Of a stretch of 41,659 nt of DNA, positions 1-41,659 are shown one piece after another. Source of the stretch: a virus. The stretch is from the IMG/VR virus record IMGVR_UViG_3300032144_000026, positions 1 through 41,659 of that record. One strand, given 5' to 3'. The notes beneath the pieces are model-generated. The model was not told the origin of the DNA. It did not search any database and was given only the letters and a program-made list of their open reading frames with translations. Numbering within the stretch: the first letter of the stretch is position 1; every line of letters begins with the position of its first letter. Made by a program: the position numbers and the translations under genes.

Positions 1-127
1 TCGGGATGCTAAGTTCTAAGTCGTGCAAGTGTAATGGTGAAATGGGTGTGTGTAATGCTGGGAACCCCGTACTAGGCACTTCGCACGGGTGGAATTACAC
101 TATTACACTTAAACTTAAAAAATATTG
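1..127. repeat. Window-end overlap, copy 1 (identical to 41533..41659)
   Basis: Base-by-base comparison: tcgggatgctaagttctaag...cttaaaaaatattg is present at both window ends, exactly 127 nt with no mismatch. Confidence 0.97.
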
Positions 128-222
128 GAACTACTTAAAAACCCCAAAAATGGCACTTAAAGACTAAAAACCCGATTTTGCCAAAATAAGTTTTTAGGAA
201 GTGTAATGTGTAATAGCGTAAT
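29..222. repeat. GTGTAAT iteron-like cluster
   Basis: GTGTAAT is direct at 29, 50, 201 and 208, with the variant GCGTAAT at 216. The inverted form ATTACAC is at 94 and 102. That is seven copies in under 200 nt, immediately after the primase/helicase stop codon. Confidence 0.8.
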
Positions 223-235
223 TTTTGGCTGGGCG
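100..235. promoter_or_regulatory. AT-rich tract with CTTAAA(A) and AAAAACCC repeats; candidate DNA unwinding element or origin
   Basis: cacttaaacttaaaaaatattggaactacttaaaaaccccaaaaatggcacttaaagactaaaaacccgattttgccaaaataagttttt. It is markedly AT-rich compared with the rest of the genome and is flanked by the GTGTAAT iterons. Confidence 0.35.
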
Positions 236-266
236 CTTCCCGCCTTCATGGGGGCGCTCAGTGCCT

Positions 267-289
267 GGCTCTTAGTCCTTGGCTCTTAG
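267..289. repeat. GGCTCTTAG x2 (267..275 and 281..289), inverted relative to CTAAGAGCC at 541..549
   Basis: Read directly from the sequence. It belongs to the AAGAGC/GCTCTT hexamer family seen at 483..556 and 1863..1957. Confidence 0.8.
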
Positions 290-482
290 ATGCCCTCGTG
301 GGGGCACTCCCGGGCTCGGTCGCTTGGTACTTGGCACATTCATTGCAAGTGGTAAAGCCTAATTCATTCCCCCCACTCTTCACGCTCCGAACCAAGGACC
401 GAGGGCGACAAAACGCGATTGAGATGCCAAACGACGCAGGGAGGGACCCGCGGAGCTCACAGCATTCGCTGCGCTCACAGAG

Positions 483-556
483 ACAGAGCAAGAGCAATAT
501 CGCCTTCGCTGCGCTCAGTAGCTCTCTATAAGATCAAGAGCTAAGAGCCAAGAGCG
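483..556. repeat. AAGAGC-hexamer array, copy A of a dispersed direct repeat
   Basis: acagagcaagagcaatatcgccttcgctgcgctcag...tataagatcaagagctaagagccaagagc aligns with 1863..1957. TTCGCTGCGCTCA also occurs twice (465..477 and 505..517). Confidence 0.8.
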
Positions 557-626
557 GGTAATCAGTATTGTAGGTGGTTCAAAAATTGTGTCAAGTACCG
601 TTCGTCGGGTGCGCCATTCGTCGGGC

Positions 627-650
627 AATAAAAAGCCCCCATCAGGGGGC
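627..650 (-). terminator. Rho-independent terminator for the leftward two-gene cassette
   Basis: Stem gccccc(635..640)/gggggc(645..650) with loop atca. On the minus strand it is followed by TTTTTATT, and it lies 8 nt after the stop of 658..1050. Confidence 0.75.
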
Positions 651-657
651 GTTGTTC

Positions 658-1050
658 TCAGCGCTGGGCGCGTAACCGTTCGCGGTCTTCCGGTAATCCG
701 TAGCCGTCAATCAATTTATCTAGCAAGTTCTCTGGCTTCACGCCTTCAAATATGTCGCGCAGTTCGTGGCGCGGCCCGGTAATGTCAGGCGTCAGGCACT
801 CACCACAATAGCCGTTATACTCGGGGCACCAGTGCAGGGTAAACCACTCTTGGCGGGCGTGCATAGCCGTCCGTTGTACCGCTTGCATCAGTTCGCTGTC
901 GTCGGTGCTTACGCTCTCCATTGCCTTCAATACCTTAGTCAGCGCCTCGGGGGCGCCGTCGCACTTGTGCGCCAGCAGTACATCCACAACCTTCTCAAAC
1001 GGCGCAAACACAATCACATATTCGCTATCGTTATCATACATAAACATCAC
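658..1050 (-). CDS. Hypothetical protein (130 aa)
   Basis: ORF with coding-like composition, followed by a strong terminator. No motif recognised. Confidence 0.75.
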   Translation of the reverse strand: MMFMYDNDSEYVIVFAPFEKVVDVLLAHKCDGAPEALTKVLKAMESVSTDDSELMQAVQRTAMHARQEWFTLHWCPEYNGYCGECLTPDITGPRHELRDIFEGVKPENLLDKLIDGYGLPEDRERLRAQR

Positions 1051-1068
1051 ACATTCTCCCAGGTAGGC

Positions 1069-1090
1069 GCCGCCCCTCAGCGGGGGCGGC
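1069..1090 (-). other. GC-clamp intercistronic hairpin
   Basis: gccgcccc / ggggcggc 8-bp stem with a 6-nt loop, located between the two cassette genes. Confidence 0.6.
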
Positions 1091-1141
1091 CAATCGCGGC
1101 TAGGTTAGCCACTATCACCAGCACAATCAGCGCTAGTACAA

Positions 1142-1720
1142 TCATGCTTCGGCAACTTCTTGCACTGGGGCAAAGTAGCCGTTCTTTACAAAGGCCTTCA
1201 CGTAGCTGGCGGGGGTGCCGCTCCCAAGGTTCAGCGCTCCGGCCTTATGGTACTTCGCAAGGCACGCTTGCGCCTCGCTAGCGGTAAACCCGGTGCCAAG
1301 GTCTTGCAGTATCACAGCAAGGGCAATAGCGCGGGTATTGGTCGCCTTGTAACCGTGGCTGCGCCATGCTGGGTCGGTGTCCTTGCCCAGCTTTTGCAGG
1401 GTCGGTGCAGCGTTGTGGCCTTCGTCGGCCAGCTTGCGCGCTGGCCCGTTCAGGTTATAGCGGGGGGCGTTGCTAGGCTGGGCGGCAGCTACCAGCACGG
1501 GCGGCAAGGCTTCTCCCGCTTCCGCTGGCGCGTTTACGGCCTGCGGCTGTGCTACCGTAGCGGGTACGGCTTGCGCCACTGCCAGCGGCGCTACAGCGCC
1601 TTGTACGGCGTGCGCCTCATCCCACGCTTGGGCCTCATCATGCACCAGTGCTGCTTCGCGTGCGTCTACGGTCGCGGCAACTTGTGCGCGTACTTGTGCC
1701 TTGGTCATTTGCTTAGCCAT
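1142..1720 (-). CDS. Hypothetical protein (192 aa) with an Ala/Pro/Gln/Val-rich centre and a possible winged-helix-like C-terminus
   Basis: ORF preceded by GAAGG and a candidate promoter. The C-terminal segment NTRAIALAVILQDLG...ASYVKAFVKNGYFAPV looks like a DNA-binding domain, which is only a weak impression. Confidence 0.75.
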   Translation of the reverse strand: MAKQMTKAQVRAQVAATVDAREAALVHDEAQAWDEAHAVQGAVAPLAVAQAVPATVAQPQAVNAPAEAGEALPPVLVAAAQPSNAPRYNLNGPARKLADEGHNAAPTLQKLGKDTDPAWRSHGYKATNTRAIALAVILQDLGTGFTASEAQACLAKYHKAGALNLGSGTPASYVKAFVKNGYFAPVQEVAEA

Positions 1721-1768
1721 GTCGTATTACCTTCTAGTGGCCGGGGCCCTTTGCCTCGGTATGGGTTA

Positions 1769-1798
1769 ATTATACGGTAGTACCGTGTCATTTGGCTA
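1769..1798 (-). promoter_or_regulatory. Candidate sigma70-type promoter TAGCCA-N18-TATAAT driving the 1720..658 cassette
   Basis: The reverse complement reads tagcca aaatgacacggtactaccg tataat, with a perfect -10. The spacer contains the CGGTA-N-TACCG palindrome. Confidence 0.45.
1774..1786. promoter_or_regulatory. Palindrome ACGGTA-g-TACCGT, an operator-like site (copy 1 of 3)
   Basis: Perfect 6+1+6 palindrome abutting the -10 element. CGGTAcTACCG recurs at 2157..2167 and 2216..2226. Confidence 0.5.
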
Positions 1799-1862
1799 AT
1801 AACACTTTGGCATAACAGCACCATCGGATATGCCATGCGATCGCCCTCGCCTTCGGCTCGGG

Positions 1863-1957
1863 GAAGAGCAAGAGCACAATGCCTTCGCTTCGCTCAGAGA
1901 AGAGCGTTCTTTATAAGAGCAAGAGCAAAAGCAAAGCAAGATCAAGAGCTAAGAGCG
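1863..1957. repeat. AAGAGC-hexamer array, copy B of the dispersed direct repeat
   Basis: gaagagcaagagcacaatgccttcgcttcgctcagagaagagcg...tataagagcaagagcaaaagcaaagcaagatcaagagctaagagc. It is collinear with 483..556 and carries an internal expansion. Confidence 0.8.
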
Positions 1958-2131
1958 AGAACTATAGAGCTGTCCCTCGCTGAGCTCGGTCCTTAGTTCG
2001 TTGCTCGCTTCGCTCGCTGAGATCAGACCTCGTGCTACGCCCTCGGTGGAGCGGACTCGGCGCCTGGAAGATATCACTCCCCCCGGTAGCAGGTAAAGTG
2101 GGGGTGCTCTAGTTTTGCGTCTCGGGTCCCT

Positions 2132-2226
2132 GGTGCGAAATTTCGAGTGGGGTCAGCGGTACTACCGAGTACTGAGTCCTTAGATAGGCCGGTGCGAAAT
2201 ATTCGAACCAATGAACGGTACTACCG
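2132..2226. repeat. Two units of a 59-nt-period repeat: GGTGCGAAAT(T/A)TTCGA, about 10 nt, then CGGTACTACCG
   Basis: GGTGCGAAATTTCGA at 2132 contains the 12-bp palindrome TCGAAATTTCGA, and GGTGCGAAATATTCGAA is at 2191. CGGTACTACCG is at 2157 and 2216. Confidence 0.85.
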
Positions 2227-2256
2227 CGAACCTAGAGCCTAGTACCTAGAATCACC

Positions 2257-2285
2257 TTGCCATTCCCTTCTTTTCATGCTATGCT
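2257..2285 (+). promoter_or_regulatory. Candidate promoter TTGCCA-N17-TATGCT for the virion/packaging operon
   Basis: ttgcca ttcccttcttttcatgc tatgct, about 25 nt upstream of the ATG at 2311. Confidence 0.3.
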
Positions 2286-2310
2286 CAAGGTATTACAGAG
2301 GGTGCCCACC

Positions 2311-2646
2311 ATGACTATTGACTTTAACGTCGCGCTGCAGAACCAGCTCACCGAACGCCAACGTAAGAAGGATCTTAAGGGGGGCGTCGAGAGAATCTGG
2401 AGCCGGAAGCAGATTGAGCAAGCGTTTCTCGAGACTTTTGAGATGGTGGGGGGCGTCCCACGTCTTGCCATCTGGGCCAACCAGGAAGAAAACTACGGAA
2501 AGTTTCTTGAGTTGATGATGAAGCTGGCGCCGAAGGATACTGGGGGCGTCATCGCGGGTGCAGTATTGGAGTACCGCTCGAACGTCCCGCAGAGTCCACT
2601 GAACAAGCCGCGGAAAGACAACGAAGAGGACATAACTGATGTGTAA
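2311..2646 (+). CDS. Putative small terminase subunit (positional call); alternative TTG start at 2257
   Basis: 111-aa ORF directly upstream of terL, with GAGGG 9 nt before the ATG at 2311. The function is inferred from position only. Confidence 0.6.
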   Translation: MTIDFNVALQNQLTERQRKKDLKGGVERIWSRKQIEQAFLETFEMVGGVPRLAIWANQEENYGKFLELMMKLAPKDTGGVIAGAVLEYRSNVPQSPLNKPRKDNEEDITDV

Positions 2647-2672
2647 TCAGTTACTCCATTGGGAGCTAGAAA

Positions 2673-4061
2673 ATGTCTGACCAGCGGCGGAGCGAGCAGC
2701 AGGGACGCACGGTCGTTGAGAGTGCATATCAGCCTCGGGACCACGCGCTGGCTTTCCACGCGCGGAAGGAGCGCTTCGCCATTTTGGTATGGCATCGACG
2801 CGCTGGGAAGACGGTCGCGTGCATCAACGATTTGATAGACAAGGCGCTGCAATGTCCGCTCGCCATGCCGAGGTATAGCTACGTCGCCCCTTTCTATAAG
2901 CAGGCTAAGGACGTGGCGTGGAATTATCTTAAGCTGTACGCCGCACCCGTCATTGACAAGATCATGGAGTCGGAACTGTCCGTGATCCTCAAGAACGGGG
3001 CGCAGGTTCGACTGTACGGGGCAGACAACCCGGACAGCTTGCGGGGGGTTTACAACGACGGGGTGATCCTGGACGAGTACGGGGACATGAGCCCCCGGCT
3101 CTTTGGTGAGGTTATCGCGCCAACGCTCGCCGACCGCAAGGGATGGTGCGTCTTCATTGGGACCCCCAAGGGGCCGAACCACTTCCACACTCTATGGAAG
3201 AAAGCAGCGAACGACGACCGTTGGTTCAAGAGCATGCTGCGGTCTTCCGTATCCGGCATCTTGGACGCCGAAGAACTGGAGATGCTTGCGACGCTGCCGG
3301 GCAGCGACGAGGATACCTTCGCGCAGGAATTTGAATGCGACTTTAACGCTGCCGTCAGGGGGGCGTACTATGGCAAGCTCCTTAAAAAGTGTGAACAAGA
3401 TGGACTTATCGGCGACTTCCCGTGGGACCCTGATCGACTGGTCTATACCGCCTGGGACATTGGCTTTACAGACGACACATCGATCTGGTTCTTCCAGTAC
3501 GACGGTAAGACCATCCGTGTCATTGATTTCTTTACGGTCAGTGGCTACAGTGTTGATGACGTCATTGCGGTCCTCTGGGAACGACCCTACGCTTACGGTG
3601 AATGTTATCTCCCGCACGATGCCAAGAACAAAAGCTTTCAAACGGGAAAATCTACAATGGAACTCATGGCCGCAGCGCAGATGAAGTGTCGCTTGGTCGC
3701 CAACCTGAGTGTTCAGGACGGCATCCAGGCGGTGCGGAAGACGCTCCCCATGATCCAGTTCAATGCGGCCAACGACGACGTTGCAGAAGTGGGGCTGAAC
3801 GCCTTGCGCTTGTATCAGAGGGAATGGGACGACAAGCGCCGGATGTTCAAGGAGAAGCCCCTGCACGATTGGAGCTCCAACCCGGCCGACGCCATGCGCA
3901 TGCTATGTCTGGCTATGAACCCAGCGGCTGCGAAGCGGGCTAAACGTACCGAGGGCCGAGCACCAAGCACTACGAAGGAAGATGCACCAACCGGGAACGT
4001 GTACAACCTTGACAAGCTCTATGCAGAGCGTGCCGCCCGAGACAAGAACAGGAGAATATGA
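2673..4061 (+). CDS. terL: Terminase large subunit
   Basis: Walker A-like WHRRAGKT and Walker B VILDEYGD. The C-terminal nuclease-type acidic motifs are AWDIGFTDDTS and YLPHDA. It lies immediately upstream of the portal gene and overlaps it. Confidence 0.9.
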   Translation: MSDQRRSEQQGRTVVESAYQPRDHALAFHARKERFAILVWHRRAGKTVACINDLIDKALQCPLAMPRYSYVAPFYKQAKDVAWNYLKLYAAPVIDKIMESELSVILKNGAQVRLYGADNPDSLRGVYNDGVILDEYGDMSPRLFGEVIAPTLADRKGWCVFIGTPKGPNHFHTLWKKAANDDRWFKSMLRSSVSGILDAEELEMLATLPGSDEDTFAQEFECDFNAAVRGAYYGKLLKKCEQDGLIGDFPWDPDRLVYTAWDIGFTDDTSIWFFQYDGKTIRVIDFFTVSGYSVDDVIAVLWERPYAYGECYLPHDAKNKSFQTGKSTMELMAAAQMKCRLVANLSVQDGIQAVRKTLPMIQFNAANDDVAEVGLNALRLYQREWDDKRRMFKEKPLHDWSSNPADAMRMLCLAMNPAAAKRAKRTEGRAPSTTKEDAPTGNVYNLDKLYAERAARDKNRRI

Positions 4062-6085
4062 TGAGCGTTTGGGACAAAAGGATCGCAAAGGCCGAAAAAT
4101 TCTTCGATCGGGCCAAGGAACACGGGCGCAAAGTCTACATGCGCTATCAGGATAAGCGTGACGACGAAGTTATCGGCCTGCAACGGGTCAATATCTTCTA
4201 CGCTAACGTGAACACGATCAAAGAATCGTTGTTCAACAGCCTGCCCAAGCCGGACGTTTCCCGACTGCATAAGGGGGATTACGAGGATGACGTCGCAAGG
4301 GTCGCGGCGCTCATCCTCCAACGGGGGCTCGAATACGAGGTGCATTGTGCGAAGTCTTTCACAGGATCTATTAAATACGCAATTCTGGATCGGCTTGTTC
4401 CTGGCATTGGTCAAGTCTGGATCCGCTTCGAGAAACCTGAAGAGATATTTGTTGACGTACTCTATTGGGAAGACTTCATCTACGGCCCCGCTCGGTGCTG
4501 GGAGGAAGTCCCGTGGGTTGGACGTCGTCATGTCTTTTCGGGTGCTGAAGTCACAGAACGGTACGGCAAAGATGCTCTGGCCAAAGTCAGCGCAATTAAA
4601 GACGACAATAACATCACTCCTAAGGAAATCACGGATGGCAAATTCGTCATCTACGAAATCTGGGAAAAGAAAACCAAGAAAGTCTTCCACGTAGCGCTGG
4701 GGGCTGACAAGCCACTGAAGGAAATCTCCGACCCCTACGGGCTGCCGGACTTCTTTCCGTGCCCGCGCCCCCTCGTGGCCAACCTGACTACCAGCGCCTT
4801 CTTGCCAGTGACAGACTACCATCTGGCCCAGGACCAGTACAACGAGCTCGATATCCTGTACGCGCGCATGACCCTCATTTCCAGGGCTGTGAAGGTGGCC
4901 GGGTGCTACGACGCTGCGTCTACCGAGATCGGGTCCATGTTGGAGGGACAAGAGAACAAGCTCATCCCCGTTGACAACTGGGCTATGTTCGCCGAACGTG
5001 GCGGCGCTAAAGGTATGATTGACTGGTATCCGGTCGAGCAGGTCGTAACCGTGTTCCAGGCGCTGGCCGGTCAGTACGAAATGATCAAAGCCACGCTCTA
5101 CGAAGTCACCGGCATGTCTGACATCATGCGGGGGGCGTCCAACCAGTACGAGACCGCGGCTGCGCAGGAAATCAAGGCGCAATTTGCCTCTGTACGTATG
5201 AATGGCTACCAGCGCGACGTCTCCGAGTTCGTGCGTGACATCCTGCGGATCGTTGCAGGGCTGATGTGCAAGCTCTACAGCGATGAAAAGTTCCAGGCGA
5301 TCTGTGGCAGCTTCAACGAGGCCGACCAGCAACTCCTAGCCCCCGCTATGGGCGTCCTGCGCAACGAATTGATGACCAAATACAAGGTCGACATTGAGCC
5401 TGACAGCTTGACCCAGTCTGACTGGGCCTTGGAGAAGGGTCAACGGATGGAATTGACCGGTTATTTGAGTCAATTCCTGGCCTCGGCCATCCCAGCTGTG
5501 GATAACGCCCCAGAACTCGGCCCAATGCTCTTTGCAATGGTCAAATTTAGCATCGCCGGCTTCAAGGGGGCTGCAGAAATCGAAGGGATTATCGATCAAC
5601 AGCTCGCGCTCTTGGTCCAGAAGGCTCAAAACCCAGAACCGCCGAAGCCAACTCCAGAAGAGCAGAAAATGCAGCTGGAACAGCAGAAAATGCAGGGTCA
5701 AATGCAGCTGGAACAGCAGAAAATGCAGATGCAGAGCCAAATGGAGATGCAAAAGGCTCAAATGGAGGCCGGTCTCAAGACCCAGGAGACCGAGCAGCGT
5801 ATGCAGATCGAGCAGCAACAGGCAATGGCGGACCTAGCGGTCAAGCGGCAGGAGTTGCAAAACGAGCAACAGATGTTTATGATGGAAATGGAGATGAAGC
5901 GTCAGGAAATGGAGTTCAAAGAGCGCGAGCTCAACCTGAAGTTGGAGCACCAAATGGTCTCTGGGGCAATGAAGCAGCAGCAACAGCAGGAAGCCGGGGA
6001 TCTCAAGACTCAACAAATGAAAGATCAACAGAAGGTGAACAAAAATGGCAACTCAAACTCCGGCAAAACCAGCCCCAAAGACTGA
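4058..6085 (+). CDS. Portal protein with a long Gln/Met/Glu-rich C-terminal extension
   Basis: 675 aa. The start overlaps the terL stop (atATGAtg) and AGGAG lies upstream. The call rests on size and on its position between terL and the scaffold. Confidence 0.8.
   Translation: MMSVWDKRIAKAEKFFDRAKEHGRKVYMRYQDKRDDEVIGLQRVNIFYANVNTIKESLFNSLPKPDVSRLHKGDYEDDVARVAALILQRGLEYEVHCAKSFTGSIKYAILDRLVPGIGQVWIRFEKPEEIFVDVLYWEDFIYGPARCWEEVPWVGRRHVFSGAEVTERYGKDALAKVSAIKDDNNITPKEITDGKFVIYEIWEKKTKKVFHVALGADKPLKEISDPYGLPDFFPCPRPLVANLTTSAFLPVTDYHLAQDQYNELDILYARMTLISRAVKVAGCYDAASTEIGSMLEGQENKLIPVDNWAMFAERGGAKGMIDWYPVEQVVTVFQALAGQYEMIKATLYEVTGMSDIMRGASNQYETAAAQEIKAQFASVRMNGYQRDVSEFVRDILRIVAGLMCKLYSDEKFQAICGSFNEADQQLLAPAMGVLRNELMTKYKVDIEPDSLTQSDWALEKGQRMELTGYLSQFLASAIPAVDNAPELGPMLFAMVKFSIAGFKGAAEIEGIIDQQLALLVQKAQNPEPPKPTPEEQKMQLEQQKMQGQMQLEQQKMQMQSQMEMQKAQMEAGLKTQETEQRMQIEQQQAMADLAVKRQELQNEQQMFMMEMEMKRQEMEFKERELNLKLEHQMVSGAMKQQQQQEAGDLKTQQMKDQQKVNKNGNSNSGKTSPKD
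5669..5728 (+). repeat. In-frame repeat: a 27-nt core atgcagctggaacagcagaaaatgcag occurs twice, 33 nt apart
   Basis: The identical 27-mer is at 5669..5695 and 5702..5728. It encodes MQLEQQKMQ(G/M)Q units in the portal C-terminus. Confidence 0.9.
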
Positions 6086-6158
6086 GGAAAAGGCTCCTGA
6101 GCCCCCAAAACCGATCGAAATCCCACCAGATTCGGCGTCCGGGCGCAAGGAGTGATCC

Positions 6159-6560
6159 ATGCCAGTCTACGAGGCATCCTGTGACGAGTGTGGTTTCGTA
6201 GTAGACTACATTCGTCGCATAGCGGATGCTGGCGACACCCCCGAGTGCCCTCGGTGCGGAGCCCATACTACCAAGGGCATCTATACCGCACCGGTCGGGT
6301 TTGTGAAAGGTAAGTTTGAGCCGTTCAGGTCTGTGGTGGACGGCTCGCTTATCTCCTCGCAAAGGTCCATGGATGAGCATAACAAAAGAAACAACGTTGT
6401 GTGCTTGGCAGATGGCTACGATGATGCTACAATCAAGTCTGGCCAGTTTAACCGCAAAGAACATAAGCTGGACAAGAAAGAGTTGGCGGCTGATATCCAG
6501 CAGGCCATTCACGAGGTGCAGAACGGCTATAAGCCGCAGATAGGTGAAGCAGATGACTGA
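6159..6560 (+). CDS. FmdB/CxxC_CxxC-type zinc-ribbon protein
   Basis: N-terminus is MPVYEASCDECGF...PECPRCGAHT (CxxC-x22-CxxC). AAGGAG lies 7 nt upstream. Confidence 0.8.
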   Translation: MPVYEASCDECGFVVDYIRRIADAGDTPECPRCGAHTTKGIYTAPVGFVKGKFEPFRSVVDGSLISSQRSMDEHNKRNNVVCLADGYDDATIKSGQFNRKEHKLDKKELAADIQQAIHEVQNGYKPQIGEADD

Positions 6561-7614
6561 CACAACTGTGGAAACCTCACTAGAGGACGACATTCGCGCA
6601 GCGATGGGCGAGGTAGAAAAAGCGGACGACAAGGAGATAGAATCCGCACCGGAGCGACCACGAGATGAGAAAGGTAAGTTCGTTGCTAAGGAAGGAGAAA
6701 CAGAAACTGAGGCCGCTGCACGGCTCCAGCCCGAGGCAGAGAAAAAGCCGGATGCCACCGAAACAAAGGAACCCGCACCTACCGAGGGCCAGCAACAAGA
6801 AGCCCATCTGCTGACGGAAGACAAGGCTCCGAGAGGCTGGGCGCCTGCTATCCGCGAGAAGTGGGGCACCATCCCAGAGGAAATTCGCAAGGAGATCCTT
6901 CGCCGTGAAGAGGCCTCTGCCATCGGTGTGCGTCAGCTGCAGGAAAACTACGCTCCACTGGAGCAGTTTGTCGGCAGCATCGCCCCGTTCATCCAGGAAG
7001 CGCGCCAGAATGGAGTGGCCCCTGACCAATATATCGGCAGCGTCCTTGCTTCTGAGCGCATCTTGCGTCGGGCGGACCTACCAACTAAGTTTCAAGAAAT
7101 CCTGCGCATTGCTGATCAATACGGAGTACCCCTCCGCGACATCATCAATGCCTCTGTGGGGCAGGAGGTTCTGACCAAGCCTCAGCAACAGGCTCAACAG
7201 TACGTGCCCCCTCAGGTAGCGCAGGAACTGGCAGAAGCCCGCCAGTGGCGCGAGCAGTTTGAGCAGCGTTCCATCACCAATGAGCTCAACGCCTTCTCGC
7301 AGGGCAGGGAGTTCTTCGAGGACGTCCGCTCCACAATGGCTCTGTACGTTGAGAGCGGCCAAGCCAAGAGCCTCCAGGACGCTTACGACGCCGCGTGCTG
7401 GGCGACCCCAGCGGTGCGCGATGTGCTTCTGTCCCGCCAAGGCAAGCAACAGGAGCAGACTGATCTGCAGAAACGGCAGGAGGCCGCTGCGGGGGCGAGC
7501 GTCAAGCCAAAGGGCGAGGTAGACGTCAAGGTGGGCGACAAGGATGACGATGACGACGATATCGCCGCTACCGTCCGTAAAGCCTTCGCTGAGTCAGCCA
7601 CCGGTCGGATTTAA
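6553..7614 (+). CDS. Putative scaffolding protein (alternative GTG start at 6544)
   Basis: Acidic, Glu/Ala/Gln-rich and probably helical, with a DKDDDDDD run near the C-terminus. It sits between the portal and major capsid genes. Confidence 0.65.
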   Translation: MTDTTVETSLEDDIRAAMGEVEKADDKEIESAPERPRDEKGKFVAKEGETETEAAARLQPEAEKKPDATETKEPAPTEGQQQEAHLLTEDKAPRGWAPAIREKWGTIPEEIRKEILRREEASAIGVRQLQENYAPLEQFVGSIAPFIQEARQNGVAPDQYIGSVLASERILRRADLPTKFQEILRIADQYGVPLRDIINASVGQEVLTKPQQQAQQYVPPQVAQELAEARQWREQFEQRSITNELNAFSQGREFFEDVRSTMALYVESGQAKSLQDAYDAACWATPAVRDVLLSRQGKQQEQTDLQKRQEAAAGASVKPKGEVDVKVGDKDDDDDDIAATVRKAFAESATGRI

Positions 7615-7694
7615 CTTGCAAATAGGCCGAAGGGGTGCTAAGCTGTTCCATAAGCCGCTCGATGTCCCCTTAGCTTACCCTATCGGCACGGAGC

Positions 7695-7741
7695 TTACCT
7701 CCAAAGTAGAGATGGCGAAATCCCCTTTACTTTGGAGGTAA
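7695..7741 (+). promoter_or_regulatory. Perfect 14-bp stem-loop that sequesters the major capsid Shine-Dalgarno sequence
   Basis: TTACCTCCAAAGTA (7695..7708) is the exact reverse complement of TACTTTGGAGGTAA (7728..7741). Pairs 7709-7727, 7710-7726 and 7711-7725 could extend the stem by 3 bp. The GGAGG at 7734..7738 is the SD for the ATG at 7748. Confidence 0.7.
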
Positions 7742-7747
7742 ACCATC

Positions 7748-8713
7748 ATGGCATTCGCCAACGCCAACATCTCCGACATCATGGCGACTACGATTGAAAA
7801 GCGTAGCCGCAAAGTCGCAGATAACGTCACCAAAAACAACGCGATGCTGATGAAGTTCCAGCAACGTGGACGCTCGCGCCCCTTCAGCGGCGGTCGCCTT
7901 ATCTACGAAGAACTGTCCTTCGCGGAGAACGGCAACGCCGGGTTCTACAGCGGGTATGACCTGCTGCCGGTCGCTGCGCAAGATGTGATTTCCGCTGCGC
8001 AGTACGATATCAAGCAGGCCGCGTGCCCGGTCGTCATCTCTGGTCTGGAAATGCTGCAAAACGCAGGCCCAGAACAAATGATCGACCTGCTGACCGCTCG
8101 TATCGACGTCGCTGAATCCACCATGCAGAACCTGATCTGCGGTGGCCTCTACTCCAACGGCACCGCCTTCGGCGGCAAGCAAATCGTTGGCCTGGACGCT
8201 GCTGTCCCCCTCGACCCGACCACGGGCGTATACGGGGGCATCGACCGCGCGACCTGGACCTTCTGGCGTTCCAAAATCCGCAACGTTGCCAACACGACCA
8301 CACTGCTCGCTGACATGAACTTCCTGTGGGCGTCTCTGCAACGCGGTGCTGACCGCCCAGACATCATCCTGGCCGACAACGTCGTATGGCAGGCATACGT
8401 CGCTGCTCTGCAAGCTCAACAACGCTTCACCAGTGCTGACGTCGGCAACCTAGGCTTCCCTACCATCAAGTACATGGACTGCGACTTCGTCCTGGACGGT
8501 GGCATCGGCGGCTTCTGCCCGGCAGGTACGGCGTTCATGCTGAACACCAAATATCTGCACTACCGTCCGCACAGTGCCCGGAACTTCGTGTCGCTGTCGC
8601 CGAACAAACGCTACTCCATCAACCAGGACGCCGAAGTTCAGATTCTTGCATGGGCCGGGAATTTGACGGTTTCGGGCAGCCAGTTCCAAGGCCGTCTCGA
8701 CGTCAACCCATAA
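7748..8713 (+). CDS. Major capsid protein
   Basis: 321 aa with a strong SD, located after the scaffold gene. The sequence resembles podovirus HK97-fold coat proteins (NNAMLMKFQQRG...GGRLIYEEL). Confidence 0.8.
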   Translation: MAFANANISDIMATTIEKRSRKVADNVTKNNAMLMKFQQRGRSRPFSGGRLIYEELSFAENGNAGFYSGYDLLPVAAQDVISAAQYDIKQAACPVVISGLEMLQNAGPEQMIDLLTARIDVAESTMQNLICGGLYSNGTAFGGKQIVGLDAAVPLDPTTGVYGGIDRATWTFWRSKIRNVANTTTLLADMNFLWASLQRGADRPDIILADNVVWQAYVAALQAQQRFTSADVGNLGFPTIKYMDCDFVLDGGIGGFCPAGTAFMLNTKYLHYRPHSARNFVSLSPNKRYSINQDAEVQILAWAGNLTVSGSQFQGRLDVNP

Positions 8714-8756
8714 TCTGGTTAATGGGCCAAGGACTGGCCCACCTAGGAGGTTAAAG

Positions 8757-9137
8757 ATGCCGGGTTTAGGCAGACAGTTCTCTAAGAAGCATGGGTGGGG
8801 AGGTACTCCCACCTATAATTCTTGGAAGAAGATGAAGTACCGCTGCTGCAACCCGGATAATCCTGACTATCCAAATTACGGCGGTAGAGGCATTAAGGTT
8901 TGTGATAGATGGATCGATGATGTTTGCGCTTTCGTTGAGGATATGGGGGTAAGACCCCTTGGGTACTCTCTCGAACGCAAGGATGTTAACGGTGATTATT
9001 GTCCTGACAACTGCGAGTGGATTCCTCTGGCAGATCAGTCTAAGAACCGCCGTCCATGGAGCCATACGAAAGAGGGTTTGGCAAGAATCTCCGCCGCAAG
9101 ATCAGCTACACGGCGAATTGACGCCGTAGGAGGATAA
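8757..9137 (+). CDS. Free-standing HNH/AP2-like homing endonuclease
   Basis: Signature TPTYNSWKKMKYRCCNPDNPDYPNYGGRGIKVCDRW...DMG..P.GYSLERKDVNGDYCPDNCEWIP..DQSKNRR. Strong RBS (AGGAGG). It is inserted between the capsid gene and the next virion gene. Confidence 0.7.
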   Translation: MPGLGRQFSKKHGWGGTPTYNSWKKMKYRCCNPDNPDYPNYGGRGIKVCDRWIDDVCAFVEDMGVRPLGYSLERKDVNGDYCPDNCEWIPLADQSKNRRPWSHTKEGLARISAARSATRRIDAVGG

Positions 9138-9141
9138 ACCA

Positions 9142-9741
9142 GTGCCAGCACTGAATATGGGGTCCCCCGCCGTACCGGCTGGCAACCCCTCCACCGGATT
9201 GTTCGTCATCATGGATCCTATGAGCGGACCAAAGGGCTCTCCGTTTGACGCTAAGTCCTACCATCCTACCACTCAACTTTTGGTGGCGGATCCGACCAAC
9301 TACTCCACGGGGGCGTTGTCCACCGGGATTGGGTTTGGATCACCCCCAATTATCGGCCCAACCGCACCGGCTTCCATTAGCGCTGCTGGCTTCACCGATA
9401 ACTATGTGCCGGGAGAAACTTTCCCGGATGGAGTAACTCCTGCCACGGATGCCCGTCACCTCTATATCGGGGGTGGCCGGTCCTTCCCAGCGATCAACGG
9501 CATTGCTCTTGACAATATGTGGAGCATGTCGCCAATCGCAGCCTTCGGCAACGGCGCAAGCCGTGACGCAGGTGCTGGTCCGGCGTTCACTGGGTTTGGC
9601 ATGAAGATGGTCACCGCTACCGGCGCAGTCGCAACTGGCGGCGTGGTAGAGACTGGCTTCACTAACCGCTCCGGCTTAGCGCTGACCACTGGTCAGTCGG
9701 TGTTCGGTAGCGCCGTGGCGGCATCAGCCGCACCGGTCTAA
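9142..9741 (+). CDS. Hypothetical virion protein (possible capsid decoration or head fibre), GTG start
   Basis: AGGAGGA lies 7 nt upstream of the GTG. The protein is Gly/Ala/Pro/Thr-rich. It is followed by a terminator, as is usual after highly expressed capsid genes. Confidence 0.7.
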   Translation: MPALNMGSPAVPAGNPSTGLFVIMDPMSGPKGSPFDAKSYHPTTQLLVADPTNYSTGALSTGIGFGSPPIIGPTAPASISAAGFTDNYVPGETFPDGVTPATDARHLYIGGGRSFPAINGIALDNMWSMSPIAAFGNGASRDAGAGPAFTGFGMKMVTATGAVATGGVVETGFTNRSGLALTTGQSVFGSAVAASAAPV

Positions 9742-9746
9742 TATAA

Positions 9747-9764
9747 GCGCCCCTTCGGGGGCGC
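9747..9764 (+). terminator. Hairpin terminator or attenuator after the capsid gene block
   Basis: gcgcccc ttcg ggggcgc: a 7-bp GC stem with a TTCG loop, followed by acttct, which is a weak U-tract. Confidence 0.55.
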
Positions 9765-9784
9765 ACTTCTAAAAAGGTGCCAAA

Positions 9785-10327
9785 ATGCGTGAGACATTCG
9801 AATTTGACGTATCGGACTTTGAGAACCCAAATAACAACAGTGGTGTCTATGCCCACTTCTATTTGACCACTCGAGAAGATCCTGTACAGAGCGCGGCAGC
9901 CGGACGTCCGATCTACGTAGAGAAAGAATACGTGAAGATCATCTCCGCTGGGAGTGCCAACAACATTATTGACAAACCTGTTAGCGACCATGAGCGCAAC
10001 AGGTTTCGTGAGCAGTATGCGAAGTTCAAGGCAGGAGACAAAGAGCAACTCACTGGCACCCCCTTGTCGGAAGTGCCATGGATCACCCGCTCTCAAGTGG
10101 ATGAGCTCCTGTATCGCAAGATTCGTACGTTGGAGCAGTTGGCGGGGATGGATGACCAATACTGCAACGCCCCAGGAATGTATGACCTCAAGCGCAAGGC
10201 GGCGGCATGGCTCGTCAAGTCCAAAGAAGCTGCCCCCTTCACCGCCATGCAGGCTGAAATGGATGCTCTACGTGCTGAACTGGATGCTTTGAAGAAACTT
10301 CCGCCAGAGGCTAAGAAGCAAGGTTAA
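9785..10327 (+). CDS. Hypothetical virion-module protein (180 aa) with a C-terminal coiled coil
   Basis: ORF in the structural operon. The C-terminus AMQAEMDALRAELDALKK looks like a coiled coil. Confidence 0.8.
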   Translation: MRETFEFDVSDFENPNNNSGVYAHFYLTTREDPVQSAAAGRPIYVEKEYVKIISAGSANNIIDKPVSDHERNRFREQYAKFKAGDKEQLTGTPLSEVPWITRSQVDELLYRKIRTLEQLAGMDDQYCNAPGMYDLKRKAAAWLVKSKEAAPFTAMQAEMDALRAELDALKKLPPEAKKQG

Positions 10328-10390
10328 GGGGTCTTCCCTACGGTCCAGTAAGGCAGGCACCCGGTAGCTGGACTGATTTACGGAGGTATC

Positions 10391-11101
10391 ATGGCAACGG
10401 CACTTGAAATCATCAACGCGGCTTGCCATGAACTTGGTCTGCCGACCGTGTCGCTTAGTGGGGCCACTGGCGACACACTTGGCTCACAATCCCTGGCTCT
10501 GCTTAACGCGCTGGGCCAGGAGCTTGTGCGCATCCACGACTGGCAATTCCTTGAAAAGGTCATGACTTTCACGGGGGACGGTATCGTCTCCGAGTTTGAC
10601 CTGCCCGCTGATTTCGGTCGCCAAGTCAACCAAACCCAATGGGCGACCTCCATGCGCCGCCCTATGATGGGTCCTGACAGCCCACAAGTGTGGAGTTGGT
10701 CGCAGTACGGCATCGTCAGCACTGGCGTCTACTTCCGCTATCGCATCCTTGGCAACAAGTATCATGTCTTCCCGCTGCCGGGGGTTAACGAAGAGTTCGC
10801 GCTGTACTATATCAGCAAGAATTGGGTTCTTGACCAAGACCCGCCAACCAACTACAAGGACCACATCACTAAAACAGGGGACACCCCCCTGTTTGACGAG
10901 CGCCTGATGATCAGTGGCCTGAAGATCAAACTGTGGGCGCAGAAAGGCTTTGACACCACTGTCCTGCAGGACGAATTCAACTACTTGCTGGCGATCGTGA
11001 AGGCGCAAACGCAGGGTGCGAGGGTCATTGACCTGACCGGTAGCTGCCGGACCCTGTATATCAGCTGGACAAACATCCCAGAGTCCGGGTTCGGAGGTTG
11101 A
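10391..11101 (+). CDS. Putative head-tail adaptor or tail tubular A-like protein (positional call)
   Basis: 236 aa with GGAGG upstream. The call rests on its position in a T7-like gene order. Confidence 0.75.
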   Translation: MATALEIINAACHELGLPTVSLSGATGDTLGSQSLALLNALGQELVRIHDWQFLEKVMTFTGDGIVSEFDLPADFGRQVNQTQWATSMRRPMMGPDSPQVWSWSQYGIVSTGVYFRYRILGNKYHVFPLPGVNEEFALYYISKNWVLDQDPPTNYKDHITKTGDTPLFDERLMISGLKIKLWAQKGFDTTVLQDEFNYLLAIVKAQTQGARVIDLTGSCRTLYISWTNIPESGFGG

Positions 11102-11102
11102 G

Positions 11103-12701
11103 ATGACCTACAGTCGTGGCTCTGCCCAGCGCCGGGTATCGCAGATCAAGTCCGTCCTTGCCCCCCTTGGGGGCATCAACGATATCGACCCCCTTGCCAA
11201 CATGGGAGAGGAGTTCTGCATCCAGCTGTTGAACTGGATTCCAGGGAACATGGCGCTCCAGGCCCGTCAGGGCTACCGTGAGTGGTGTACTGGTCTCGGT
11301 AAGCCTGTCCGCACCCTGATGAACTACAACAGCATGGGCGGCGACCTGAAGCTCTTTGCCACCACTGACAGCGCTATCTACGAAGTGACGGCTAGCTCTG
11401 CCACGCCCCCAGTGTCCAAGGTGATCACGCAGGGCTACTTCAAGTATATCAACTTCGGTACCGTCGCTGTGCAGTACCTTGTCGCGGTGAACGGCACCAC
11501 TGACCCGTCGCTGCTGTACAACGGCACCTCCTGGATTGAAATGACCCAGACGGAGACCCCCACAACTCCCGGTCAAATCAAGGGCACCAACCCTAATCTG
11601 TTCTCCCACGTGATGTCGTTTAAGCGGCGCCTGTGGTTCGTGCAGGACAGCTCTATGACGGCTTGGTATCTGCCCATAGACAGCGTTGGCGGCGAAGCCA
11701 AGCCCTTCTACCTGACCAGCGTGTTCAAGCGCGGTGGGCGTCTCCTGTACATCGTCGACTGGACGGTGGATGGCGGCGAGGACATTGACAACAAACTGGT
11801 CTTCGTCAGCAGCAATGGCGAGGTGGCAATCTACTCCGGAACCGACCCAGACAACACCGAGACTTGGTCTTTGGACGCCGTGTTCTTCATGGGGCGCCCT
11901 ACTGGCGACAAGTCCTTCACAGAGTTCGGCGGGGATGTGTTCCTGAACACCTCGTATGGCATTGTGCCCCTGTCCAAAGTGCTGGTAGGCAAGATGCAGG
12001 AGTCGCCCAACCAACAGGCGATCTCCAAGCGTATCAGCCGCACGTTGAACTCTCTGATCCTCACTAAGAAATACCCGCCTAACTGGGAGCTCCATAACTT
12101 CCCGATGCTCCAGGCGGTGGTGCTGATCATCCCCCCTAGCGGCACCGAGCCAGCGATTCAGTTCGTGATGAACTCCCTTACGGGGGCGTGGACGCGCCTG
12201 GACATCCCGGTCAACTGCGGCATGGTGGCTAGAGATACCTTCTACTTTGGCACTGCAGATGGGCGTGTCTGCCAGTACGGCAACGGCAACTATCTGGACA
12301 ATGTGAAGCTGGACGGCACTGGTGGCGAGCCAGTCATCTGCAGTCTGTTCAGCGCATACAATTACATGGACGACCCAGGCAGTCTCAAGCACTGGAAACT
12401 CATCCGCCCCATCTTCCAATCCGACCAGCCCCCAAGCTATCTGGTTCACCTTAACGTTGACTACGATACGGCGGCGCTGGCTGGCAACCCGGCCCCACCG
12501 GGTGAAGAGCAAACGAACCCAATATGGGACGTTGCAATATGGGATCAAGCGTTCTGGTCGTCTTCCTTTACTGTCTTCCGTCCGTGGGTCGGAGTATCGG
12601 CGTTGGGATTCGCTTGTGCCCTACTTATGAAGGCCGCCACCAACGACGAGACGACACTGGTAGCCATAGAGTTTGTCTATGAAATTGGTGGTGCCATATG
12701 A
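11103..12701 (+). CDS. Putative tail tube/nozzle protein (positional call)
   Basis: 532 aa. The start is 1 nt after the upstream stop, and the stop overlaps the next start (ATGA). Confidence 0.75.
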   Translation: MTYSRGSAQRRVSQIKSVLAPLGGINDIDPLANMGEEFCIQLLNWIPGNMALQARQGYREWCTGLGKPVRTLMNYNSMGGDLKLFATTDSAIYEVTASSATPPVSKVITQGYFKYINFGTVAVQYLVAVNGTTDPSLLYNGTSWIEMTQTETPTTPGQIKGTNPNLFSHVMSFKRRLWFVQDSSMTAWYLPIDSVGGEAKPFYLTSVFKRGGRLLYIVDWTVDGGEDIDNKLVFVSSNGEVAIYSGTDPDNTETWSLDAVFFMGRPTGDKSFTEFGGDVFLNTSYGIVPLSKVLVGKMQESPNQQAISKRISRTLNSLILTKKYPPNWELHNFPMLQAVVLIIPPSGTEPAIQFVMNSLTGAWTRLDIPVNCGMVARDTFYFGTADGRVCQYGNGNYLDNVKLDGTGGEPVICSLFSAYNYMDDPGSLKHWKLIRPIFQSDQPPSYLVHLNVDYDTAALAGNPAPPGEEQTNPIWDVAIWDQAFWSSSFTVFRPWVGVSALGFACALLMKAATNDETTLVAIEFVYEIGGAI

Positions 12702-13144
12702 AGACGATCGATTGTACAACCTTGTTTCTCCCTCTGCTTTGTACTATACTGAAGTACACGCCGACCAGCATGGCTCAGTGTATCGTGTGCTTGGAGGATG
12801 GTAAGGCTATCGCAGGGGTGATCTACGACGGCTACAACGAGTGGAGCATCAGCGCCCATATCTGGGTTGATGATGGCAAAATCCCCTCCAGAGCGTGGTA
12901 CGCAGCAATCTTCGACTACCCGTTTAATCGGCTAGAAGTGAAGAAGCTTATCGGGCAGGTGAACTCCAGTAACGAGGAGGCTAGCCGCCTTGATACGCAC
13001 CTTGGGTTCGTAGAAGAGGCGCGGGTAACGGACTACTCAGAGGCTGGAGACTTGATTATCTACACCATGACACGAGAGCAGTGTCGCATACTGAACTCAC
13101 CGTCGTGGTCCCGTGTCGTTAGTATGTTGGCGAGGGTCGCATAA
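12698..13144 (+). CDS. GNAT-like acetyltransferase-fold protein embedded in the virion module
   Basis: The C-terminal pattern KKLIGQVNSSNEEASRLDTHLGFVEEARV resembles the GNAT beta4-alpha3/alpha4 region. No clear R/QxxGxG/A loop was seen. The gene is translationally coupled on both sides (ATGA and TAATG). Confidence 0.45.
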   Translation: MKTIDCTTLFLPLLCTILKYTPTSMAQCIVCLEDGKAIAGVIYDGYNEWSISAHIWVDDGKIPSRAWYAAIFDYPFNRLEVKKLIGQVNSSNEEASRLDTHLGFVEEARVTDYSEAGDLIIYTMTREQCRILNSPSWSRVVSMLARVA

Positions 13145-14217
13145 TGGGTGGCGGAAAGAAATCAAAGGCTCCGGCAACGCCCAACTATGAGGCATTGCAA
13201 CAGTCAGACGCTCTGGCCAATAGGCTCACGGCGCAAGAGATCACGAAGTGGAACCGACCGACTCAGATCGACCAGTTCGGCAACACGCTGAGTTGGACCC
13301 AGGATGCCAATGGTAACTGGACCCAGCGCCAATCGCTCGGTTCGGCGTTCAAGTCTGGGCAGACCAATGCTCTCAACGCCTACAACAACGCGGCTAGTCA
13401 GGTCTCGAAGCAGGGGGGCTTCACTGCCCCCTCCATGACGCTGGTGAACAACTCGCTGGCTGACCTGCGTGATGACCCCAACTTCGTCAACACTGCGGGG
13501 GCCATCAAGGACTTTGCGAACACCGCTGGCGCGATTGGTAACTTCGACAAGACCCAAGGCGACAAAGTCGCCAAGGATATGTACGCGTCGGCCCTTAGCC
13601 GCATCGCCCCCGATCAGGCTAAGTCCAAGGAGGCGTTGGACGTCAAGCTGCGCTTGCAAGGCCTCCAGCCCGGTACTGAGGCCTACAACCGTGCGATGAA
13701 GAACGAGATGACTTCGCAGGGGGACGTCCTCGCCAAGCTGGGCCTGGACTCCACCGCTGCCGGTTATCAGGCTGCGCAGGACATCTACAACACCAACCTC
13801 GGTGGACAGAACCAGCGCTACAATCAATTGCTTGGCACCTACGGGGCGAATTTGCAGGGCCAGAATCAAAGATTCCAACAGGCTGCTGATACCTTTGGCA
13901 TCAACTCTGACCAGAACTACAGGGCGCTCCAAGCTTCTATGGCAGCCCAGAAGCAACAGTATGACCAAGCCTTGCAGAACTACGCGCTGCCAATGGAACG
14001 TGCTCAGGCAGCCGCTCAGCTGTTTGGTAGCGCCCCCGGCGCCCAGTGGCAAGGCTTCAGCGGCGCCACCGGCTACAACCCCGCTGACATGACGGGGGCG
14101 GCTCAGGCTGGCTATCAGGCCAAGATGGGTAACGTCAACGCTCAGGCTGGCAAGAAGAACAGTATGCTCGGTGCTGGCGGCATGCTTGGCGGCGGCATCA
14201 TCGGAGGGCTCTTGTAA
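13144..14217 (+). CDS. Internal virion/ejection-like protein, Gln/Asn-rich with a Gly-rich hydrophobic C-terminus
   Basis: Internal repeats NTAGAI(K/G)(D/N)F and GQNQR(Y/F). The C-terminus is GAGGMLGGGIIGGLL. The call also rests on position in the operon. Confidence 0.7.
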   Translation: MGGGKKSKAPATPNYEALQQSDALANRLTAQEITKWNRPTQIDQFGNTLSWTQDANGNWTQRQSLGSAFKSGQTNALNAYNNAASQVSKQGGFTAPSMTLVNNSLADLRDDPNFVNTAGAIKDFANTAGAIGNFDKTQGDKVAKDMYASALSRIAPDQAKSKEALDVKLRLQGLQPGTEAYNRAMKNEMTSQGDVLAKLGLDSTAAGYQAAQDIYNTNLGGQNQRYNQLLGTYGANLQGQNQRFQQAADTFGINSDQNYRALQASMAAQKQQYDQALQNYALPMERAQAAAQLFGSAPGAQWQGFSGATGYNPADMTGAAQAGYQAKMGNVNAQAGKKNSMLGAGGMLGGGIIGGLL

Positions 14218-14894
14218 TGGCAGCTTATGGGAACGGCATCTTTGGCAGATCAGCCGTAGCAGCGGCCCTCCGCCAACCAAATCAGCCCCCCGCTGGCGGC
14301 GGCACCGTCCAGGGAAATGCTATGGGCGGACTGCGCGCGGACAGCGGCACTGGCGATCAGGTTTCTCAAATGGGGCAGCAATACTCTAACCCCATTGACA
14401 TGAACACGGCCAGCAACATCGCTAAGTATCTCCGCGGTGCTCAGGGCGCAGGGTCTGTAACCGGGGCCGAGATCGGCAATGCTGCGAACGTCTACGGGCC
14501 AGAAGTCGCCAAGATGGGCGGCAACGTGGCTATGGGGGCTGACGGAGCATCCGTGGGCGGTGGCGGATTCATGGGTAAACTTGGTTCGTTGTTCGGAGGT
14601 GGCGGTGGCTCGGCTGGTGGTGCTGGTTCTGGTGCTCTCGGCGCTGGTGGTGGCCTTGCAGGTCTGGCTGCTCTTAGCTTCCTAGGCGACAAAGAAATGA
14701 ATGAAAACCCCAACAGCATGATCAACGCCGACAAGCTCAACGACATGGGCACGATTGGCAGTAGTGGCATTGGCCTGCGCGCCGGGGACTTTGCCAACGC
14801 CTTCAACCCCGCTACTTGGGTAAGTGACCCTAAGAAGGGTGCCAAGGCGATGGGCAATGCGTTCACCTTTGGCCTGCTCGACAAGATTCTGTAA
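14217..14894 (+). CDS. Gly-rich internal virion-like protein
   Basis: TAATG coupling to the upstream gene, and a GGGGFMGKLGSLFGGGGGSAGGAGSGALGAGGGLAGLAAL segment. Confidence 0.7.
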   Translation: MAAYGNGIFGRSAVAAALRQPNQPPAGGGTVQGNAMGGLRADSGTGDQVSQMGQQYSNPIDMNTASNIAKYLRGAQGAGSVTGAEIGNAANVYGPEVAKMGGNVAMGADGASVGGGGFMGKLGSLFGGGGGSAGGAGSGALGAGGGLAGLAALSFLGDKEMNENPNSMINADKLNDMGTIGSSGIGLRAGDFANAFNPATWVSDPKKGAKAMGNAFTFGLLDKIL

Positions 14895-14904
14895 GGAGTA
14901 ACCC

Positions 14905-16122
14905 ATGGACTTCGTCGGTGATTACAAAACCAAGAAACTCCTGGCGGAGAAACTTCGTGACCGCCAGAAGACGCTGCTTGGTTCACAGGTTGACATGGGA
15001 CCAATCGTCACCCCAGGACAGGGCGCGGCCCCCACTCAGATCCAGGCTAACCCGTGGGGCGCTATCGCGAATCTCGGTATGTCGTATCTGGGGGCCAAAG
15101 CTGGCCAGAAAGCGGAAGCCGCAGAGCAAGAAGCGCAGCAAGCCCGTATGCAGGCTCTCGAAGGGCTTATGGGCCAACAGGGCGCGGGTAATGCCCCCGG
15201 CCAACCCGGTGCTTTGGGCGGTGGGCCACGCAAATTGAACGTTCAAGAGCTTATGCAGCTTAGCGACCTTGGTTTGCCTGATCAAGTGCTTAAGAAGATC
15301 GCCCCGGACGACCCTTCGCTGGGGGCGATCACTCAAGCAGCCGCGACTCCGCAGGGCATAGATGCTCTTGTGGCTACCGGCGTGTGGACCAAGGAGCAGG
15401 GCGACGCAGCCAAGGCCGCTGGTAAGCAGGCCATGATTGAAGCCCGTGATGCAGAGCTCGACCTGTACAAGCAGAAGAAACAGATTGATCAGCAGTATCG
15501 CCCACCAACCGCCGGTCGCGGCCCTACCGCGTTTGACCAGAAATTGGCGCTATACAAAAACGACCGCGAGACCTACAATGCGCTGTTCGGCGACAAGGCC
15601 CCCGGCGCGGCTGGTGGCAAAGGCAAGTCCAAGGGCGACCCGGTGGCCGAGAACAACAAGATGCGTAAGCAGGTTGATGAAGCTGAGCGCTTGATACAGG
15701 ATCCTAAGAACGCCAAGATGTTCAGCCAAGGCCAGCGCAACGTAGGGGCCATTATTGACTGGAAGAATCAGAATCCAGGCAACCTGCTCCCTCTCTTGGC
15801 CAACACTGTAGCCGGGCCAATGGAGCATCCGGGGGCAGCAGCTCTGCGCCGCCTTGGTACGGAGCAGGCGTTTGCTCGGGTCAAGGAACTGTACCCTGCG
15901 TCCAACAGCGACATCGCGCTGGCACGCAGTCTGGCTGCCAACATCAACCAGAGCCCAGAGGCCGCGCAGGCGTATATCGACCAGATGCGCTACATGATGG
16001 ACGAATACCCAGAGGCCTTCGGCGAAGCCCCTGTACAGCGCAAGCCTCGCGGTGGTCCAGGTCAGGCGGATGGTGAAGGTGTAGGTGCCGGGGCCGACGG
16101 CGGTTGGTCCATTGAGGAGTAA
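14905..16122 (+). CDS. Internal virion-like protein (405 aa)
   Basis: AAGGAG RBS. The protein is Ala/Gln/Gly-rich. Function is inferred from position. Confidence 0.7.
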   Translation: MDFVGDYKTKKLLAEKLRDRQKTLLGSQVDMGPIVTPGQGAAPTQIQANPWGAIANLGMSYLGAKAGQKAEAAEQEAQQARMQALEGLMGQQGAGNAPGQPGALGGGPRKLNVQELMQLSDLGLPDQVLKKIAPDDPSLGAITQAAATPQGIDALVATGVWTKEQGDAAKAAGKQAMIEARDAELDLYKQKKQIDQQYRPPTAGRGPTAFDQKLALYKNDRETYNALFGDKAPGAAGGKGKSKGDPVAENNKMRKQVDEAERLIQDPKNAKMFSQGQRNVGAIIDWKNQNPGNLLPLLANTVAGPMEHPGAAALRRLGTEQAFARVKELYPASNSDIALARSLAANINQSPEAAQAYIDQMRYMMDEYPEAFGEAPVQRKPRGGPGQADGEGVGAGADGGWSIEE

Positions 16123-16128
16123 TGAAGG

Positions 16129-17949
16129 ATGGCCACTAAGGTCTACAACGTAAAGGCTCCAGATGGCTCCATCGTCAAGGTGCGTGGCCCAGAGGGGGCT
16201 AGCCCGGAGGAAGTCATCTCCCAAGCGAAGCGCCTCTTCGCCCAACGGGCTGCGCCTGCCCCGGAGCCAACACCAGAGCCAGCGGCCCCCTCTCCTGAAG
16301 AGGCTATGGCTGCTGACCAAGCCGCTCGTGGGACCACCCTGTCCACGCTTCTTGGCGACTACGCCGAGAACCTGCCAAAGATTACCCCAGCCACTCTGCT
16401 TGCCAAGGGGGCTGAGAAGCTTGCCCCAGACATGCTGTCTGGCTTGGGACAAACTGTGCAGGATACGCAGACTGGGTTTGGTCAGGGCGTGGGCAACGTC
16501 GTTGAAGGCATCCGTCAAGCTGCCAATAAGTTCATGGGCGACGACGAAGAACTGGCTCTGCTTAACCGTGATACCGAGATGCGTAAGGCCCGCCTCGCTG
16601 AGCTGACCAAGGCCAATCCGGGCTTTGCCGGTGCCGGTGAGATTGCTGGAGAAGCCGCCCCCGGCATGTTAACGGGCGGGGCGCTGGGGCAGGCTGTGGG
16701 CGGCCTCAAATGGCTTGCAAACCCCCTTGCACGCGTCCTGGCGGGCACTGGCGCTGGTGCTGCCAGCGGGTACAGCAGCGCTCTCACTCCAGAGCAAGAA
16801 CAGGCTGGCCAGCGTGGCAGCAACGTCCTGTCTGGTGCTATGTTCGGCGGTGCCGCTGGCGCCCTTGGTCCTATGCTGGAGCACTTCCCCGGCAACCTGA
16901 AACGCACCATGCAGAGCGTGCTGCCTGAAGATGCCGTGCCAGACTTCCTTAAGAAGACCACTGGTCTGACGGACGACACTGCCAAGACCTACGCCAACAT
17001 TCTCGGAAAGACTGATAAGGCCCGCGCTGGCGTGAAGCAAGAGGTGGACGCTGCGTACGACGCTGTGCTCAAGTCACCAGAGGCTCAGTTCGACATCCCC
17101 CTGCACGCTCTTGACCGGGTAAACGACGTCAGCCGTACCCCCGTCACAGAGGAGATTTTCAACGCCTCTGACGCCATTAAGAACGTCCTGGATACGTCGC
17201 GCTTGGCGCGGACCACCGAGGGGGTGGCCAACGAGCTTCCATTCCCTGTAGTGTCTCAGGCCATCAAGGACCTTAACGAGATCGCCACGGATCCAGCCCG
17301 CAAAGGCTCAGCCGCTGCTGATACTGCTGAGGCCTTGGCACGTGATCTGCGCACCCGCGTCAAACTGATCGGGGATATTGACCCAACCTCTAAGCCGGTC
17401 ATTGACGCGCACGAAGCTGCGCAGGAGCTTTACCGCACCAAGAAGGTTCCTATTGAGAGCGCCGGTCCAGGCGCCCCCGTAGGCTCTTGGGTAGAGGGGG
17501 GCAAAACTCAGAAAGACTTTGAGGACACATTCCTGTCGGACAAGTCTGGTATGCAATTGCAGGACTTGTTCTCGCGCATGCCTGAAACGGAGGGTGACGT
17601 CCGTAAACTGTGGGCAACCACTAAGTCCGGACTGCCAGAGTTCCACAGGGATCTGGCCCCCTCCACCACTCGTGATGTTATCTTCCAGAAGCCTGCAGAG
17701 CGTGAATACGCCAGCAAACTGTCCAAGGAACTCCGCCGCCGCGAGGAACGTGGGGACGACATCTTTAAGAAGATAGGCTACCGTATGTCTGGTCAGTACG
17801 GGCCTCTTCTTAATATGCTCTTGTCTGACAAGGCGGCGCGTGGTATTATGCCGTATGGCATAGATCCTAAGAACTTCACTGATGCTGACAAGATGGCCGC
17901 TGCTCTCAGAGCTTCTTCTCTGTTTAACGCGACTTCAGGAGACGAATAA
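16129..17949 (+). CDS. Large internal virion-like protein (606 aa)
   Basis: ORF in the structural operon immediately upstream of the tail fibre gene. No muralytic motif recognised. Confidence 0.7.
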   Translation: MATKVYNVKAPDGSIVKVRGPEGASPEEVISQAKRLFAQRAAPAPEPTPEPAAPSPEEAMAADQAARGTTLSTLLGDYAENLPKITPATLLAKGAEKLAPDMLSGLGQTVQDTQTGFGQGVGNVVEGIRQAANKFMGDDEELALLNRDTEMRKARLAELTKANPGFAGAGEIAGEAAPGMLTGGALGQAVGGLKWLANPLARVLAGTGAGAASGYSSALTPEQEQAGQRGSNVLSGAMFGGAAGALGPMLEHFPGNLKRTMQSVLPEDAVPDFLKKTTGLTDDTAKTYANILGKTDKARAGVKQEVDAAYDAVLKSPEAQFDIPLHALDRVNDVSRTPVTEEIFNASDAIKNVLDTSRLARTTEGVANELPFPVVSQAIKDLNEIATDPARKGSAAADTAEALARDLRTRVKLIGDIDPTSKPVIDAHEAAQELYRTKKVPIESAGPGAPVGSWVEGGKTQKDFEDTFLSDKSGMQLQDLFSRMPETEGDVRKLWATTKSGLPEFHRDLAPSTTRDVIFQKPAEREYASKLSKELRRREERGDDIFKKIGYRMSGQYGPLLNMLLSDKAARGIMPYGIDPKNFTDADKMAAALRASSLFNATSGDE

Positions 17950-20873
17950 TGGCTCGTAACGGTAGTGGGACATACATTCTGCCCCCAAGCAACCCGGTAG
18001 TTTCTGGCACCGTTATCGAGTCCGACTGGGCTAACGATACGATGTCCGACCTCGCGGCTGCTCTGTCGCAGAGTATTGCATACGACGGCCAAACCATCCC
18101 CATCGCCAACCTGCCGATGGGGGGCTTCCACCACACGAACGTCAGCGACCCAGCCATCCGCAACCAGTACGCCACTCTGGGCATGGTACAGGATGGTCGC
18201 CACCAGCGCGTGGAGAACCTGACTGGGGTGGACAACCTTGTCGGCACCCTCGTTGGTGGGGCGACTGCCTACACCGCTGGTCAACTCATCAGCTTCTTCG
18301 CTCCGGCGACCAACACTGGGTCTATGACCATCAACTTCAACGGCATCGGCGCCCGGTCGCTTACTGACCAAAACGGGCTGGCCCTGACCGCTGGTGAGAT
18401 CGCAGCTGGTGAGTTCGTGTTCGCAATCTACACTGGTACTGAGTTCCGACTCATTTCCTCTGTAGACGCCGCCGTGGCTGCGGACCTGTACAACCTCAGC
18501 ATCAGCGGACAAGTGCGGCCCCCAAGCGACGTCTACCCTGCCCTTACCATCGCCACTGGTACGACCGTAAACGTGCCCGCTGGCTCGGCGTGGATCGTCC
18601 CACCGGGCAACGATGTGGACGACGCGGTGCTGGTGACTTGGGCCAACCAAACCATCACCATGCAGTTCCTGTCCTCCTCCTTCACTACGTTCGTAATGGT
18701 GGATGAGACCGGCGCCATCCAACAAATCCCAGGTCGGGCTATAGGCGCCAACTTCCGCCACATGGCCGTCCTGGGGGTGGTAGAGCATATCACCGGTACT
18801 GTCAACAACGTCATCACCCGGCCGAGCATTTTCGGCGACGACGGCTACCGTAACCGCGACGCAGCAAGCCTGCTCGCCAATACTGTGATCAACGGGGCGC
18901 TTGTCACCCCCAACAGCGTGTCTACGCTGAACCTGGACGTAGCGCAGGGTACGATCTTCATTCCAGGCGGTACTGCCAACACGGTCGACAGCCCGAACAC
19001 CTTCAACGTGCCGCCACAGGCGAACATTCAGTTCCGTACCGTGGCCGGTCAAGCTTTGGTATCGGCTCTCACTGCCACGGTGCCGGTGGGCAGCTACGAT
19101 GCCAACGGCGCAGGCATTATCGCAGCTCTGCCTAGCCCAGGCGACGCTACCGTCCACCGCCTGTTCTACCTCTATGGGCAGTACCTCCTGGTCTACGGGC
19201 AACAAGTCTACAGCAGTGTAGAAAACGCCCTGTCCATGATTGCCTGGGACCGTACCAAGTTCAAGAAGTCCCTGTACTTGGCCGATGCTACCCTGCTCGC
19301 AGAGGTCATAGCCATCCGCACGGCCACCAACCTGAACCTCATTGGTCAGGGTGCGGTGGTCTGCCCCGGTGGCCTGAACTTCTCCATTGGTTCTCCAGGG
19401 GGCATCGCGGAAGCCCCCATTGATGGCTTCCCTTATGGTCGTCGTAATGCCGCGTGGTTCCAGGTACTGGGAGCAACCAGCCCAACCATCAACGTGGACG
19501 CTACCATCAGCGGCCCGGCGCCCAAGCTGAAGCAGGTCATGACTCCGTACGCGGCAGGCACCGTGTCCTATGGGGTCTACGCCGCTGCGAACAAGTGGTT
19601 TACGATTGAGACCGTAAACCCTGACGACAAGACTTACTTCCGCAGCTACAACCCTGGGACCGGAGCACTCCGCTTCACGACCACCTACGACCTCGCCAAT
19701 GGTGACTGGAGCATGCCGGCGAGCCTCGTGCTGGTCAACAACCTGCTCTTCACCGGGGCGTCGTCTCGCATCCGTGGGGACTTTAGTAGCTCGCCGGTCA
19801 ACCTCCGTACCATGTTCCAGTCCTCTGTGGCCAACGGCATCACCACCGTAAGCCTCATCCCAAACGGCACGAGCCCGTCGTCCGGGCTTGCCTGCTACGG
19901 CAACTCCGACGTCAATAACGCCCCGTTCGGCCTCTTGTCCATCAACAACAACCGCGCTGACGTCAGCTCCGGCGCGCTGGGCACTGGCACCGCGCTGCCG
20001 CTCACCATCAGCACGGGTGCTGCGGGCAACAGCGAGCGTATCCGCATCGAGGTGGATGGCCGCATCTCGCTCACGGGGGGTCCGGCTGCGCCGTGGGACA
20101 CCTCCATTGGCCGGTCTATCGACTTCGCCAACGGGTCCATCTACAACACCTCGTTTGTCAGTAACGCCTACTGGGACGGCGCGGTCTACAAGCGCCGTGC
20201 CTCTGGGCCGGCTGCTCTGTACCAGCAACTCACAGGGGAGCACGTATTCTTTGGCTGCGAAACGGGCTCGGCAGGGGCGACCGCCAACTTCGTATTGGCC
20301 AGCCCCATCCTGCGTATCCGTGGAAACGTAACTGATCCCGATCTGCGGAACGTGTGTGTCGGGGATAACAACTCTGGTGGCAAGCTCTTTGTAGGCTCCG
20401 ATCTGACCAAGCTCCCGGCTTTCCGCTGCCAAGGTAACACGGCGGGCGACCTCAACTTCCCGTGCGCGTTCGTCGCTAAGTACGACAACAACAGCACGAC
20501 GTCCCAAGCGTTCATGCGCTTTGCGATCAACAGCGGCACCATCGGGTCGGGGCAGATCGTCGCCAACGGCGCGCAAGCGTGCACCTTTGGCTCCACCTCC
20601 GATGTTAGGTTGAAGGAGAACATCGAGAACCTGCCCCCTCAACTGGACAACATCATGGCCCTGCGCCCGGTGGAGTTTGACTACAAGGAAGGCGGCCATA
20701 ACATCGGGTTCATCGCACAGGAAGTGCAGGAAATCTACCCCGATGTGGTCGCCCCACGAGAGGACGGCATGCTGATTCTGGCTGGCTGGAGTAAGACTGA
20801 GGCGGTCCTGGTCAAGGCATTGCAGGAGGCTGTCAAGCGCATTGAGGAGTTGGAGAAGAAGTTAGGAATGTAA
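17949..20873 (+). CDS. Tail fibre/spike with a C-terminal intramolecular chaperone domain
   Basis: The N-terminus MARNGSGTYILPPSNPVVSGTVIESDWAN is typical of podophage fibre anchors. The C-terminus SDVRLKENIENL...IGFIAQEVQEIYP matches the Peptidase_S74 signature. Confidence 0.85.
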   Translation: MARNGSGTYILPPSNPVVSGTVIESDWANDTMSDLAAALSQSIAYDGQTIPIANLPMGGFHHTNVSDPAIRNQYATLGMVQDGRHQRVENLTGVDNLVGTLVGGATAYTAGQLISFFAPATNTGSMTINFNGIGARSLTDQNGLALTAGEIAAGEFVFAIYTGTEFRLISSVDAAVAADLYNLSISGQVRPPSDVYPALTIATGTTVNVPAGSAWIVPPGNDVDDAVLVTWANQTITMQFLSSSFTTFVMVDETGAIQQIPGRAIGANFRHMAVLGVVEHITGTVNNVITRPSIFGDDGYRNRDAASLLANTVINGALVTPNSVSTLNLDVAQGTIFIPGGTANTVDSPNTFNVPPQANIQFRTVAGQALVSALTATVPVGSYDANGAGIIAALPSPGDATVHRLFYLYGQYLLVYGQQVYSSVENALSMIAWDRTKFKKSLYLADATLLAEVIAIRTATNLNLIGQGAVVCPGGLNFSIGSPGGIAEAPIDGFPYGRRNAAWFQVLGATSPTINVDATISGPAPKLKQVMTPYAAGTVSYGVYAAANKWFTIETVNPDDKTYFRSYNPGTGALRFTTTYDLANGDWSMPASLVLVNNLLFTGASSRIRGDFSSSPVNLRTMFQSSVANGITTVSLIPNGTSPSSGLACYGNSDVNNAPFGLLSINNNRADVSSGALGTGTALPLTISTGAAGNSERIRIEVDGRISLTGGPAAPWDTSIGRSIDFANGSIYNTSFVSNAYWDGAVYKRRASGPAALYQQLTGEHVFFGCETGSAGATANFVLASPILRIRGNVTDPDLRNVCVGDNNSGGKLFVGSDLTKLPAFRCQGNTAGDLNFPCAFVAKYDNNSTTSQAFMRFAINSGTIGSGQIVANGAQACTFGSTSDVRLKENIENLPPQLDNIMALRPVEFDYKEGGHNIGFIAQEVQEIYPDVVAPREDGMLILAGWSKTEAVLVKALQEAVKRIEELEKKLGM
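20598..20870 (+). other. Peptidase_S74-type autoproteolytic chaperone domain of the tail fibre
   Basis: S-DVRLKENI at the predicted cleavage serine, then IGFIAQEV and a terminal coiled coil EAVKRIEELEKKL. Confidence 0.75.
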
Positions 20874-20899
20874 AAGAAAGCCCCCTTACGGGGGCTTTT
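20872..20899. terminator. Bidirectional rho-independent terminator at the convergence of the two large operons
   Basis: aaaagaaa gccccc ttac gggggc tttt: a 6-bp GC stem flanked by an A-run and a T-run. Confidence 0.85.
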
Positions 20900-21014
20900 C
20901 ACGCCCGGAGCCCCCGCTGAGCTCGTGCCCGCAACTAGGACAGCGCTTGATGTTGACGGCGTAGTACCAGCGCCAGGAACAGAATGTACACTGCTTGATC
21001 CTATGGTTCACCAT
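20886..21014 (-). CDS. Possible 42-aa zinc-ribbon mini-protein
   Basis: MVNHRIKQCTFCSWRWYYAVNIKRCPSCGHELSGGSGREKPP (CxxC-x12-CxxC). Its ATG lies inside the last codons of the upstream ORF, and its stop lies within the terminator stem. Below the ORF-track size cutoff. Confidence 0.3.
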   Translation of the reverse strand: MVNHRIKQCTFCSWRWYYAVNIKRCPSCGHELSGGSGREKPP

Positions 21015-21174
21015 ACCACCCCATGATCATACCACCCAGGAACATCCCCCAACCCAAGAGGGTAAGCACTCTGTAGAGGTCCAGCTTCAGGTCTTGGACC
21101 TTGAGCTCCCTCCGCAGTAGCATGTTCTGAGTGTGGAGTTCTTCAACTTTCGAGTTGATATATTCGTTTGCCAT
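21001..21174 (-). CDS. 57-aa tail-anchored membrane protein (N-terminal coiled coil, C-terminal TM)
   Basis: MANEYINSKVEELHTQNMLLRRELKVQDLKLDLYRVLTLLGWGMFLGGMIMGWYGEP. AAGGTAGG lies 6 nt upstream. Below the ORF-track size cutoff. Confidence 0.5.
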   Translation of the reverse strand: MANEYINSKVEELHTQNMLLRRELKVQDLKLDLYRVLTLLGWGMFLGGMIMGWYGEP

Positions 21175-21256
21175 TGGTTGCCTACCTTGCGCCGGGTGGG
21201 TGCCGCGTTGCCCCCTGTGCGGCGCTGGAGAGGGGGCACTGGGCGCTTCTAATAAG

Positions 21257-21270
21257 TACCCTATAGGGTA
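21257..21270. promoter_or_regulatory. Perfect 14-bp palindrome TACCCTATAGGGTA
   Basis: Intergenic. It shares the CTATAG core with the intergenic motifs at 22801, 33141, 35619 and 35685. Confidence 0.5.
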
Positions 21271-21282
21271 GTAGCGGGTAGC

Positions 21283-21540
21283 CTAGTGCAGCGTGCTAGG
21301 CGCGTTGTGCGTAGGCACCTTCACTAAAGACTGGTTTCCAATCAAGTATTCTGCATGCAGGAACTCGCACAGAATATCGAGCTCTTGCAGGTTTTCGGTT
21401 ATAAAATCTATGCGGTCATGGTCCTTCAGGGGGTACGCGCTGTTAATGAAGACTGATTCTACAGCTTCGTACGGATTACGGCTCTGGTCGCAAATCTGTA
21501 CCATAACATCTATTTCGGCATCGCCGCGAAACTTAAACAT
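21283..21540 (-). CDS. Hypothetical protein (85 aa)
   Basis: ORF with GGAGGG 5 nt upstream of the ATG at 21540. The ORF-track start at 21552 is less likely. Confidence 0.7.
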   Translation of the reverse strand: MFKFRGDAEIDVMVQICDQSRNPYEAVESVFINSAYPLKDHDRIDFITENLQELDILCEFLHAEYLIGNQSLVKVPTHNAPSTLH

Positions 21541-21586
21541 GATACCCTCCAAGAAGAAAGGGGACCCGGAGGCCCCCTCTTACAGC

Positions 21587-22081
21587 TTAGAACAGGAAGA
21601 ACAGTCCAATTGGGAGCAATGACATTACAGTCGAGCCAACCGTCTTGGGCCATTTAGTGACATCTGCCGACGTATCGGCTGCCGTCACGTATTCCTCCAT
21701 AAGGCGCATGTGCCTTGCAGCAGTCTTCATGTCCCCACGTTGCACGTAGAACGTGTAGAGTTGCTGGTGCGCCTGCGCCTGTCGCAGCGCCACACACGTT
21801 GGCGATTCAATCGCCCCTGCCAAGGCACCCTGTGCTCCGGTGCCGCTGGCCCCTTCCTGGCACCCCGAGAGCATAATCGCTGCTGACGAGTTCATGGCAG
21901 GTTTCGGGATGTGCGTCGTGCTATGCTGGTTGAGGTACACAGAGGTATCCCCAACTTGGGCACCGGCAGAAGAGCCTGACATTGCCCCAGCACTGCTACC
22001 GGAGGTGGCCTGCGCCGACTGGTCGGCGAAAGCACCTGCGCTCATCGCCAGTACAAGGAGCGCTACCCCAGCCCGGATCAT
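21587..22081 (-). CDS. Secreted or periplasmic protein with an N-terminal signal peptide and a C-terminal hydrophobic anchor
   Basis: Signal peptide MIRAGVALLVLAMSAGAFA|DQ. There is a tandem SGSSAGA(M/Q) repeat and two Cys residues. The C-terminus is VMSLLPIGLFFLF. An ATGA overlap joins it to the upstream gene. Confidence 0.75.
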   Translation of the reverse strand: MIRAGVALLVLAMSAGAFADQSAQATSGSSAGAMSGSSAGAQVGDTSVYLNQHSTTHIPKPAMNSSAAIMLSGCQEGASGTGAQGALAGAIESPTCVALRQAQAHQQLYTFYVQRGDMKTAARHMRLMEEYVTAADTSADVTKWPKTVGSTVMSLLPIGLFFLF

Positions 22082-22464
22082 GGCAGCAGACCCAGGCCGA
22101 TGGTGCCGAAGTTGCCGTTCGCTACGGAACCGCTCAGGCCGCCACCACCGTATACGGACCCGCCTACGGCAGAGCCCAGGGAGCCAGTGTTCGCGTTACC
22201 GCCAGACAGCGAGAAGCTGTTCTGGGTAGCGGCGACGCCGTTGGGGGCTACGACCACTTGGGCCTCGCCACCGCTGACGGTTTGTGCGGCGCTGTTAGTG
22301 CCGACCAGACCGTTGCCAATGGAGGCGCTGCCCCCTTGGACGCCAGCGCTGGACAGGGAACCGCTACCGACTTGACCAGTGCCCCCGAACAGGTTGATGC
22401 TTGCTGCTTGGGCGCCTGCGGACAGGGTCAGGGCAACAGCAGCAGCGATAAGTGCTTTTTTCAT
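22078..22464 (-). CDS. Secreted Gly/Ser/Asn/Gln/Ala-rich protein (128 aa)
   Basis: Signal peptide MKKALIAAAVALTLSAGAQA|AS. The mature part has no Lys, Arg, Asp or His and a single Glu. AGGAG RBS. Confidence 0.75.
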   Translation of the reverse strand: MKKALIAAAVALTLSAGAQAASINLFGGTGQVGSGSLSSAGVQGGSASIGNGLVGTNSAAQTVSGGEAQVVVAPNGVAATQNSFSLSGGNANTGSLGSAVGGSVYGGGGLSGSVANGNFGTIGLGLLP

Positions 22465-22560
22465 TGGTGTAACTCCTAGCTAGGATTTAGGCCCCCGGCA
22501 GAATTGCCATTGGGGGACGCTTAACTGGTTGTACCAGTTGTACCGCTTGGGTACGGGGCC

Positions 22561-22590
22561 ATTATTGCGCACCTGTACCCGTCATTACAA
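22561..22590 (-). promoter_or_regulatory. Weak candidate promoter TTGTAA-N18-AATAAT
   Basis: The reverse complement of 22561..22590 gives this arrangement. It lies about 100 nt upstream of the secreted-protein gene. Confidence 0.25.
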
Positions 22591-22597
22591 CAACTAT

Positions 22598-22771
22598 TTA
22601 ACTCCCATTTACAAAAATTGCTACCATGAAGAGCAGAATCAAACTGATGAGCAGAGTGGTGAGCGTGGTGATCTTACCGCGGAGTTGTTGATTCTCGTAC
22701 TGCAGATCAGCCTTGTCACGCTCGGCCTTTCGGTACGCAAGTTGGAATCGCACATTTTCATTGTTATCCAT
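22598..22771 (-). CDS. 57-aa tail-anchored membrane protein (coiled coil plus C-terminal TM)
   Basis: MDNNENVRFQLAYRKAERDKADLQYENQQLRGKITTLTTLLISLILLFMVAIFVNGS. GGAGAG lies 5 nt upstream of the ATG at 22771. Same architecture and length as 21001..21174. Confidence 0.55.
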   Translation of the reverse strand: MDNNENVRFQLAYRKAERDKADLQYENQQLRGKITTLTTLLISLILLFMVAIFVNGS

Positions 22772-22831
22772 AGCTACTCTCCAGTGTGCCGGGGGTGGCA
22801 CCTATATAGTACCACCGCTGGCACTCTATTG

Positions 22832-23140
22832 CTACAGGGGGTTGTTGCGGATATGCTCTTCTACCAGAAGCAGGTAGCAGCGGAGATCACGTATGTCATC
22901 AATGATCCCTTCCTCATCAATCTTGCCCCCCTCAGAGCAGGCGGCGCCAAAGATGTTGAAGCCGTGTCCCGAGCACTGAGACTCAATGCGGTCCCATTTG
23001 CGGGCCAGCATCATGAAGGCTCCCACGCCCCCACGGCGGCGCCAGCTAGAGCCATACTCTGCATTCTTGATGATCAGGGTGGCGATGTCGTCGCTGGCGA
23101 TCCTGCGCACGCGGTCGTAGTCAGTTTCAACGTAGTTCAT
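22832..23140 (-). CDS. DUF1599/MazG-like all-alpha nucleotide-modification-associated protein
   Basis: KNAEYGSSWRRRGGVGAFMMLARKWDRIE matches my recollection of the DUF1599 pattern (K..dYG.sw...G..g....l..K..R). An ATGA overlap joins it to the HD gene. Confidence 0.55.
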   Translation of the reverse strand: MNYVETDYDRVRRIASDDIATLIIKNAEYGSSWRRRGGVGAFMMLARKWDRIESQCSGHGFNIFGAACSEGGKIDEEGIIDDIRDLRCYLLLVEEHIRNNPL

Positions 23141-23658
23141 TTCAAGTACCTCGAACGGAAGTCGGCAATTACGCACTCGGCCTCAAGCCGGTACAGGGGG
23201 TCATGCTCAATCAGGTTCTGGATATACCCGATGTAGCGCTCCCCCACGGGGATGATGTGGTGGTTCCCCATCTTCAACTCGTCCGTGCATTTCAGCAGGC
23301 CATCCAGGTTGTCTGCCAAATGGAGGAGGTGAAGCTCGGTTTCATCGATATTGGCATGGAGGTTGGGGTGGATGCGCTCGACAGCTTCGCATTCCCTCCG
23401 GTCAATCTCGATGCTTACTTGCACGGGCAGCGCCTTCTTGATCTGGCTTGGGATGTCCCCCACTGCAATCTCGCCCATGTCGTGGGTAAGCGCTGCCAGG
23501 ATCAGGTTGCGGCTGGCCTTGCCGTCTGTAAGGACCAAGATCAGGTTGACCACGTTGAAGCTATGCTCCGCCACGGTCTCCTCCTTGATGGTCCTGACGG
23601 CATGGAACCGCTTAACGATCCCAGCTTCGCGTGCTTGCTTGATGTTATTGAGAAGCAT
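23137..23658 (-). CDS. HD-domain (YfbR/DatZ-like) deoxynucleotide phosphohydrolase
   Basis: RFH...ETVAEHSFNVVNLILVL...ALTHDMGEIAVGDIPSQIKK carries the H, HD and D metal ligands. The start was refined to the ATG at 23658, which overlaps the ThyA-like stop by 14 nt. Confidence 0.7.
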   Translation of the reverse strand: MLLNNIKQAREAGIVKRFHAVRTIKEETVAEHSFNVVNLILVLTDGKASRNLILAALTHDMGEIAVGDIPSQIKKALPVQVSIEIDRRECEAVERIHPNLHANIDETELHLLHLADNLDGLLKCTDELKMGNHHIIPVGERYIGYIQNLIEHDPLYRLEAECVIADFRSRYLK

Positions 23659-24613
23659 GTCTTTTCTCCACTGCTCTAGTGATCCAATCCATCGACGCCT
23701 TTCTCCAATCGTCCGCCTCAATGCACGACGCAAGATGTAGCGCTTCATCGCTATCCCCCTGCTTGTAGGCGTGCCACGACTGGACTAGGGGGGCGACAGT
23801 ACCGTCAAAGAATGGCTCGGCGAAATAGTCCACCTTGCCGTTGCACAGATCAATACAATCTTGGTCAAACGCCTTGTAGTCCTGGACCAAGGGCTGAGGT
23901 TTGGGATACGGCGACCATTCCCAGCTACCAGAGAACTTGCCCTCTAACAGCGGAAAGTGTCTCTCGTAGACATGCAGGTTGTTGGTCAGTTGATACCAGA
24001 AGCCGACCTTCACCCCCAGACGCGCCGCCATGTACTCTTGCAGGATGCTCATATGGACAGCGTTTGCGCCGCATAGACCAAATACTAGATCATTGCTACG
24101 ATTGGTGATGGTGAAGTCCAGCTTACCTTCCACGATCCGGCACATGATGCTAGTGTTGCACGGGTAGTCTAGCCCAGTGCCCCCTAGGTCATTGTAGCCG
24201 TCCCACATTGACAGCACACTGCGCCGGTCCAGGGGGTTCCTTCCAAGGATCTCGCACACGGTGCTGATCTGGTCGTACCCGAAGTGCTGGCGCCAGCGGT
24301 GACCGTAGGCGGCGTTGAATGTAAGACCATCGTCGCTGTAGGTCATCATGTTCTGATTGAACTGCCGGACGAATGCTGTGTCGTTGCGCCCCGCCAGCAT
24401 CCACAAGGCCTCTACCAAGTGGAAGAATGGATTGGCGTTGCGATCCTTGTCAAACAGCACCCTCTCTACTGGGTTACGGAACTCAACGAAGACGGGGGCT
24501 GGCAGTGCCAGAGCCAGACCATTGCGCGTCTCCACCCCTTGTCCAAAGGTCCGGACCATCGGCATAAGCCGATGGTATGCGGATTGGACGTTTCGCGTGC
24601 TGACGTTATACAC
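23645..24613 (-). CDS. Thymidylate synthase-family enzyme; candidate dUMP hydroxymethylase
   Basis: ThyA-like blocks: AYHRLM..V...G, NPFFHLVEALWMLAGRND, LDYPCNTS (Cys nucleophile) and NRSNDLVFGLCGANAVH (aligns with QRS.D..LG.PFNIASY, Asn retained). GTG start. Confidence 0.75.
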   Translation of the reverse strand: MYNVSTRNVQSAYHRLMPMVRTFGQGVETRNGLALALPAPVFVEFRNPVERVLFDKDRNANPFFHLVEALWMLAGRNDTAFVRQFNQNMMTYSDDGLTFNAAYGHRWRQHFGYDQISTVCEILGRNPLDRRSVLSMWDGYNDLGGTGLDYPCNTSIMCRIVEGKLDFTITNRSNDLVFGLCGANAVHMSILQEYMAARLGVKVGFWYQLTNNLHVYERHFPLLEGKFSGSWEWSPYPKPQPLVQDYKAFDQDCIDLCNGKVDYFAEPFFDGTVAPLVQSWHAYKQGDSDEALHLASCIEADDWRKASMDWITRAVEKRHASQ

Positions 24614-25412
24614 GTTCGTAGATCCTCCGACGACCTGGGCCGTCTGTCACGTAGCGCATGAACTTCTGGAACTCGCAGAGGCAGTTCTGTAGGTCCTGCA
24701 TCTCCAGTTCAGGGATGTAGCCCTTGGTGACCCGCTTCAGGTGGCTCAGCCTGTCGTAGAAGGTTGTCTCCGTGGTGCCGGGTCCGTAGAGGATGTCCAG
24801 CCCCTTCTTACTCCCAGGCCCCATAACCGCGAAATCATTCCAGTCGGGGGCGTAGTGGAGGAACTGGTCATGCTTCAGGTCAGCAATGATCTGCCCGCAC
24901 ATGAAGCTGCCCAGCCCGTCAATCTTGCGGAGACAGTCGAACGCCTCCCTGCAAGAGTGGTTGCTGATATACGCCTTGGCCACCTGCTTGATCAAGTCAT
25001 CGCAGTACTCGATCTTGTCCATTGACTTGCCGCAAGTGCTGACAACGTAGGCCGTGTGGAAGACCTTGCCCCCACTGTCCAGGCGGCACTGGAGATACTC
25101 TGGGCCGAACTTGAAGTAGTCCTCTACACTGGGGGCGAAGTTGAAGAGCCGCGCTGCCGTGTAGAACATGGGCCGCTTGTGCATCGCGAGGTCCATCTTG
25201 ATGCGCAGTTCCCGGAGCTCCTTGGTGCCCCGGTCGTCCTCGCGGCGGATGTTGCAGAAGTGATATCGTTGGAGGATTTTATCATCCGTCCACGGGGGCG
25301 GATCCCCCAACTCCCGCGCCAGCCTGATACTGTTACGTTCATTCACCCAGTAGATAAACCGCTCTAGCTTTCCTGCATTAACGTTCATCATCTTCACCTT
25401 TGAAGAAACCAT
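24606..25412 (-). CDS. aGPT-Pplase-like (alpha-glutamyl/putrescinyl thymine pyrophosphorylase family) DNA base hypermodification protein; the start may be the ATG at 25388
   Basis: N-terminal LERFIYWVNERNSIRL...PPPWTDDKILQRYHFCNIRREDDRGT and C-terminal DLQNCLCEFQKFMRY match the family pattern as I remember it. The gene overlaps both neighbours. Confidence 0.6.
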   Translation of the reverse strand: MVSSKVKMMNVNAGKLERFIYWVNERNSIRLARELGDPPPWTDDKILQRYHFCNIRREDDRGTKELRELRIKMDLAMHKRPMFYTAARLFNFAPSVEDYFKFGPEYLQCRLDSGGKVFHTAYVVSTCGKSMDKIEYCDDLIKQVAKAYISNHSCREAFDCLRKIDGLGSFMCGQIIADLKHDQFLHYAPDWNDFAVMGPGSKKGLDILYGPGTTETTFYDRLSHLKRVTKGYIPELEMQDLQNCLCEFQKFMRYVTDGPGRRRIYERV

Positions 25413-26646
25413 AGTGGGCGTCGTCTGACGCTTGCTCTACTTCTGGTGTCGTGACTCCGTGTTGCTGTGACTTACCTCGTGCTAGGTCTAGCACCTGCAT
25501 CGCCACCCACTTACGATCAAACATGGGTAGCAATTCTATGGCATTACTCATTATACGCCGGTAGCTGCCATAATTCAAATTGCACGCTTCTGAGAGCGCG
25601 TAGCCGTATTCCACGGCGCTATAGTGCTGTGGTATGGCGTAGCAGTTCTCCCCCGCCACAAACAGTTCCCCACGGCCTTCTACGTTGGTGCTTATGCCTA
25701 GGGGGCGCACCACCGGCAGCGCACCCTGGATAATGGCATCAACAATTACCCGGTTGAAGTGCCCCCCAATCTGGGAGTATTTCTTGCTCCATGATGGGTC
25801 TACTAAGCAGGTCATGTTCCGGAGAATGGTGTCCCGCTCATCATTGGTCAGGACGCCAAGGTAGTCCATCCCGGTGCGGAGTGCCCGGTCCCACACTCCA
25901 GGCCACTTGTTCTTGTCTGGGCTGGTCAGGTAGTAATAGTCAATGCCCTTTCCGGCGAGTGCCTTTACCACTCCTTCCCTTACGTGGGGCATCGCGGCCA
26001 CGAGCTCTGGTACGTGCTTCCACGCTTTGAAGGTTTGCAGGCTTAGGAAGCCCCTGCGCCTCTTGCTCCAGGCGGTCCAGGATATGTCCGGCGCCTTCTC
26101 CGGCAGATGTTGTGGATTTGGGATAAAGGAACTCGGTACGGAGATATAAGCAGCGGAGTTGAATGCACAGTGATGTACGCAGATAAGGCCAGTCAGGAAA
26201 TGTTGCACGTCGCACAGCCAAGGGTAGGATGCCAAGAAGTTCCCATCGTGGATCACCGCGAGTTGCGTCACGCCAGTCTGATAAAGGATTTCCCAATCTG
26301 TGTTCCCCCGGTTCTCTTTGCGCTTGGTGGGGACAGCGACCTGCCAAATCACTATGTCAAACTGCCGGATCACGGCCATTGCAGTTGTGAGCGCGCGCCC
26401 CCGGTACGGGATGCACTTGTCGTATGGCCAGCTATACCCGCGCCGCTGGTCGTACTCTAGGCCGGTGTAGGGGGATGTCGTGCCGCGCCCCCCGGCCATC
26501 CCGTTGCGGGGGCGATCTTCACGTGGCAGGAAGCAGAGGGTGGTGACTTCATGACCAAGCTCTTGAAGCCCGGCGCAAAGCTGCTCGTTATGATTTAGAA
26601 TTCCACCAACGTCATCCAGTGGATACCATGCAAGTAGGATCTTCAT
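25378..26646 (-). CDS. GT-B fold (GT4-like) glycosyltransferase; alternative GTG start at 26703
   Basis: MKILLAWYPLDDVGGILNHNEQLCAGLQELGHEV is a classic GT4 N-terminus. The C-terminal GGHFNRVIVDAIIQGALPVV resembles the E/D-x7-E donor-binding region. Confidence 0.7.
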   Translation of the reverse strand: MKILLAWYPLDDVGGILNHNEQLCAGLQELGHEVTTLCFLPREDRPRNGMAGGRGTTSPYTGLEYDQRRGYSWPYDKCIPYRGRALTTAMAVIRQFDIVIWQVAVPTKRKENRGNTDWEILYQTGVTQLAVIHDGNFLASYPWLCDVQHFLTGLICVHHCAFNSAAYISVPSSFIPNPQHLPEKAPDISWTAWSKRRRGFLSLQTFKAWKHVPELVAAMPHVREGVVKALAGKGIDYYYLTSPDKNKWPGVWDRALRTGMDYLGVLTNDERDTILRNMTCLVDPSWSKKYSQIGGHFNRVIVDAIIQGALPVVRPLGISTNVEGRGELFVAGENCYAIPQHYSAVEYGYALSEACNLNYGSYRRIMSNAIELLPMFDRKWVAMQVLDLARGKSQQHGVTTPEVEQASDDAHYGFFKGEDDER

Positions 26647-26676
26647 CTTATTGTCCCATGATTTGGGTGGAAGCCA

Positions 26677-26705
26677 ATAGTATTCGCATTTCTCAGACTC
26701 CACAA
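26677..26705 (-). promoter_or_regulatory. Candidate promoter TTGTGG-N17-TACTAT for the modification operon
   Basis: The reverse complement reads ttgtgg agtctgagaaatgcgaa tactat. It lies between the upstream terminator and the ATG at 26646. Confidence 0.4.
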
Positions 26706-26709
26706 GATC

Positions 26710-26735
26710 AAAACCCCGACTAGTGCCGGGGTTTT
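26710..26735. terminator. Bidirectional terminator closing the 184-aa gene unit
   Basis: aaaaccccg actagtgc cggggtttt: a 9-bp stem including the A-run and T-run, 15 nt after the stop of 26751..27305. Confidence 0.75.
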
Positions 26736-26750
26736 GCGCAGCGAGGGGGG

Positions 26751-27305
26751 TTATTCAACTTCAACAACCCCGGCCTTGGTGACGTACCAGACCAGGAAGG
26801 TATGGGCGACTGCTTTGCCCCCGTTGGCCTCGTAGAACTGGTCAACGGTCATGCCGTCCTTGATGCTTGCGAAAATCTTGCCGCGCTTAGACTCAGCTTG
26901 GTACGTGGTCTTGAGTCCAGCATCGGTAAGACGAAGAGTCTGCGAGCCCAGGAAGACATTTGTGACCCGTGGGATTGGGTTGCCTTCTGCATCCAAGCGC
27001 GGTGCTCGAACTTTCTTGACCGGGATAGGTTGTCCAGCCTCGTCCAGAACATTGTTGCCGTCCTCGTCCTTGACGTACTCTACGACCTTCGCAGGCTTAG
27101 GCCGCTTCATCTTGGTTTCACCCTGGACTTGTAGGCCCTCTTCGTCAAGCAGAGGCGAACCGTCTTCATTCCACTGGGGATAAAGCTTGGGTTCTTTGGG
27201 GGCGGTGGTCCGTGGTTTGCGTTCTTTCTTCTGTGGCACTACTGGGGTCTCGGCTGCTTGGGCTTCTTGTTCGAGACCGGCTTCATAATCAGTCATTTTA
27301 GGCAT
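26751..27305 (-). CDS. Lys/Pro/Glu-rich protein with three (D/E)xxG.P(I/L) repeats; monocistronic unit
   Basis: NEDGSPLLDEEG, DEDGNNVLDEAGQPIPV and LDAEGNPIPRV repeats. It is flanked by its own candidate promoter and a terminator. Confidence 0.8.
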   Translation of the reverse strand: MPKMTDYEAGLEQEAQAAETPVVPQKKERKPRTTAPKEPKLYPQWNEDGSPLLDEEGLQVQGETKMKRPKPAKVVEYVKDEDGNNVLDEAGQPIPVKKVRAPRLDAEGNPIPRVTNVFLGSQTLRLTDAGLKTTYQAESKRGKIFASIKDGMTVDQFYEANGGKAVAHTFLVWYVTKAGVVEVE

Positions 27306-27350
27306 CTCTGTGGTGGGAATTTAGTAGCCCGCCTTTTGGACGGTAGTGCT

Positions 27351-27380
27351 ACTATACCATAGTTGGACCATCCGGTACAA
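27351..27380 (-). promoter_or_regulatory. Candidate promoter TTGTAC-N18-TATAGT
   Basis: The reverse complement reads ttgtac cggatggtccaactatgg tatagt, in the 80-nt gap between the SNF2 gene and the 184-aa gene. Confidence 0.5.
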
Positions 27381-27385
27381 CCATT

Positions 27386-28852
27386 TTATTCCTCCTGGCT
27401 TAGGTTAATTCGTAATAAGGCCAGGAATTCAGCTTCGCTTAGGGCCTTAGACAAGCAGGACATCCGGAGAGCCCTCTCAACCCCACAATCCATCATGATG
27501 CGGTACACCGTGACAGCGTCAGCCTTGCTGCCATGCCGGGCGACGCGCAGGTTGGCCTGATAGGTACGCTCCCAGCTTGGGTCGCCCCCAAACCAAATGA
27601 TGTTGGAGCAGTTGTTCTGCAGCCCGTCAATGCCAAGTGCCACGGACTGGGGATGCCCCAGCATCAGGGGGATATGACCTGCGCTGAACATCTTGCAGTG
27701 CGCTACTCCAGCAGCGACGCTAACGCCTCCGCCAATTCTTGGAACATCGTAGCCAAGCCGCTTGTTGATTCGCTCGAAGTCGTGGCGGTAGGCGTAGAGG
27801 CAGAAGGCCGGCTCACCGTCGAGCTCGGTGACGATGTTTTCAAGGGCGTCGAGCTTGGCCTCATGGATTTCAATCCAGGAGTCGTCACCACGCTCGGTGT
27901 CGATGATGGCGCCTTGGGCAAACTGACGAAGCTTGCCCCATAGGACACCTGAGTTGGGGGCCATGACAACGCTATCGCCAAGAACAAGCAGGAACTCTTT
28001 CTTGAGCTCATTGTATTTCTCCCTAAGGTGCGGAGGCATTGGGACCCAAACGGGGACTTCCATGATCGGCATATCATCGTCACCCTCGGAGACGATGGTT
28101 GTGGGGGCGATCTTAGCGGCCACGCGAGCGGCAGCCCCCGGTAGCTCCTCGTATCCGTAGCCGCTTTCGTCCGGCCGCATGTACTGGAACCGGAAGTGGG
28201 TAATGAAACTGCCAAGGTCTTTCCCCAGGTCGGTGATGTAGCATTGGAAGAACAGGTTCTCCAGCTTGCCGGGGCGCGGAGTCCCTGTCATTACGACCCG
28301 ACGGTTGGTGTACGGGAGATAACAGGCCAAGGACTTGGCACGCAGGCTGTTGGAGTCCTTGAAGCCGGTGGACTCGTCGCATACCAGCATGACCCGCTTG
28401 CCCTCAAACCACGCAATGGCATAGGGATTCCCTTTGTACTTCTTGCGCTTAGAGCCGGGATTGGTGCAAATGGGGCCGAACTCCGTACCGATAAGCCCCT
28501 CGTAGTTCATAAGGTAGACGTCAACCTTAGACTCCAGTGCCGCCTTGCGCGCCTTCTCACCGCCATGGACAATGGCATAGGTCAGGTGGGCAAAGTCGTC
28601 CCAGTAGTTGATCTGGTGCGGCCACGAGGTGGTGATCACCCGTAGGGGGGCGATCACCAGCATGCAGTCAACGAGATCTCTTTTCTTCAGGATGTCGTAC
28701 ACCTTCAGAGCTACCGCCGTCTTCCCCCGGCCCGGTTTCAAAAAGAGACGAAAGCCTGGTTCCGTAACGCCCAGCTTCATGCTCTTTAGCTGTAGGGGCC
28801 GTGGCTCGAATCTTGGCTTGGACGTCTCTAAAGGCAATGTCTGAATCGTCAT
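27386..28852 (-). CDS. SNF2/RAD54-family (SF2) helicase
   Basis: Q-motif RPLQ, motif I LKPGRGKTAV, motif II MLVCDESTGFK, and C-terminal QANLRVARHGS (motif VI-like). Confidence 0.85.
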   Translation of the reverse strand: MTIQTLPLETSKPRFEPRPLQLKSMKLGVTEPGFRLFLKPGRGKTAVALKVYDILKKRDLVDCMLVIAPLRVITTSWPHQINYWDDFAHLTYAIVHGGEKARKAALESKVDVYLMNYEGLIGTEFGPICTNPGSKRKKYKGNPYAIAWFEGKRVMLVCDESTGFKDSNSLRAKSLACYLPYTNRRVVMTGTPRPGKLENLFFQCYITDLGKDLGSFITHFRFQYMRPDESGYGYEELPGAAARVAAKIAPTTIVSEGDDDMPIMEVPVWVPMPPHLREKYNELKKEFLLVLGDSVVMAPNSGVLWGKLRQFAQGAIIDTERGDDSWIEIHEAKLDALENIVTELDGEPAFCLYAYRHDFERINKRLGYDVPRIGGGVSVAAGVAHCKMFSAGHIPLMLGHPQSVALGIDGLQNNCSNIIWFGGDPSWERTYQANLRVARHGSKADAVTVYRIMMDCGVERALRMSCLSKALSEAEFLALLRINLSQEE

Positions 28853-29114
28853 AAACTGCTACCTCAAAGCCCATGTCGCGTAGGAACTCATGGATATACT
28901 TCTGCAGCTTGCGCGGCTCCTCACCGGGGCGCTTGAACTCAATGAAGAGTAGATTGTGCCCCTCCCACAGGACCAGCCGGTCTGGGAAGCCCCGGCGCCC
29001 CTTGATATTGAGCTTGAGGGTGCATACTAGGATGCCACGGTCTCTAGCCCAATTGCCGATGTTGATGCAGAAGCGGTTCTCAATGCTTGTCTCGTAATCG
29101 TCACGGCGCGGCAC
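28668..29114 (-). CDS. VRR-NUC nuclease whose reading frame runs 185 nt into the SNF2 gene
   Basis: RRGFPDRLVLWEGHNLLFIEFKRPGEEPRKLQKYIHEFLRDMGFEV is the VRR-NUC core (PD...E.K...Q). The frame stays open to 28668, out of frame with SNF2. Confidence 0.75.
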   Translation of the reverse strand: MPRRDDYETSIENRFCINIGNWARDRGILVCTLKLNIKGRRGFPDRLVLWEGHNLLFIEFKRPGEEPRKLQKYIHEFLRDMGFEVAVYDDSDIAFRDVQAKIRATAPTAKEHEAGRYGTRLSSLFETGPGEDGGSSEGVRHPEEKRSR

Positions 29115-29754
29115 GGCAATGTCCTCCCTTGCGCCAAGACAATGGGCACCACTGACAAGAGTTGTGGCTTGGAGTGGGGGCGTATGTCTCTTCGTGGTTG
29201 ATGATCTCGATAGTATTGATCAGCTTTACGGTCTCTATCTGCTTTGCCCCTCTGGCATAAGCAGACGGCACCGTGTGCAACGGAATGTCCAAGTAAACGA
29301 ACTCCGTTTCGTAGGCATCCCAGTCGTCTGGTTCTAGGGCCATGTACATGCGACCCTGCTTGGGATGGTCGGGATACACCTTCCCAGACTTCCAGTCTAG
29401 GATATGGCGCACCCCATCTACAGTGTAGCGCAGGTCCACCTTTCCCTTAGCGTAGGCATCAGGGTCGTCATACGCGCATGGCAGCCAGTGACTGTTAACG
29501 GCGATCTCCGCCTCAGGCTCTGGGCTGTACTTGGTCAGATTCTCCATGAATCGCTGCCAAGGGCGGAGCACTTTGTCGCCGTGGGGGAATGCCCCCTTAC
29601 CAAGGAAGAACTCCTCCAGCTTGAAATGGAGCTCGGTGCCGCGCAGGGCGGCAGGCTTGTCAGGCTCACGGTTGCCCAGGACGTATACGTGCTTCCACCA
29701 GAGGGGGCACTTCTCGTACAGGCTGATGCTACTGTAGCTCTGGCACCTTTTCAT
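29101..29754 (-). CDS. PD-(D/E)XK Cas4/RecB-like exonuclease with a Cys cluster
   Basis: There is an N-terminal Cys (YEKCPLWW) and a C-terminal SCQWCPLSWRKGGHC. The core is DLRYTV...ILDWKSGK. The start was refined to the ATG at 29754, an ATGA overlap with the polymerase gene. Confidence 0.75.
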   Translation of the reverse strand: MKRCQSYSSISLYEKCPLWWKHVYVLGNREPDKPAALRGTELHFKLEEFFLGKGAFPHGDKVLRPWQRFMENLTKYSPEPEAEIAVNSHWLPCAYDDPDAYAKGKVDLRYTVDGVRHILDWKSGKVYPDHPKQGRMYMALEPDDWDAYETEFVYLDIPLHTVPSAYARGAKQIETVKLINTIEIINHEETYAPTPSHNSCQWCPLSWRKGGHCRAAP

Positions 29755-31514
29755 TTGGCTGCCTCTGCCCAAGTCTCGCCGATGCCCATAGTCAGGCGCA
29801 TTGGTACGTCGCACGGCAGGGCGTTAGCGGCCTCTACCATAATGCGGCAGATCTCATCCTTGTCGCGCAGCGGGGCGCACAGGTTGATCTCGTCATGCAC
29901 CGTGCCCAGCAGGCGGAAATACCGGGTCACCGACCCAAGGTTCTCCTCTGCGTAGATAATGGCTTCCTTGGTCTGGTCGGCCGACGAACCCTGCACCAGC
30001 AGGTTGAGGGCCTTATAGTCCCAGTTGCGCCCGTTGCTGGGGGGCTCACAATAGCAGAACCGACCCCCCATAGTTTTGATGGGCAGGCCAAGCTGGAACC
30101 GACGCTTGCAATCCCTGTCCAGACGCACAACATCCGGCAAATGCGCTTTGATGGCGTTACGCAGTCCATTAGCGCGTTCGTACGTGCAACCTAGCTTTTC
30201 CGCCAGCAGGGCTGCCCCCATTGCGTACAGTATGCCCAGGAATATGACCTTACTGTCCTTACGGGTTACGTCGCCGCCCACAAGCTCCATAATGAAGATA
30301 TAGGGGTCCATGTCAGGGTCGTCAATAAACGCCTGCATCAGCACGCCATCTTCAAAGTGTGCCGCTACCCGTGGTTCTTGGGCCTTAAAGTCAAAGCTGT
30401 ACCAGACACAGCCCTCGTCCGGCAGGCAGTAGGCCCTCATATTGGGGAAGTGGTCCCCAAAGTAATCCAAGCCCTGTTCATCAGGAATGTTCTGGCCGTT
30501 GGGGGCAGAACTACTCAGGCGCCCGGTGCGCGTGCCGTAGCCATCCTCGTTGCGCACCTGATTGTACTGCGGGTTGATGGTGCCCCCGTTGGCCTCGGCG
30601 TATGCCAGCCACGGTCCCATGAAGGTGCCGGTCAGGGTGGCGTAGGTGGCCCGCGACTTCAGCATAGTCTTGAGTTCCTTGTCCGTTTCCAGGACGCGCT
30701 CAAGGCTTTCCTTGTTGGCAGACAGCCTGCCCGTCGGGGTAAGCAGGAATCCGCTGTACCCGGCCTTCTGCAGCGCCCCCACAAGGTCACGGTCGCTGCC
30801 GGGGTTCAGGTGCGGGCTGTGCAAGCGTTCACGGATCATGTCGTCCAGCTTGTACAACTTGTCCAGCGCCGTGTGGTAGTCGTGGCGCAGGCGCTGTACG
30901 TCAATGCGGATACCCTTGCTCTTAATCTTGGCAAGGATGGGCGCCAGTGTGCGCTCACGGTCATACGGGGGCTGCATCTCCGCCATCTTCTCGAAGCAGT
31001 AGTCATGCAGCCGCTGCGCCATCTCGGTATCGGATTCGGCATACTTGCCGACCAAGCCCCCCGGTGCCCGGCATATATAGGCGCCGCATTGCTTACGACT
31101 ACGGCACTCGGGGACATTGGCCAGGATCCAGTCGTACAGTTCCTGTTGGTCGTCAGGCGGCATACCGAGCCAGTTGGCCGCTAGGTCCTTAAGCCTGAGG
31201 CTGGGGGTGTTCGGGTCAATGAGGTAGGCTTCAAACATTGTGTCGTGGGTTAGAAGGGGGTCGCGCTCTGGCATTCCGAACCAGTACATTGCGACTTCCA
31301 GATCAAACCCGAAGATGTTATGCCCAACGAGCTCCATGTCCCATACACGCTCAAGTTCACGGGCAAACTCTTCCTTAGTACAGTTGTTCTCCGTTGGATG
31401 ACCCCATGCCCAGTAATGGTTAACCCCATTATCACGAATAGAGCAGCCCACAGGCCGCGGAGGAGTTGGGCTTCCATCGACAATGGCCTCTGTTTCAAAG
31501 TCAAGCGAAATCAT
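29751..31514 (-). CDS. Family A DNA polymerase with a 3'-5' exonuclease domain
   Basis: ExoI SLDFETEA and ExoII HNIFGFDLEV. The other motifs are RLSSSAPNGQNIP, motif A DFKAQEPRVAAH, motif B RKDSKVIFLGILYAMG and motif C GTVHDEI. Confidence 0.9.
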   Translation of the reverse strand: MISLDFETEAIVDGSPTPPRPVGCSIRDNGVNHYWAWGHPTENNCTKEEFARELERVWDMELVGHNIFGFDLEVAMYWFGMPERDPLLTHDTMFEAYLIDPNTPSLRLKDLAANWLGMPPDDQQELYDWILANVPECRSRKQCGAYICRAPGGLVGKYAESDTEMAQRLHDYCFEKMAEMQPPYDRERTLAPILAKIKSKGIRIDVQRLRHDYHTALDKLYKLDDMIRERLHSPHLNPGSDRDLVGALQKAGYSGFLLTPTGRLSANKESLERVLETDKELKTMLKSRATYATLTGTFMGPWLAYAEANGGTINPQYNQVRNEDGYGTRTGRLSSSAPNGQNIPDEQGLDYFGDHFPNMRAYCLPDEGCVWYSFDFKAQEPRVAAHFEDGVLMQAFIDDPDMDPYIFIMELVGGDVTRKDSKVIFLGILYAMGAALLAEKLGCTYERANGLRNAIKAHLPDVVRLDRDCKRRFQLGLPIKTMGGRFCYCEPPSNGRNWDYKALNLLVQGSSADQTKEAIIYAEENLGSVTRYFRLLGTVHDEINLCAPLRDKDEICRIMVEAANALPCDVPMRLTMGIGETWAEAAK

Positions 31515-31526
31515 AAGAACTCCAAA

Positions 31527-31542
31527 GGGGGCCGAAGCCCCC
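31527..31542 (-). other. Intercistronic GC-clamp hairpin
   Basis: gggggc cgaa gccccc (a TTCG tetraloop on the transcribed strand), between 31550..32299 and the polymerase RBS. Confidence 0.6.
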
Positions 31543-31549
31543 TCGTTGG

Positions 31550-32299
31550 TTAGTATTTAGCTGGTCCTTTGGGCTGGCTGTCTGCCGGAGCCTCAGAGGG
31601 GGGATCATACACCTTTTGGCAAATCTCGAGTGCCGCTGGGATACGCTTAAGGAGGCCCCCCAGCATGGAGCGGTCCACTACTCCCACATCGTTGAACAGC
31701 ACCTTGTACTGAGTCTTCTGGTCAGGGACCGTACTGACTTCAGTAACGACTGCCAGAGGGGGCGCGTTATAGAGCGCTGCGCATTTCTGCACGTACATCT
31801 GCCAGTTCTTCACACTGGTAACTGGCGGACGCAGGATTGCGATCTCGCAAGTAGCGATGTCCTCTGGACGGGTGGTGGCCGGGATTACAGCGAGGCTGCG
31901 GGTGTTCTTGCACGCCTTGCCGCGCTTGCCTTCTCCTTCACTTTTCCACTGGTTGGCCCAGCACTCTTTGCAGGTACTGCATTGAGGCTTGGCACTGGCC
32001 GGATGCGGGGCCATGTCGTCGCCCCCGTCCACGCTGTAGGCGAAGCAGACCGGGCTGGTCAGATTGCCTGGATCAAACTGGCCTTCATATAACGTATTGG
32101 CATGGACACTGGCTACGACAATAACGTTCAGTTTGTTGCCGGGGCATGGGTTCCCGTCATAGGTCAGCACCCCGGCCCGCGTGCCGATCGTACTGCCCAT
32201 CGGCCGCTCTATCGTGGAGGCAGCTTTCGCCAATCTGGCGAGCTCCTCGTCATAGTTGATTAGCTCTTTGGATTCTTCCTCTTCGCGCTTGGTAGTCAT
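31550..32299 (-). CDS. Hypothetical protein with a Cys-rich zinc-type motif; possible ssDNA-binding or annealing protein (positional guess)
   Basis: 249 aa, with QCSTCKECWANQW...GKACKN. It sits directly upstream of the DNA polymerase gene. Confidence 0.8.
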   Translation of the reverse strand: MTTKREEEESKELINYDEELARLAKAASTIERPMGSTIGTRAGVLTYDGNPCPGNKLNVIVVASVHANTLYEGQFDPGNLTSPVCFAYSVDGGDDMAPHPASAKPQCSTCKECWANQWKSEGEGKRGKACKNTRSLAVIPATTRPEDIATCEIAILRPPVTSVKNWQMYVQKCAALYNAPPLAVVTEVSTVPDQKTQYKVLFNDVGVVDRSMLGGLLKRIPAALEICQKVYDPPSEAPADSQPKGPAKY

Positions 32300-32309
32300 A
32301 TCTCAGCTC

Positions 32310-32444
32310 TCAGACTTGATGCAGCAGATTAATGATCCACAGTTTGATCCCGACCCACAGATCCTTCAAGGTCGCGTACTTATTCCCTAAGCGGAATCCA
32401 ACGTAGAAGCCGACACCCATCAGTATTAAAATCAGTAAGGTCAT
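32310..32444 (-). CDS. 44-aa membrane mini-protein
   Basis: MTLLILILMGVGFYVGFRLGNKYATLKDLWVGIKLWIINLLHQV. AGGAG lies 7 nt upstream. Below the ORF-track size cutoff. Confidence 0.5.
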   Translation of the reverse strand: MTLLILILMGVGFYVGFRLGNKYATLKDLWVGIKLWIINLLHQV

Positions 32445-32460
32445 TATAGTCTCCTAAGTA

Positions 32461-32480
32461 GGGGGCGGTCGCCCGCCCCC
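32461..32480 (-). other. All-GC 8-bp hairpin between the vWA gene and the mini-ORF
   Basis: gggggcgg tcgc ccgccccc with no U-tract. It may be an RNA stabiliser or attenuator. Confidence 0.6.
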
Positions 32481-32490
32481 CGCTTTCGGT

Positions 32491-33090
32491 TTAGTCGGCA
32501 ATGGCCGCAAGGATGAGGTCTGCGGTGGTAGCGAAGGCTTCCGCCTCTTCTACAGTTTTAACATCGACGATGTCAAACTTCGCCCCCTTGAGGTCATCGT
32601 CCAGGGACTTCAGATACGCGGTGGCATCTTTGTCGCTGCCGACTTGGACGAACAGGATGGTAAGGTCTTCGTCCTTTTCCATGGCCTGAGTGGCGTTGAT
32701 GATGACTTGGGCGGCAGCCGCCTTGTCATCTGGGACGCCATCGGTGAGGACCAGGATGAAGTCCTTTTTGTCGCTACGACCAGCTTGCTCCAGGCTGGCG
32801 GTGAGCGCCTCTGCAAGCGGGGTAGAGCCGCGTGGTGAACGGGTGGCGAACACATCCTTGACCTTATCGGCGGTTACGCCGGTATAGCCGCTGACGTTGG
32901 CGCCGCTGAAGAACAGGACGTCAATGCCGTCGCTGTCCAGTTGTTGCAGATCACGCGCAAATGCAGTGATGGTTTCCTGGGCATAGTCCCAACGGGATTT
33001 GCCCCCACGGCAGTCTTGCTCGCCCATGCTGCCCGATGCGTCGATGGCAACAATGAAGTCATACTCGGACAACGAAGATTTGTCAACCAT
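32491..33090 (-). CDS. von Willebrand factor A (vWA, TerY-like) domain protein
   Basis: MIDAS motif DASGSM, plus a downstream Thr and LVLTDGVPDD. 199 aa. Confidence 0.8.
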   Translation of the reverse strand: MVDKSSLSEYDFIVAIDASGSMGEQDCRGGKSRWDYAQETITAFARDLQQLDSDGIDVLFFSGANVSGYTGVTADKVKDVFATRSPRGSTPLAEALTASLEQAGRSDKKDFILVLTDGVPDDKAAAAQVIINATQAMEKDEDLTILFVQVGSDKDATAYLKSLDDDLKGAKFDIVDVKTVEEAEAFATTADLILAAIAD

Positions 33091-33142
33091 TTCGTGTAAC
33101 CTCTTAGTATGGAGTAACGCAAACCATTTGCGCTACAGTGGT

Positions 33143-33172
33143 ACTATAGCCCCGTAGGGGGCATCCCTACAA
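33143..33172 (-). promoter_or_regulatory. Candidate promoter TTGTAG-N18-TATAGT
   Basis: The reverse complement reads ttgtag ggatgccccctacggggc tatagt. The spacer contains the hairpin gcccc-gtag-ggggc (33149..33162). Confidence 0.45.
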
Positions 33173-33186
33173 GGGTACTACCATAT

Positions 33187-33840
33187 TTATTTTTGCATCA
33201 TCCAAAAGACCAGCAGCGTGCGCACTCCATGACGAACCTCGGCACCACGATGGTGAACATGGCGTCCGTTGAAGAAGAGTGCGTGTCCCTTAGGCAATGC
33301 CTCCACGAACACGGTCTCCCCCGCTGGCCCATAGGGGCGAAGATACGTCCCCCCTCCAGTGTGGTGCTCGGGGCCGAGGCTAACGACGCAGGTAAGGTCG
33401 CTTTGCTCGTCTACGTGCCAATCGCTTTTTGCGGTGGCACTCGGTTTGTAGCGCGCCAGCTGAATAGAGCTAACCCGTCCAGGGGTATGACCAGTCATCA
33501 TCTGGAACAGAGGCTCAATACGCTCCTCCATGATACGCATAAGCTCTACAAACGTGCCCTTATCGTGGTACGCCAGCACCAACTCTTCCACTTGATACGC
33601 CCTTTCCTCCTCTTGGTTCACTTGGAACTGGTCCTTGAAGAACTCGGCATAGCTGATCAGTGTTTCGCACTCCTGCTCGTCCAGCACGGGGGCGCTGAAG
33701 ATCATAGGACCATGCTTCTTGATGGGGATATCATCCAGACTATGCAGCTTCCAGATGAGGGGGGCCTTCTCGTAGCCCTTCTCGTTGCAGTCCATGATCG
33801 CGCACTTCATGCGTCCTGCGTACATTTGCAGCGGGTTCAC
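33187..33840 (-). CDS. 2OG-Fe(II) oxygenase, prolyl-4-hydroxylase-like
   Basis: HxD in WHVDEQSD, a distal His and Arg in HVHHRGAEVRHGVRTLLVFW. GTGA coupling to the upstream gene. Confidence 0.75.
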   Translation of the reverse strand: MNPLQMYAGRMKCAIMDCNEKGYEKAPLIWKLHSLDDIPIKKHGPMIFSAPVLDEQECETLISYAEFFKDQFQVNQEEERAYQVEELVLAYHDKGTFVELMRIMEERIEPLFQMMTGHTPGRVSSIQLARYKPSATAKSDWHVDEQSDLTCVVSLGPEHHTGGGTYLRPYGPAGETVFVEALPKGHALFFNGRHVHHRGAEVRHGVRTLLVFWMMQK

Positions 33841-34070
33841 GCTTCACCCCTTTGAATCTTACGCACGAATTCTTCGATCTCGTCGCGGTAGCTGTTAAGG
33901 ACGGCTACCCCCTCTTCCTCTGGCAGCCCCGCTACCTCGTGCAGCAGGTTCAACAAGCAGTTGCACCCCGCGTAAAACGACCTGACCATCTCCTGCCGCT
34001 GGACTGGCCCGGCGCCGGTGGGCATGACGGCCAGTTCAAATGCTTCCGCCTCTTGTGCTAGCGTGTTCAT
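33837..34070 (-). CDS. Hypothetical protein (77 aa)
   Basis: The start was refined to the ATG at 34070, 1 nt after the upstream stop. The longer ORF-track N-terminus overlaps the upstream gene. Confidence 0.65.
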   Translation of the reverse strand: MNTLAQEAEAFELAVMPTGAGPVQRQEMVRSFYAGCNCLLNLLHEVAGLPEEEGVAVLNSYRDEIEEFVRKIQRGEA

Positions 34071-34071
34071 A

Positions 34072-34488
34072 TTATGATTTCCTGTCAAACAAATCGTATA
34101 CGGTCTCCTTGCGCAGTCCCGGGACCGTAACGCCGACGTCTTCACGTTCGAAGATGGCACCATCGGCTAGTCGGAACTGTAGGAGGTCAATTGCACCTTC
34201 CTCAAGCATATACTGAACAAACTTCTCCTTGTCTTCAACCACATGGACCTCACGGTCACTGAGACCGGTAATCCGGTGATCAATGACCATGCCCTCAAAC
34301 TGCTGCTCCCTGAACACGGCGATCAGCCATGACTTCATGGCTGTCTCCTGTTCCTTTAGGGTATTGGCGACCTTATCGGCCGCCAACCTCTCCGCTTTCT
34401 TATTTCTCCAGGCTTGGATGACATTCTCTGCCATGTACCGGTCAGCATCCAAGGGGGAGACATTATGGATTATCGTATCAAAATCCAT
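34072..34488 (-). CDS. Hypothetical protein (138 aa)
   Basis: The start was refined to the ATG at 34488 (MDFDTIIHNV...), an 11-nt overlap with the upstream ORF. Confidence 0.7.
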   Translation of the reverse strand: MDFDTIIHNVSPLDADRYMAENVIQAWRNKKAERLAADKVANTLKEQETAMKSWLIAVFREQQFEGMVIDHRITGLSDREVHVVEDKEKFVQYMLEEGAIDLLQFRLADGAIFEREDVGVTVPGLRKETVYDLFDRKS

Positions 34489-34786
34489 CGTCGTCCACCT
34501 CTTGCATCGTCTTGGTAAACACCAAGTTCCCGCCGATATAGCTCCGCTCCCAAAGTAATGCCTGGAGCGTCCTACCAAGGATGGTCAATTCATGAAGAGT
34601 GGAAGCTTTCTCCGGGAACAGCAGTCCCCATGCATCACTGAGACTAAGGACCACGCACATTTTCCCCTTGTACTTGCGGAGGAATGGGCGCAGGTCAGCC
34701 TCTTTCATCAGGGGCATGACTTTCTCGGTAAAGGACTTGTCCTCCAGGGGGGAGATCTTGAAACGGAGACGTTCAACGGTGAACAT
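34478..34786 (-). CDS. Hypothetical protein (102 aa)
   Basis: AGGAG lies 8 nt upstream of the ATG at 34786. Confidence 0.7.
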   Translation of the reverse strand: MFTVERLRFKISPLEDKSFTEKVMPLMKEADLRPFLRKYKGKMCVVLSLSDAWGLLFPEKASTLHELTILGRTLQALLWERSYIGGNLVFTKTMQEVDDDGF

Positions 34787-34802
34787 GGTGTTACTCCTGT
34801 GT

Positions 34803-34825
34803 GGGGGCGCCGGGTAGACGCCCCC
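34803..34825 (-). other. Intercistronic GC-clamp hairpin
   Basis: gggggcg ccgggtaga cgccccc. Confidence 0.55.
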
Positions 34826-34832
34826 TTATCTG

Positions 34833-35195
34833 TTACGGCATGAAAATGCTTGGGGTTGCATCTCCGCCGCCGAATTTTTGGACCGCCGCCATCATCAGGC
34901 CGGCGATTTGCATTGGTGTATCGTGATCCAGCTCATTGAGCAAGGTCAGCGCCAGCAGTTCCGGAGTGGCGCGACCGGCGCCCCCGAGGTAGCTGATGGT
35001 GCTGGAGCTATTGCCGCTCTCGGTTTGGTCCATGAAGAACCGCATGTAGAACGGAAGCCCCATCTTTTTGCAGAGCTCTTCTACTTGTTCCAGCATTGGG
35101 AATACCTTTTCCCGGAACTCATCTTCCAAGTGGAATTCTTCCGGACGGGCATTGATCCATTCCTCGGTGCTGAACTCTTTGTCATCATTTTCCAT
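34833..35195 (-). CDS. Hypothetical acidic protein (120 aa; alternative GTG start at 35207)
   Basis: AGGTGG lies 8 nt upstream of the ATG at 35195. Confidence 0.7.
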   Translation of the reverse strand: MENDDKEFSTEEWINARPEEFHLEDEFREKVFPMLEQVEELCKKMGLPFYMRFFMDQTESGNSSSTISYLGGAGRATPELLALTLLNELDHDTPMQIAGLMMAAVQKFGGGDATPSIFMP

Positions 35196-35212
35196 TTGCG
35201 TGTCCACCTATG

Positions 35213-35587
35213 TTAATATGGGATACCATCTGCGTCGGTGTTGGGGGCTGGGATATACTCCCCCTCTACAGGCGCTGGTTTAGGCGAATCTAACAGCAAC
35301 ATCGATTTGCGGATAGCAGCGATCTGTGTCATGGTCTCGCTGTAGACCCGCATGGCCTCATTTTCCTTATGAGTCAACGTCTCCATGGCCATCTGGTACA
35401 GGTCAATGCCCCCTGGAACGCTGGCACTGAGTGCAACCTTCTGTACTAAGATGGCGGAATTGCTCCAGTGATAATGCCCGTCCTTTAACTCGTATTTGAA
35501 TGGGAACTCGCCTGGCTCTGGGTTGCTCTTGGGCACTGCCCAAATGCTCCCCTCTGCCACAACGAGCTCCGGCTTGGTCTTTATCAC
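35213..35587 (-). CDS. Hypothetical protein (124 aa), first gene of the leftward block
   Basis: AAGGAGG lies 5 nt upstream of the GTG at 35587. The ORF-track N-terminal extension would run through the promoter region. Confidence 0.65.
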   Translation of the reverse strand: MIKTKPELVVAEGSIWAVPKSNPEPGEFPFKYELKDGHYHWSNSAILVQKVALSASVPGGIDLYQMAMETLTHKENEAMRVYSETMTQIAAIRKSMLLLDSPKPAPVEGEYIPAPNTDADGIPY

Positions 35588-35622
35588 TTTAACCTCCTTG
35601 GTGCTTGCTGTATTGCACCTAT

Positions 35623-35652
35623 ATAGTAGCCTAAACGGTGCCACCAGTACAA
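35623..35652 (-). promoter_or_regulatory. Candidate leftward promoter TTGTAC-N18-TACTAT
   Basis: The reverse complement reads ttgtac tggtggcaccgtttaggc tactat, in the divergent intergenic region. Confidence 0.45.
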
Positions 35653-35661
35653 CTAATTTGC

Positions 35662-35690
35662 TTGTTCTAGAGCGGGCCTTGGGCTACTAT
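35662..35690 (+). promoter_or_regulatory. Candidate rightward promoter TTGTTC-N17-TACTAT, overlapping the palindrome TACTATAGTA
   Basis: ttgttc tagagcgggccttgggc tactat. It is back-to-back with the leftward promoter. Confidence 0.4.
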
Positions 35691-35726
35691 AGTACCACCA
35701 CCAACCGCCACTATATAGGTGCGCAC

Positions 35727-36068
35727 ATGCAAGTAGAACTGATCCTTGATCCAAACGACCACTACTGCAAGCTCGGTGATGGCTGGCAGTTCAAAGTCAT
35801 TGAAGCGCTTGGCATTTTGCCCGAATTCTTGGGGGGCGCTGGGGCACAGATCGCTGACAATATGGAGCGGAACTACCAATTCTTCAGCCACTGGTCCACC
35901 GGGCAGGGGGCTGAGGTCCGTGGTGGCTGCTTCTGCTATCCGGGGGATCCAGAACAGCACCCCCTGCTGACAGCCACCCATGACAACGAAACAATCTACT
36001 TCTACCCATGCTGCATCGTGGCGCAGGTGGTTGATGGCAAGCTGGTCAAATGGACTCGGATGGACTAA
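35727..36068 (+). CDS. Hypothetical early protein (113 aa)
   Basis: AGGTG lies 5 nt upstream of the ATG at 35727. The ORF-track start at 35496 would span the promoter region. Confidence 0.7.
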   Translation: MQVELILDPNDHYCKLGDGWQFKVIEALGILPEFLGGAGAQIADNMERNYQFFSHWSTGQGAEVRGGCFCYPGDPEQHPLLTATHDNETIYFYPCCIVAQVVDGKLVKWTRMD

Positions 36069-36069
36069 C

Positions 36070-36315
36070 ATGGAACTACACGCCCGGCAGGAAACGTTGA
36101 AAAAGGAACTGGAAGCTCTGCGTTACCGTTTACCGGAGTGTACCACGTTAGAAGAGTATGACCTAATCCATTTGCAGATCGCCTTCTACAAAGATCTGCT
36201 GCAGAAATACAATCCAGTGCCACGCTATAAGGAGAATCGTGTCAATGAGCCGGAGAGAAACGCAGGCCCAGTTGGACCTTCGCTTAGCCGCCGAAGAGGA
36301 GTTACTTCGTATTAA
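36070..36315 (+). CDS. Hypothetical coiled-coil protein (81 aa)
   Basis: The ATG is 1 nt after the upstream stop. The 3' end overlaps the next ORF by 71 nt. Confidence 0.55.
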   Translation: MELHARQETLKKELEALRYRLPECTTLEEYDLIHLQIAFYKDLLQKYNPVPRYKENRVNEPERNAGPVGPSLSRRRGVTSY

Positions 36316-36448
36316 GCAGGAGCGGCAGGCGCAGTGCGGACACTGGCATTGTCACCCCACAGAGTGGTGGTGGTCAAATGGCAAAATCCGCACCCTGCGC
36401 TGCGACGAATGCGAAGCCGAGCAATACTTTGAGGAGTTTGCGCCATGA
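36245..36448 (+). CDS. Hypothetical Cys/Trp-rich protein (67 aa)
   Basis: AAGGAG lies 9 nt upstream. The Cys/His pattern is CGHWHC...CDEC. Confidence 0.6.
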   Translation: MSRRETQAQLDLRLAAEEELLRIKQERQAQCGHWHCHPTEWWWSNGKIRTLRCDECEAEQYFEEFAP

Positions 36449-36831
36449 TCTACAAGGTGACGTTCTTCCTACACTGTCAAGGTATGGACTTCCCGGACAA
36501 GCGTGACTTTGGGGAGGTGGATGCAATGAGCCCAGAGGATGCTATCCAAAAGATCCTTGACGCCAGCTTCCTGAACGCCACCCCCAGCGACCGGGAGTAT
36601 ATCAGGGGGTGCCTGTCCGCAAGGGTGGTGCGCCCCTTTCCCCGCAGCCACGCACCGAGGACTGATGATGTTGTTCTAGTGCGCAAGGCGGACATCCCCA
36701 AGATGGCCCGCATTCTAAGTGACCGCGCATGCGGCGACGCCACCAAACAGTACAGGGACGAGTACTGGGGAGAGTACTGTAAGGACTACATCAACGATGT
36801 CCGTGTCATGTTAGGATTACCAGAGGAGTAA
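36445..36831 (+). CDS. Hypothetical protein (128 aa)
   Basis: ATGA overlap with the upstream gene. Confidence 0.7.
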   Translation: MIYKVTFFLHCQGMDFPDKRDFGEVDAMSPEDAIQKILDASFLNATPSDREYIRGCLSARVVRPFPRSHAPRTDDVVLVRKADIPKMARILSDRACGDATKQYRDEYWGEYCKDYINDVRVMLGLPEE

Positions 36832-36835
36832 TGCT

Positions 36836-37480
36836 ATGGGACAATCATTTGAAGACTGGTTCAACGGAAAGCAGGAAGAAAAGCCTGAGGTCAAGGAACC
36901 TGAGAAGTTCTACGACTACGATGATGAGTTGCCGCACGATGTTGACTTCGGTGACACGCCCGGCACCTACATCTTCCGTTGCCGTGGCTGCGACAAGTGG
37001 AAGCCAATGGACTGGGAACTCAGCGAGGATAGCTTTGAAAGTCACTGGTGCGGGGGCTCGCCGTACTGCTGCCCTCTCGTGCCTACGCCTGTCTGGTCCA
37101 AGCACAAACGGATGATGGCTCGTCCTGCTCAGCCCCCGGCTGCACCACCAATGCCACCTGTCAAGAGGGGGGTACCCAAGCCGTCGCCTGCAACGCACTT
37201 CCAATGCGTCGGCTGCCATCAGTGGTACCCTGTCAAGAATGCTCACCGCTTGCCCGATGGGCGCATGATCTGCGGGAGCTACGGCTGCGTCCCTACTCCT
37301 GCAACCGTCAAGGATCCGCACCTGCGCTGTGGTGGCTGTGGAAAGGCGATCCCCCCATACGACTCTCCACCACACCATCTGACCGGAGAGGCGTTCTGCG
37401 GTGATAGGTACTGCAAAGATCGGCTGACGCATGAGTACATCATGAAACAGAGGCAGCCCAAGCCTCCCCGCGCAGGCTAG
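36836..37480 (+). CDS. Protein with three zinc-ribbon-like modules (214 aa)
   Basis: Three modules: FRCRGCDKW...HWCGGSPYCC, FQCVGCHQW...MICGSYGC and LRCGGCGKA...AFCGDRYC. Confidence 0.75.
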   Translation: MGQSFEDWFNGKQEEKPEVKEPEKFYDYDDELPHDVDFGDTPGTYIFRCRGCDKWKPMDWELSEDSFESHWCGGSPYCCPLVPTPVWSKHKRMMARPAQPPAAPPMPPVKRGVPKPSPATHFQCVGCHQWYPVKNAHRLPDGRMICGSYGCVPTPATVKDPHLRCGGCGKAIPPYDSPPHHLTGEAFCGDRYCKDRLTHEYIMKQRQPKPPRAG

Positions 37481-37510
37481 TTGCAAAGAGTTGCGGTAAC
37501 ACTGTATACT
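37481..37510 (+). promoter_or_regulatory. Candidate promoter TTGCAA-N18-TATACT
   Basis: ttgcaa agagttgcggtaacactg tatact. It overlaps the 13-bp hairpin. Confidence 0.35.
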
Positions 37511-37524
37511 GGTGTTACCGCAAC
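37490..37524 (+). other. Perfect 13-bp stem-loop GTTGCGGTAACAC / GTGTTACCGCAAC
   Basis: Arms at 37490..37502 and 37512..37524 with the 9-nt loop tgtatactg. There is no U-tract. Confidence 0.8.
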
Positions 37525-37542
37525 GCACCCAAGGTGAGCACC

Positions 37543-37701
37543 ATGCTGCACTTCATAGTTATCTGCATTATTCTTTACATAGTAGCACGAGTTCTCATCG
37601 GGGTTCTGTGTGCTTCAAATGAAATACTGGGCGAGAAGATCACTACGGGTCTTTACTACCTCGCCATCCTTGCATTCGCAATCTGGATCAAATTGCCATG
37701 A
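37543..37701 (+). CDS. 52-aa two-TM membrane mini-protein
   Basis: MLHFIVICIILYIVARVLIGVLCASNEILGEKITTGLYYLAILAFAIWIKLP. AAGGTGA lies 6 nt upstream. Below the ORF-track size cutoff. Confidence 0.55.
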   Translation: MLHFIVICIILYIVARVLIGVLCASNEILGEKITTGLYYLAILAFAIWIKLP

Positions 37702-37853
37702 AACTCTACCGCATCACCTTCAAAGATGGGGACTTCAACCACAGTACCACGTTCACGGCCACCAGCCGCGAGGAAGCCATCAAGCAATTCCACTCTTGGG
37801 CCGACGGCCTCAAGGTAGACCTGACGTTCGTAGCATGTGTAGAGGTTAAGTGA
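37698..37853 (+). CDS. 51-aa hypothetical protein
   Basis: MKLYRITFKDGDFNHSTTFTATSREEAIKQFHSWADGLKVDLTFVACVEVK. It has an ATGA overlap upstream and a TGATG overlap downstream. The N-terminus resembles that of 36445..36831 (MIYKVTF...SPEDAIQKI). Confidence 0.5.
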   Translation: MKLYRITFKDGDFNHSTTFTATSREEAIKQFHSWADGLKVDLTFVACVEVK

Positions 37854-38086
37854 TGTACGATTACCTAACTCGGGAAGATAATCCCTTCCCGCCAGCGGCC
37901 GAGCACTCCGCCCCCAAGGTCTTGTGCCGCTACTCCTATCAGGGGGCGTGCTACGCGGACATCGGGGACTGGCGCGTAGACATGATCAACAATAACGGTA
38001 TCACAGCTGTAGTGTGTCGCAACCAGAGGAATCTGGTGAACAACCACACTATCTACTACGATGATGGTACAGTCAAAGTGGAGTAG
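37853..38086 (+). CDS. Hypothetical protein (77 aa)
   Basis: The ATG overlaps the upstream TGA. Confidence 0.65.
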   Translation: MYDYLTREDNPFPPAAEHSAPKVLCRYSYQGACYADIGDWRVDMINNNGITAVVCRNQRNLVNNHTIYYDDGTVKVE

Positions 38087-38089
38087 CCA

Positions 38090-38296
38090 ATGTGTGACCA
38101 TGAAAAGACAATTGAGGAGGATTTTGGGTACTATGACATGGACGGCGATTGGGTTCCGGATATTAGGCTGGTCACTGTGGGTACTTGGAGTGACATCGAC
38201 CTCCATAGGTTTCGTTGTACTCAGTGTGGCCTTGTACGATATTACAGTGAACGGGCTAGACGCTACTACGAAGACGGTGAGGGTGAACTGCCATGA
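38090..38296 (+). CDS. Hypothetical protein (68 aa)
   Basis: ORF with ATGA coupling to the next gene. It contains a CTQC pair. Confidence 0.65.
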   Translation: MCDHEKTIEEDFGYYDMDGDWVPDIRLVTVGTWSDIDLHRFRCTQCGLVRYYSERARRYYEDGEGELP

Positions 38297-38628
38297 GTAT
38301 CTGCACGCCGAAATTTGCAATTGGGGAAGTAGTCCTCGTCCAGTGCGTGAACTTCACGAAATACAATGGCGAGCACACGGTCAGGGAGGTCCTGCAGCGG
38401 GGGTCTATATATTTTGACCGCCTCGCAGGCAAGAATCTCCGGACCATCCCCCATGATGGGACAGTTCATAAGGCCAGCAAGTTCGGGTACGTAATGGAAG
38501 CTATACTACCTGATACGGATACGGATGGCTTGGAAGTTATCTACGATGAGTCATGTCTGCGCAAGAAGCATCAGCCGGGAGAGCTCTCCTGGGAGGAGTT
38601 GGTCAATGAACGCGAGTCAGTTACCTAG
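38293..38628 (+). CDS. Hypothetical protein, paralogue 1 (LRKKHQP family)
   Basis: KFAIGEVVLVQCVNFTKYNGEHTVREVLQRG...ESCLRKKHQPGELSWEEL aligns with the next ORF. Confidence 0.7.
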   Translation: MSICTPKFAIGEVVLVQCVNFTKYNGEHTVREVLQRGSIYFDRLAGKNLRTIPHDGTVHKASKFGYVMEAILPDTDTDGLEVIYDESCLRKKHQPGELSWEELVNERESVT

Positions 38629-38908
38629 GTACAAGGTTGGGGAAACGGTTATCGTGGTCAGCAGTAAGTACCCGCACTTCAATGGCGAGTACCGGGTGCG
38701 TGCTATTCTGCGCCACGGAGACAAGTACCTTGACAGGATAACCAAAATCCCCACAACCATCAAACTGACCAACGCGCCTCATTGTTATCAGCTCCATGAT
38801 GTACTGATGAATAACTCGGGGCAGGAGTTTATCATCACAGAGCAGTTACTGAGAAAGAAACACCAACCCGCGACCATGTCCTTTCGTGAGATCATGGCCC
38901 GCGCATAG
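38606..38908 (+). CDS. Hypothetical protein, paralogue 2 (LRKKHQP family)
   Basis: RYKVGETVIVVSSKYPHFNGEYRVRAILRHG...EQLLRKKHQPATMSFREI. GGAGGAG lies 8 nt upstream of the ATG at 38606. Confidence 0.7.
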   Translation: MNASQLPRYKVGETVIVVSSKYPHFNGEYRVRAILRHGDKYLDRITKIPTTIKLTNAPHCYQLHDVLMNNSGQEFIITEQLLRKKHQPATMSFREIMARA

Positions 38909-38959
38909 GGCTGTTAGGGAAGTGGCTGCCGGTGGTACACTGGTAGCCCATAATAAAAA

Positions 38960-38988
38960 GCCCCAAGTCTGGGGAGTGGACTTGGGGC
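38960..38988 (-). terminator. Terminator-like hairpin whose U-tract is on the antisense strand of the rightward operon
   Basis: gccccaagtc tggggagtg gacttggggc: a 10-bp stem preceded on the plus strand by ataaaaa, so TTTTTAT follows the stem only on the minus strand. Confidence 0.6.
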
Positions 38989-39078
38989 AAACCAGCTAGG
39001 AGGCTGGGCACGCTATGGTTATGTTCAGTGTGCCACGCCCCCCAGCTTTACGCAAGCACTATTTATAGGAATACACCT

Positions 39079-39297
39079 ATGAAACTGACGCACGCTAGCA
39101 AGCTCATTGGTAAAGTTGTCCGCTTTGACGATGGTGTTCAGCTCCTGTTAGTGTCAGGGGGCGTCGGCAACGGCACAACTTTCGTCTTCAAGCGCACTGA
39201 GATCGACGACCCGTGGATCCAAATCCCCCCAGAGGACGCGTTGCCCTACGTCATTGAACTCACCAAGACGCTGTTTGACGCCATGAGTGACGAATAA
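39079..39297 (+). CDS. Hypothetical protein (72 aa)
   Basis: ATG at 39079. The ORF-track GTG start at 39028 is less likely. The RBS (AGGA) is weak. Confidence 0.6.
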   Translation: MKLTHASKLIGKVVRFDDGVQLLLVSGGVGNGTTFVFKRTEIDDPWIQIPPEDALPYVIELTKTLFDAMSDE

Positions 39298-39299
39298 CC

Positions 39300-39494
39300 A
39301 TGAACAAGTCCAAAGTGTTCACCTGCGAAGCCACTATCACCATCCTGCCAAACGGTGAGAAGTACATCCACCTCACAGATCCTAGTAATGACTGTGAAAT
39401 GATGTGGAGCTACGACGGGGTCAAATGGGTGCAGGCCAAAGCCACAGATATCTGGAACTGGCAACGCTATATTGATAACAAAAAGGATAAATAA
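39300..39494 (+). CDS. Hypothetical protein (64 aa)
   Basis: ORF starting 2 nt after the upstream stop. Confidence 0.6.
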   Translation: MNKSKVFTCEATITILPNGEKYIHLTDPSNDCEMMWSYDGVKWVQAKATDIWNWQRYIDNKKDK

Positions 39495-39538
39495 CCTCTC
39501 TGCCCAGCGGAGGGGGTTGCCTCCGCACCGAGGACATA

Positions 39539-41551
39539 ATGGATGACTACCCGTTTGAAGTTAGCACGGTCAAAGGCTCCCCTGTAGACTGGTACAAAGA
39601 ACGTATGCGCATGAGCGGGATTACCGAAGAGGTGGCTCGCAAGTGTGGTCTGCGTCTCCGAGTGCCAGAAGAGGGGGTTATCCACATCGAAATCCCGTAC
39701 TACGACCGACATGGGGTCCAAACAACCCTCATCCGTCGGCGCAACATTGTGGCGGTACACGAACACGGCCCCTCGCAATCAGGCGGCGACTTCAAAGGCA
39801 AGTATTCGCAGCCGAAAGGATCCAAAAACCTTCTCTACTGGCCTCCCTTGGCTGATCAAAACCGTGAATACAAGGACACACTCTGCCCCCTTATCGTCTG
39901 CGAGGGGGAACTCAAAGCCATCTGCTGTAAGATGCGCATCCTAGCGCAAGGTGATGAGCACCGCGCCCTCGTTGTTGGCGTCCCAGGCACCAGCGGCCTG
40001 AAAGCAGTGATGCAAGACTTGCGCAACATCAATATGTACGGCCCCAACGATACCCGCCGTGACGTATTCCTTGCCATGGACTGGAATGCGACCGGCAAAA
40101 GCAAGGAAGACAGCGCCAAACTCGAGTTCCAACTCCGTAAGCTGTTCGAGGAAGAGGGCGCCAAGGTCGTCATACTGCGCTGGCCGATCCCAGAGGGCCA
40201 GGAAAAGGTAGAGCAGAAGCTCGACAACTGGCTCGTTGGCGGGGGCGACATCGGTGCTGCGCTCCGTGCCAGCTATGAAGCTCGTATGGAGATAGATTCA
40301 GTATACCAACAGTGCTGGGACTATCTAAATACTCGGTATGCGATCAAAGATGGCAAGTACATCCCCCTCTCCGACCCCTCCAAGCTCTACACACTCGGCG
40401 AGCTTAACACAATGGAGAACGATATCCGCATCGAGTATGCGAAGAACAAATATCGTCATGCCCACGAGGTCTGGTCCTGGCAACCGAAGGAAGACCGCAA
40501 CGAAGTTGATGGCTACATCTTCCTCCCCGCACCCTTGGGAGTCGACCCCGAGCGCTATGTACATGAAAATGGCCGTCGCCTACTCAACACCGCGCCCGAA
40601 GCTCACTGGCACAGTCCTCCATGGGGCAGCGACGAGCCCCCAGAGGTCGGCCCGTTTGTCGCCCACATACAACGTCTGTGCCAAGAGCATACGCCTTGGT
40701 TCCTAGACTTCCTCGCCCACTGCGCCCAGCGTCCTGCAGAGAGGGGCAACCACATTATCGTGTTCAAAGACCAAGGTGGGACAGGTAAGAGCCGCTTGTT
40801 CGAGATTCTGGACCTCGTATTCGGCGAGTATTCCGGCCCCATCGGCAGCGCGTTAACGTCCAACTTCAATTCGCAGATAGAAAAGCTCGTAATCGCATGG
40901 TGGAGCGACCCTGTAACCAAAGGCGGCGCCGATAGGGACCTCGAAAGTGCCCTCAAAAACTTCAGCGGCGACACCAAGCTCAGCATCAACCACAAATACG
41001 GCGCCGAGTACACGGTCACTGGGTATGGTCGTCTGATGATTGCGACCAACAAGTGGCTCGTCCCTGTGGACAGCAAGGAAAGGCGCTACACCGTCTTCGG
41101 CGGATTCAGCCCCCTGGATCACCACGAAGCCCGCGCACTCATGGATTGGGCCAATGCCGGGGGCGTAGAGCAGATCCGCTTGTTCTTAACAGAAAGAGAC
41201 ATATCTCAGTTCGATGTCTACGCGCCCGGCCCTCGGACCATCCAACGCGAGGAAATGGAGCGCGACTCCGCGCACCCCCTCCGCAAGATGCTGGAGTTCG
41301 AAGCCTTTGCGGATTGCGATATCTGGTCCACAGACCAAATCACAACCTTCTACAACGATAATCACAGTCGCCGCCTCAGCCCCGATGCTATTGGCGCGCT
41401 GCTGAAACAGGAAGGCTGCATTAAGAAGCCTGTCACTGTGGACGGCAAGACCGTTAGGTTGAATGCTATCAGGAATACAGAAAAGTGGGACAATGCGCCC
41501 CCCAAAGAATGGGCTGAGGAGTACAAACGTGGTCGGGATGCTAAGTTCTAA
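39539..41551 (+). CDS. Primase/helicase: TOPRIM-like N-terminal half plus a D5/P4-type SF3 NTPase
   Basis: LIVCEGELKA and VFLAMDWNATG are TOPRIM-like acidic motifs. Walker A is KDQGGTGKS and the Walker B-like motif is LVIAWWSD. The last 19 nt lie in the 127-nt overlap. Confidence 0.8.
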   Translation: MDDYPFEVSTVKGSPVDWYKERMRMSGITEEVARKCGLRLRVPEEGVIHIEIPYYDRHGVQTTLIRRRNIVAVHEHGPSQSGGDFKGKYSQPKGSKNLLYWPPLADQNREYKDTLCPLIVCEGELKAICCKMRILAQGDEHRALVVGVPGTSGLKAVMQDLRNINMYGPNDTRRDVFLAMDWNATGKSKEDSAKLEFQLRKLFEEEGAKVVILRWPIPEGQEKVEQKLDNWLVGGGDIGAALRASYEARMEIDSVYQQCWDYLNTRYAIKDGKYIPLSDPSKLYTLGELNTMENDIRIEYAKNKYRHAHEVWSWQPKEDRNEVDGYIFLPAPLGVDPERYVHENGRRLLNTAPEAHWHSPPWGSDEPPEVGPFVAHIQRLCQEHTPWFLDFLAHCAQRPAERGNHIIVFKDQGGTGKSRLFEILDLVFGEYSGPIGSALTSNFNSQIEKLVIAWWSDPVTKGGADRDLESALKNFSGDTKLSINHKYGAEYTVTGYGRLMIATNKWLVPVDSKERRYTVFGGFSPLDHHEARALMDWANAGGVEQIRLFLTERDISQFDVYAPGPRTIQREEMERDSAHPLRKMLEFEAFADCDIWSTDQITTFYNDNHSRRLSPDAIGALLKQEGCIKKPVTVDGKTVRLNAIRNTEKWDNAPPKEWAEEYKRGRDAKF

Positions 41552-41659
41552 GTCGTGCAAGTGTAATGGTGAAATGGGTGTGTGTAATGCTGGGAACCCC
41601 GTACTAGGCACTTCGCACGGGTGGAATTACACTATTACACTTAAACTTAAAAAATATTG
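41533..41659. repeat. Window-end overlap, copy 2 (identical to 1..127)
   Basis: Same 127-nt string as the window start. Confidence 0.97.

Follow-up and report, generated by a model that had tools for sequence, protein, structure and literature searches.

A glycosyltransferase in the kinase position of a thymidine-hypermodification-type operon of an uncultivated phage

Introduction

The pathway of phages M6, PaMx11, ViI, PhiW-14 and SH-Ab 15599 consists of a dUMP hydroxymethylase, a 5-hmdU DNA kinase, a clade-2 aGPT-Pplase (AADT/DADT) and tailoring enzymes, and the DNA modifications of M6 and PaMx11 derive from 5-hmdU (PMC5889632, PMC8989533). What would an operon of this type make if a glycosyltransferase (GT) stood where the kinase is expected? 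The question is raised by the viral record IMGVR_UViG_3300032144_000026, which we analyzed over its full 41,659 nt (hereafter, the window). Bases 1–127 are identical to bases 41533–41659, and this terminal redundancy indicates that the window is the whole genome of an uncultivated phage. Its GC content is 56 per cent, and its portal protein is nearest to that of Stenotrophomonas phage BUCT555 (48.8 per cent identity).

A first-pass annotation had described five chained genes as a self-contained base-hypermodification operon lacking a kinase. The core of that interpretation, a thymidine-hypermodification-type cluster without a kinase for which a sugar-bearing product is favored, stands, whereas the clade given to the pyrophosphorylase-like protein, a DUF1599 label and a promoter do not. 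We lean toward the view that the operon makes DNA in which glycosylated 5-hydroxymethyluracil replaces thymine, in the manner of base J, and that it does so without a phosphorylated intermediate.

Organization of the operon

Families were assigned by Pfam and PHROG scans over 45 ORFs. All five chained minus-strand ORFs are present where they had been reported, in the order GT, PF18723, ThyA, HD and Pam3-gp54 homolog:

25378..26646, minus strand: GT-B (GT4-like) glycosyltransferase, 422 aa (public gene call P0001, 100 per cent identical)
24606..25391, minus strand: PF18723 protein (HMUDK_hel), 261 aa, helix-hairpin-helix glycosylase-like (gene call P0121)
23645..24613, minus strand: ThyA-family protein, predicted dUMP hydroxymethylase, 322 aa, GTG start (Pfam Thymidylat_synt, 76 bits)
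23137..23658, minus strand: HD-domain hydrolase of the YfbR-like 5'-deoxynucleotidase family, 173 aa (PF12917, 61.4 bits; cut-off 25.9)
22832..23140, minus strand: conserved 102-aa protein, homolog of Pam3 gp54, with an ATGA overlap with the HD gene
26709..26736, minus strand: perfect 10-bp hairpin with an 8-nt loop (inverted repeat I1, 100 per cent complementary, CAAAACCCCG / CGGGGTTTTG)
29751..31514, minus strand: family A DNA polymerase, PolA (Pfam DNA_pol_A, 141.6 bits, plus a 3'-5' exonuclease domain)

Starts were chosen by Shine–Dalgarno context and public gene calls, which gave ATG 26646 for the GT gene, ATG 25391 for the PF18723 gene, ATG 23658 for the HD gene and ATG 23140 for the fifth gene; the longest ORFs of the first three extend to GTG 26703, ATG 25412 and 23748, respectively. 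With the preferred starts, the GT and PF18723 genes overlap by 14 nt, as do the ThyA and HD genes. The GTG start of ThyA (24613) overlaps the stop of the preceding gene (24606) by 8 nt, and the ATGA shared by the HD and fifth genes is seen directly at 23137–23140. The chain of overlaps is therefore confirmed, except that a 35-nt GT/PF18723 overlap (25378–25412) presupposes the longest ORF. Judged from the sequence, translation of the GT gene is coupled to that of the PF18723 gene.

The hairpin sits between an upstream gene (26751–27305), just past its stop, and the GT gene. A consensus terminator scan called 0 terminators, this hairpin included, which we attribute to too weak a T-tract; what had been annotated as a terminator at 26710..26735 is a perfect terminator-like hairpin with a weak T-tract. 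A promoter proposed at 26677..26705 matches about 7 of 12 consensus positions when read by eye and is absent from the calls of the consensus scan, and we do not retain it. No terminator was found 3' of the fifth gene and, with the promoter unsupported as well, the operon cannot be called self-contained.

Components shared with 5-hmdU phages

The ThyA-family protein matches PHROG 5131 (E 2e-100) and is 42–44 per cent identical over its full length to its homologs in M6, PaMx11 and Ab18. Across 83 ThyA sequences, the catalytic Cys, a 'PCN' motif and the Asn that specifies uracil do not vary; the set includes M6 gp58 and SH-Ab 15599 gp17, the latter called a dUMP hydroxymethylase in a reconstructed pathway (PMC13458397). 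The specifying Asn aligns with an Asp of the cytosine-specific MilA, and this dCMP-type Asp occurs in none of the 83 aligned sequences. The original ThyA-family label thus holds, and the protein is a ThyA paralog with the residue expected of a dUMP hydroxymethylase.

The adjacent protein had been labeled aGPT-Pplase-like. Pfam assigns it to PF18723 (E 1.2e-33, 117.1 bits with a cut-off of 25; residues 17–254 against profile positions 5–274 of 281), a family formerly named 'aGPT-Pplase clade 1' and now 'HMUDK_hel', and not to PF18724 (ADDT). It also matches PHROG 2396, and its close homologs carry the JGI name 'alpha-glutamyl/putrescinyl thymine pyrophosphorylase clade 1'. The label was right as to a related family, but the proven amino-acid/diamine:DNA transferase is clade 2 (PF18724, 'ADDT') (PMC8989533, PMC11472151, PMC13458397), and the in vitro reaction went ahead without the clade-1 protein M6 gp55 (PMC8989533). 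The current Pfam name rests on association or fusion with the 5-hmdU DNA kinase; the window protein is free-standing beside a GT, and no fusion occurs among the best 150 representatives.

In the structural model of the PF18723 protein (pLDDT 94), the nearest PDB fold is the clade-2 transferase PaMx11 gp46 (prob 0.92, TM 0.44–0.46, E 0.29), with MutY and AlkA coming next. Among the invariant residues are C239-E240-K243, D171 and G191-P192-G193, which are kept in kinase-type relatives; C239-E240 is invariant in 59 GT-type PF18723 sequences and in M6 gp55, Sonora gp42, Pam3 gp50 and 15599 gp16. By sequence comparison, the protein is part of a core common to kinase-type systems, and its invariant Cys-Glu pair suggests catalysis over mere binding.

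The HD hydrolase keeps its earlier label: besides its YfbR-like match, it matches HD_3 and HD in Pfam, contains 'AEHSF...HD' and is homologous to M6 gp59 (E 6e-13) and to the HD gene of another locus (L005). The fifth protein, previously described as DUF1599/MazG-like, is instead a member of a conserved family with Pam3 gp54 (E 2e-23), whose core reads YGxSWxxRGGVGAFMMLARKWDR...DDIRDLRxYLLLVE. When the window protein and 14 homologs were searched, 0 of 15 matched DUF1599 at E <= 10, and none has a Pfam or PHROG family. Among the GT loci, the fifth protein is found in 47, the window included; separately, it occurs in 37 of 47 loci that are of the TAGT type (defined below) or lack a transferase.

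A glycosyltransferase in the kinase slot

In M6, the gene order is gp54 (kinase), gp55 (PF18723), Nmad5, gp58 (ThyA) and gp59 (HD), and Pam3 and Sonora are alike. The window resembles these phages in its homologous ThyA, PF18723 and HD proteins, in their order beside PolA and in its Pam3 gp54 homolog. It differs in having no 5-HMUDK, clade-2 transferase, Nmad5 or PLP, radical-SAM or FAD tailoring gene, and in holding a GT-B enzyme in the kinase slot, as the first-pass annotation had noted.

The absence of the kinase is upheld by several searches of the complete genome. Queries with the Sonora, Pam3 and M6 gp54 kinases gave no phmmer match in the window, a 3-kinase HMM gave none in its six frames, the Pfam and PHROG scans placed none of the 45 ORFs in a kinase family, and neither the window nor the surroundings of the GT in 80 related loci showed a small ORF with an N-terminal Walker-A motif (P-loop). 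These searches also cover the hypothetical ORFs, among which a kinase homolog would have counted against the annotated reading. As a positive control, the same models readily found the kinase in 31 kinase-type loci. Three ADDT queries and one HMM found no clade-2 transferase in the window, and no Nmad5, PLP or radical-SAM gene occurs in the genome. Without kinase, clade-2 and tailoring genes, the operon cannot build an amino-acid or a polyamine adduct by way of 5-PmdU.

The AlphaFold model of the GT (pLDDT 95.6, pTM 0.93) contains the two Rossmann-like domains of the GT-B fold, in agreement with the original label. A Foldseek search of the PDB gave 312 matches with E <= 1e-3, and all 50 matches listed are GT-B enzymes. 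Retaining GT4 enzymes come out on top (7qsg, HepE, BshA and PimA; E ~1e-12), and T4 DNA alpha-glucosyltransferase (AGT) is also matched (1xv5/1y6g; E 3e-10), in a structure solved with HMU-containing DNA. In BFVD, the second match is a glycosyltransferase of Bacillus phage SP-15 (E 4e-14), whose DNA contains a uracil derivative bearing sugars (PMC5977210), and 'DNA alpha-GT' entries are also among the matches. Pfam Glyco_transf_4 scores 21.9 bits on the window GT, under its cut-off of 28.5, and PF00534 or PF13692 is found on some homologs; the EX7E motif of GT4 looks degenerate, apparently H296...D303, in an alignment read by eye. A tblastn search of 50,697 deposited phage genomes found no match to the GT. 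The GT resembles generic GT4 enzymes with lipid or small-molecule acceptors just as closely as T4 AGT, so it is gene linkage that points to DNA as its likely acceptor.

Recurrence of the module

We collected 80 viral IMG/VR loci that encode a GT 33–70 per cent identical to that of the window. PF18723 and ThyA accompany the GT in 74 of them, usually as overlapping or adjacent genes, and ThyA without PF18723 does so in 3 more; an HD gene is found in about 65, and a kinase or ADDT in none. In 79 of 83 loci, a PolA cluster occurs no more than 7 kb from the GT. Overall, 76 related phage contigs carry the module. As 74 of the 80 viral contigs, which are independent, share the arrangement, it is not due to chance and, because the order varies (GT-PF18723-ThyA or PF18723-GT-ThyA) and the genome backbones differ (~41 kb and 60–65 kb), the linkage is selected. 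No PF18723 gene is seen in 6 of the 80 loci. In at least two of these six, and also in locus L003, the GT lies near radical-SAM or methyltransferase-type genes.

A second set of 80 loci was seeded with the M6-like PF18723 protein. It contains the kinase in 31 loci, GT-B in 2 and, in 36, a PF20691 'TET-associated glycosyltransferase' (TAGT; GT-A fold, E 3e-24) between PF18723 and ThyA. No locus of this set combines kinase and GT, or both GTs, and GT-B and kinase co-occur in 0 of all 160 loci. This mutual exclusivity points to three alternative transferases (kinase, GT-A and GT-B) beside one ThyA/PF18723 core, and the presence of two unrelated GT folds in the place of the kinase argues that the GT and the kinase share a target hydroxyl in DNA. 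The linkage, the exclusivity with kinase and TAGT, and a likeness to T4 AGT on a par with that to other GT4 enzymes make a DNA-borne hydroxymethyl pyrimidine the probable acceptor of the sugar.

Relation to known systems

The TAGT class, with PF18723, TAGT and ThyA, is a sister class of the same layout, from which the window differs in having neither TAGT nor TET/JBP. The 5hmC on which the characterized TAGT-type enzymes act is the product of a methyltransferase and TET (PMC8256090), and relatives of this GT-A family glycosylate 5hmC in DNA (PMC8256090; bioRxiv 10.1101/2023.12.21.572611).

T-even phages glucosylate 5hmC with the gp42 dCMP hydroxymethylase and alpha- and beta-glucosyltransferases of GT-B fold. 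The predicted scheme of the window is alike in that a ThyA paralog would put the hydroxymethyl group on a pyrimidine nucleotide ahead of replication, and sugar would be added to the DNA later by a GT-B enzyme, but here the pyrimidine would be uracil (Asn instead of Asp), the GT is GT4-like, and T4 lacks a PF18723 partner.

Base J of kinetoplastids is made by the JBP1/2 thymine dioxygenases and JGT, a GT-A glucosyltransferase. The predicted product of the window falls in the same class, a glycosyl-oxymethyl-uracil in DNA, but its 5-hmU would arise through ThyA at the nucleotide level and not by oxidation of thymines within DNA, and its GT is GT-B/GT4-like. Profile searches found neither TET_JBP nor TAGT in the window, which has no JGT-type GT-A and whose sole oxygenase (33187–33840) matches 2OG-FeII_Oxy_3 (27.7 bits).

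Co-location of genes of this kind has been noted once before, without a mechanism, in metagenome-derived genomes of HTVC023P-type pelagiphages, whose 'partner AMGs' are TS and aG/PT-PPlase1, optionally joined by a 5'-deoxynucleotidase and a putative glucosyltransferase (PMC9599517). That study records the co-location alone and offers no discussion of the absent kinase. Unlike those phages, the window, by its GC content and portal protein, is not a pelagiphage.

Alternative explanations

Unlikely, although the least so of the alternatives considered, is that the GT has a target other than DNA: ThyA, HD and PF18723 would yield 5-hmdU DNA, the GT would modify something else, for instance a host envelope glycan or a virion protein, and a shared early/replication region alone would explain the linkage. 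By structure, the GT is indeed nearest to GT4 enzymes from pathways of lipids, polysaccharides and small molecules, the six GT loci without PF18723 include three that also lack ThyA, and base-modification genes are not beside most phage GT contigs (bioRxiv 10.1101/2023.12.21.572611). A shared region is hard to reconcile with linkage as tight as 74 of 80 loci across backbones and gene orders, with strict exclusivity with the kinase, with the finding that a third set of loci has an unrelated DNA-type GT-A at this place, and with the translational coupling of the GT and PF18723 genes in the window.

Rather improbable, too, is that the sugar serves as an activating and leaving group: the Cys of the PF18723 protein would attack C6 and expel the sugar via an exocyclic methylene, to which a nucleophile or hydride would add, giving another adduct or thymine. 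This equals the second option of the first-pass annotation, in which the pyrophosphorylase-like enzyme uses a different activated intermediate, and it presupposes an activity that nobody has demonstrated for clade 1, where M6 gp55 is dispensable in vitro (PMC8989533). The invariant C239-E240 in GT-type and kinase-type sequences alike and the fold match to clade-2 gp46 speak for it. So do alignments read by eye, in which LCEFxK resembles the catalytic LCKWK of clade 2 (Cys247; PMC11472151) and both clades share an HhH-like GxGxF...AD motif, and the statement that a route from 5-hmdU to thymidine is not known in these phages (PMC5889632). Profile–profile comparison of clades 1 and 2 gave no signal and so lends no support to an equivalence of the Cys residues, and no donor-tailoring gene (PLP, rSAM or FAD) accompanies the module. 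A glycosyl oxygen is also, as a matter of general chemistry, a far poorer leaving group than phosphate.

We consider it very unlikely that ThyA makes 5-hmdCMP in a T4-like cytosine system, with the GT, if it acts on DNA, glucosylating 5hmC, or that ThyA is a plain thymidylate synthase making dTMP. Although the CMP hydroxymethylase MilA is the best PDB sequence match of ThyA (E 8.5e-17), and PHROG and many records name these genes just 'thymidylate synthase', the Asn at the specificity position is that of dUMP enzymes, 15599 gp17 has the 'PCN' motif too (PMC13458397), and the full-length identity is to enzymes of M6 and PaMx11 (PMC5889632, PMC8989533). The cytosine reading also has to contend with PF18723. 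To our knowledge, that family occurs solely in 5-hmdU systems.

Least plausible of all is a canonical pathway whose kinase and transferase were missed as too divergent or come from the host or a co-infecting element: about 20 window ORFs have no family in the Pfam and PHROG scans and 5-HMUDK is divergent (the Pam3 kinase reaches only E 2e-7 on PF18748), but the genome is complete, it lacks ADDT too, no small Walker-A ORF was found, and the same models recovered the kinase readily elsewhere.

Proposed pathway and significance

The operon most likely yields 5-hmdU that bears a sugar. In the pathway that we propose, the ThyA-like enzyme would convert dUMP to 5-hmdUMP, as its homology and active-site residues suggest. 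By analogy with other 5-hmdU phages, the HD 5'-deoxynucleotidase-like enzyme would shift the nucleotide pool away from dTMP and dTTP, possibly joined, on analogy only, by the fifth protein. Host kinases would supply 5-hmdUTP for incorporation by the phage PolA. After replication, the GT-B enzyme would move a sugar from the host NDP-sugar pool onto the 5-CH2OH of 5-hmdU in DNA; no sugar-activation genes were found in the window genome. The GT is probably retaining, and an alpha-linkage is hence probable. The PF18723 protein would most likely recognize or flip 5-hmdU, serving whichever transferase is present (kinase, GT-A or GT-B). T4 glucosyltransferases flip the base unaided, so the need for such a partner is not obvious. 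For the phage, the expected gain from glycosylated 5-hydroxymethyluracil in its DNA would be resistance to host restriction.

Genome and module organization

Bases 1–127 of the window are identical to bases 41533–41659, and the window is therefore a complete phage genome of ~41.5 kb (about 41,532 bp), with either a direct terminal repeat or a circular assembly. Structural genes (TerL, portal, major head protein, and tail fiber) are on the plus strand, and the replication block (SNF2, VRR-NUC, PD-(D/E)XK, PolA, and a DUF5906 primase/helicase) is on the minus strand. The nearest isolate by portal protein is Stenotrophomonas phage BUCT555 (48.8 per cent identity). The module region, which is similar in GC content to the remaining genome, has no megablast match among 50,697 phage genomes. 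Likely starts of its five genes were chosen from public gene calls and ribosome-binding-site context.

Genes of the module
25378–26703, minus: glycosyltransferase (GT), longest ORF; likely start ATG 26646, 422 aa (public gene call)
24606–25412, minus: PF18723 protein, longest ORF; likely start ATG 25391, 261 aa (public gene call)
23645–24613, minus: ThyA homolog; start GTG 24613
23137–23748, minus: HD protein, longest ORF; likely start ATG 23658
22832–23176, minus: fifth protein, longest ORF; likely start ATG 23140

The chain of five overlapping minus-strand ORFs described in the first-pass annotation is borne out by these coordinates. With the likely starts, the junctions overlap by 14, 8, and 14 nt and by an ATGA at 23137–23140; with an overlap at all four junctions, the five genes are translationally coupled. 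The terminator proposed ahead of the module corresponds to a real structure, a perfect 10-bp hairpin (26709–26736) found by inverted-repeat search directly past the upstream gene, but a consensus scan of 22400–27500 called no terminator. The proposed promoter is a weak match at which the consensus scan made no call, and we do not retain it.

The gene directly upstream (26751–27305, minus) encodes a Lys/Glu/Ala/Pro-rich protein of no family that is conserved in the four closest relatives only. In GT-type genomes resembling phage Pam3, the equivalent position encodes another protein, of 239 aa and with a tail rich in KAE (L005:8145–8864, in a viral contig of that type); both may be DNA-binding proteins. 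Just downstream of the operon, two overlapping genes (21587–22081 and 22078–22464, minus) encode small proteins with signal-peptide-like N-termini and Gly/Ser/Ala/Asn-rich bodies, neither with a Pfam match; they are possibly secreted proteins, envelope proteins, or accessories of lysis. Within the replication block, a von Willebrand factor A domain protein adjoins a 2OG-Fe(II) oxygenase (32491–33090 and 33187–33840, minus); the oxygenase matches 2OG-FeII_Oxy_3 at 27.7 bits and has no TET/JBP match.

Proteins of the module

Sequence evidence for the GT is weak (Pfam Glyco_transf_4 at 21.9 bits, under the cut-off), and some of its 303 homologs (E ≤ 0.001) carry PF00534/PF13692. Its AlphaFold model has a GT-B fold at high confidence (pLDDT 95.6), in agreement with the original GT-B label. 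Retaining GT4 enzymes are its closest structural neighbors, and T4 DNA alpha-glucosyltransferase is also matched; among viral models, a phage SP-15 glycosyltransferase ranks second, and 'DNA alpha-GT' entries are also present. A tblastn search of 50,697 deposited phage genomes returned no match to the GT. Proteins annotated as 'Methyltransferase FkbM' in BFVD (787 and 936 aa) match the GT fold, and an FkbM-family-like methyltransferase (motif VLDIGANIGxFS) is encoded within a few kb of the GT in 24 loci (e.g. L049:7052–7771), a hint that the sugar may be methylated.

The ThyA homolog, placed in the right family from the start, has 42–44 per cent full-length identity to the ThyA homologs of phages M6, PaMx11, and Ab18. 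The catalytic Cys, the 'PCN' motif, and the uracil-specifying Asn, which aligns with an Asp of the cytosine enzyme MilA, are invariant in 83 ThyA sequences, including M6 gp58 and SH-Ab 15599 (15599) gp17, a pattern that fits a dUMP hydroxymethylase. The HD protein is indeed YfbR-like (Pfam, 61 bits) and is homologous to M6 gp59. The fifth protein belongs to a well-conserved small family homologous to Pam3 gp54 and matches no Pfam or PHROG model; its earlier DUF1599/MazG-like label was rejected, as none of 15 family members matches DUF1599. The window has no homolog of 15599 gp18, a proven dTTPase/dUTPase, and the role of the HD and fifth proteins in dTTP exclusion therefore stays an analogy.

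The second protein matches PF18723 at 117 bits. This family, whose members are named 'alpha-glutamyl/putrescinyl thymine pyrophosphorylase clade 1' by JGI, is now 'HMUDK_hel' in Pfam; the genes annotated 'aGPT-Pplase1' and 'Pplase2' in Pam3 and Sonora correspond to PF18723 and PF18724, respectively. The initial aGPT-Pplase label needs a qualification: the protein belongs to clade 1 and not to clade 2 (PF18724, 'ADDT', amino-acid/diamine:DNA transferase). Clade 2 transfers glycine, serine, putrescine, or diaminopropane to phospho-5-hydroxymethyl-dU (5-PmdU) via a catalytic cysteine (PMC8989533, PMC11472151, PMC13458397).

The PF18723 protein is modeled as all-helical (pLDDT 94), and its best PDB fold match is the clade-2 protein PaMx11 gp46, at a weak level (probability 0.92, TM ~0.45), followed by MutY and AlkA; sequence and profile searches of PDB gave nothing meaningful. 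A C-E-x-x-K motif (C239, E240, and K243) is invariant in the aligned GT-type PF18723 proteins and also present in the kinase-type relatives, and the invariant Cys-Glu hints at catalysis. Because hhalign of the clade 1 alignment against three clade-2 sequences gave no signal, a tentative equivalence of C239 to the catalytic Cys247 of clade 2 draws only on motif resemblance and the weak fold match. Aligned with the window protein, the kinase-type proteins (M6 gp55, Sonora gp42, Pam3 gp50, and 15599 gp16) have about 50–60 additional residues (e.g. 'RAESDPSKEWYSWTKHRYIAEIVLGRLWEDRE'), which the shorter GT-type protein lacks and which could form a partner-specific surface.

The PF18723 family comprises 4,706 representative clusters at 50 per cent identity, not all of them GT-linked. 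Among the best 150 of these representatives, there are no fusions to GT or to other domains, and all are stand-alone bar two with short extensions. In a rough neighbor-joining tree, the four kinase-type sequences are apart from deep GT-type clades, a sample too small to give the direction of replacement. Apparent second PF18723 copies in nine loci are artifacts (low-complexity alternative-frame ORFs).

A glycosyltransferase in the position of the kinase

In M6, the gene order is gp51 ADDT, gp52 PLP, gp53 radical-SAM, gp54 5-hydroxymethyl-dU (5-hmdU) DNA kinase, gp55 PF18723, gp56 Nmad5, gp58 ThyA, gp59 HD, and PolA, and Pam3 and Sonora have the same module gene order. Compared to these phages, the window retains PF18723, ThyA, HD, and the Pam3 gp54 homolog, whereas a GT is found in the kinase position. 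Six-frame searches of the window with the Sonora and Pam3 kinases, with M6 gp54, and with a three-kinase HMM found no kinase, and family scans of 45 window ORFs likewise detected none. There is also no small Walker-A ORF and no homolog of ADDT, Nmad5, PLP, or radical-SAM genes in the window, confirming the reported lack of kinase, PLP, and radical-SAM genes. Since the window is a whole genome, all of these genes are truly missing as far as these methods can see.

The same arrangement recurs among the 80 loci (33–70 per cent identity) recovered from IMG/VR with a GT alignment. PF18723 and ThyA are both present in 74 of the 80 loci and ThyA in three more, while HD and the fifth gene occur in about 65 and 43, respectively. 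None of the 80 encodes a kinase, ADDT, Nmad5, PLP, or radical-SAM protein within 10 kb of the GT, or a small P-loop candidate near it. When neighboring ORFs were clustered, only GT, ThyA, PolA, PF18723, and HD were near-universal, and no alternative kinase family emerged. Two or more unrelated types of genome carry the module, among them ~41-kb contigs like the window and 60–65-kb Pam3-like genomes (e.g. L005), and its gene order differs between these two, which argues for selection on the linkage itself.

A few contigs (23–115 kb; L003:8111–11377, L054:6960–11359, and L037) carry distant GT homologs (35–36 per cent identity) without ThyA and PF18723. These precede DNA polymerase and follow radical-SAM/SPASM and methyltransferase genes in L003 and large unannotated genes in L054; they may represent a different modification context. 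A 134.7-kb viral contig (L015:7253–11320) has ThyA, an HD gene, two small ORFs, and GT, followed by an 832-aa ORF where L003 has a UDG-PolA fusion. It has no PF18723, so GT and ThyA can occur together in the absence of the clade-1 protein.

With M6-like PF18723 as the seed, a second scan gave 80 further loci.

Composition of the PF18723-seeded loci
Kinase: 31 of 80 (ADDT also present in 23 of the 31)
Conserved 265-aa protein between PF18723 and ThyA: 36 of 80
GT-B: 2 of 80
No kinase, 265-aa protein, or GT-B: 11 of 80
Kinase plus GT in one locus: 0 of 80
Both GT types in one locus: 0 of 80

The 265-aa protein is a 'TET-associated glycosyltransferase' (PF20691, E = 3e-24) and falls in the GT-A family to which the base-J glucosyltransferase is related; its phage relatives glycosylate 5hmC in DNA (PMC8256090; bioRxiv 10.1101/2023.12.21.572611). 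From these counts, the ThyA and PF18723 core pairs with exactly one hydroxyl-derivatising enzyme (kinase, GT-A, or GT-B), with HD and the small protein as optional members.

The 36 loci with PF18723, PF20691 GT-A, and ThyA (L118–L164 and others, e.g. L145:10810–11604) constitute a third module class, with no kinase and no TET gene, that is probably the class noted in pelagiphages. Across the 47 kinase- and GT-B-free loci, the small-protein homolog occurs in 37 and the HD gene in 17, and a pyrimidine-dimer DNA glycosylase homolog (PF03013, E = 6e-10; e.g. L134:2697–3185) is immediately upstream of PF18723 in 27, which are of the PF20691 type.

Proposed pathway and the role of PF18723

Homology and context suggest, in our view with slightly better than even confidence, that the module produces glycosyl-5-hmdU. 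The ThyA homolog would turn dUMP into 5-hmdUMP, and dTMP/dTTP would be kept out of the pool, with the HD and small proteins as candidates by analogy to other 5-hmdU phages, which have dTTPase and nucleotidase activities (PMC13458397). PolA would build 5-hmdUTP into DNA, where the GT would then glycosylate the 5-hydroxymethyl group with a host NDP-sugar as donor. The first-pass interpretation is partly supported: its core, a hypermodification operon that lacks the kinase, holds, with the clade-1 qualification for the Pplase; its DUF1599 and promoter claims fail.

The weak point of this mechanism is the role of PF18723. A 5-hmU-recognizing or base-flipping partner would fit both its being linked to each kind of transferase in turn and the fusion of kinase to a PF18723 domain in SP10 gp186 (PMC5889632, Table 3); M6 gp55 is not required in vitro (PMC8989533). 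Alternatively, but in our judgment improbably, PF18723 itself has cysteine-dependent enzyme activity on DNA bases and acts on glycosyl-5-hmdU as clade 2 does on phospho-5-hmdU, with the sugar as the leaving group and thymine or a further adduct as the product. In that case the shared catalytic core would be PF18723, with kinase, GT-A, and GT-B as three interchangeable 'activators'. The route from 5-hmdU to thymidine in these phages was stated to be unknown by Lee et al. (PMC5889632), and we suggest, purely as a long-shot speculation, that PF18723 could carry out this conversion or else a substitution; were the product thymine, PF18723 would be the long-missing enzyme that turns 5-hmdU back into T in these phages.

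Implications

Parts of this association have been seen before. In metagenomic genomes of HTVC023P-type pelagiphages, TS and aG/PT-PPlase1 were described as 'partner AMGs', accompanied in some cases by a 5'-deoxynucleotidase and a putative glucosyltransferase; the missing kinase was not noted and no mechanism was proposed (PMC9599517). GT-B-like phage GTs often have ThyS as a neighbor (Pyle et al., bioRxiv 10.1101/2023.12.21.572611). Our literature search found no paper in which a phage makes glycosylated 5-hmdU by the ThyA route, and none that reports clade-1 activity.

GT-type systems are abundant, many of them on complete 40–65-kb genomes and none among deposited isolates. The module could easily be tested, since its five small genes, UDP-sugars, and 5-hmdU DNA as substrate would suffice. 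It may yield a new DNA glycosyltransferase for 5hmU labeling, explain restriction-resistant metagenomic phage DNA, and offer a way to study the clade-1 'Pplase' protein and 5-hmdU processing in DNA. Experimentally known thymidine hypermodification follows only the route from kinase through phosphoester to amino acid or polyamine. Alongside it, the module points to another branch, widespread and phosphate-free, where the kinase is replaced by a glycosyltransferase of either fold. Such a branch predicts that phage DNA carries a base-J-like glycosyl-hydroxymethyluracil whose precursor is made at the nucleotide level.

Follow-up and report, generated by a model that had tools for sequence, protein, structure and literature searches.

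A predicted 5-hydroxymethyluracil-DNA glycosyltransferase in the kinase slot of a phage thymidine-hypermodification cassette

Introduction

Hypermodification of its DNA determines the nuclease defences, restriction and CRISPR among them, that a phage can escape, and the enzymes that carry it out are a source of tools for labelling and mapping modified bases. Transfer of a sugar to 5-hydroxymethylcytosine (5hmC) is textbook knowledge from T4, and the attachment of amino acids and polyamines to 5-hydroxymethyluracil (hmU) has been well worked out. To our knowledge, eukaryotic base J is the one known case of a sugar placed directly on hmU; in phages, a base-J-like sugar on hmU has been predicted by recent surveys and never chemically demonstrated.

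The thymidine-hypermodification clusters of the Pseudomonas phages PaMx11/M6, Salmonella phage ViI, Pseudanabaena phage Pam3 and Acinetobacter phage SH-Ab 15599 combine a dUMP hydroxymethylase, a 5-hmdU DNA kinase (5-HMUDK), an amino-acid/diamine:DNA transferase (ADDT/Pplase2) and a PF18723 protein. In known thymidine-hypermodifying phages, the PF18723 protein adjoins the P-loop hmU-DNA kinase: the two are gp50 and gp49 in Pam3, and the order in PaMx11 is gp49 (kinase), gp50 (PF18723), gp51 (ThyA), gp52 (HD) and gp53. Pfam now names PF18723 the helical domain of 5-hmdU DNA kinase (HMUDK_hel), and we found no assigned function for this clade-1 Pplase protein in the literature consulted.

Metagenomic surveys have glimpsed an association between glycosyltransferases (GTs) and hydroxymethylases, without characterising it. 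GT-B matches associate with ThyS (~28%) more than with 5mYOX, and heptose and Kdo products are reported for metavirome GT-B enzymes (10.1101/2023.12.21.572611). Phage T-dioxygenases are also reported to associate with GTs (PMC13229309). An earlier note on the DNA described here proposed a phage DNA GT acting on a 5-hmdU scaffold, and regarded such a route as little characterised. The association itself had already been noted in pelagiphages (PMC9599517) and for GT-B with ThyS (10.1101/2023.12.21.572611). Here we describe a compact gene cassette in an uncultured phage of ~41.5 kb (the window, i.e. the whole 41,659-nt stretch analysed) in which a GT gene stands where the kinase gene would be expected.

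Gene content of the cassette

The GT gene is the first of a block of five genes with successive overlaps of 14, 8, 14 and 4 nt (Table 1), located in the replication module of the window and not in the lysis or structural module. The reading frame, 422 aa on the minus strand, has the extent that the earlier note gave, and both sequences quoted there are present: the protein begins with MKILLAWYPLDDVGGILNHNEQLCAGLQELGHEV and also contains GGHFNRVIVDAIIQGALPVV. A longer GTG-initiated version of the ORF extends to 26703; the alignments of all homologs, however, begin at M1 of the 422-aa protein, which is also the public gene call. The claim that the GT stop codon lies inside the start region of the Pplase-like gene holds as well. 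The minus-strand junction reads ...GGTGAAGATGATGAACGTTAATGC, with the GT stop TAA at 25378-25380 and the ATG of the PF18723 gene at either 25391 (public call, 261 aa, starting MMNVNAGK) or 25388, such that the overlap is 14 or 11 nt. An AGGTGA Shine-Dalgarno-like motif is located just 5' of the overlap. From this geometry we infer that the two genes are translationally coupled.

Table 1. Features of the cassette and its upstream neighbour (positions are those of the window).
Feature	Position	Strand	Size	Basis and remarks
GT-B glycosyltransferase, predicted 5-hydroxymethyluracil-DNA GT	25378..26646	-	422 aa	ATG start; ORF, AlphaFold2, Foldseek, context
Stop/start overlap of GT and PF18723 genes, ATGATGAACGTTAA	25378..25391	-	14 nt	11 nt with second ATG
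PF18723 'HMUDK_hel' protein (formerly aGPT-Pplase clade 1)	24606..25391	-	261 aa	Pfam E 1.2e-33
ThyA-family enzyme, predicted dUMP hydroxymethylase	23645..24613	-	322 aa	GTG start; 8-nt overlap with upstream stop
HD-domain YfbR-like 5'-deoxynucleotidase	23137..23658	-		Pfam YfbR-like E 1.2e-16; synteny
Small conserved protein	22832..23140	-	102 aa	Homolog of PaMx11 gp53 and Pam3 gp54; phmmer
Lys/Glu/Pro-rich protein	26751..27305	-	184 aa	Cassette membership uncertain; phmmer

The Pplase-like partner is a clade-1 (PF18723) protein, and not the catalytic amino-acid:DNA transferase (clade 2, PF18724). PF18723 is the sole Pfam match of its 268-aa form, with PF18724 unmatched, and the gathering score is passed easily (117 bits vs 25; residues 17-254 aligned to positions 5-274 of the 281-position profile). 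The protein is 25-31% identical to PaMx11 gp50, Pam3 gp50 and the SH-Ab 15599 homolog. A sequence search of the PDB returned no match. The AlphaFold2 model is all-helical (pLDDT 92.9), and its Foldseek matches are weak: PaMx11 gp46/PUGT is the best (E 0.34), HhH glycosylases come next, and none reaches E<=1e-3. The family has an invariant QNCLCEF motif that resembles, by eye, E243-T244-I-L-C247-K-W of PaMx11 gp46, in which C247 acts as nucleophile and E243/T244 bind the metal (PMC11472151). Homology between the PF18723 family and gp46 is unsupported by hhalign (probability 0.1). An invariant Cys in a nucleophile-like motif raises the possibility that the PF18723 protein has catalytic activity of its own and is not an adaptor.

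The ThyA homolog (Pfam Thymidylat_synt, E 2.7e-21; phrog_5131, E 1.9e-100) is 47% identical to PaMx11 gp51 and 30% identical to the SH-Ab 15599 dUMP hydroxymethylase, and has the catalytic Cys and the D-Y-P-C, R-S-N-D and G-A-N signatures. We compared it to the residue criteria published for dUMP hydroxymethylases (PMC13326640). Asp is found at the position of E. coli L143, D169 is kept, and the N177 loop has Asn and not Asp; the hydroxymethylase and dUMP signatures are present in 68/68 GT-linked ThyA homologs. The uracil-reading Asn on which the earlier note relied is thus there, but one residue off the E. coli N177 register, as it likewise is in PaMx11 gp51 and the SH-Ab 15599 enzyme. Homology and signature residues together predict that this protein is a dUMP hydroxymethylase.

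For the HD gene, which is syntenic with PaMx11 gp52 and Pam3 gp53, the ORF extends to 23748 and the ATG at 23658, which overlaps the ThyA stop by 14 nt, is the likelier start. Its match to the NCBIfam 5'-deoxynucleotidase model (E 8e-10) falls below the cut-off. The ATG of the small-protein gene overlaps the HD stop as ATGA, within an ORF (114 aa) that extends to 23176. The small protein matches no Pfam, PHROG or NCBIfam family and shares the motif YGSSW+RRGGVGAFMML across loci. Neither the HD protein nor the 114-aa form of the small protein has similarity to the SH-Ab 15599 dTTPase/dUTPase gp18. The 184-aa protein encoded upstream of the GT has no Pfam, PHROG or NCBIfam match and is kept directly upstream of the GT only in a ~41-kb podophage group (L004-L009); it is unrelated to the basic tail of a 623-aa GT relative (P0140). 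A stable hairpin (26710-26735) separates the gene of the 184-aa protein from the GT gene, and a promoter/terminator scan of 22400-27500 detected nothing above chance.

The window order is therefore GT, PF18723, ThyA, HD and gp53 homolog, with the GT in the slot of the P-loop 5-hmdU DNA kinase. While the dUMP-hydroxymethylase homolog, PF18723 protein and HD nucleotidase cluster as in the thymidine-hypermodification pathway, no P-loop kinase (PF18748; phmmer and a two-sequence HMM, E<=10) and no amino-acid/diamine:DNA transferase (PF18724, ADDT; E<=10) was detected in the window or in 84 loci of GT relatives. In addition, there is no Walker A motif in the unassigned ORFs of the window, and scans of the window proteins gave no kinase Pfam match. 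The presence of a GT in the kinase's slot suggests that this phage probably coats its hmU with sugar.

Fold and conserved residues of the glycosyltransferase

By Pfam, the window GT matches only the N-terminal Glyco_transf_4 domain, below the gathering score (E 1.7e-4; 22.1 bits vs a 28.5 cut-off). Across 50 family members, 23 match Glycos_transf_1 (PF00534, E<=0.01; best 5.5e-10) and 11 match Glyco_transf_4; by sequence, the family is peripheral to GT4. Sequence and family-profile searches of the PDB gave marginal GT4/GT5 matches only. The AlphaFold2 model, however, is a canonical two-Rossmann GT-B fold with an inter-domain cleft (pLDDT 95.1, pTM 0.92), and Foldseek reports 301 PDB matches at E<=1e-3 with GT4/GT5 enzymes on top. 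The GT-B assignment that had been read from the ORF is borne out by these matches.

The best solved-structure matches are the retaining GT4/GT5 enzymes HepE, PimA, BshA and GlgM (E 1e-12 to 1e-11). T4 α-glucosyltransferase (AGT) with HMU-DNA also matches (E 5e-10, TM ~0.6), and a GT of phage SP-15 is the second-best viral structural match. The fold comparison that the earlier note had proposed thus gives cell-envelope GT4 enzymes at the top of the list and a match to AGT, while T4 BGT lies outside the top 50; as a fold, the GT is equally close to cell-envelope GT4 enzymes and AGT. The likeness to AGT (GT72) is at fold level only (hhalign probability 1.3%), and the corresponding value for BGT (GT63) is 0.1%.

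K210, which corresponds to the diphosphate-binding K202 of PimA, is invariant in the family, and the GT4-type GGxxNH loop is kept. The C-terminal donor block seen in the earlier note corresponds to the EX7E region, in a divergent form: the first Glu is replaced by G, D or A at position 295, while the second acid, residue 303, is acidic in all 50 members (43 Asp, 7 Glu). H296, N298 and R299 are also invariant, in addition to EX7E. The lack of a conserved first Glu leaves room for an unusual donor or an unusual mode of catalysis. The protein is not basic (pI ~6.9).

Distribution and genomic neighbourhood

The GT family forms 228 clusters at 50% identity (among 1.84 billion representatives). We found 359 homologs on phage-sized contigs (~41 kb, ~64 kb and 55-96 kb). 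Among 185,579 species-representative genomes of bacteria and archaea, a single relative was found, encoded on a phage-like MAG contig that has this cassette too. The family is essentially phage-only. Among 50,697 GenBank phage records, there was no match to the GT (tblastn), to a relative linked to TET (tblastn) or to positions 22800-27400 (megablast), the GT negatives resting on searches at E<=1e-5 and 1e-3; no cultured phage therefore anchors the GT.

A ThyA homolog is encoded near the GT in 67 of the 84 loci, at a distance of <=1.7 kb in 65 of them, and where both are present the genes for PF18723, HD and the small protein are almost always there as well. In a further set (10/84), the GT lies 0-404 nt downstream of a Tet_JBP dioxygenase gene. 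Linkage to a hydroxymethylase or TET/JBP gene is thus seen in 77/84 loci, a count that overstates independence since many of these loci repeat the same phage types almost unchanged. The GT-hydroxymethylase linkage nevertheless recurs in five or more gene orders and in no fewer than three lineages of phages, with either PolA or DnaE replicases. That the GT travels with two different routes to hydroxymethylpyrimidine supports an hmU-DNA GT.

The TET-linked family members have no PF18723 partner, indicating that the GT has no strict need of PF18723; no C5-methyltransferase-like ORF was found in the flanks of these loci. Conversely, in one 829-aa protein (P0200), seen in two independent assemblies and adjoining a ThyA homolog, the GT is fused to PF18723. 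The fusion represents a single lineage, with unfused closest relatives (64% identity), and no other was found among the best 8000 candidates with P0200, which has a low-complexity linker, as the query. An RfaE-domain-II-like nucleotidyltransferase and a HAD phosphatase adjoin the GT in some relatives. Radical-SAM/B12 genes adjoin it in two loci (L034 and L056), the second of which also encodes a polymerase-UDG fusion, and some loci carry further GTs, for example L058 with GT17-like and Anp1-like ones.

Proposed function and alternatives

Based on context and homology, we propose that the GT is a phage DNA glycosyltransferase that post-replicatively transfers a sugar to the hydroxyl of hmU in the phage's own DNA, a reading to which we assign a probability of roughly two in three. 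Every comparative test that we ran supports the 5-hmdU scaffold put forward in the earlier note. In the proposed pathway, all steps of which are predicted in the same way, the ThyA homolog would convert dUMP to hmdUMP, and the HD 5'-deoxynucleotidase (perhaps with the small protein) would deplete dTMP/dTTP precursors and bias the pool against dTTP. Host kinases and the phage PolA would then place hmU for T in DNA, by analogy with PaMx11, M6, ViI and SH-Ab 15599. The GT-B enzyme would glycosylate hmU in the polymer, taking over from the kinase the derivatisation of the 5-CH2OH group, with the PF18723 protein as its hmU-recognising, base-flipping partner. The expected gain is virion DNA shielded from host nucleases.

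The sugar, its anomeric configuration and the role of the helical protein are inferred. The retaining GT4-type fold makes an alpha linkage the default guess. There are no sugar-nucleotide activation genes in the window, which suggests that the donor comes from the host pool (UDP-hexose, UDP-HexNAc or ADP-heptose), and the RfaE-domain-II-like and HAD genes beside GT relatives point to heptose-type donors in those phages. More tentatively, PF18723 could be a reusable module that reads and flips hmU in DNA and serves either a kinase (PaMx11-type) or a GT, which would make for a two-component glycosyl-hmU (possibly heptosyl) genome with no counterpart in T4 or base J.

In a more radical variant, the sugar is merely a leaving group for cysteine chemistry by PF18723. 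Here the GT would act as an activator: a sugar or sugar-phosphate is placed on hmU, the PF18723 Cys attacks C6 and displaces it, and a different substituent takes its place (thymine, an amine or some other nucleophile), leaving little or no sugar in virion DNA. The position of the GT in the kinase's place of the syntenic block, the GT-PF18723 fusion, the QNCLCEF motif, and gp46 as the best, if weak, fold match are all compatible with such chemistry. However, a glycoside makes a far poorer leaving group than phosphate does, the relationship of PF18723 to clade 2 has no statistical support (hhalign 0.1; Foldseek E 0.34), and TET-linked GT relatives lack the PF18723 gene altogether. Furthermore, the extra GTs in some loci suggest glycan extension, and therefore a sugar that is the end product. 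We consider the activator role unlikely.

Cytosine modification is less probable still. In that case, the product of the ThyA homolog would be 5-hydroxymethyl-dCMP (T4-like) or 5-hydroxy-dCMP (RB69/DLP3-like), with the modified cytosine as the base to which the GT adds a sugar. There is precedent for this, as the proven phage DNA GT systems with a ThyA homolog all use cytosine derivatives (T4 gp42 with AGT/BGT; arabinosyl-5hoC in RB69/DLP3, PMC13326640), and the phage GT-B enzymes characterised to date use 5hmC (10.1101/2023.12.21.572611). The ThyA residues argue otherwise: D169, which is Asn in 5hoC synthases, is kept in the window enzyme and 68/68 GT-linked homologs, and the N177 loop has Asn, never Asp, in the same set. 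PaMx11 gp51 (47% identity) and the SH-Ab 15599 dUMP hydroxymethylase (30%) are both from thymine-modifying phages, the flanking PF18723 and HD 5'-deoxynucleotidase genes are hallmarks of thymidine hypermodification, and no dCTPase was found.

A moron or accessory role for the GT, with a non-DNA target (host LPS or teichoic acid, a virion protein or a small molecule) and an incidental position in the genome, is similarly improbable. The top solved-structure matches are indeed cell-envelope and small-molecule GT4 enzymes, the near-neutral charge of the protein would fit, and some homologs carry the JGI label 'glycosyltransferase involved in cell wall biosynthesis'. The earlier note had named an envelope GT from an O-antigen cluster as the outcome that would overturn its proposal; the family does not lie in O-antigen or cell-wall clusters and is almost missing from cellular genomes. 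Location in the replication module, overlap with and, in one lineage, fusion to PF18723, and linkage in 77/84 loci across varied gene orders and lineages also stand against an incidental position. On the basis of family distribution, linkage and ThyA residues, we reject an LPS/O-antigen role and both cytosine and 5-hydroxycytosine as substrates.

Pre-replicative glycosylation of free hmdUMP, hmdUDP or hmdUTP, followed by polymerase incorporation of the sugar-bearing nucleotide, is very improbable: the other cassette enzymes (ThyA, HD) do work on mononucleotides and the GT has no obvious positive charge, but known phage hydroxymethylpyrimidine glycosylations are all post-replicative (T4; 10.1101/2023.12.21.572611), PF18723 has relatives with DNA-glycosylase-like folds, the window PolA is an ordinary family-A enzyme, and DNA is the only possible substrate of the TET-linked GT relatives, given that oxidation by TET/JBP enzymes takes place on bases already in the polymer (PMC13229309).

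With post-replicative hmU glycosylation as the preferred reading, the cassette offers a specific, small and widely distributed candidate, with its five overlapping genes on one clonable 3.8-kb fragment and an occurrence in three or more lineages of phages. The cassette also provides a handle on HMUDK_hel, which is here parted from the kinase and paired with, or fused to, another transferase. If the prediction is true, an hmU-specific DNA GT would be useful for mapping hmU, much as T4 BGT is used for 5hmC.

Comparison with known systems

The closest relatives are the thymidine-hypermodification clusters, in which the PF18723, ThyA, HD and gp53/gp54-like genes are homologous and syntenic (PaMx11 gp50-53). 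They make hmU pre-replicatively and derivatise its 5-CH2OH group post-replicatively, and the same logic is predicted for the window. In contrast to these clusters, the window has neither kinase nor transferase, and an O-glycoside is expected in place of an amino-acid or polyamine adduct.

T4 shares with the window a GT-B fold and a ThyA-family hydroxymethylase gene beside that of the DNA GT (b-gt abuts gene 42), as well as post-replicative glycosylation of a 5-hydroxymethylpyrimidine, the latter predicted for the window. There is no detectable sequence relation between the GTs, the T4 base is derived from cytosine and not, as predicted here, from uracil, and T4 has no PF18723-type partner. The metavirome families GT53, GT66 and GT94 (419-429 aa), compared to the window GT by description only, are alike in size, GT-B fold, BshA/MshA-type neighbours and TET/5mYOX context, and unlike in that their substrate is 5hmC made by MT and TET (10.1101/2023.12.21.572611).

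The HTVC023P-type pelagiphages are ~40-kb podophages with TS, aG/PT-PPlase1, 5'-deoxynucleotidase and a putative glucosyltransferase near PolA (PMC9599517). Judged from annotation, these 'partner AMGs' are probably the same cassette in marine phages; that report is at annotation level, and contains no analysis of kinase/ADDT absence, family definition or function (PMC9599517). SP-15, YerA41 and Carin-5, whose thymidines bear oligosaccharides, also carry sugar on a thymine-derived base (for SP-15: PMC5977210, PMC12686479), and an SP-15 GT structurally matches the window GT. However, these are large myoviruses with different gene sets, and their sugar is on a (di)hydroxypentyl linker with phosphate (PMC12686479) and not directly on hmU.

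Kinetoplastid base J (JBP1/2 and JGT) is the same kind of product as that predicted here, glycosylated hmU, and some GT relatives directly follow a TET/JBP gene. The enzymes differ: JGT is GT-A-like and inverting, with a beta-glucoside product (10.1101/2023.12.21.572611), whereas the window GT is a GT-B enzyme with retaining-type relatives. Moreover, since hmU in the window phage would be made pre-replicatively by the ThyA homolog, every T position would be a potential site, unlike in base J.

Organization of the cassette

The glycosyltransferase (GT) ORF described in the earlier note is real. It encodes 422 aa, both of the quoted terminal strings are present in its translation, alignments with all homologs begin at its initial Met, and in the public annotation the gene is likewise called at 422 aa. 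It is followed on the minus strand by genes for a PF18723 protein, a ThyA homolog, an HD 5'-deoxynucleotidase and a small protein, each of which overlaps its predecessor. As claimed, the GT stop is embedded in the start region of the next gene (junction ...AAAGGTGAAGATGATGAACGTTAATGC). Read from the sequence, the overlap measures 14 nt if counted from the first ATG, where the PF18723 gene is called, or 11 nt with the second ATG; an AGGTGA motif is found a short way upstream. From this geometry it is reasonable to infer that the two genes are translationally coupled.

Locations of features in the window and in related phage loci (L numbers)
Feature	Location	Strand	Details
Terminal repeat	1-127; 41533-41659		exact, 127 nt
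Portal, P22-type	4058-6085	+	49% identity to Stenotrophomonas phage BUCT555 portal
Small cassette protein	22832-23140	-	about 102 aa; ATGA overlap
HD YfbR-like 5'-deoxynucleotidase	likely ATG at 23658	-	14-nt overlap from that ATG
ThyA homolog	after PF18723 gene	-	8-nt overlap (GTGTATAA)
PF18723 protein	downstream of GT	-	261 aa; E 1e-33; 14-nt overlap
GT	25378..26646	-	422 aa
Hairpin	26710-26735		CCCCGG-loop-CGGGG, then TTTT
Lys/Glu/Pro-rich protein	26751-27305	-	184 aa; no family
PolA	29751-31514	-	~34% identity to Stenotrophomonas phage AXL3 and Pseudoxanthomonas phage PW916 PolAs
von Willebrand factor A-domain protein	32491-33090	-	199 aa
2OG-Fe(II) oxygenase	33187-33840	-	217 aa; PF13640, phrog_61
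Small-protein homolog, L085	7509-7949
Small-protein homolog, L086	9082-9522
Region with GT relative and radical-SAM/B12 genes, L034	11326-13484
Region with GT relative and radical-SAM/B12 genes, L056	6716-14784
GmrSD_N-like gene, L039	4319-5698
GmrSD_N-like gene, L041	8212-9645
RfaE-domain-II-like nucleotidyltransferase, L080	9594-10004
Region with RfaE-domain-II-like nucleotidyltransferase, L090	481-1933
Region with RfaE-domain-II-like nucleotidyltransferase, L092	4539-6004

The thymidine-hypermodifying phage PaMx11 has the order gp49 (P-loop kinase), gp50 (PF18723), gp51 (ThyA homolog), gp52 (HD) and gp53, and Pam3 has gp49 (kinase), gp50 (PF18723), Nmad5, ThyA, 5'-deoxynucleotidase and gp54. 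In the window the order is GT, PF18723, ThyA, HD and small protein. The window ThyA homolog is 47% identical to PaMx11 gp51, the small protein is a clear homolog of PaMx11 gp53 and Pam3 gp54, and the PF18723 protein is 25–31% identical to its counterparts in PaMx11, Pam3 and SH-Ab 15599, a range that also covers counterparts in hundreds of ViI- and M6-like phages. Judged by gene order and homology, the GT appears to replace the kinase one-for-one in a PaMx11-type gene block.

In Pfam, PF18723 (formerly 'aGPT-Pplase clade 1') is now 'HMUDK_hel, 5-hmdU DNA kinase helical domain', PF18724 (former clade 2) is the biochemically characterised amino-acid/diamine:DNA transferase, and PF18748 is the P-loop kinase. 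The protein encoded after the GT matches PF18723 only. Neither a kinase nor a PF18724 transferase was found in the window by phmmer with two kinases and two transferases, by small HMMs even at E ≤ 10, or by Pfam scans of all sizeable ORFs, and a Walker A motif is absent from all unassigned ORFs.

The small cassette protein carries the motif YGSSW+RRGGVGAFMML and has homologs in nearly all GT loci. Pam3 gp54 is annotated 'nucleotide modification'. No similarity to the SH-Ab 15599 dTTPase/dUTPase was found.

Genome context

The exact repeat at the ends of the window leaves 41,532 unique bases and indicates a closed genome, circular or terminally redundant; the window is a complete phage genome, with a GC content of 56%. 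A structural module with portal, SU10-type adaptor and a tail fibre with S74 chaperone lies on the plus strand. The GT sits inside a minus-strand replication module (PolA, SNF2 helicase, VRR-NUC, PD-(D/E)XK) in which a DUF5906-type protein is encoded on the plus strand. By portal and PolA comparison the nearest cultured relatives are distant, and their identity hints at a Xanthomonadales-like host.

Several other features of this region were noted. The 2OG-Fe(II) oxygenase is prolyl-hydroxylase-like, not Tet_JBP, and has weak homologs (E about 1e-5) 7–8 kb from the GT in L011-L021 and L067. The von Willebrand factor A-domain gene, within the replication module, is unusual in a small podophage. 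The 184-aa protein just upstream of the GT is conserved beside it in the ~41-kb podophage group only, and the stable hairpin between the two was not called by a terminator scan.

Fold and distribution of the GT family

Pfam gives a sub-threshold N-terminal Glyco_transf_4 match for the GT, PHROGs and NCBIfam give none, and PDB sequence searches return only marginal matches to PimA and glycogen synthase; 23 of 50 family members reach Glycos_transf_1 at E ≤ 0.01. An AlphaFold2 model built from a 50-sequence alignment (pLDDT 95.1, pTM 0.92) has a classical GT-B fold. Its top matches among solved structures are retaining GT4/GT5 enzymes (HepE, PimA, BshA, GlgM and glycogen synthase; E 1e-12 to 1e-11), which bears out the earlier description of the protein as GT4-like. 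T4 alpha-glucosyltransferase with HMU-containing DNA follows behind these at E 5e-10. Predicted viral structures yield an unnamed phage protein as the closest match (E 2e-32, TM 0.84), with a Bacillus phage SP-15 glycosyltransferase second.

Conserved across the family are the GT4 N-terminal G14-G15-x-x-N-H loop, H133-D134, Q204, K207 and K210, the last aligning with the diphosphate-binding Lys of PimA. The EX7E region, G294-x-H296-F-N298-R299-V-x-V-[D/E]303, is also conserved; its first Glu is lost and its second acid always kept. Since hhalign found no sequence relationship to T4 BGT or AGT, the GT is a divergent GT4-like GT-B enzyme outside both classical phage DNA-GT families.

Exhaustive HMMER searching of 1.84 billion representative proteins placed only 228 clusters in the family at E ≤ 1e-3. 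A word-indexed search returned 359 homologs, mostly on ~41-kb contigs; others form a separate set on contigs of about 60–66 kb. A scan of one genome per species for 185,579 bacterial and archaeal species yielded a single relative, encoded with the same phage cassette on a contig of 11.9 kb assigned to a Flavobacteriaceae MAG. The 50,697 deposited phage genomes searched gave no match. The family is phage-specific. The earlier note had allowed that the closest homologs might lie in O-antigen clusters; with relatives restricted to phages in these scans, that is not what was found.

In one relative, P0140 (623 aa), the GT domain is extended by a tail of ~200 aa with abundant Lys, Arg, Ala and Glu, and by a small C-terminal domain. 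This tail, possibly DNA-binding, has no similarity to the 184-aa window protein and is a second type of C-terminal extension besides fusion to PF18723.

Predicted specificity of the ThyA homolog

Lee et al. (PMC13326640) define residues that distinguish the types of phage ThyA homolog (E. coli numbering): hydroxymethylases are recognised by an acidic residue at L143, 5-hydroxy-dCMP synthases by D169N and use of dCMP by N177D. The window homolog has D-Y-P-C, with Asp at the L143 position, R-S-N-D, with D169 kept, and G-L-C-G-A-N, with Asn and no Asp. The uracil-reading Asn reported earlier is thus retained, one residue later than the E. coli Asn. PaMx11 gp51 shares this one-residue insertion, as does the SH-Ab 15599 dUMP hydroxymethylase, which has been used experimentally for making hmU-DNA (hmU, 5-hydroxymethyluracil; PMC13458397). 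With the hydroxymethylase/dUMP signature present in 68/68 GT-linked ThyA homologs, the assignment as a predicted dUMP hydroxymethylase is well supported by sequence.

Genes linked to the GT in other phages

We compared 80 IMG/VR loci and several others by mapping homologs of window, PaMx11 and Pam3 proteins; 84 loci, including the window, bear a GT. A ThyA homolog is present in 67 of the 84 (within 1.7 kb in 65 of these), counts that are not independent because many loci are near-duplicates. PF18723, HD and small protein almost always accompany ThyA; most loci without PF18723 have too short a flank. No compared GT locus has a kinase or PF18724 match.

The gene order varies. GT-PF18723-ThyA is found in podophages of about 41 kb, PF18723-GT-ThyA in Pam3-like contigs of about 64 kb, small protein-GT-ThyA in L011-L021, and PF18723-GT-ThyA-small protein with a distant HD in L042 and L064. 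In L068 and L078 the GT lies 5.5 kb from the remaining cassette genes, and a lineage with a DnaE-type polymerase (55–96-kb contigs) has nucleotidyltransferase-GT-x-PF18723-x-ThyA-HD. This variety of gene orders and replicases is a stronger argument for functional linkage than the counts.

In 10 loci without a ThyA homolog (L039-41, L058-62, L080 and L084), a Tet_JBP dioxygenase is encoded 0–404 nt upstream of the GT, within T4-like replication modules that also encode a clamp, a clamp loader and DnaB. No C5-methyltransferase was detected in their flanks by a crude motif screen, for which M.HhaI served as validation. This pairing fits reports of 'ParB-independent' phage thymine dioxygenases that co-occur with GTs (PMC13229309). 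The GT family therefore accompanies either known route of 5-hydroxymethylpyrimidine into DNA, and these two substrate-supply contexts are the strongest single argument for the substrate class of the GT.

In two of the Tet_JBP loci, the gene directly downstream of the pair encodes a GmrSD_N-like protein (sub-threshold Pfam match; type IV restriction family), which may be a phage-borne nuclease that tells modified from unmodified DNA. In L034 and L056 the GT adjoins radical-SAM/B12 genes, and L056 also encodes a DnaE-type polymerase-UDG fusion; these genes recall the sugar-bearing thymidine type of SP-15, YerA41 and Carin-5 (PMC12686479), and polymerase-UDG fusions are known with the SP-15/YerA41 type. 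L034 also has an IS605 OrfB/TnpB-like gene.

The PF18723 protein

One GT-family member, P0200 (829 aa), is a natural GT-PF18723 fusion, with the GT at residues 8-423 joined by a Lys/Glu-rich linker to PF18723 at residues 512-799, which include LIDLQNCFCETDKY. The identical protein occurs on two independent assemblies (ENA and Logan), with a ThyA homolog encoded immediately after it and genes for a HAD-type phosphatase and a small nucleotidyltransferase preceding it. The fusion represents one lineage only; in the closest relatives, at 64% identity, the proteins are separate, but the same genes are neighbours. Because the TET-linked GTs occur without PF18723, the GT is not absolutely dependent on it.

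No assigned function for PF18723 was found in the pathway literature (PMC8989533, PMC13458397, PMC11472151). The model of the window protein is all-helical (pLDDT 92.9), with weak fold matches (E 0.3–3) to PaMx11 gp46, the PF18724-type transferase PUGT, as the best, then MutY, AlkA, AGOG and RuvA. Its invariant motif Q-N-C-L-C-E-F-x-K resembles, by eye, E243-T244-I-L-C247-K-W of PUGT, in which C247 is proposed to act as nucleophile while E243/T244 coordinate the metal holding O4 of the flipped base (PMC11472151). Homology to PUGT was unsupported by hhalign.

Possible sugar donors

No sugar-activation enzyme is encoded in the window. The gene immediately before the GT in L080, L090, L092 and the contig of the relative P0388 specifies a 136-150-aa protein that matches RfaE domain II best, the heptose-1-phosphate adenylyltransferase (E 1e-24, under the trusted cut-off), and TagD next. 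In L090 it is preceded by a HAD-IIIA phosphatase-like protein. Together these neighbours suggest ADP-heptose-like donors in those phages, where a phage-encoded ADP-heptose-type donor pathway for DNA glycosylation is possible. Heptose and Kdo adducts on 5hmC from the GT-B enzymes of Pyle et al. offer a parallel.

Proposed pathway and comparison with known systems

By homology and signature residues, the ThyA homolog would turn dUMP into hmdUMP, the hmU deoxynucleotide. The HD nucleotidase, from its family assignment, would remove dTMP, and PolA, by analogy, would incorporate hmU. The GT would then put a sugar on the 5-CH2OH of hmU in DNA, as suggested by its context and fold, the two independent substrate-supply contexts and the fusion; an alpha linkage would be the default, given that its close structural relatives are all of the retaining type. 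PF18723 may help find or flip hmU, given its adjacency to the kinase elsewhere, its overlap and fusion with the GT and its weak HhH-like fold.

It is possible that the sugar is instead a leaving group for PF18723 chemistry, a scheme that is chemically unattractive and sits poorly with the extra GT genes in some loci. Glycosylation at the nucleotide level is opposed by the TET-linked GT relatives, and cytosine as the cassette substrate by the ThyA signatures. A non-DNA target is disfavoured by the phage restriction of the family and its linkage to hydroxymethylpyrimidine genes. We favour glycosylation of hmU in DNA.

A GT association of this kind has been glimpsed previously: HTVC023P-type pelagiphages are listed with TS, PPlase1, 5'-deoxynucleotidase and a putative glucosyltransferase (PMC9599517), GT-B matches associate with ThyS (Pyle et al.), and phage T-dioxygenases are reported to associate with GTs (PMC13229309). 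Our literature search found no published glycosyl-hmU in a phage. A GT-headed hydroxymethylase cassette with PF18723 and without kinase and transferase is a combination lacking prior characterisation, and a 3.8-kb construct opens both 'phage base J' and PF18723 function to direct test. The window GT, as a predicted DNA glycosyltransferase, is of the same kind as the GT-B DNA glycosyltransferases already known from T4 and from Pyle et al., and its cassette is of the known hmU-based thymidine-hypermodification kind described by Lee et al., without the kinase and transferase of the latter.
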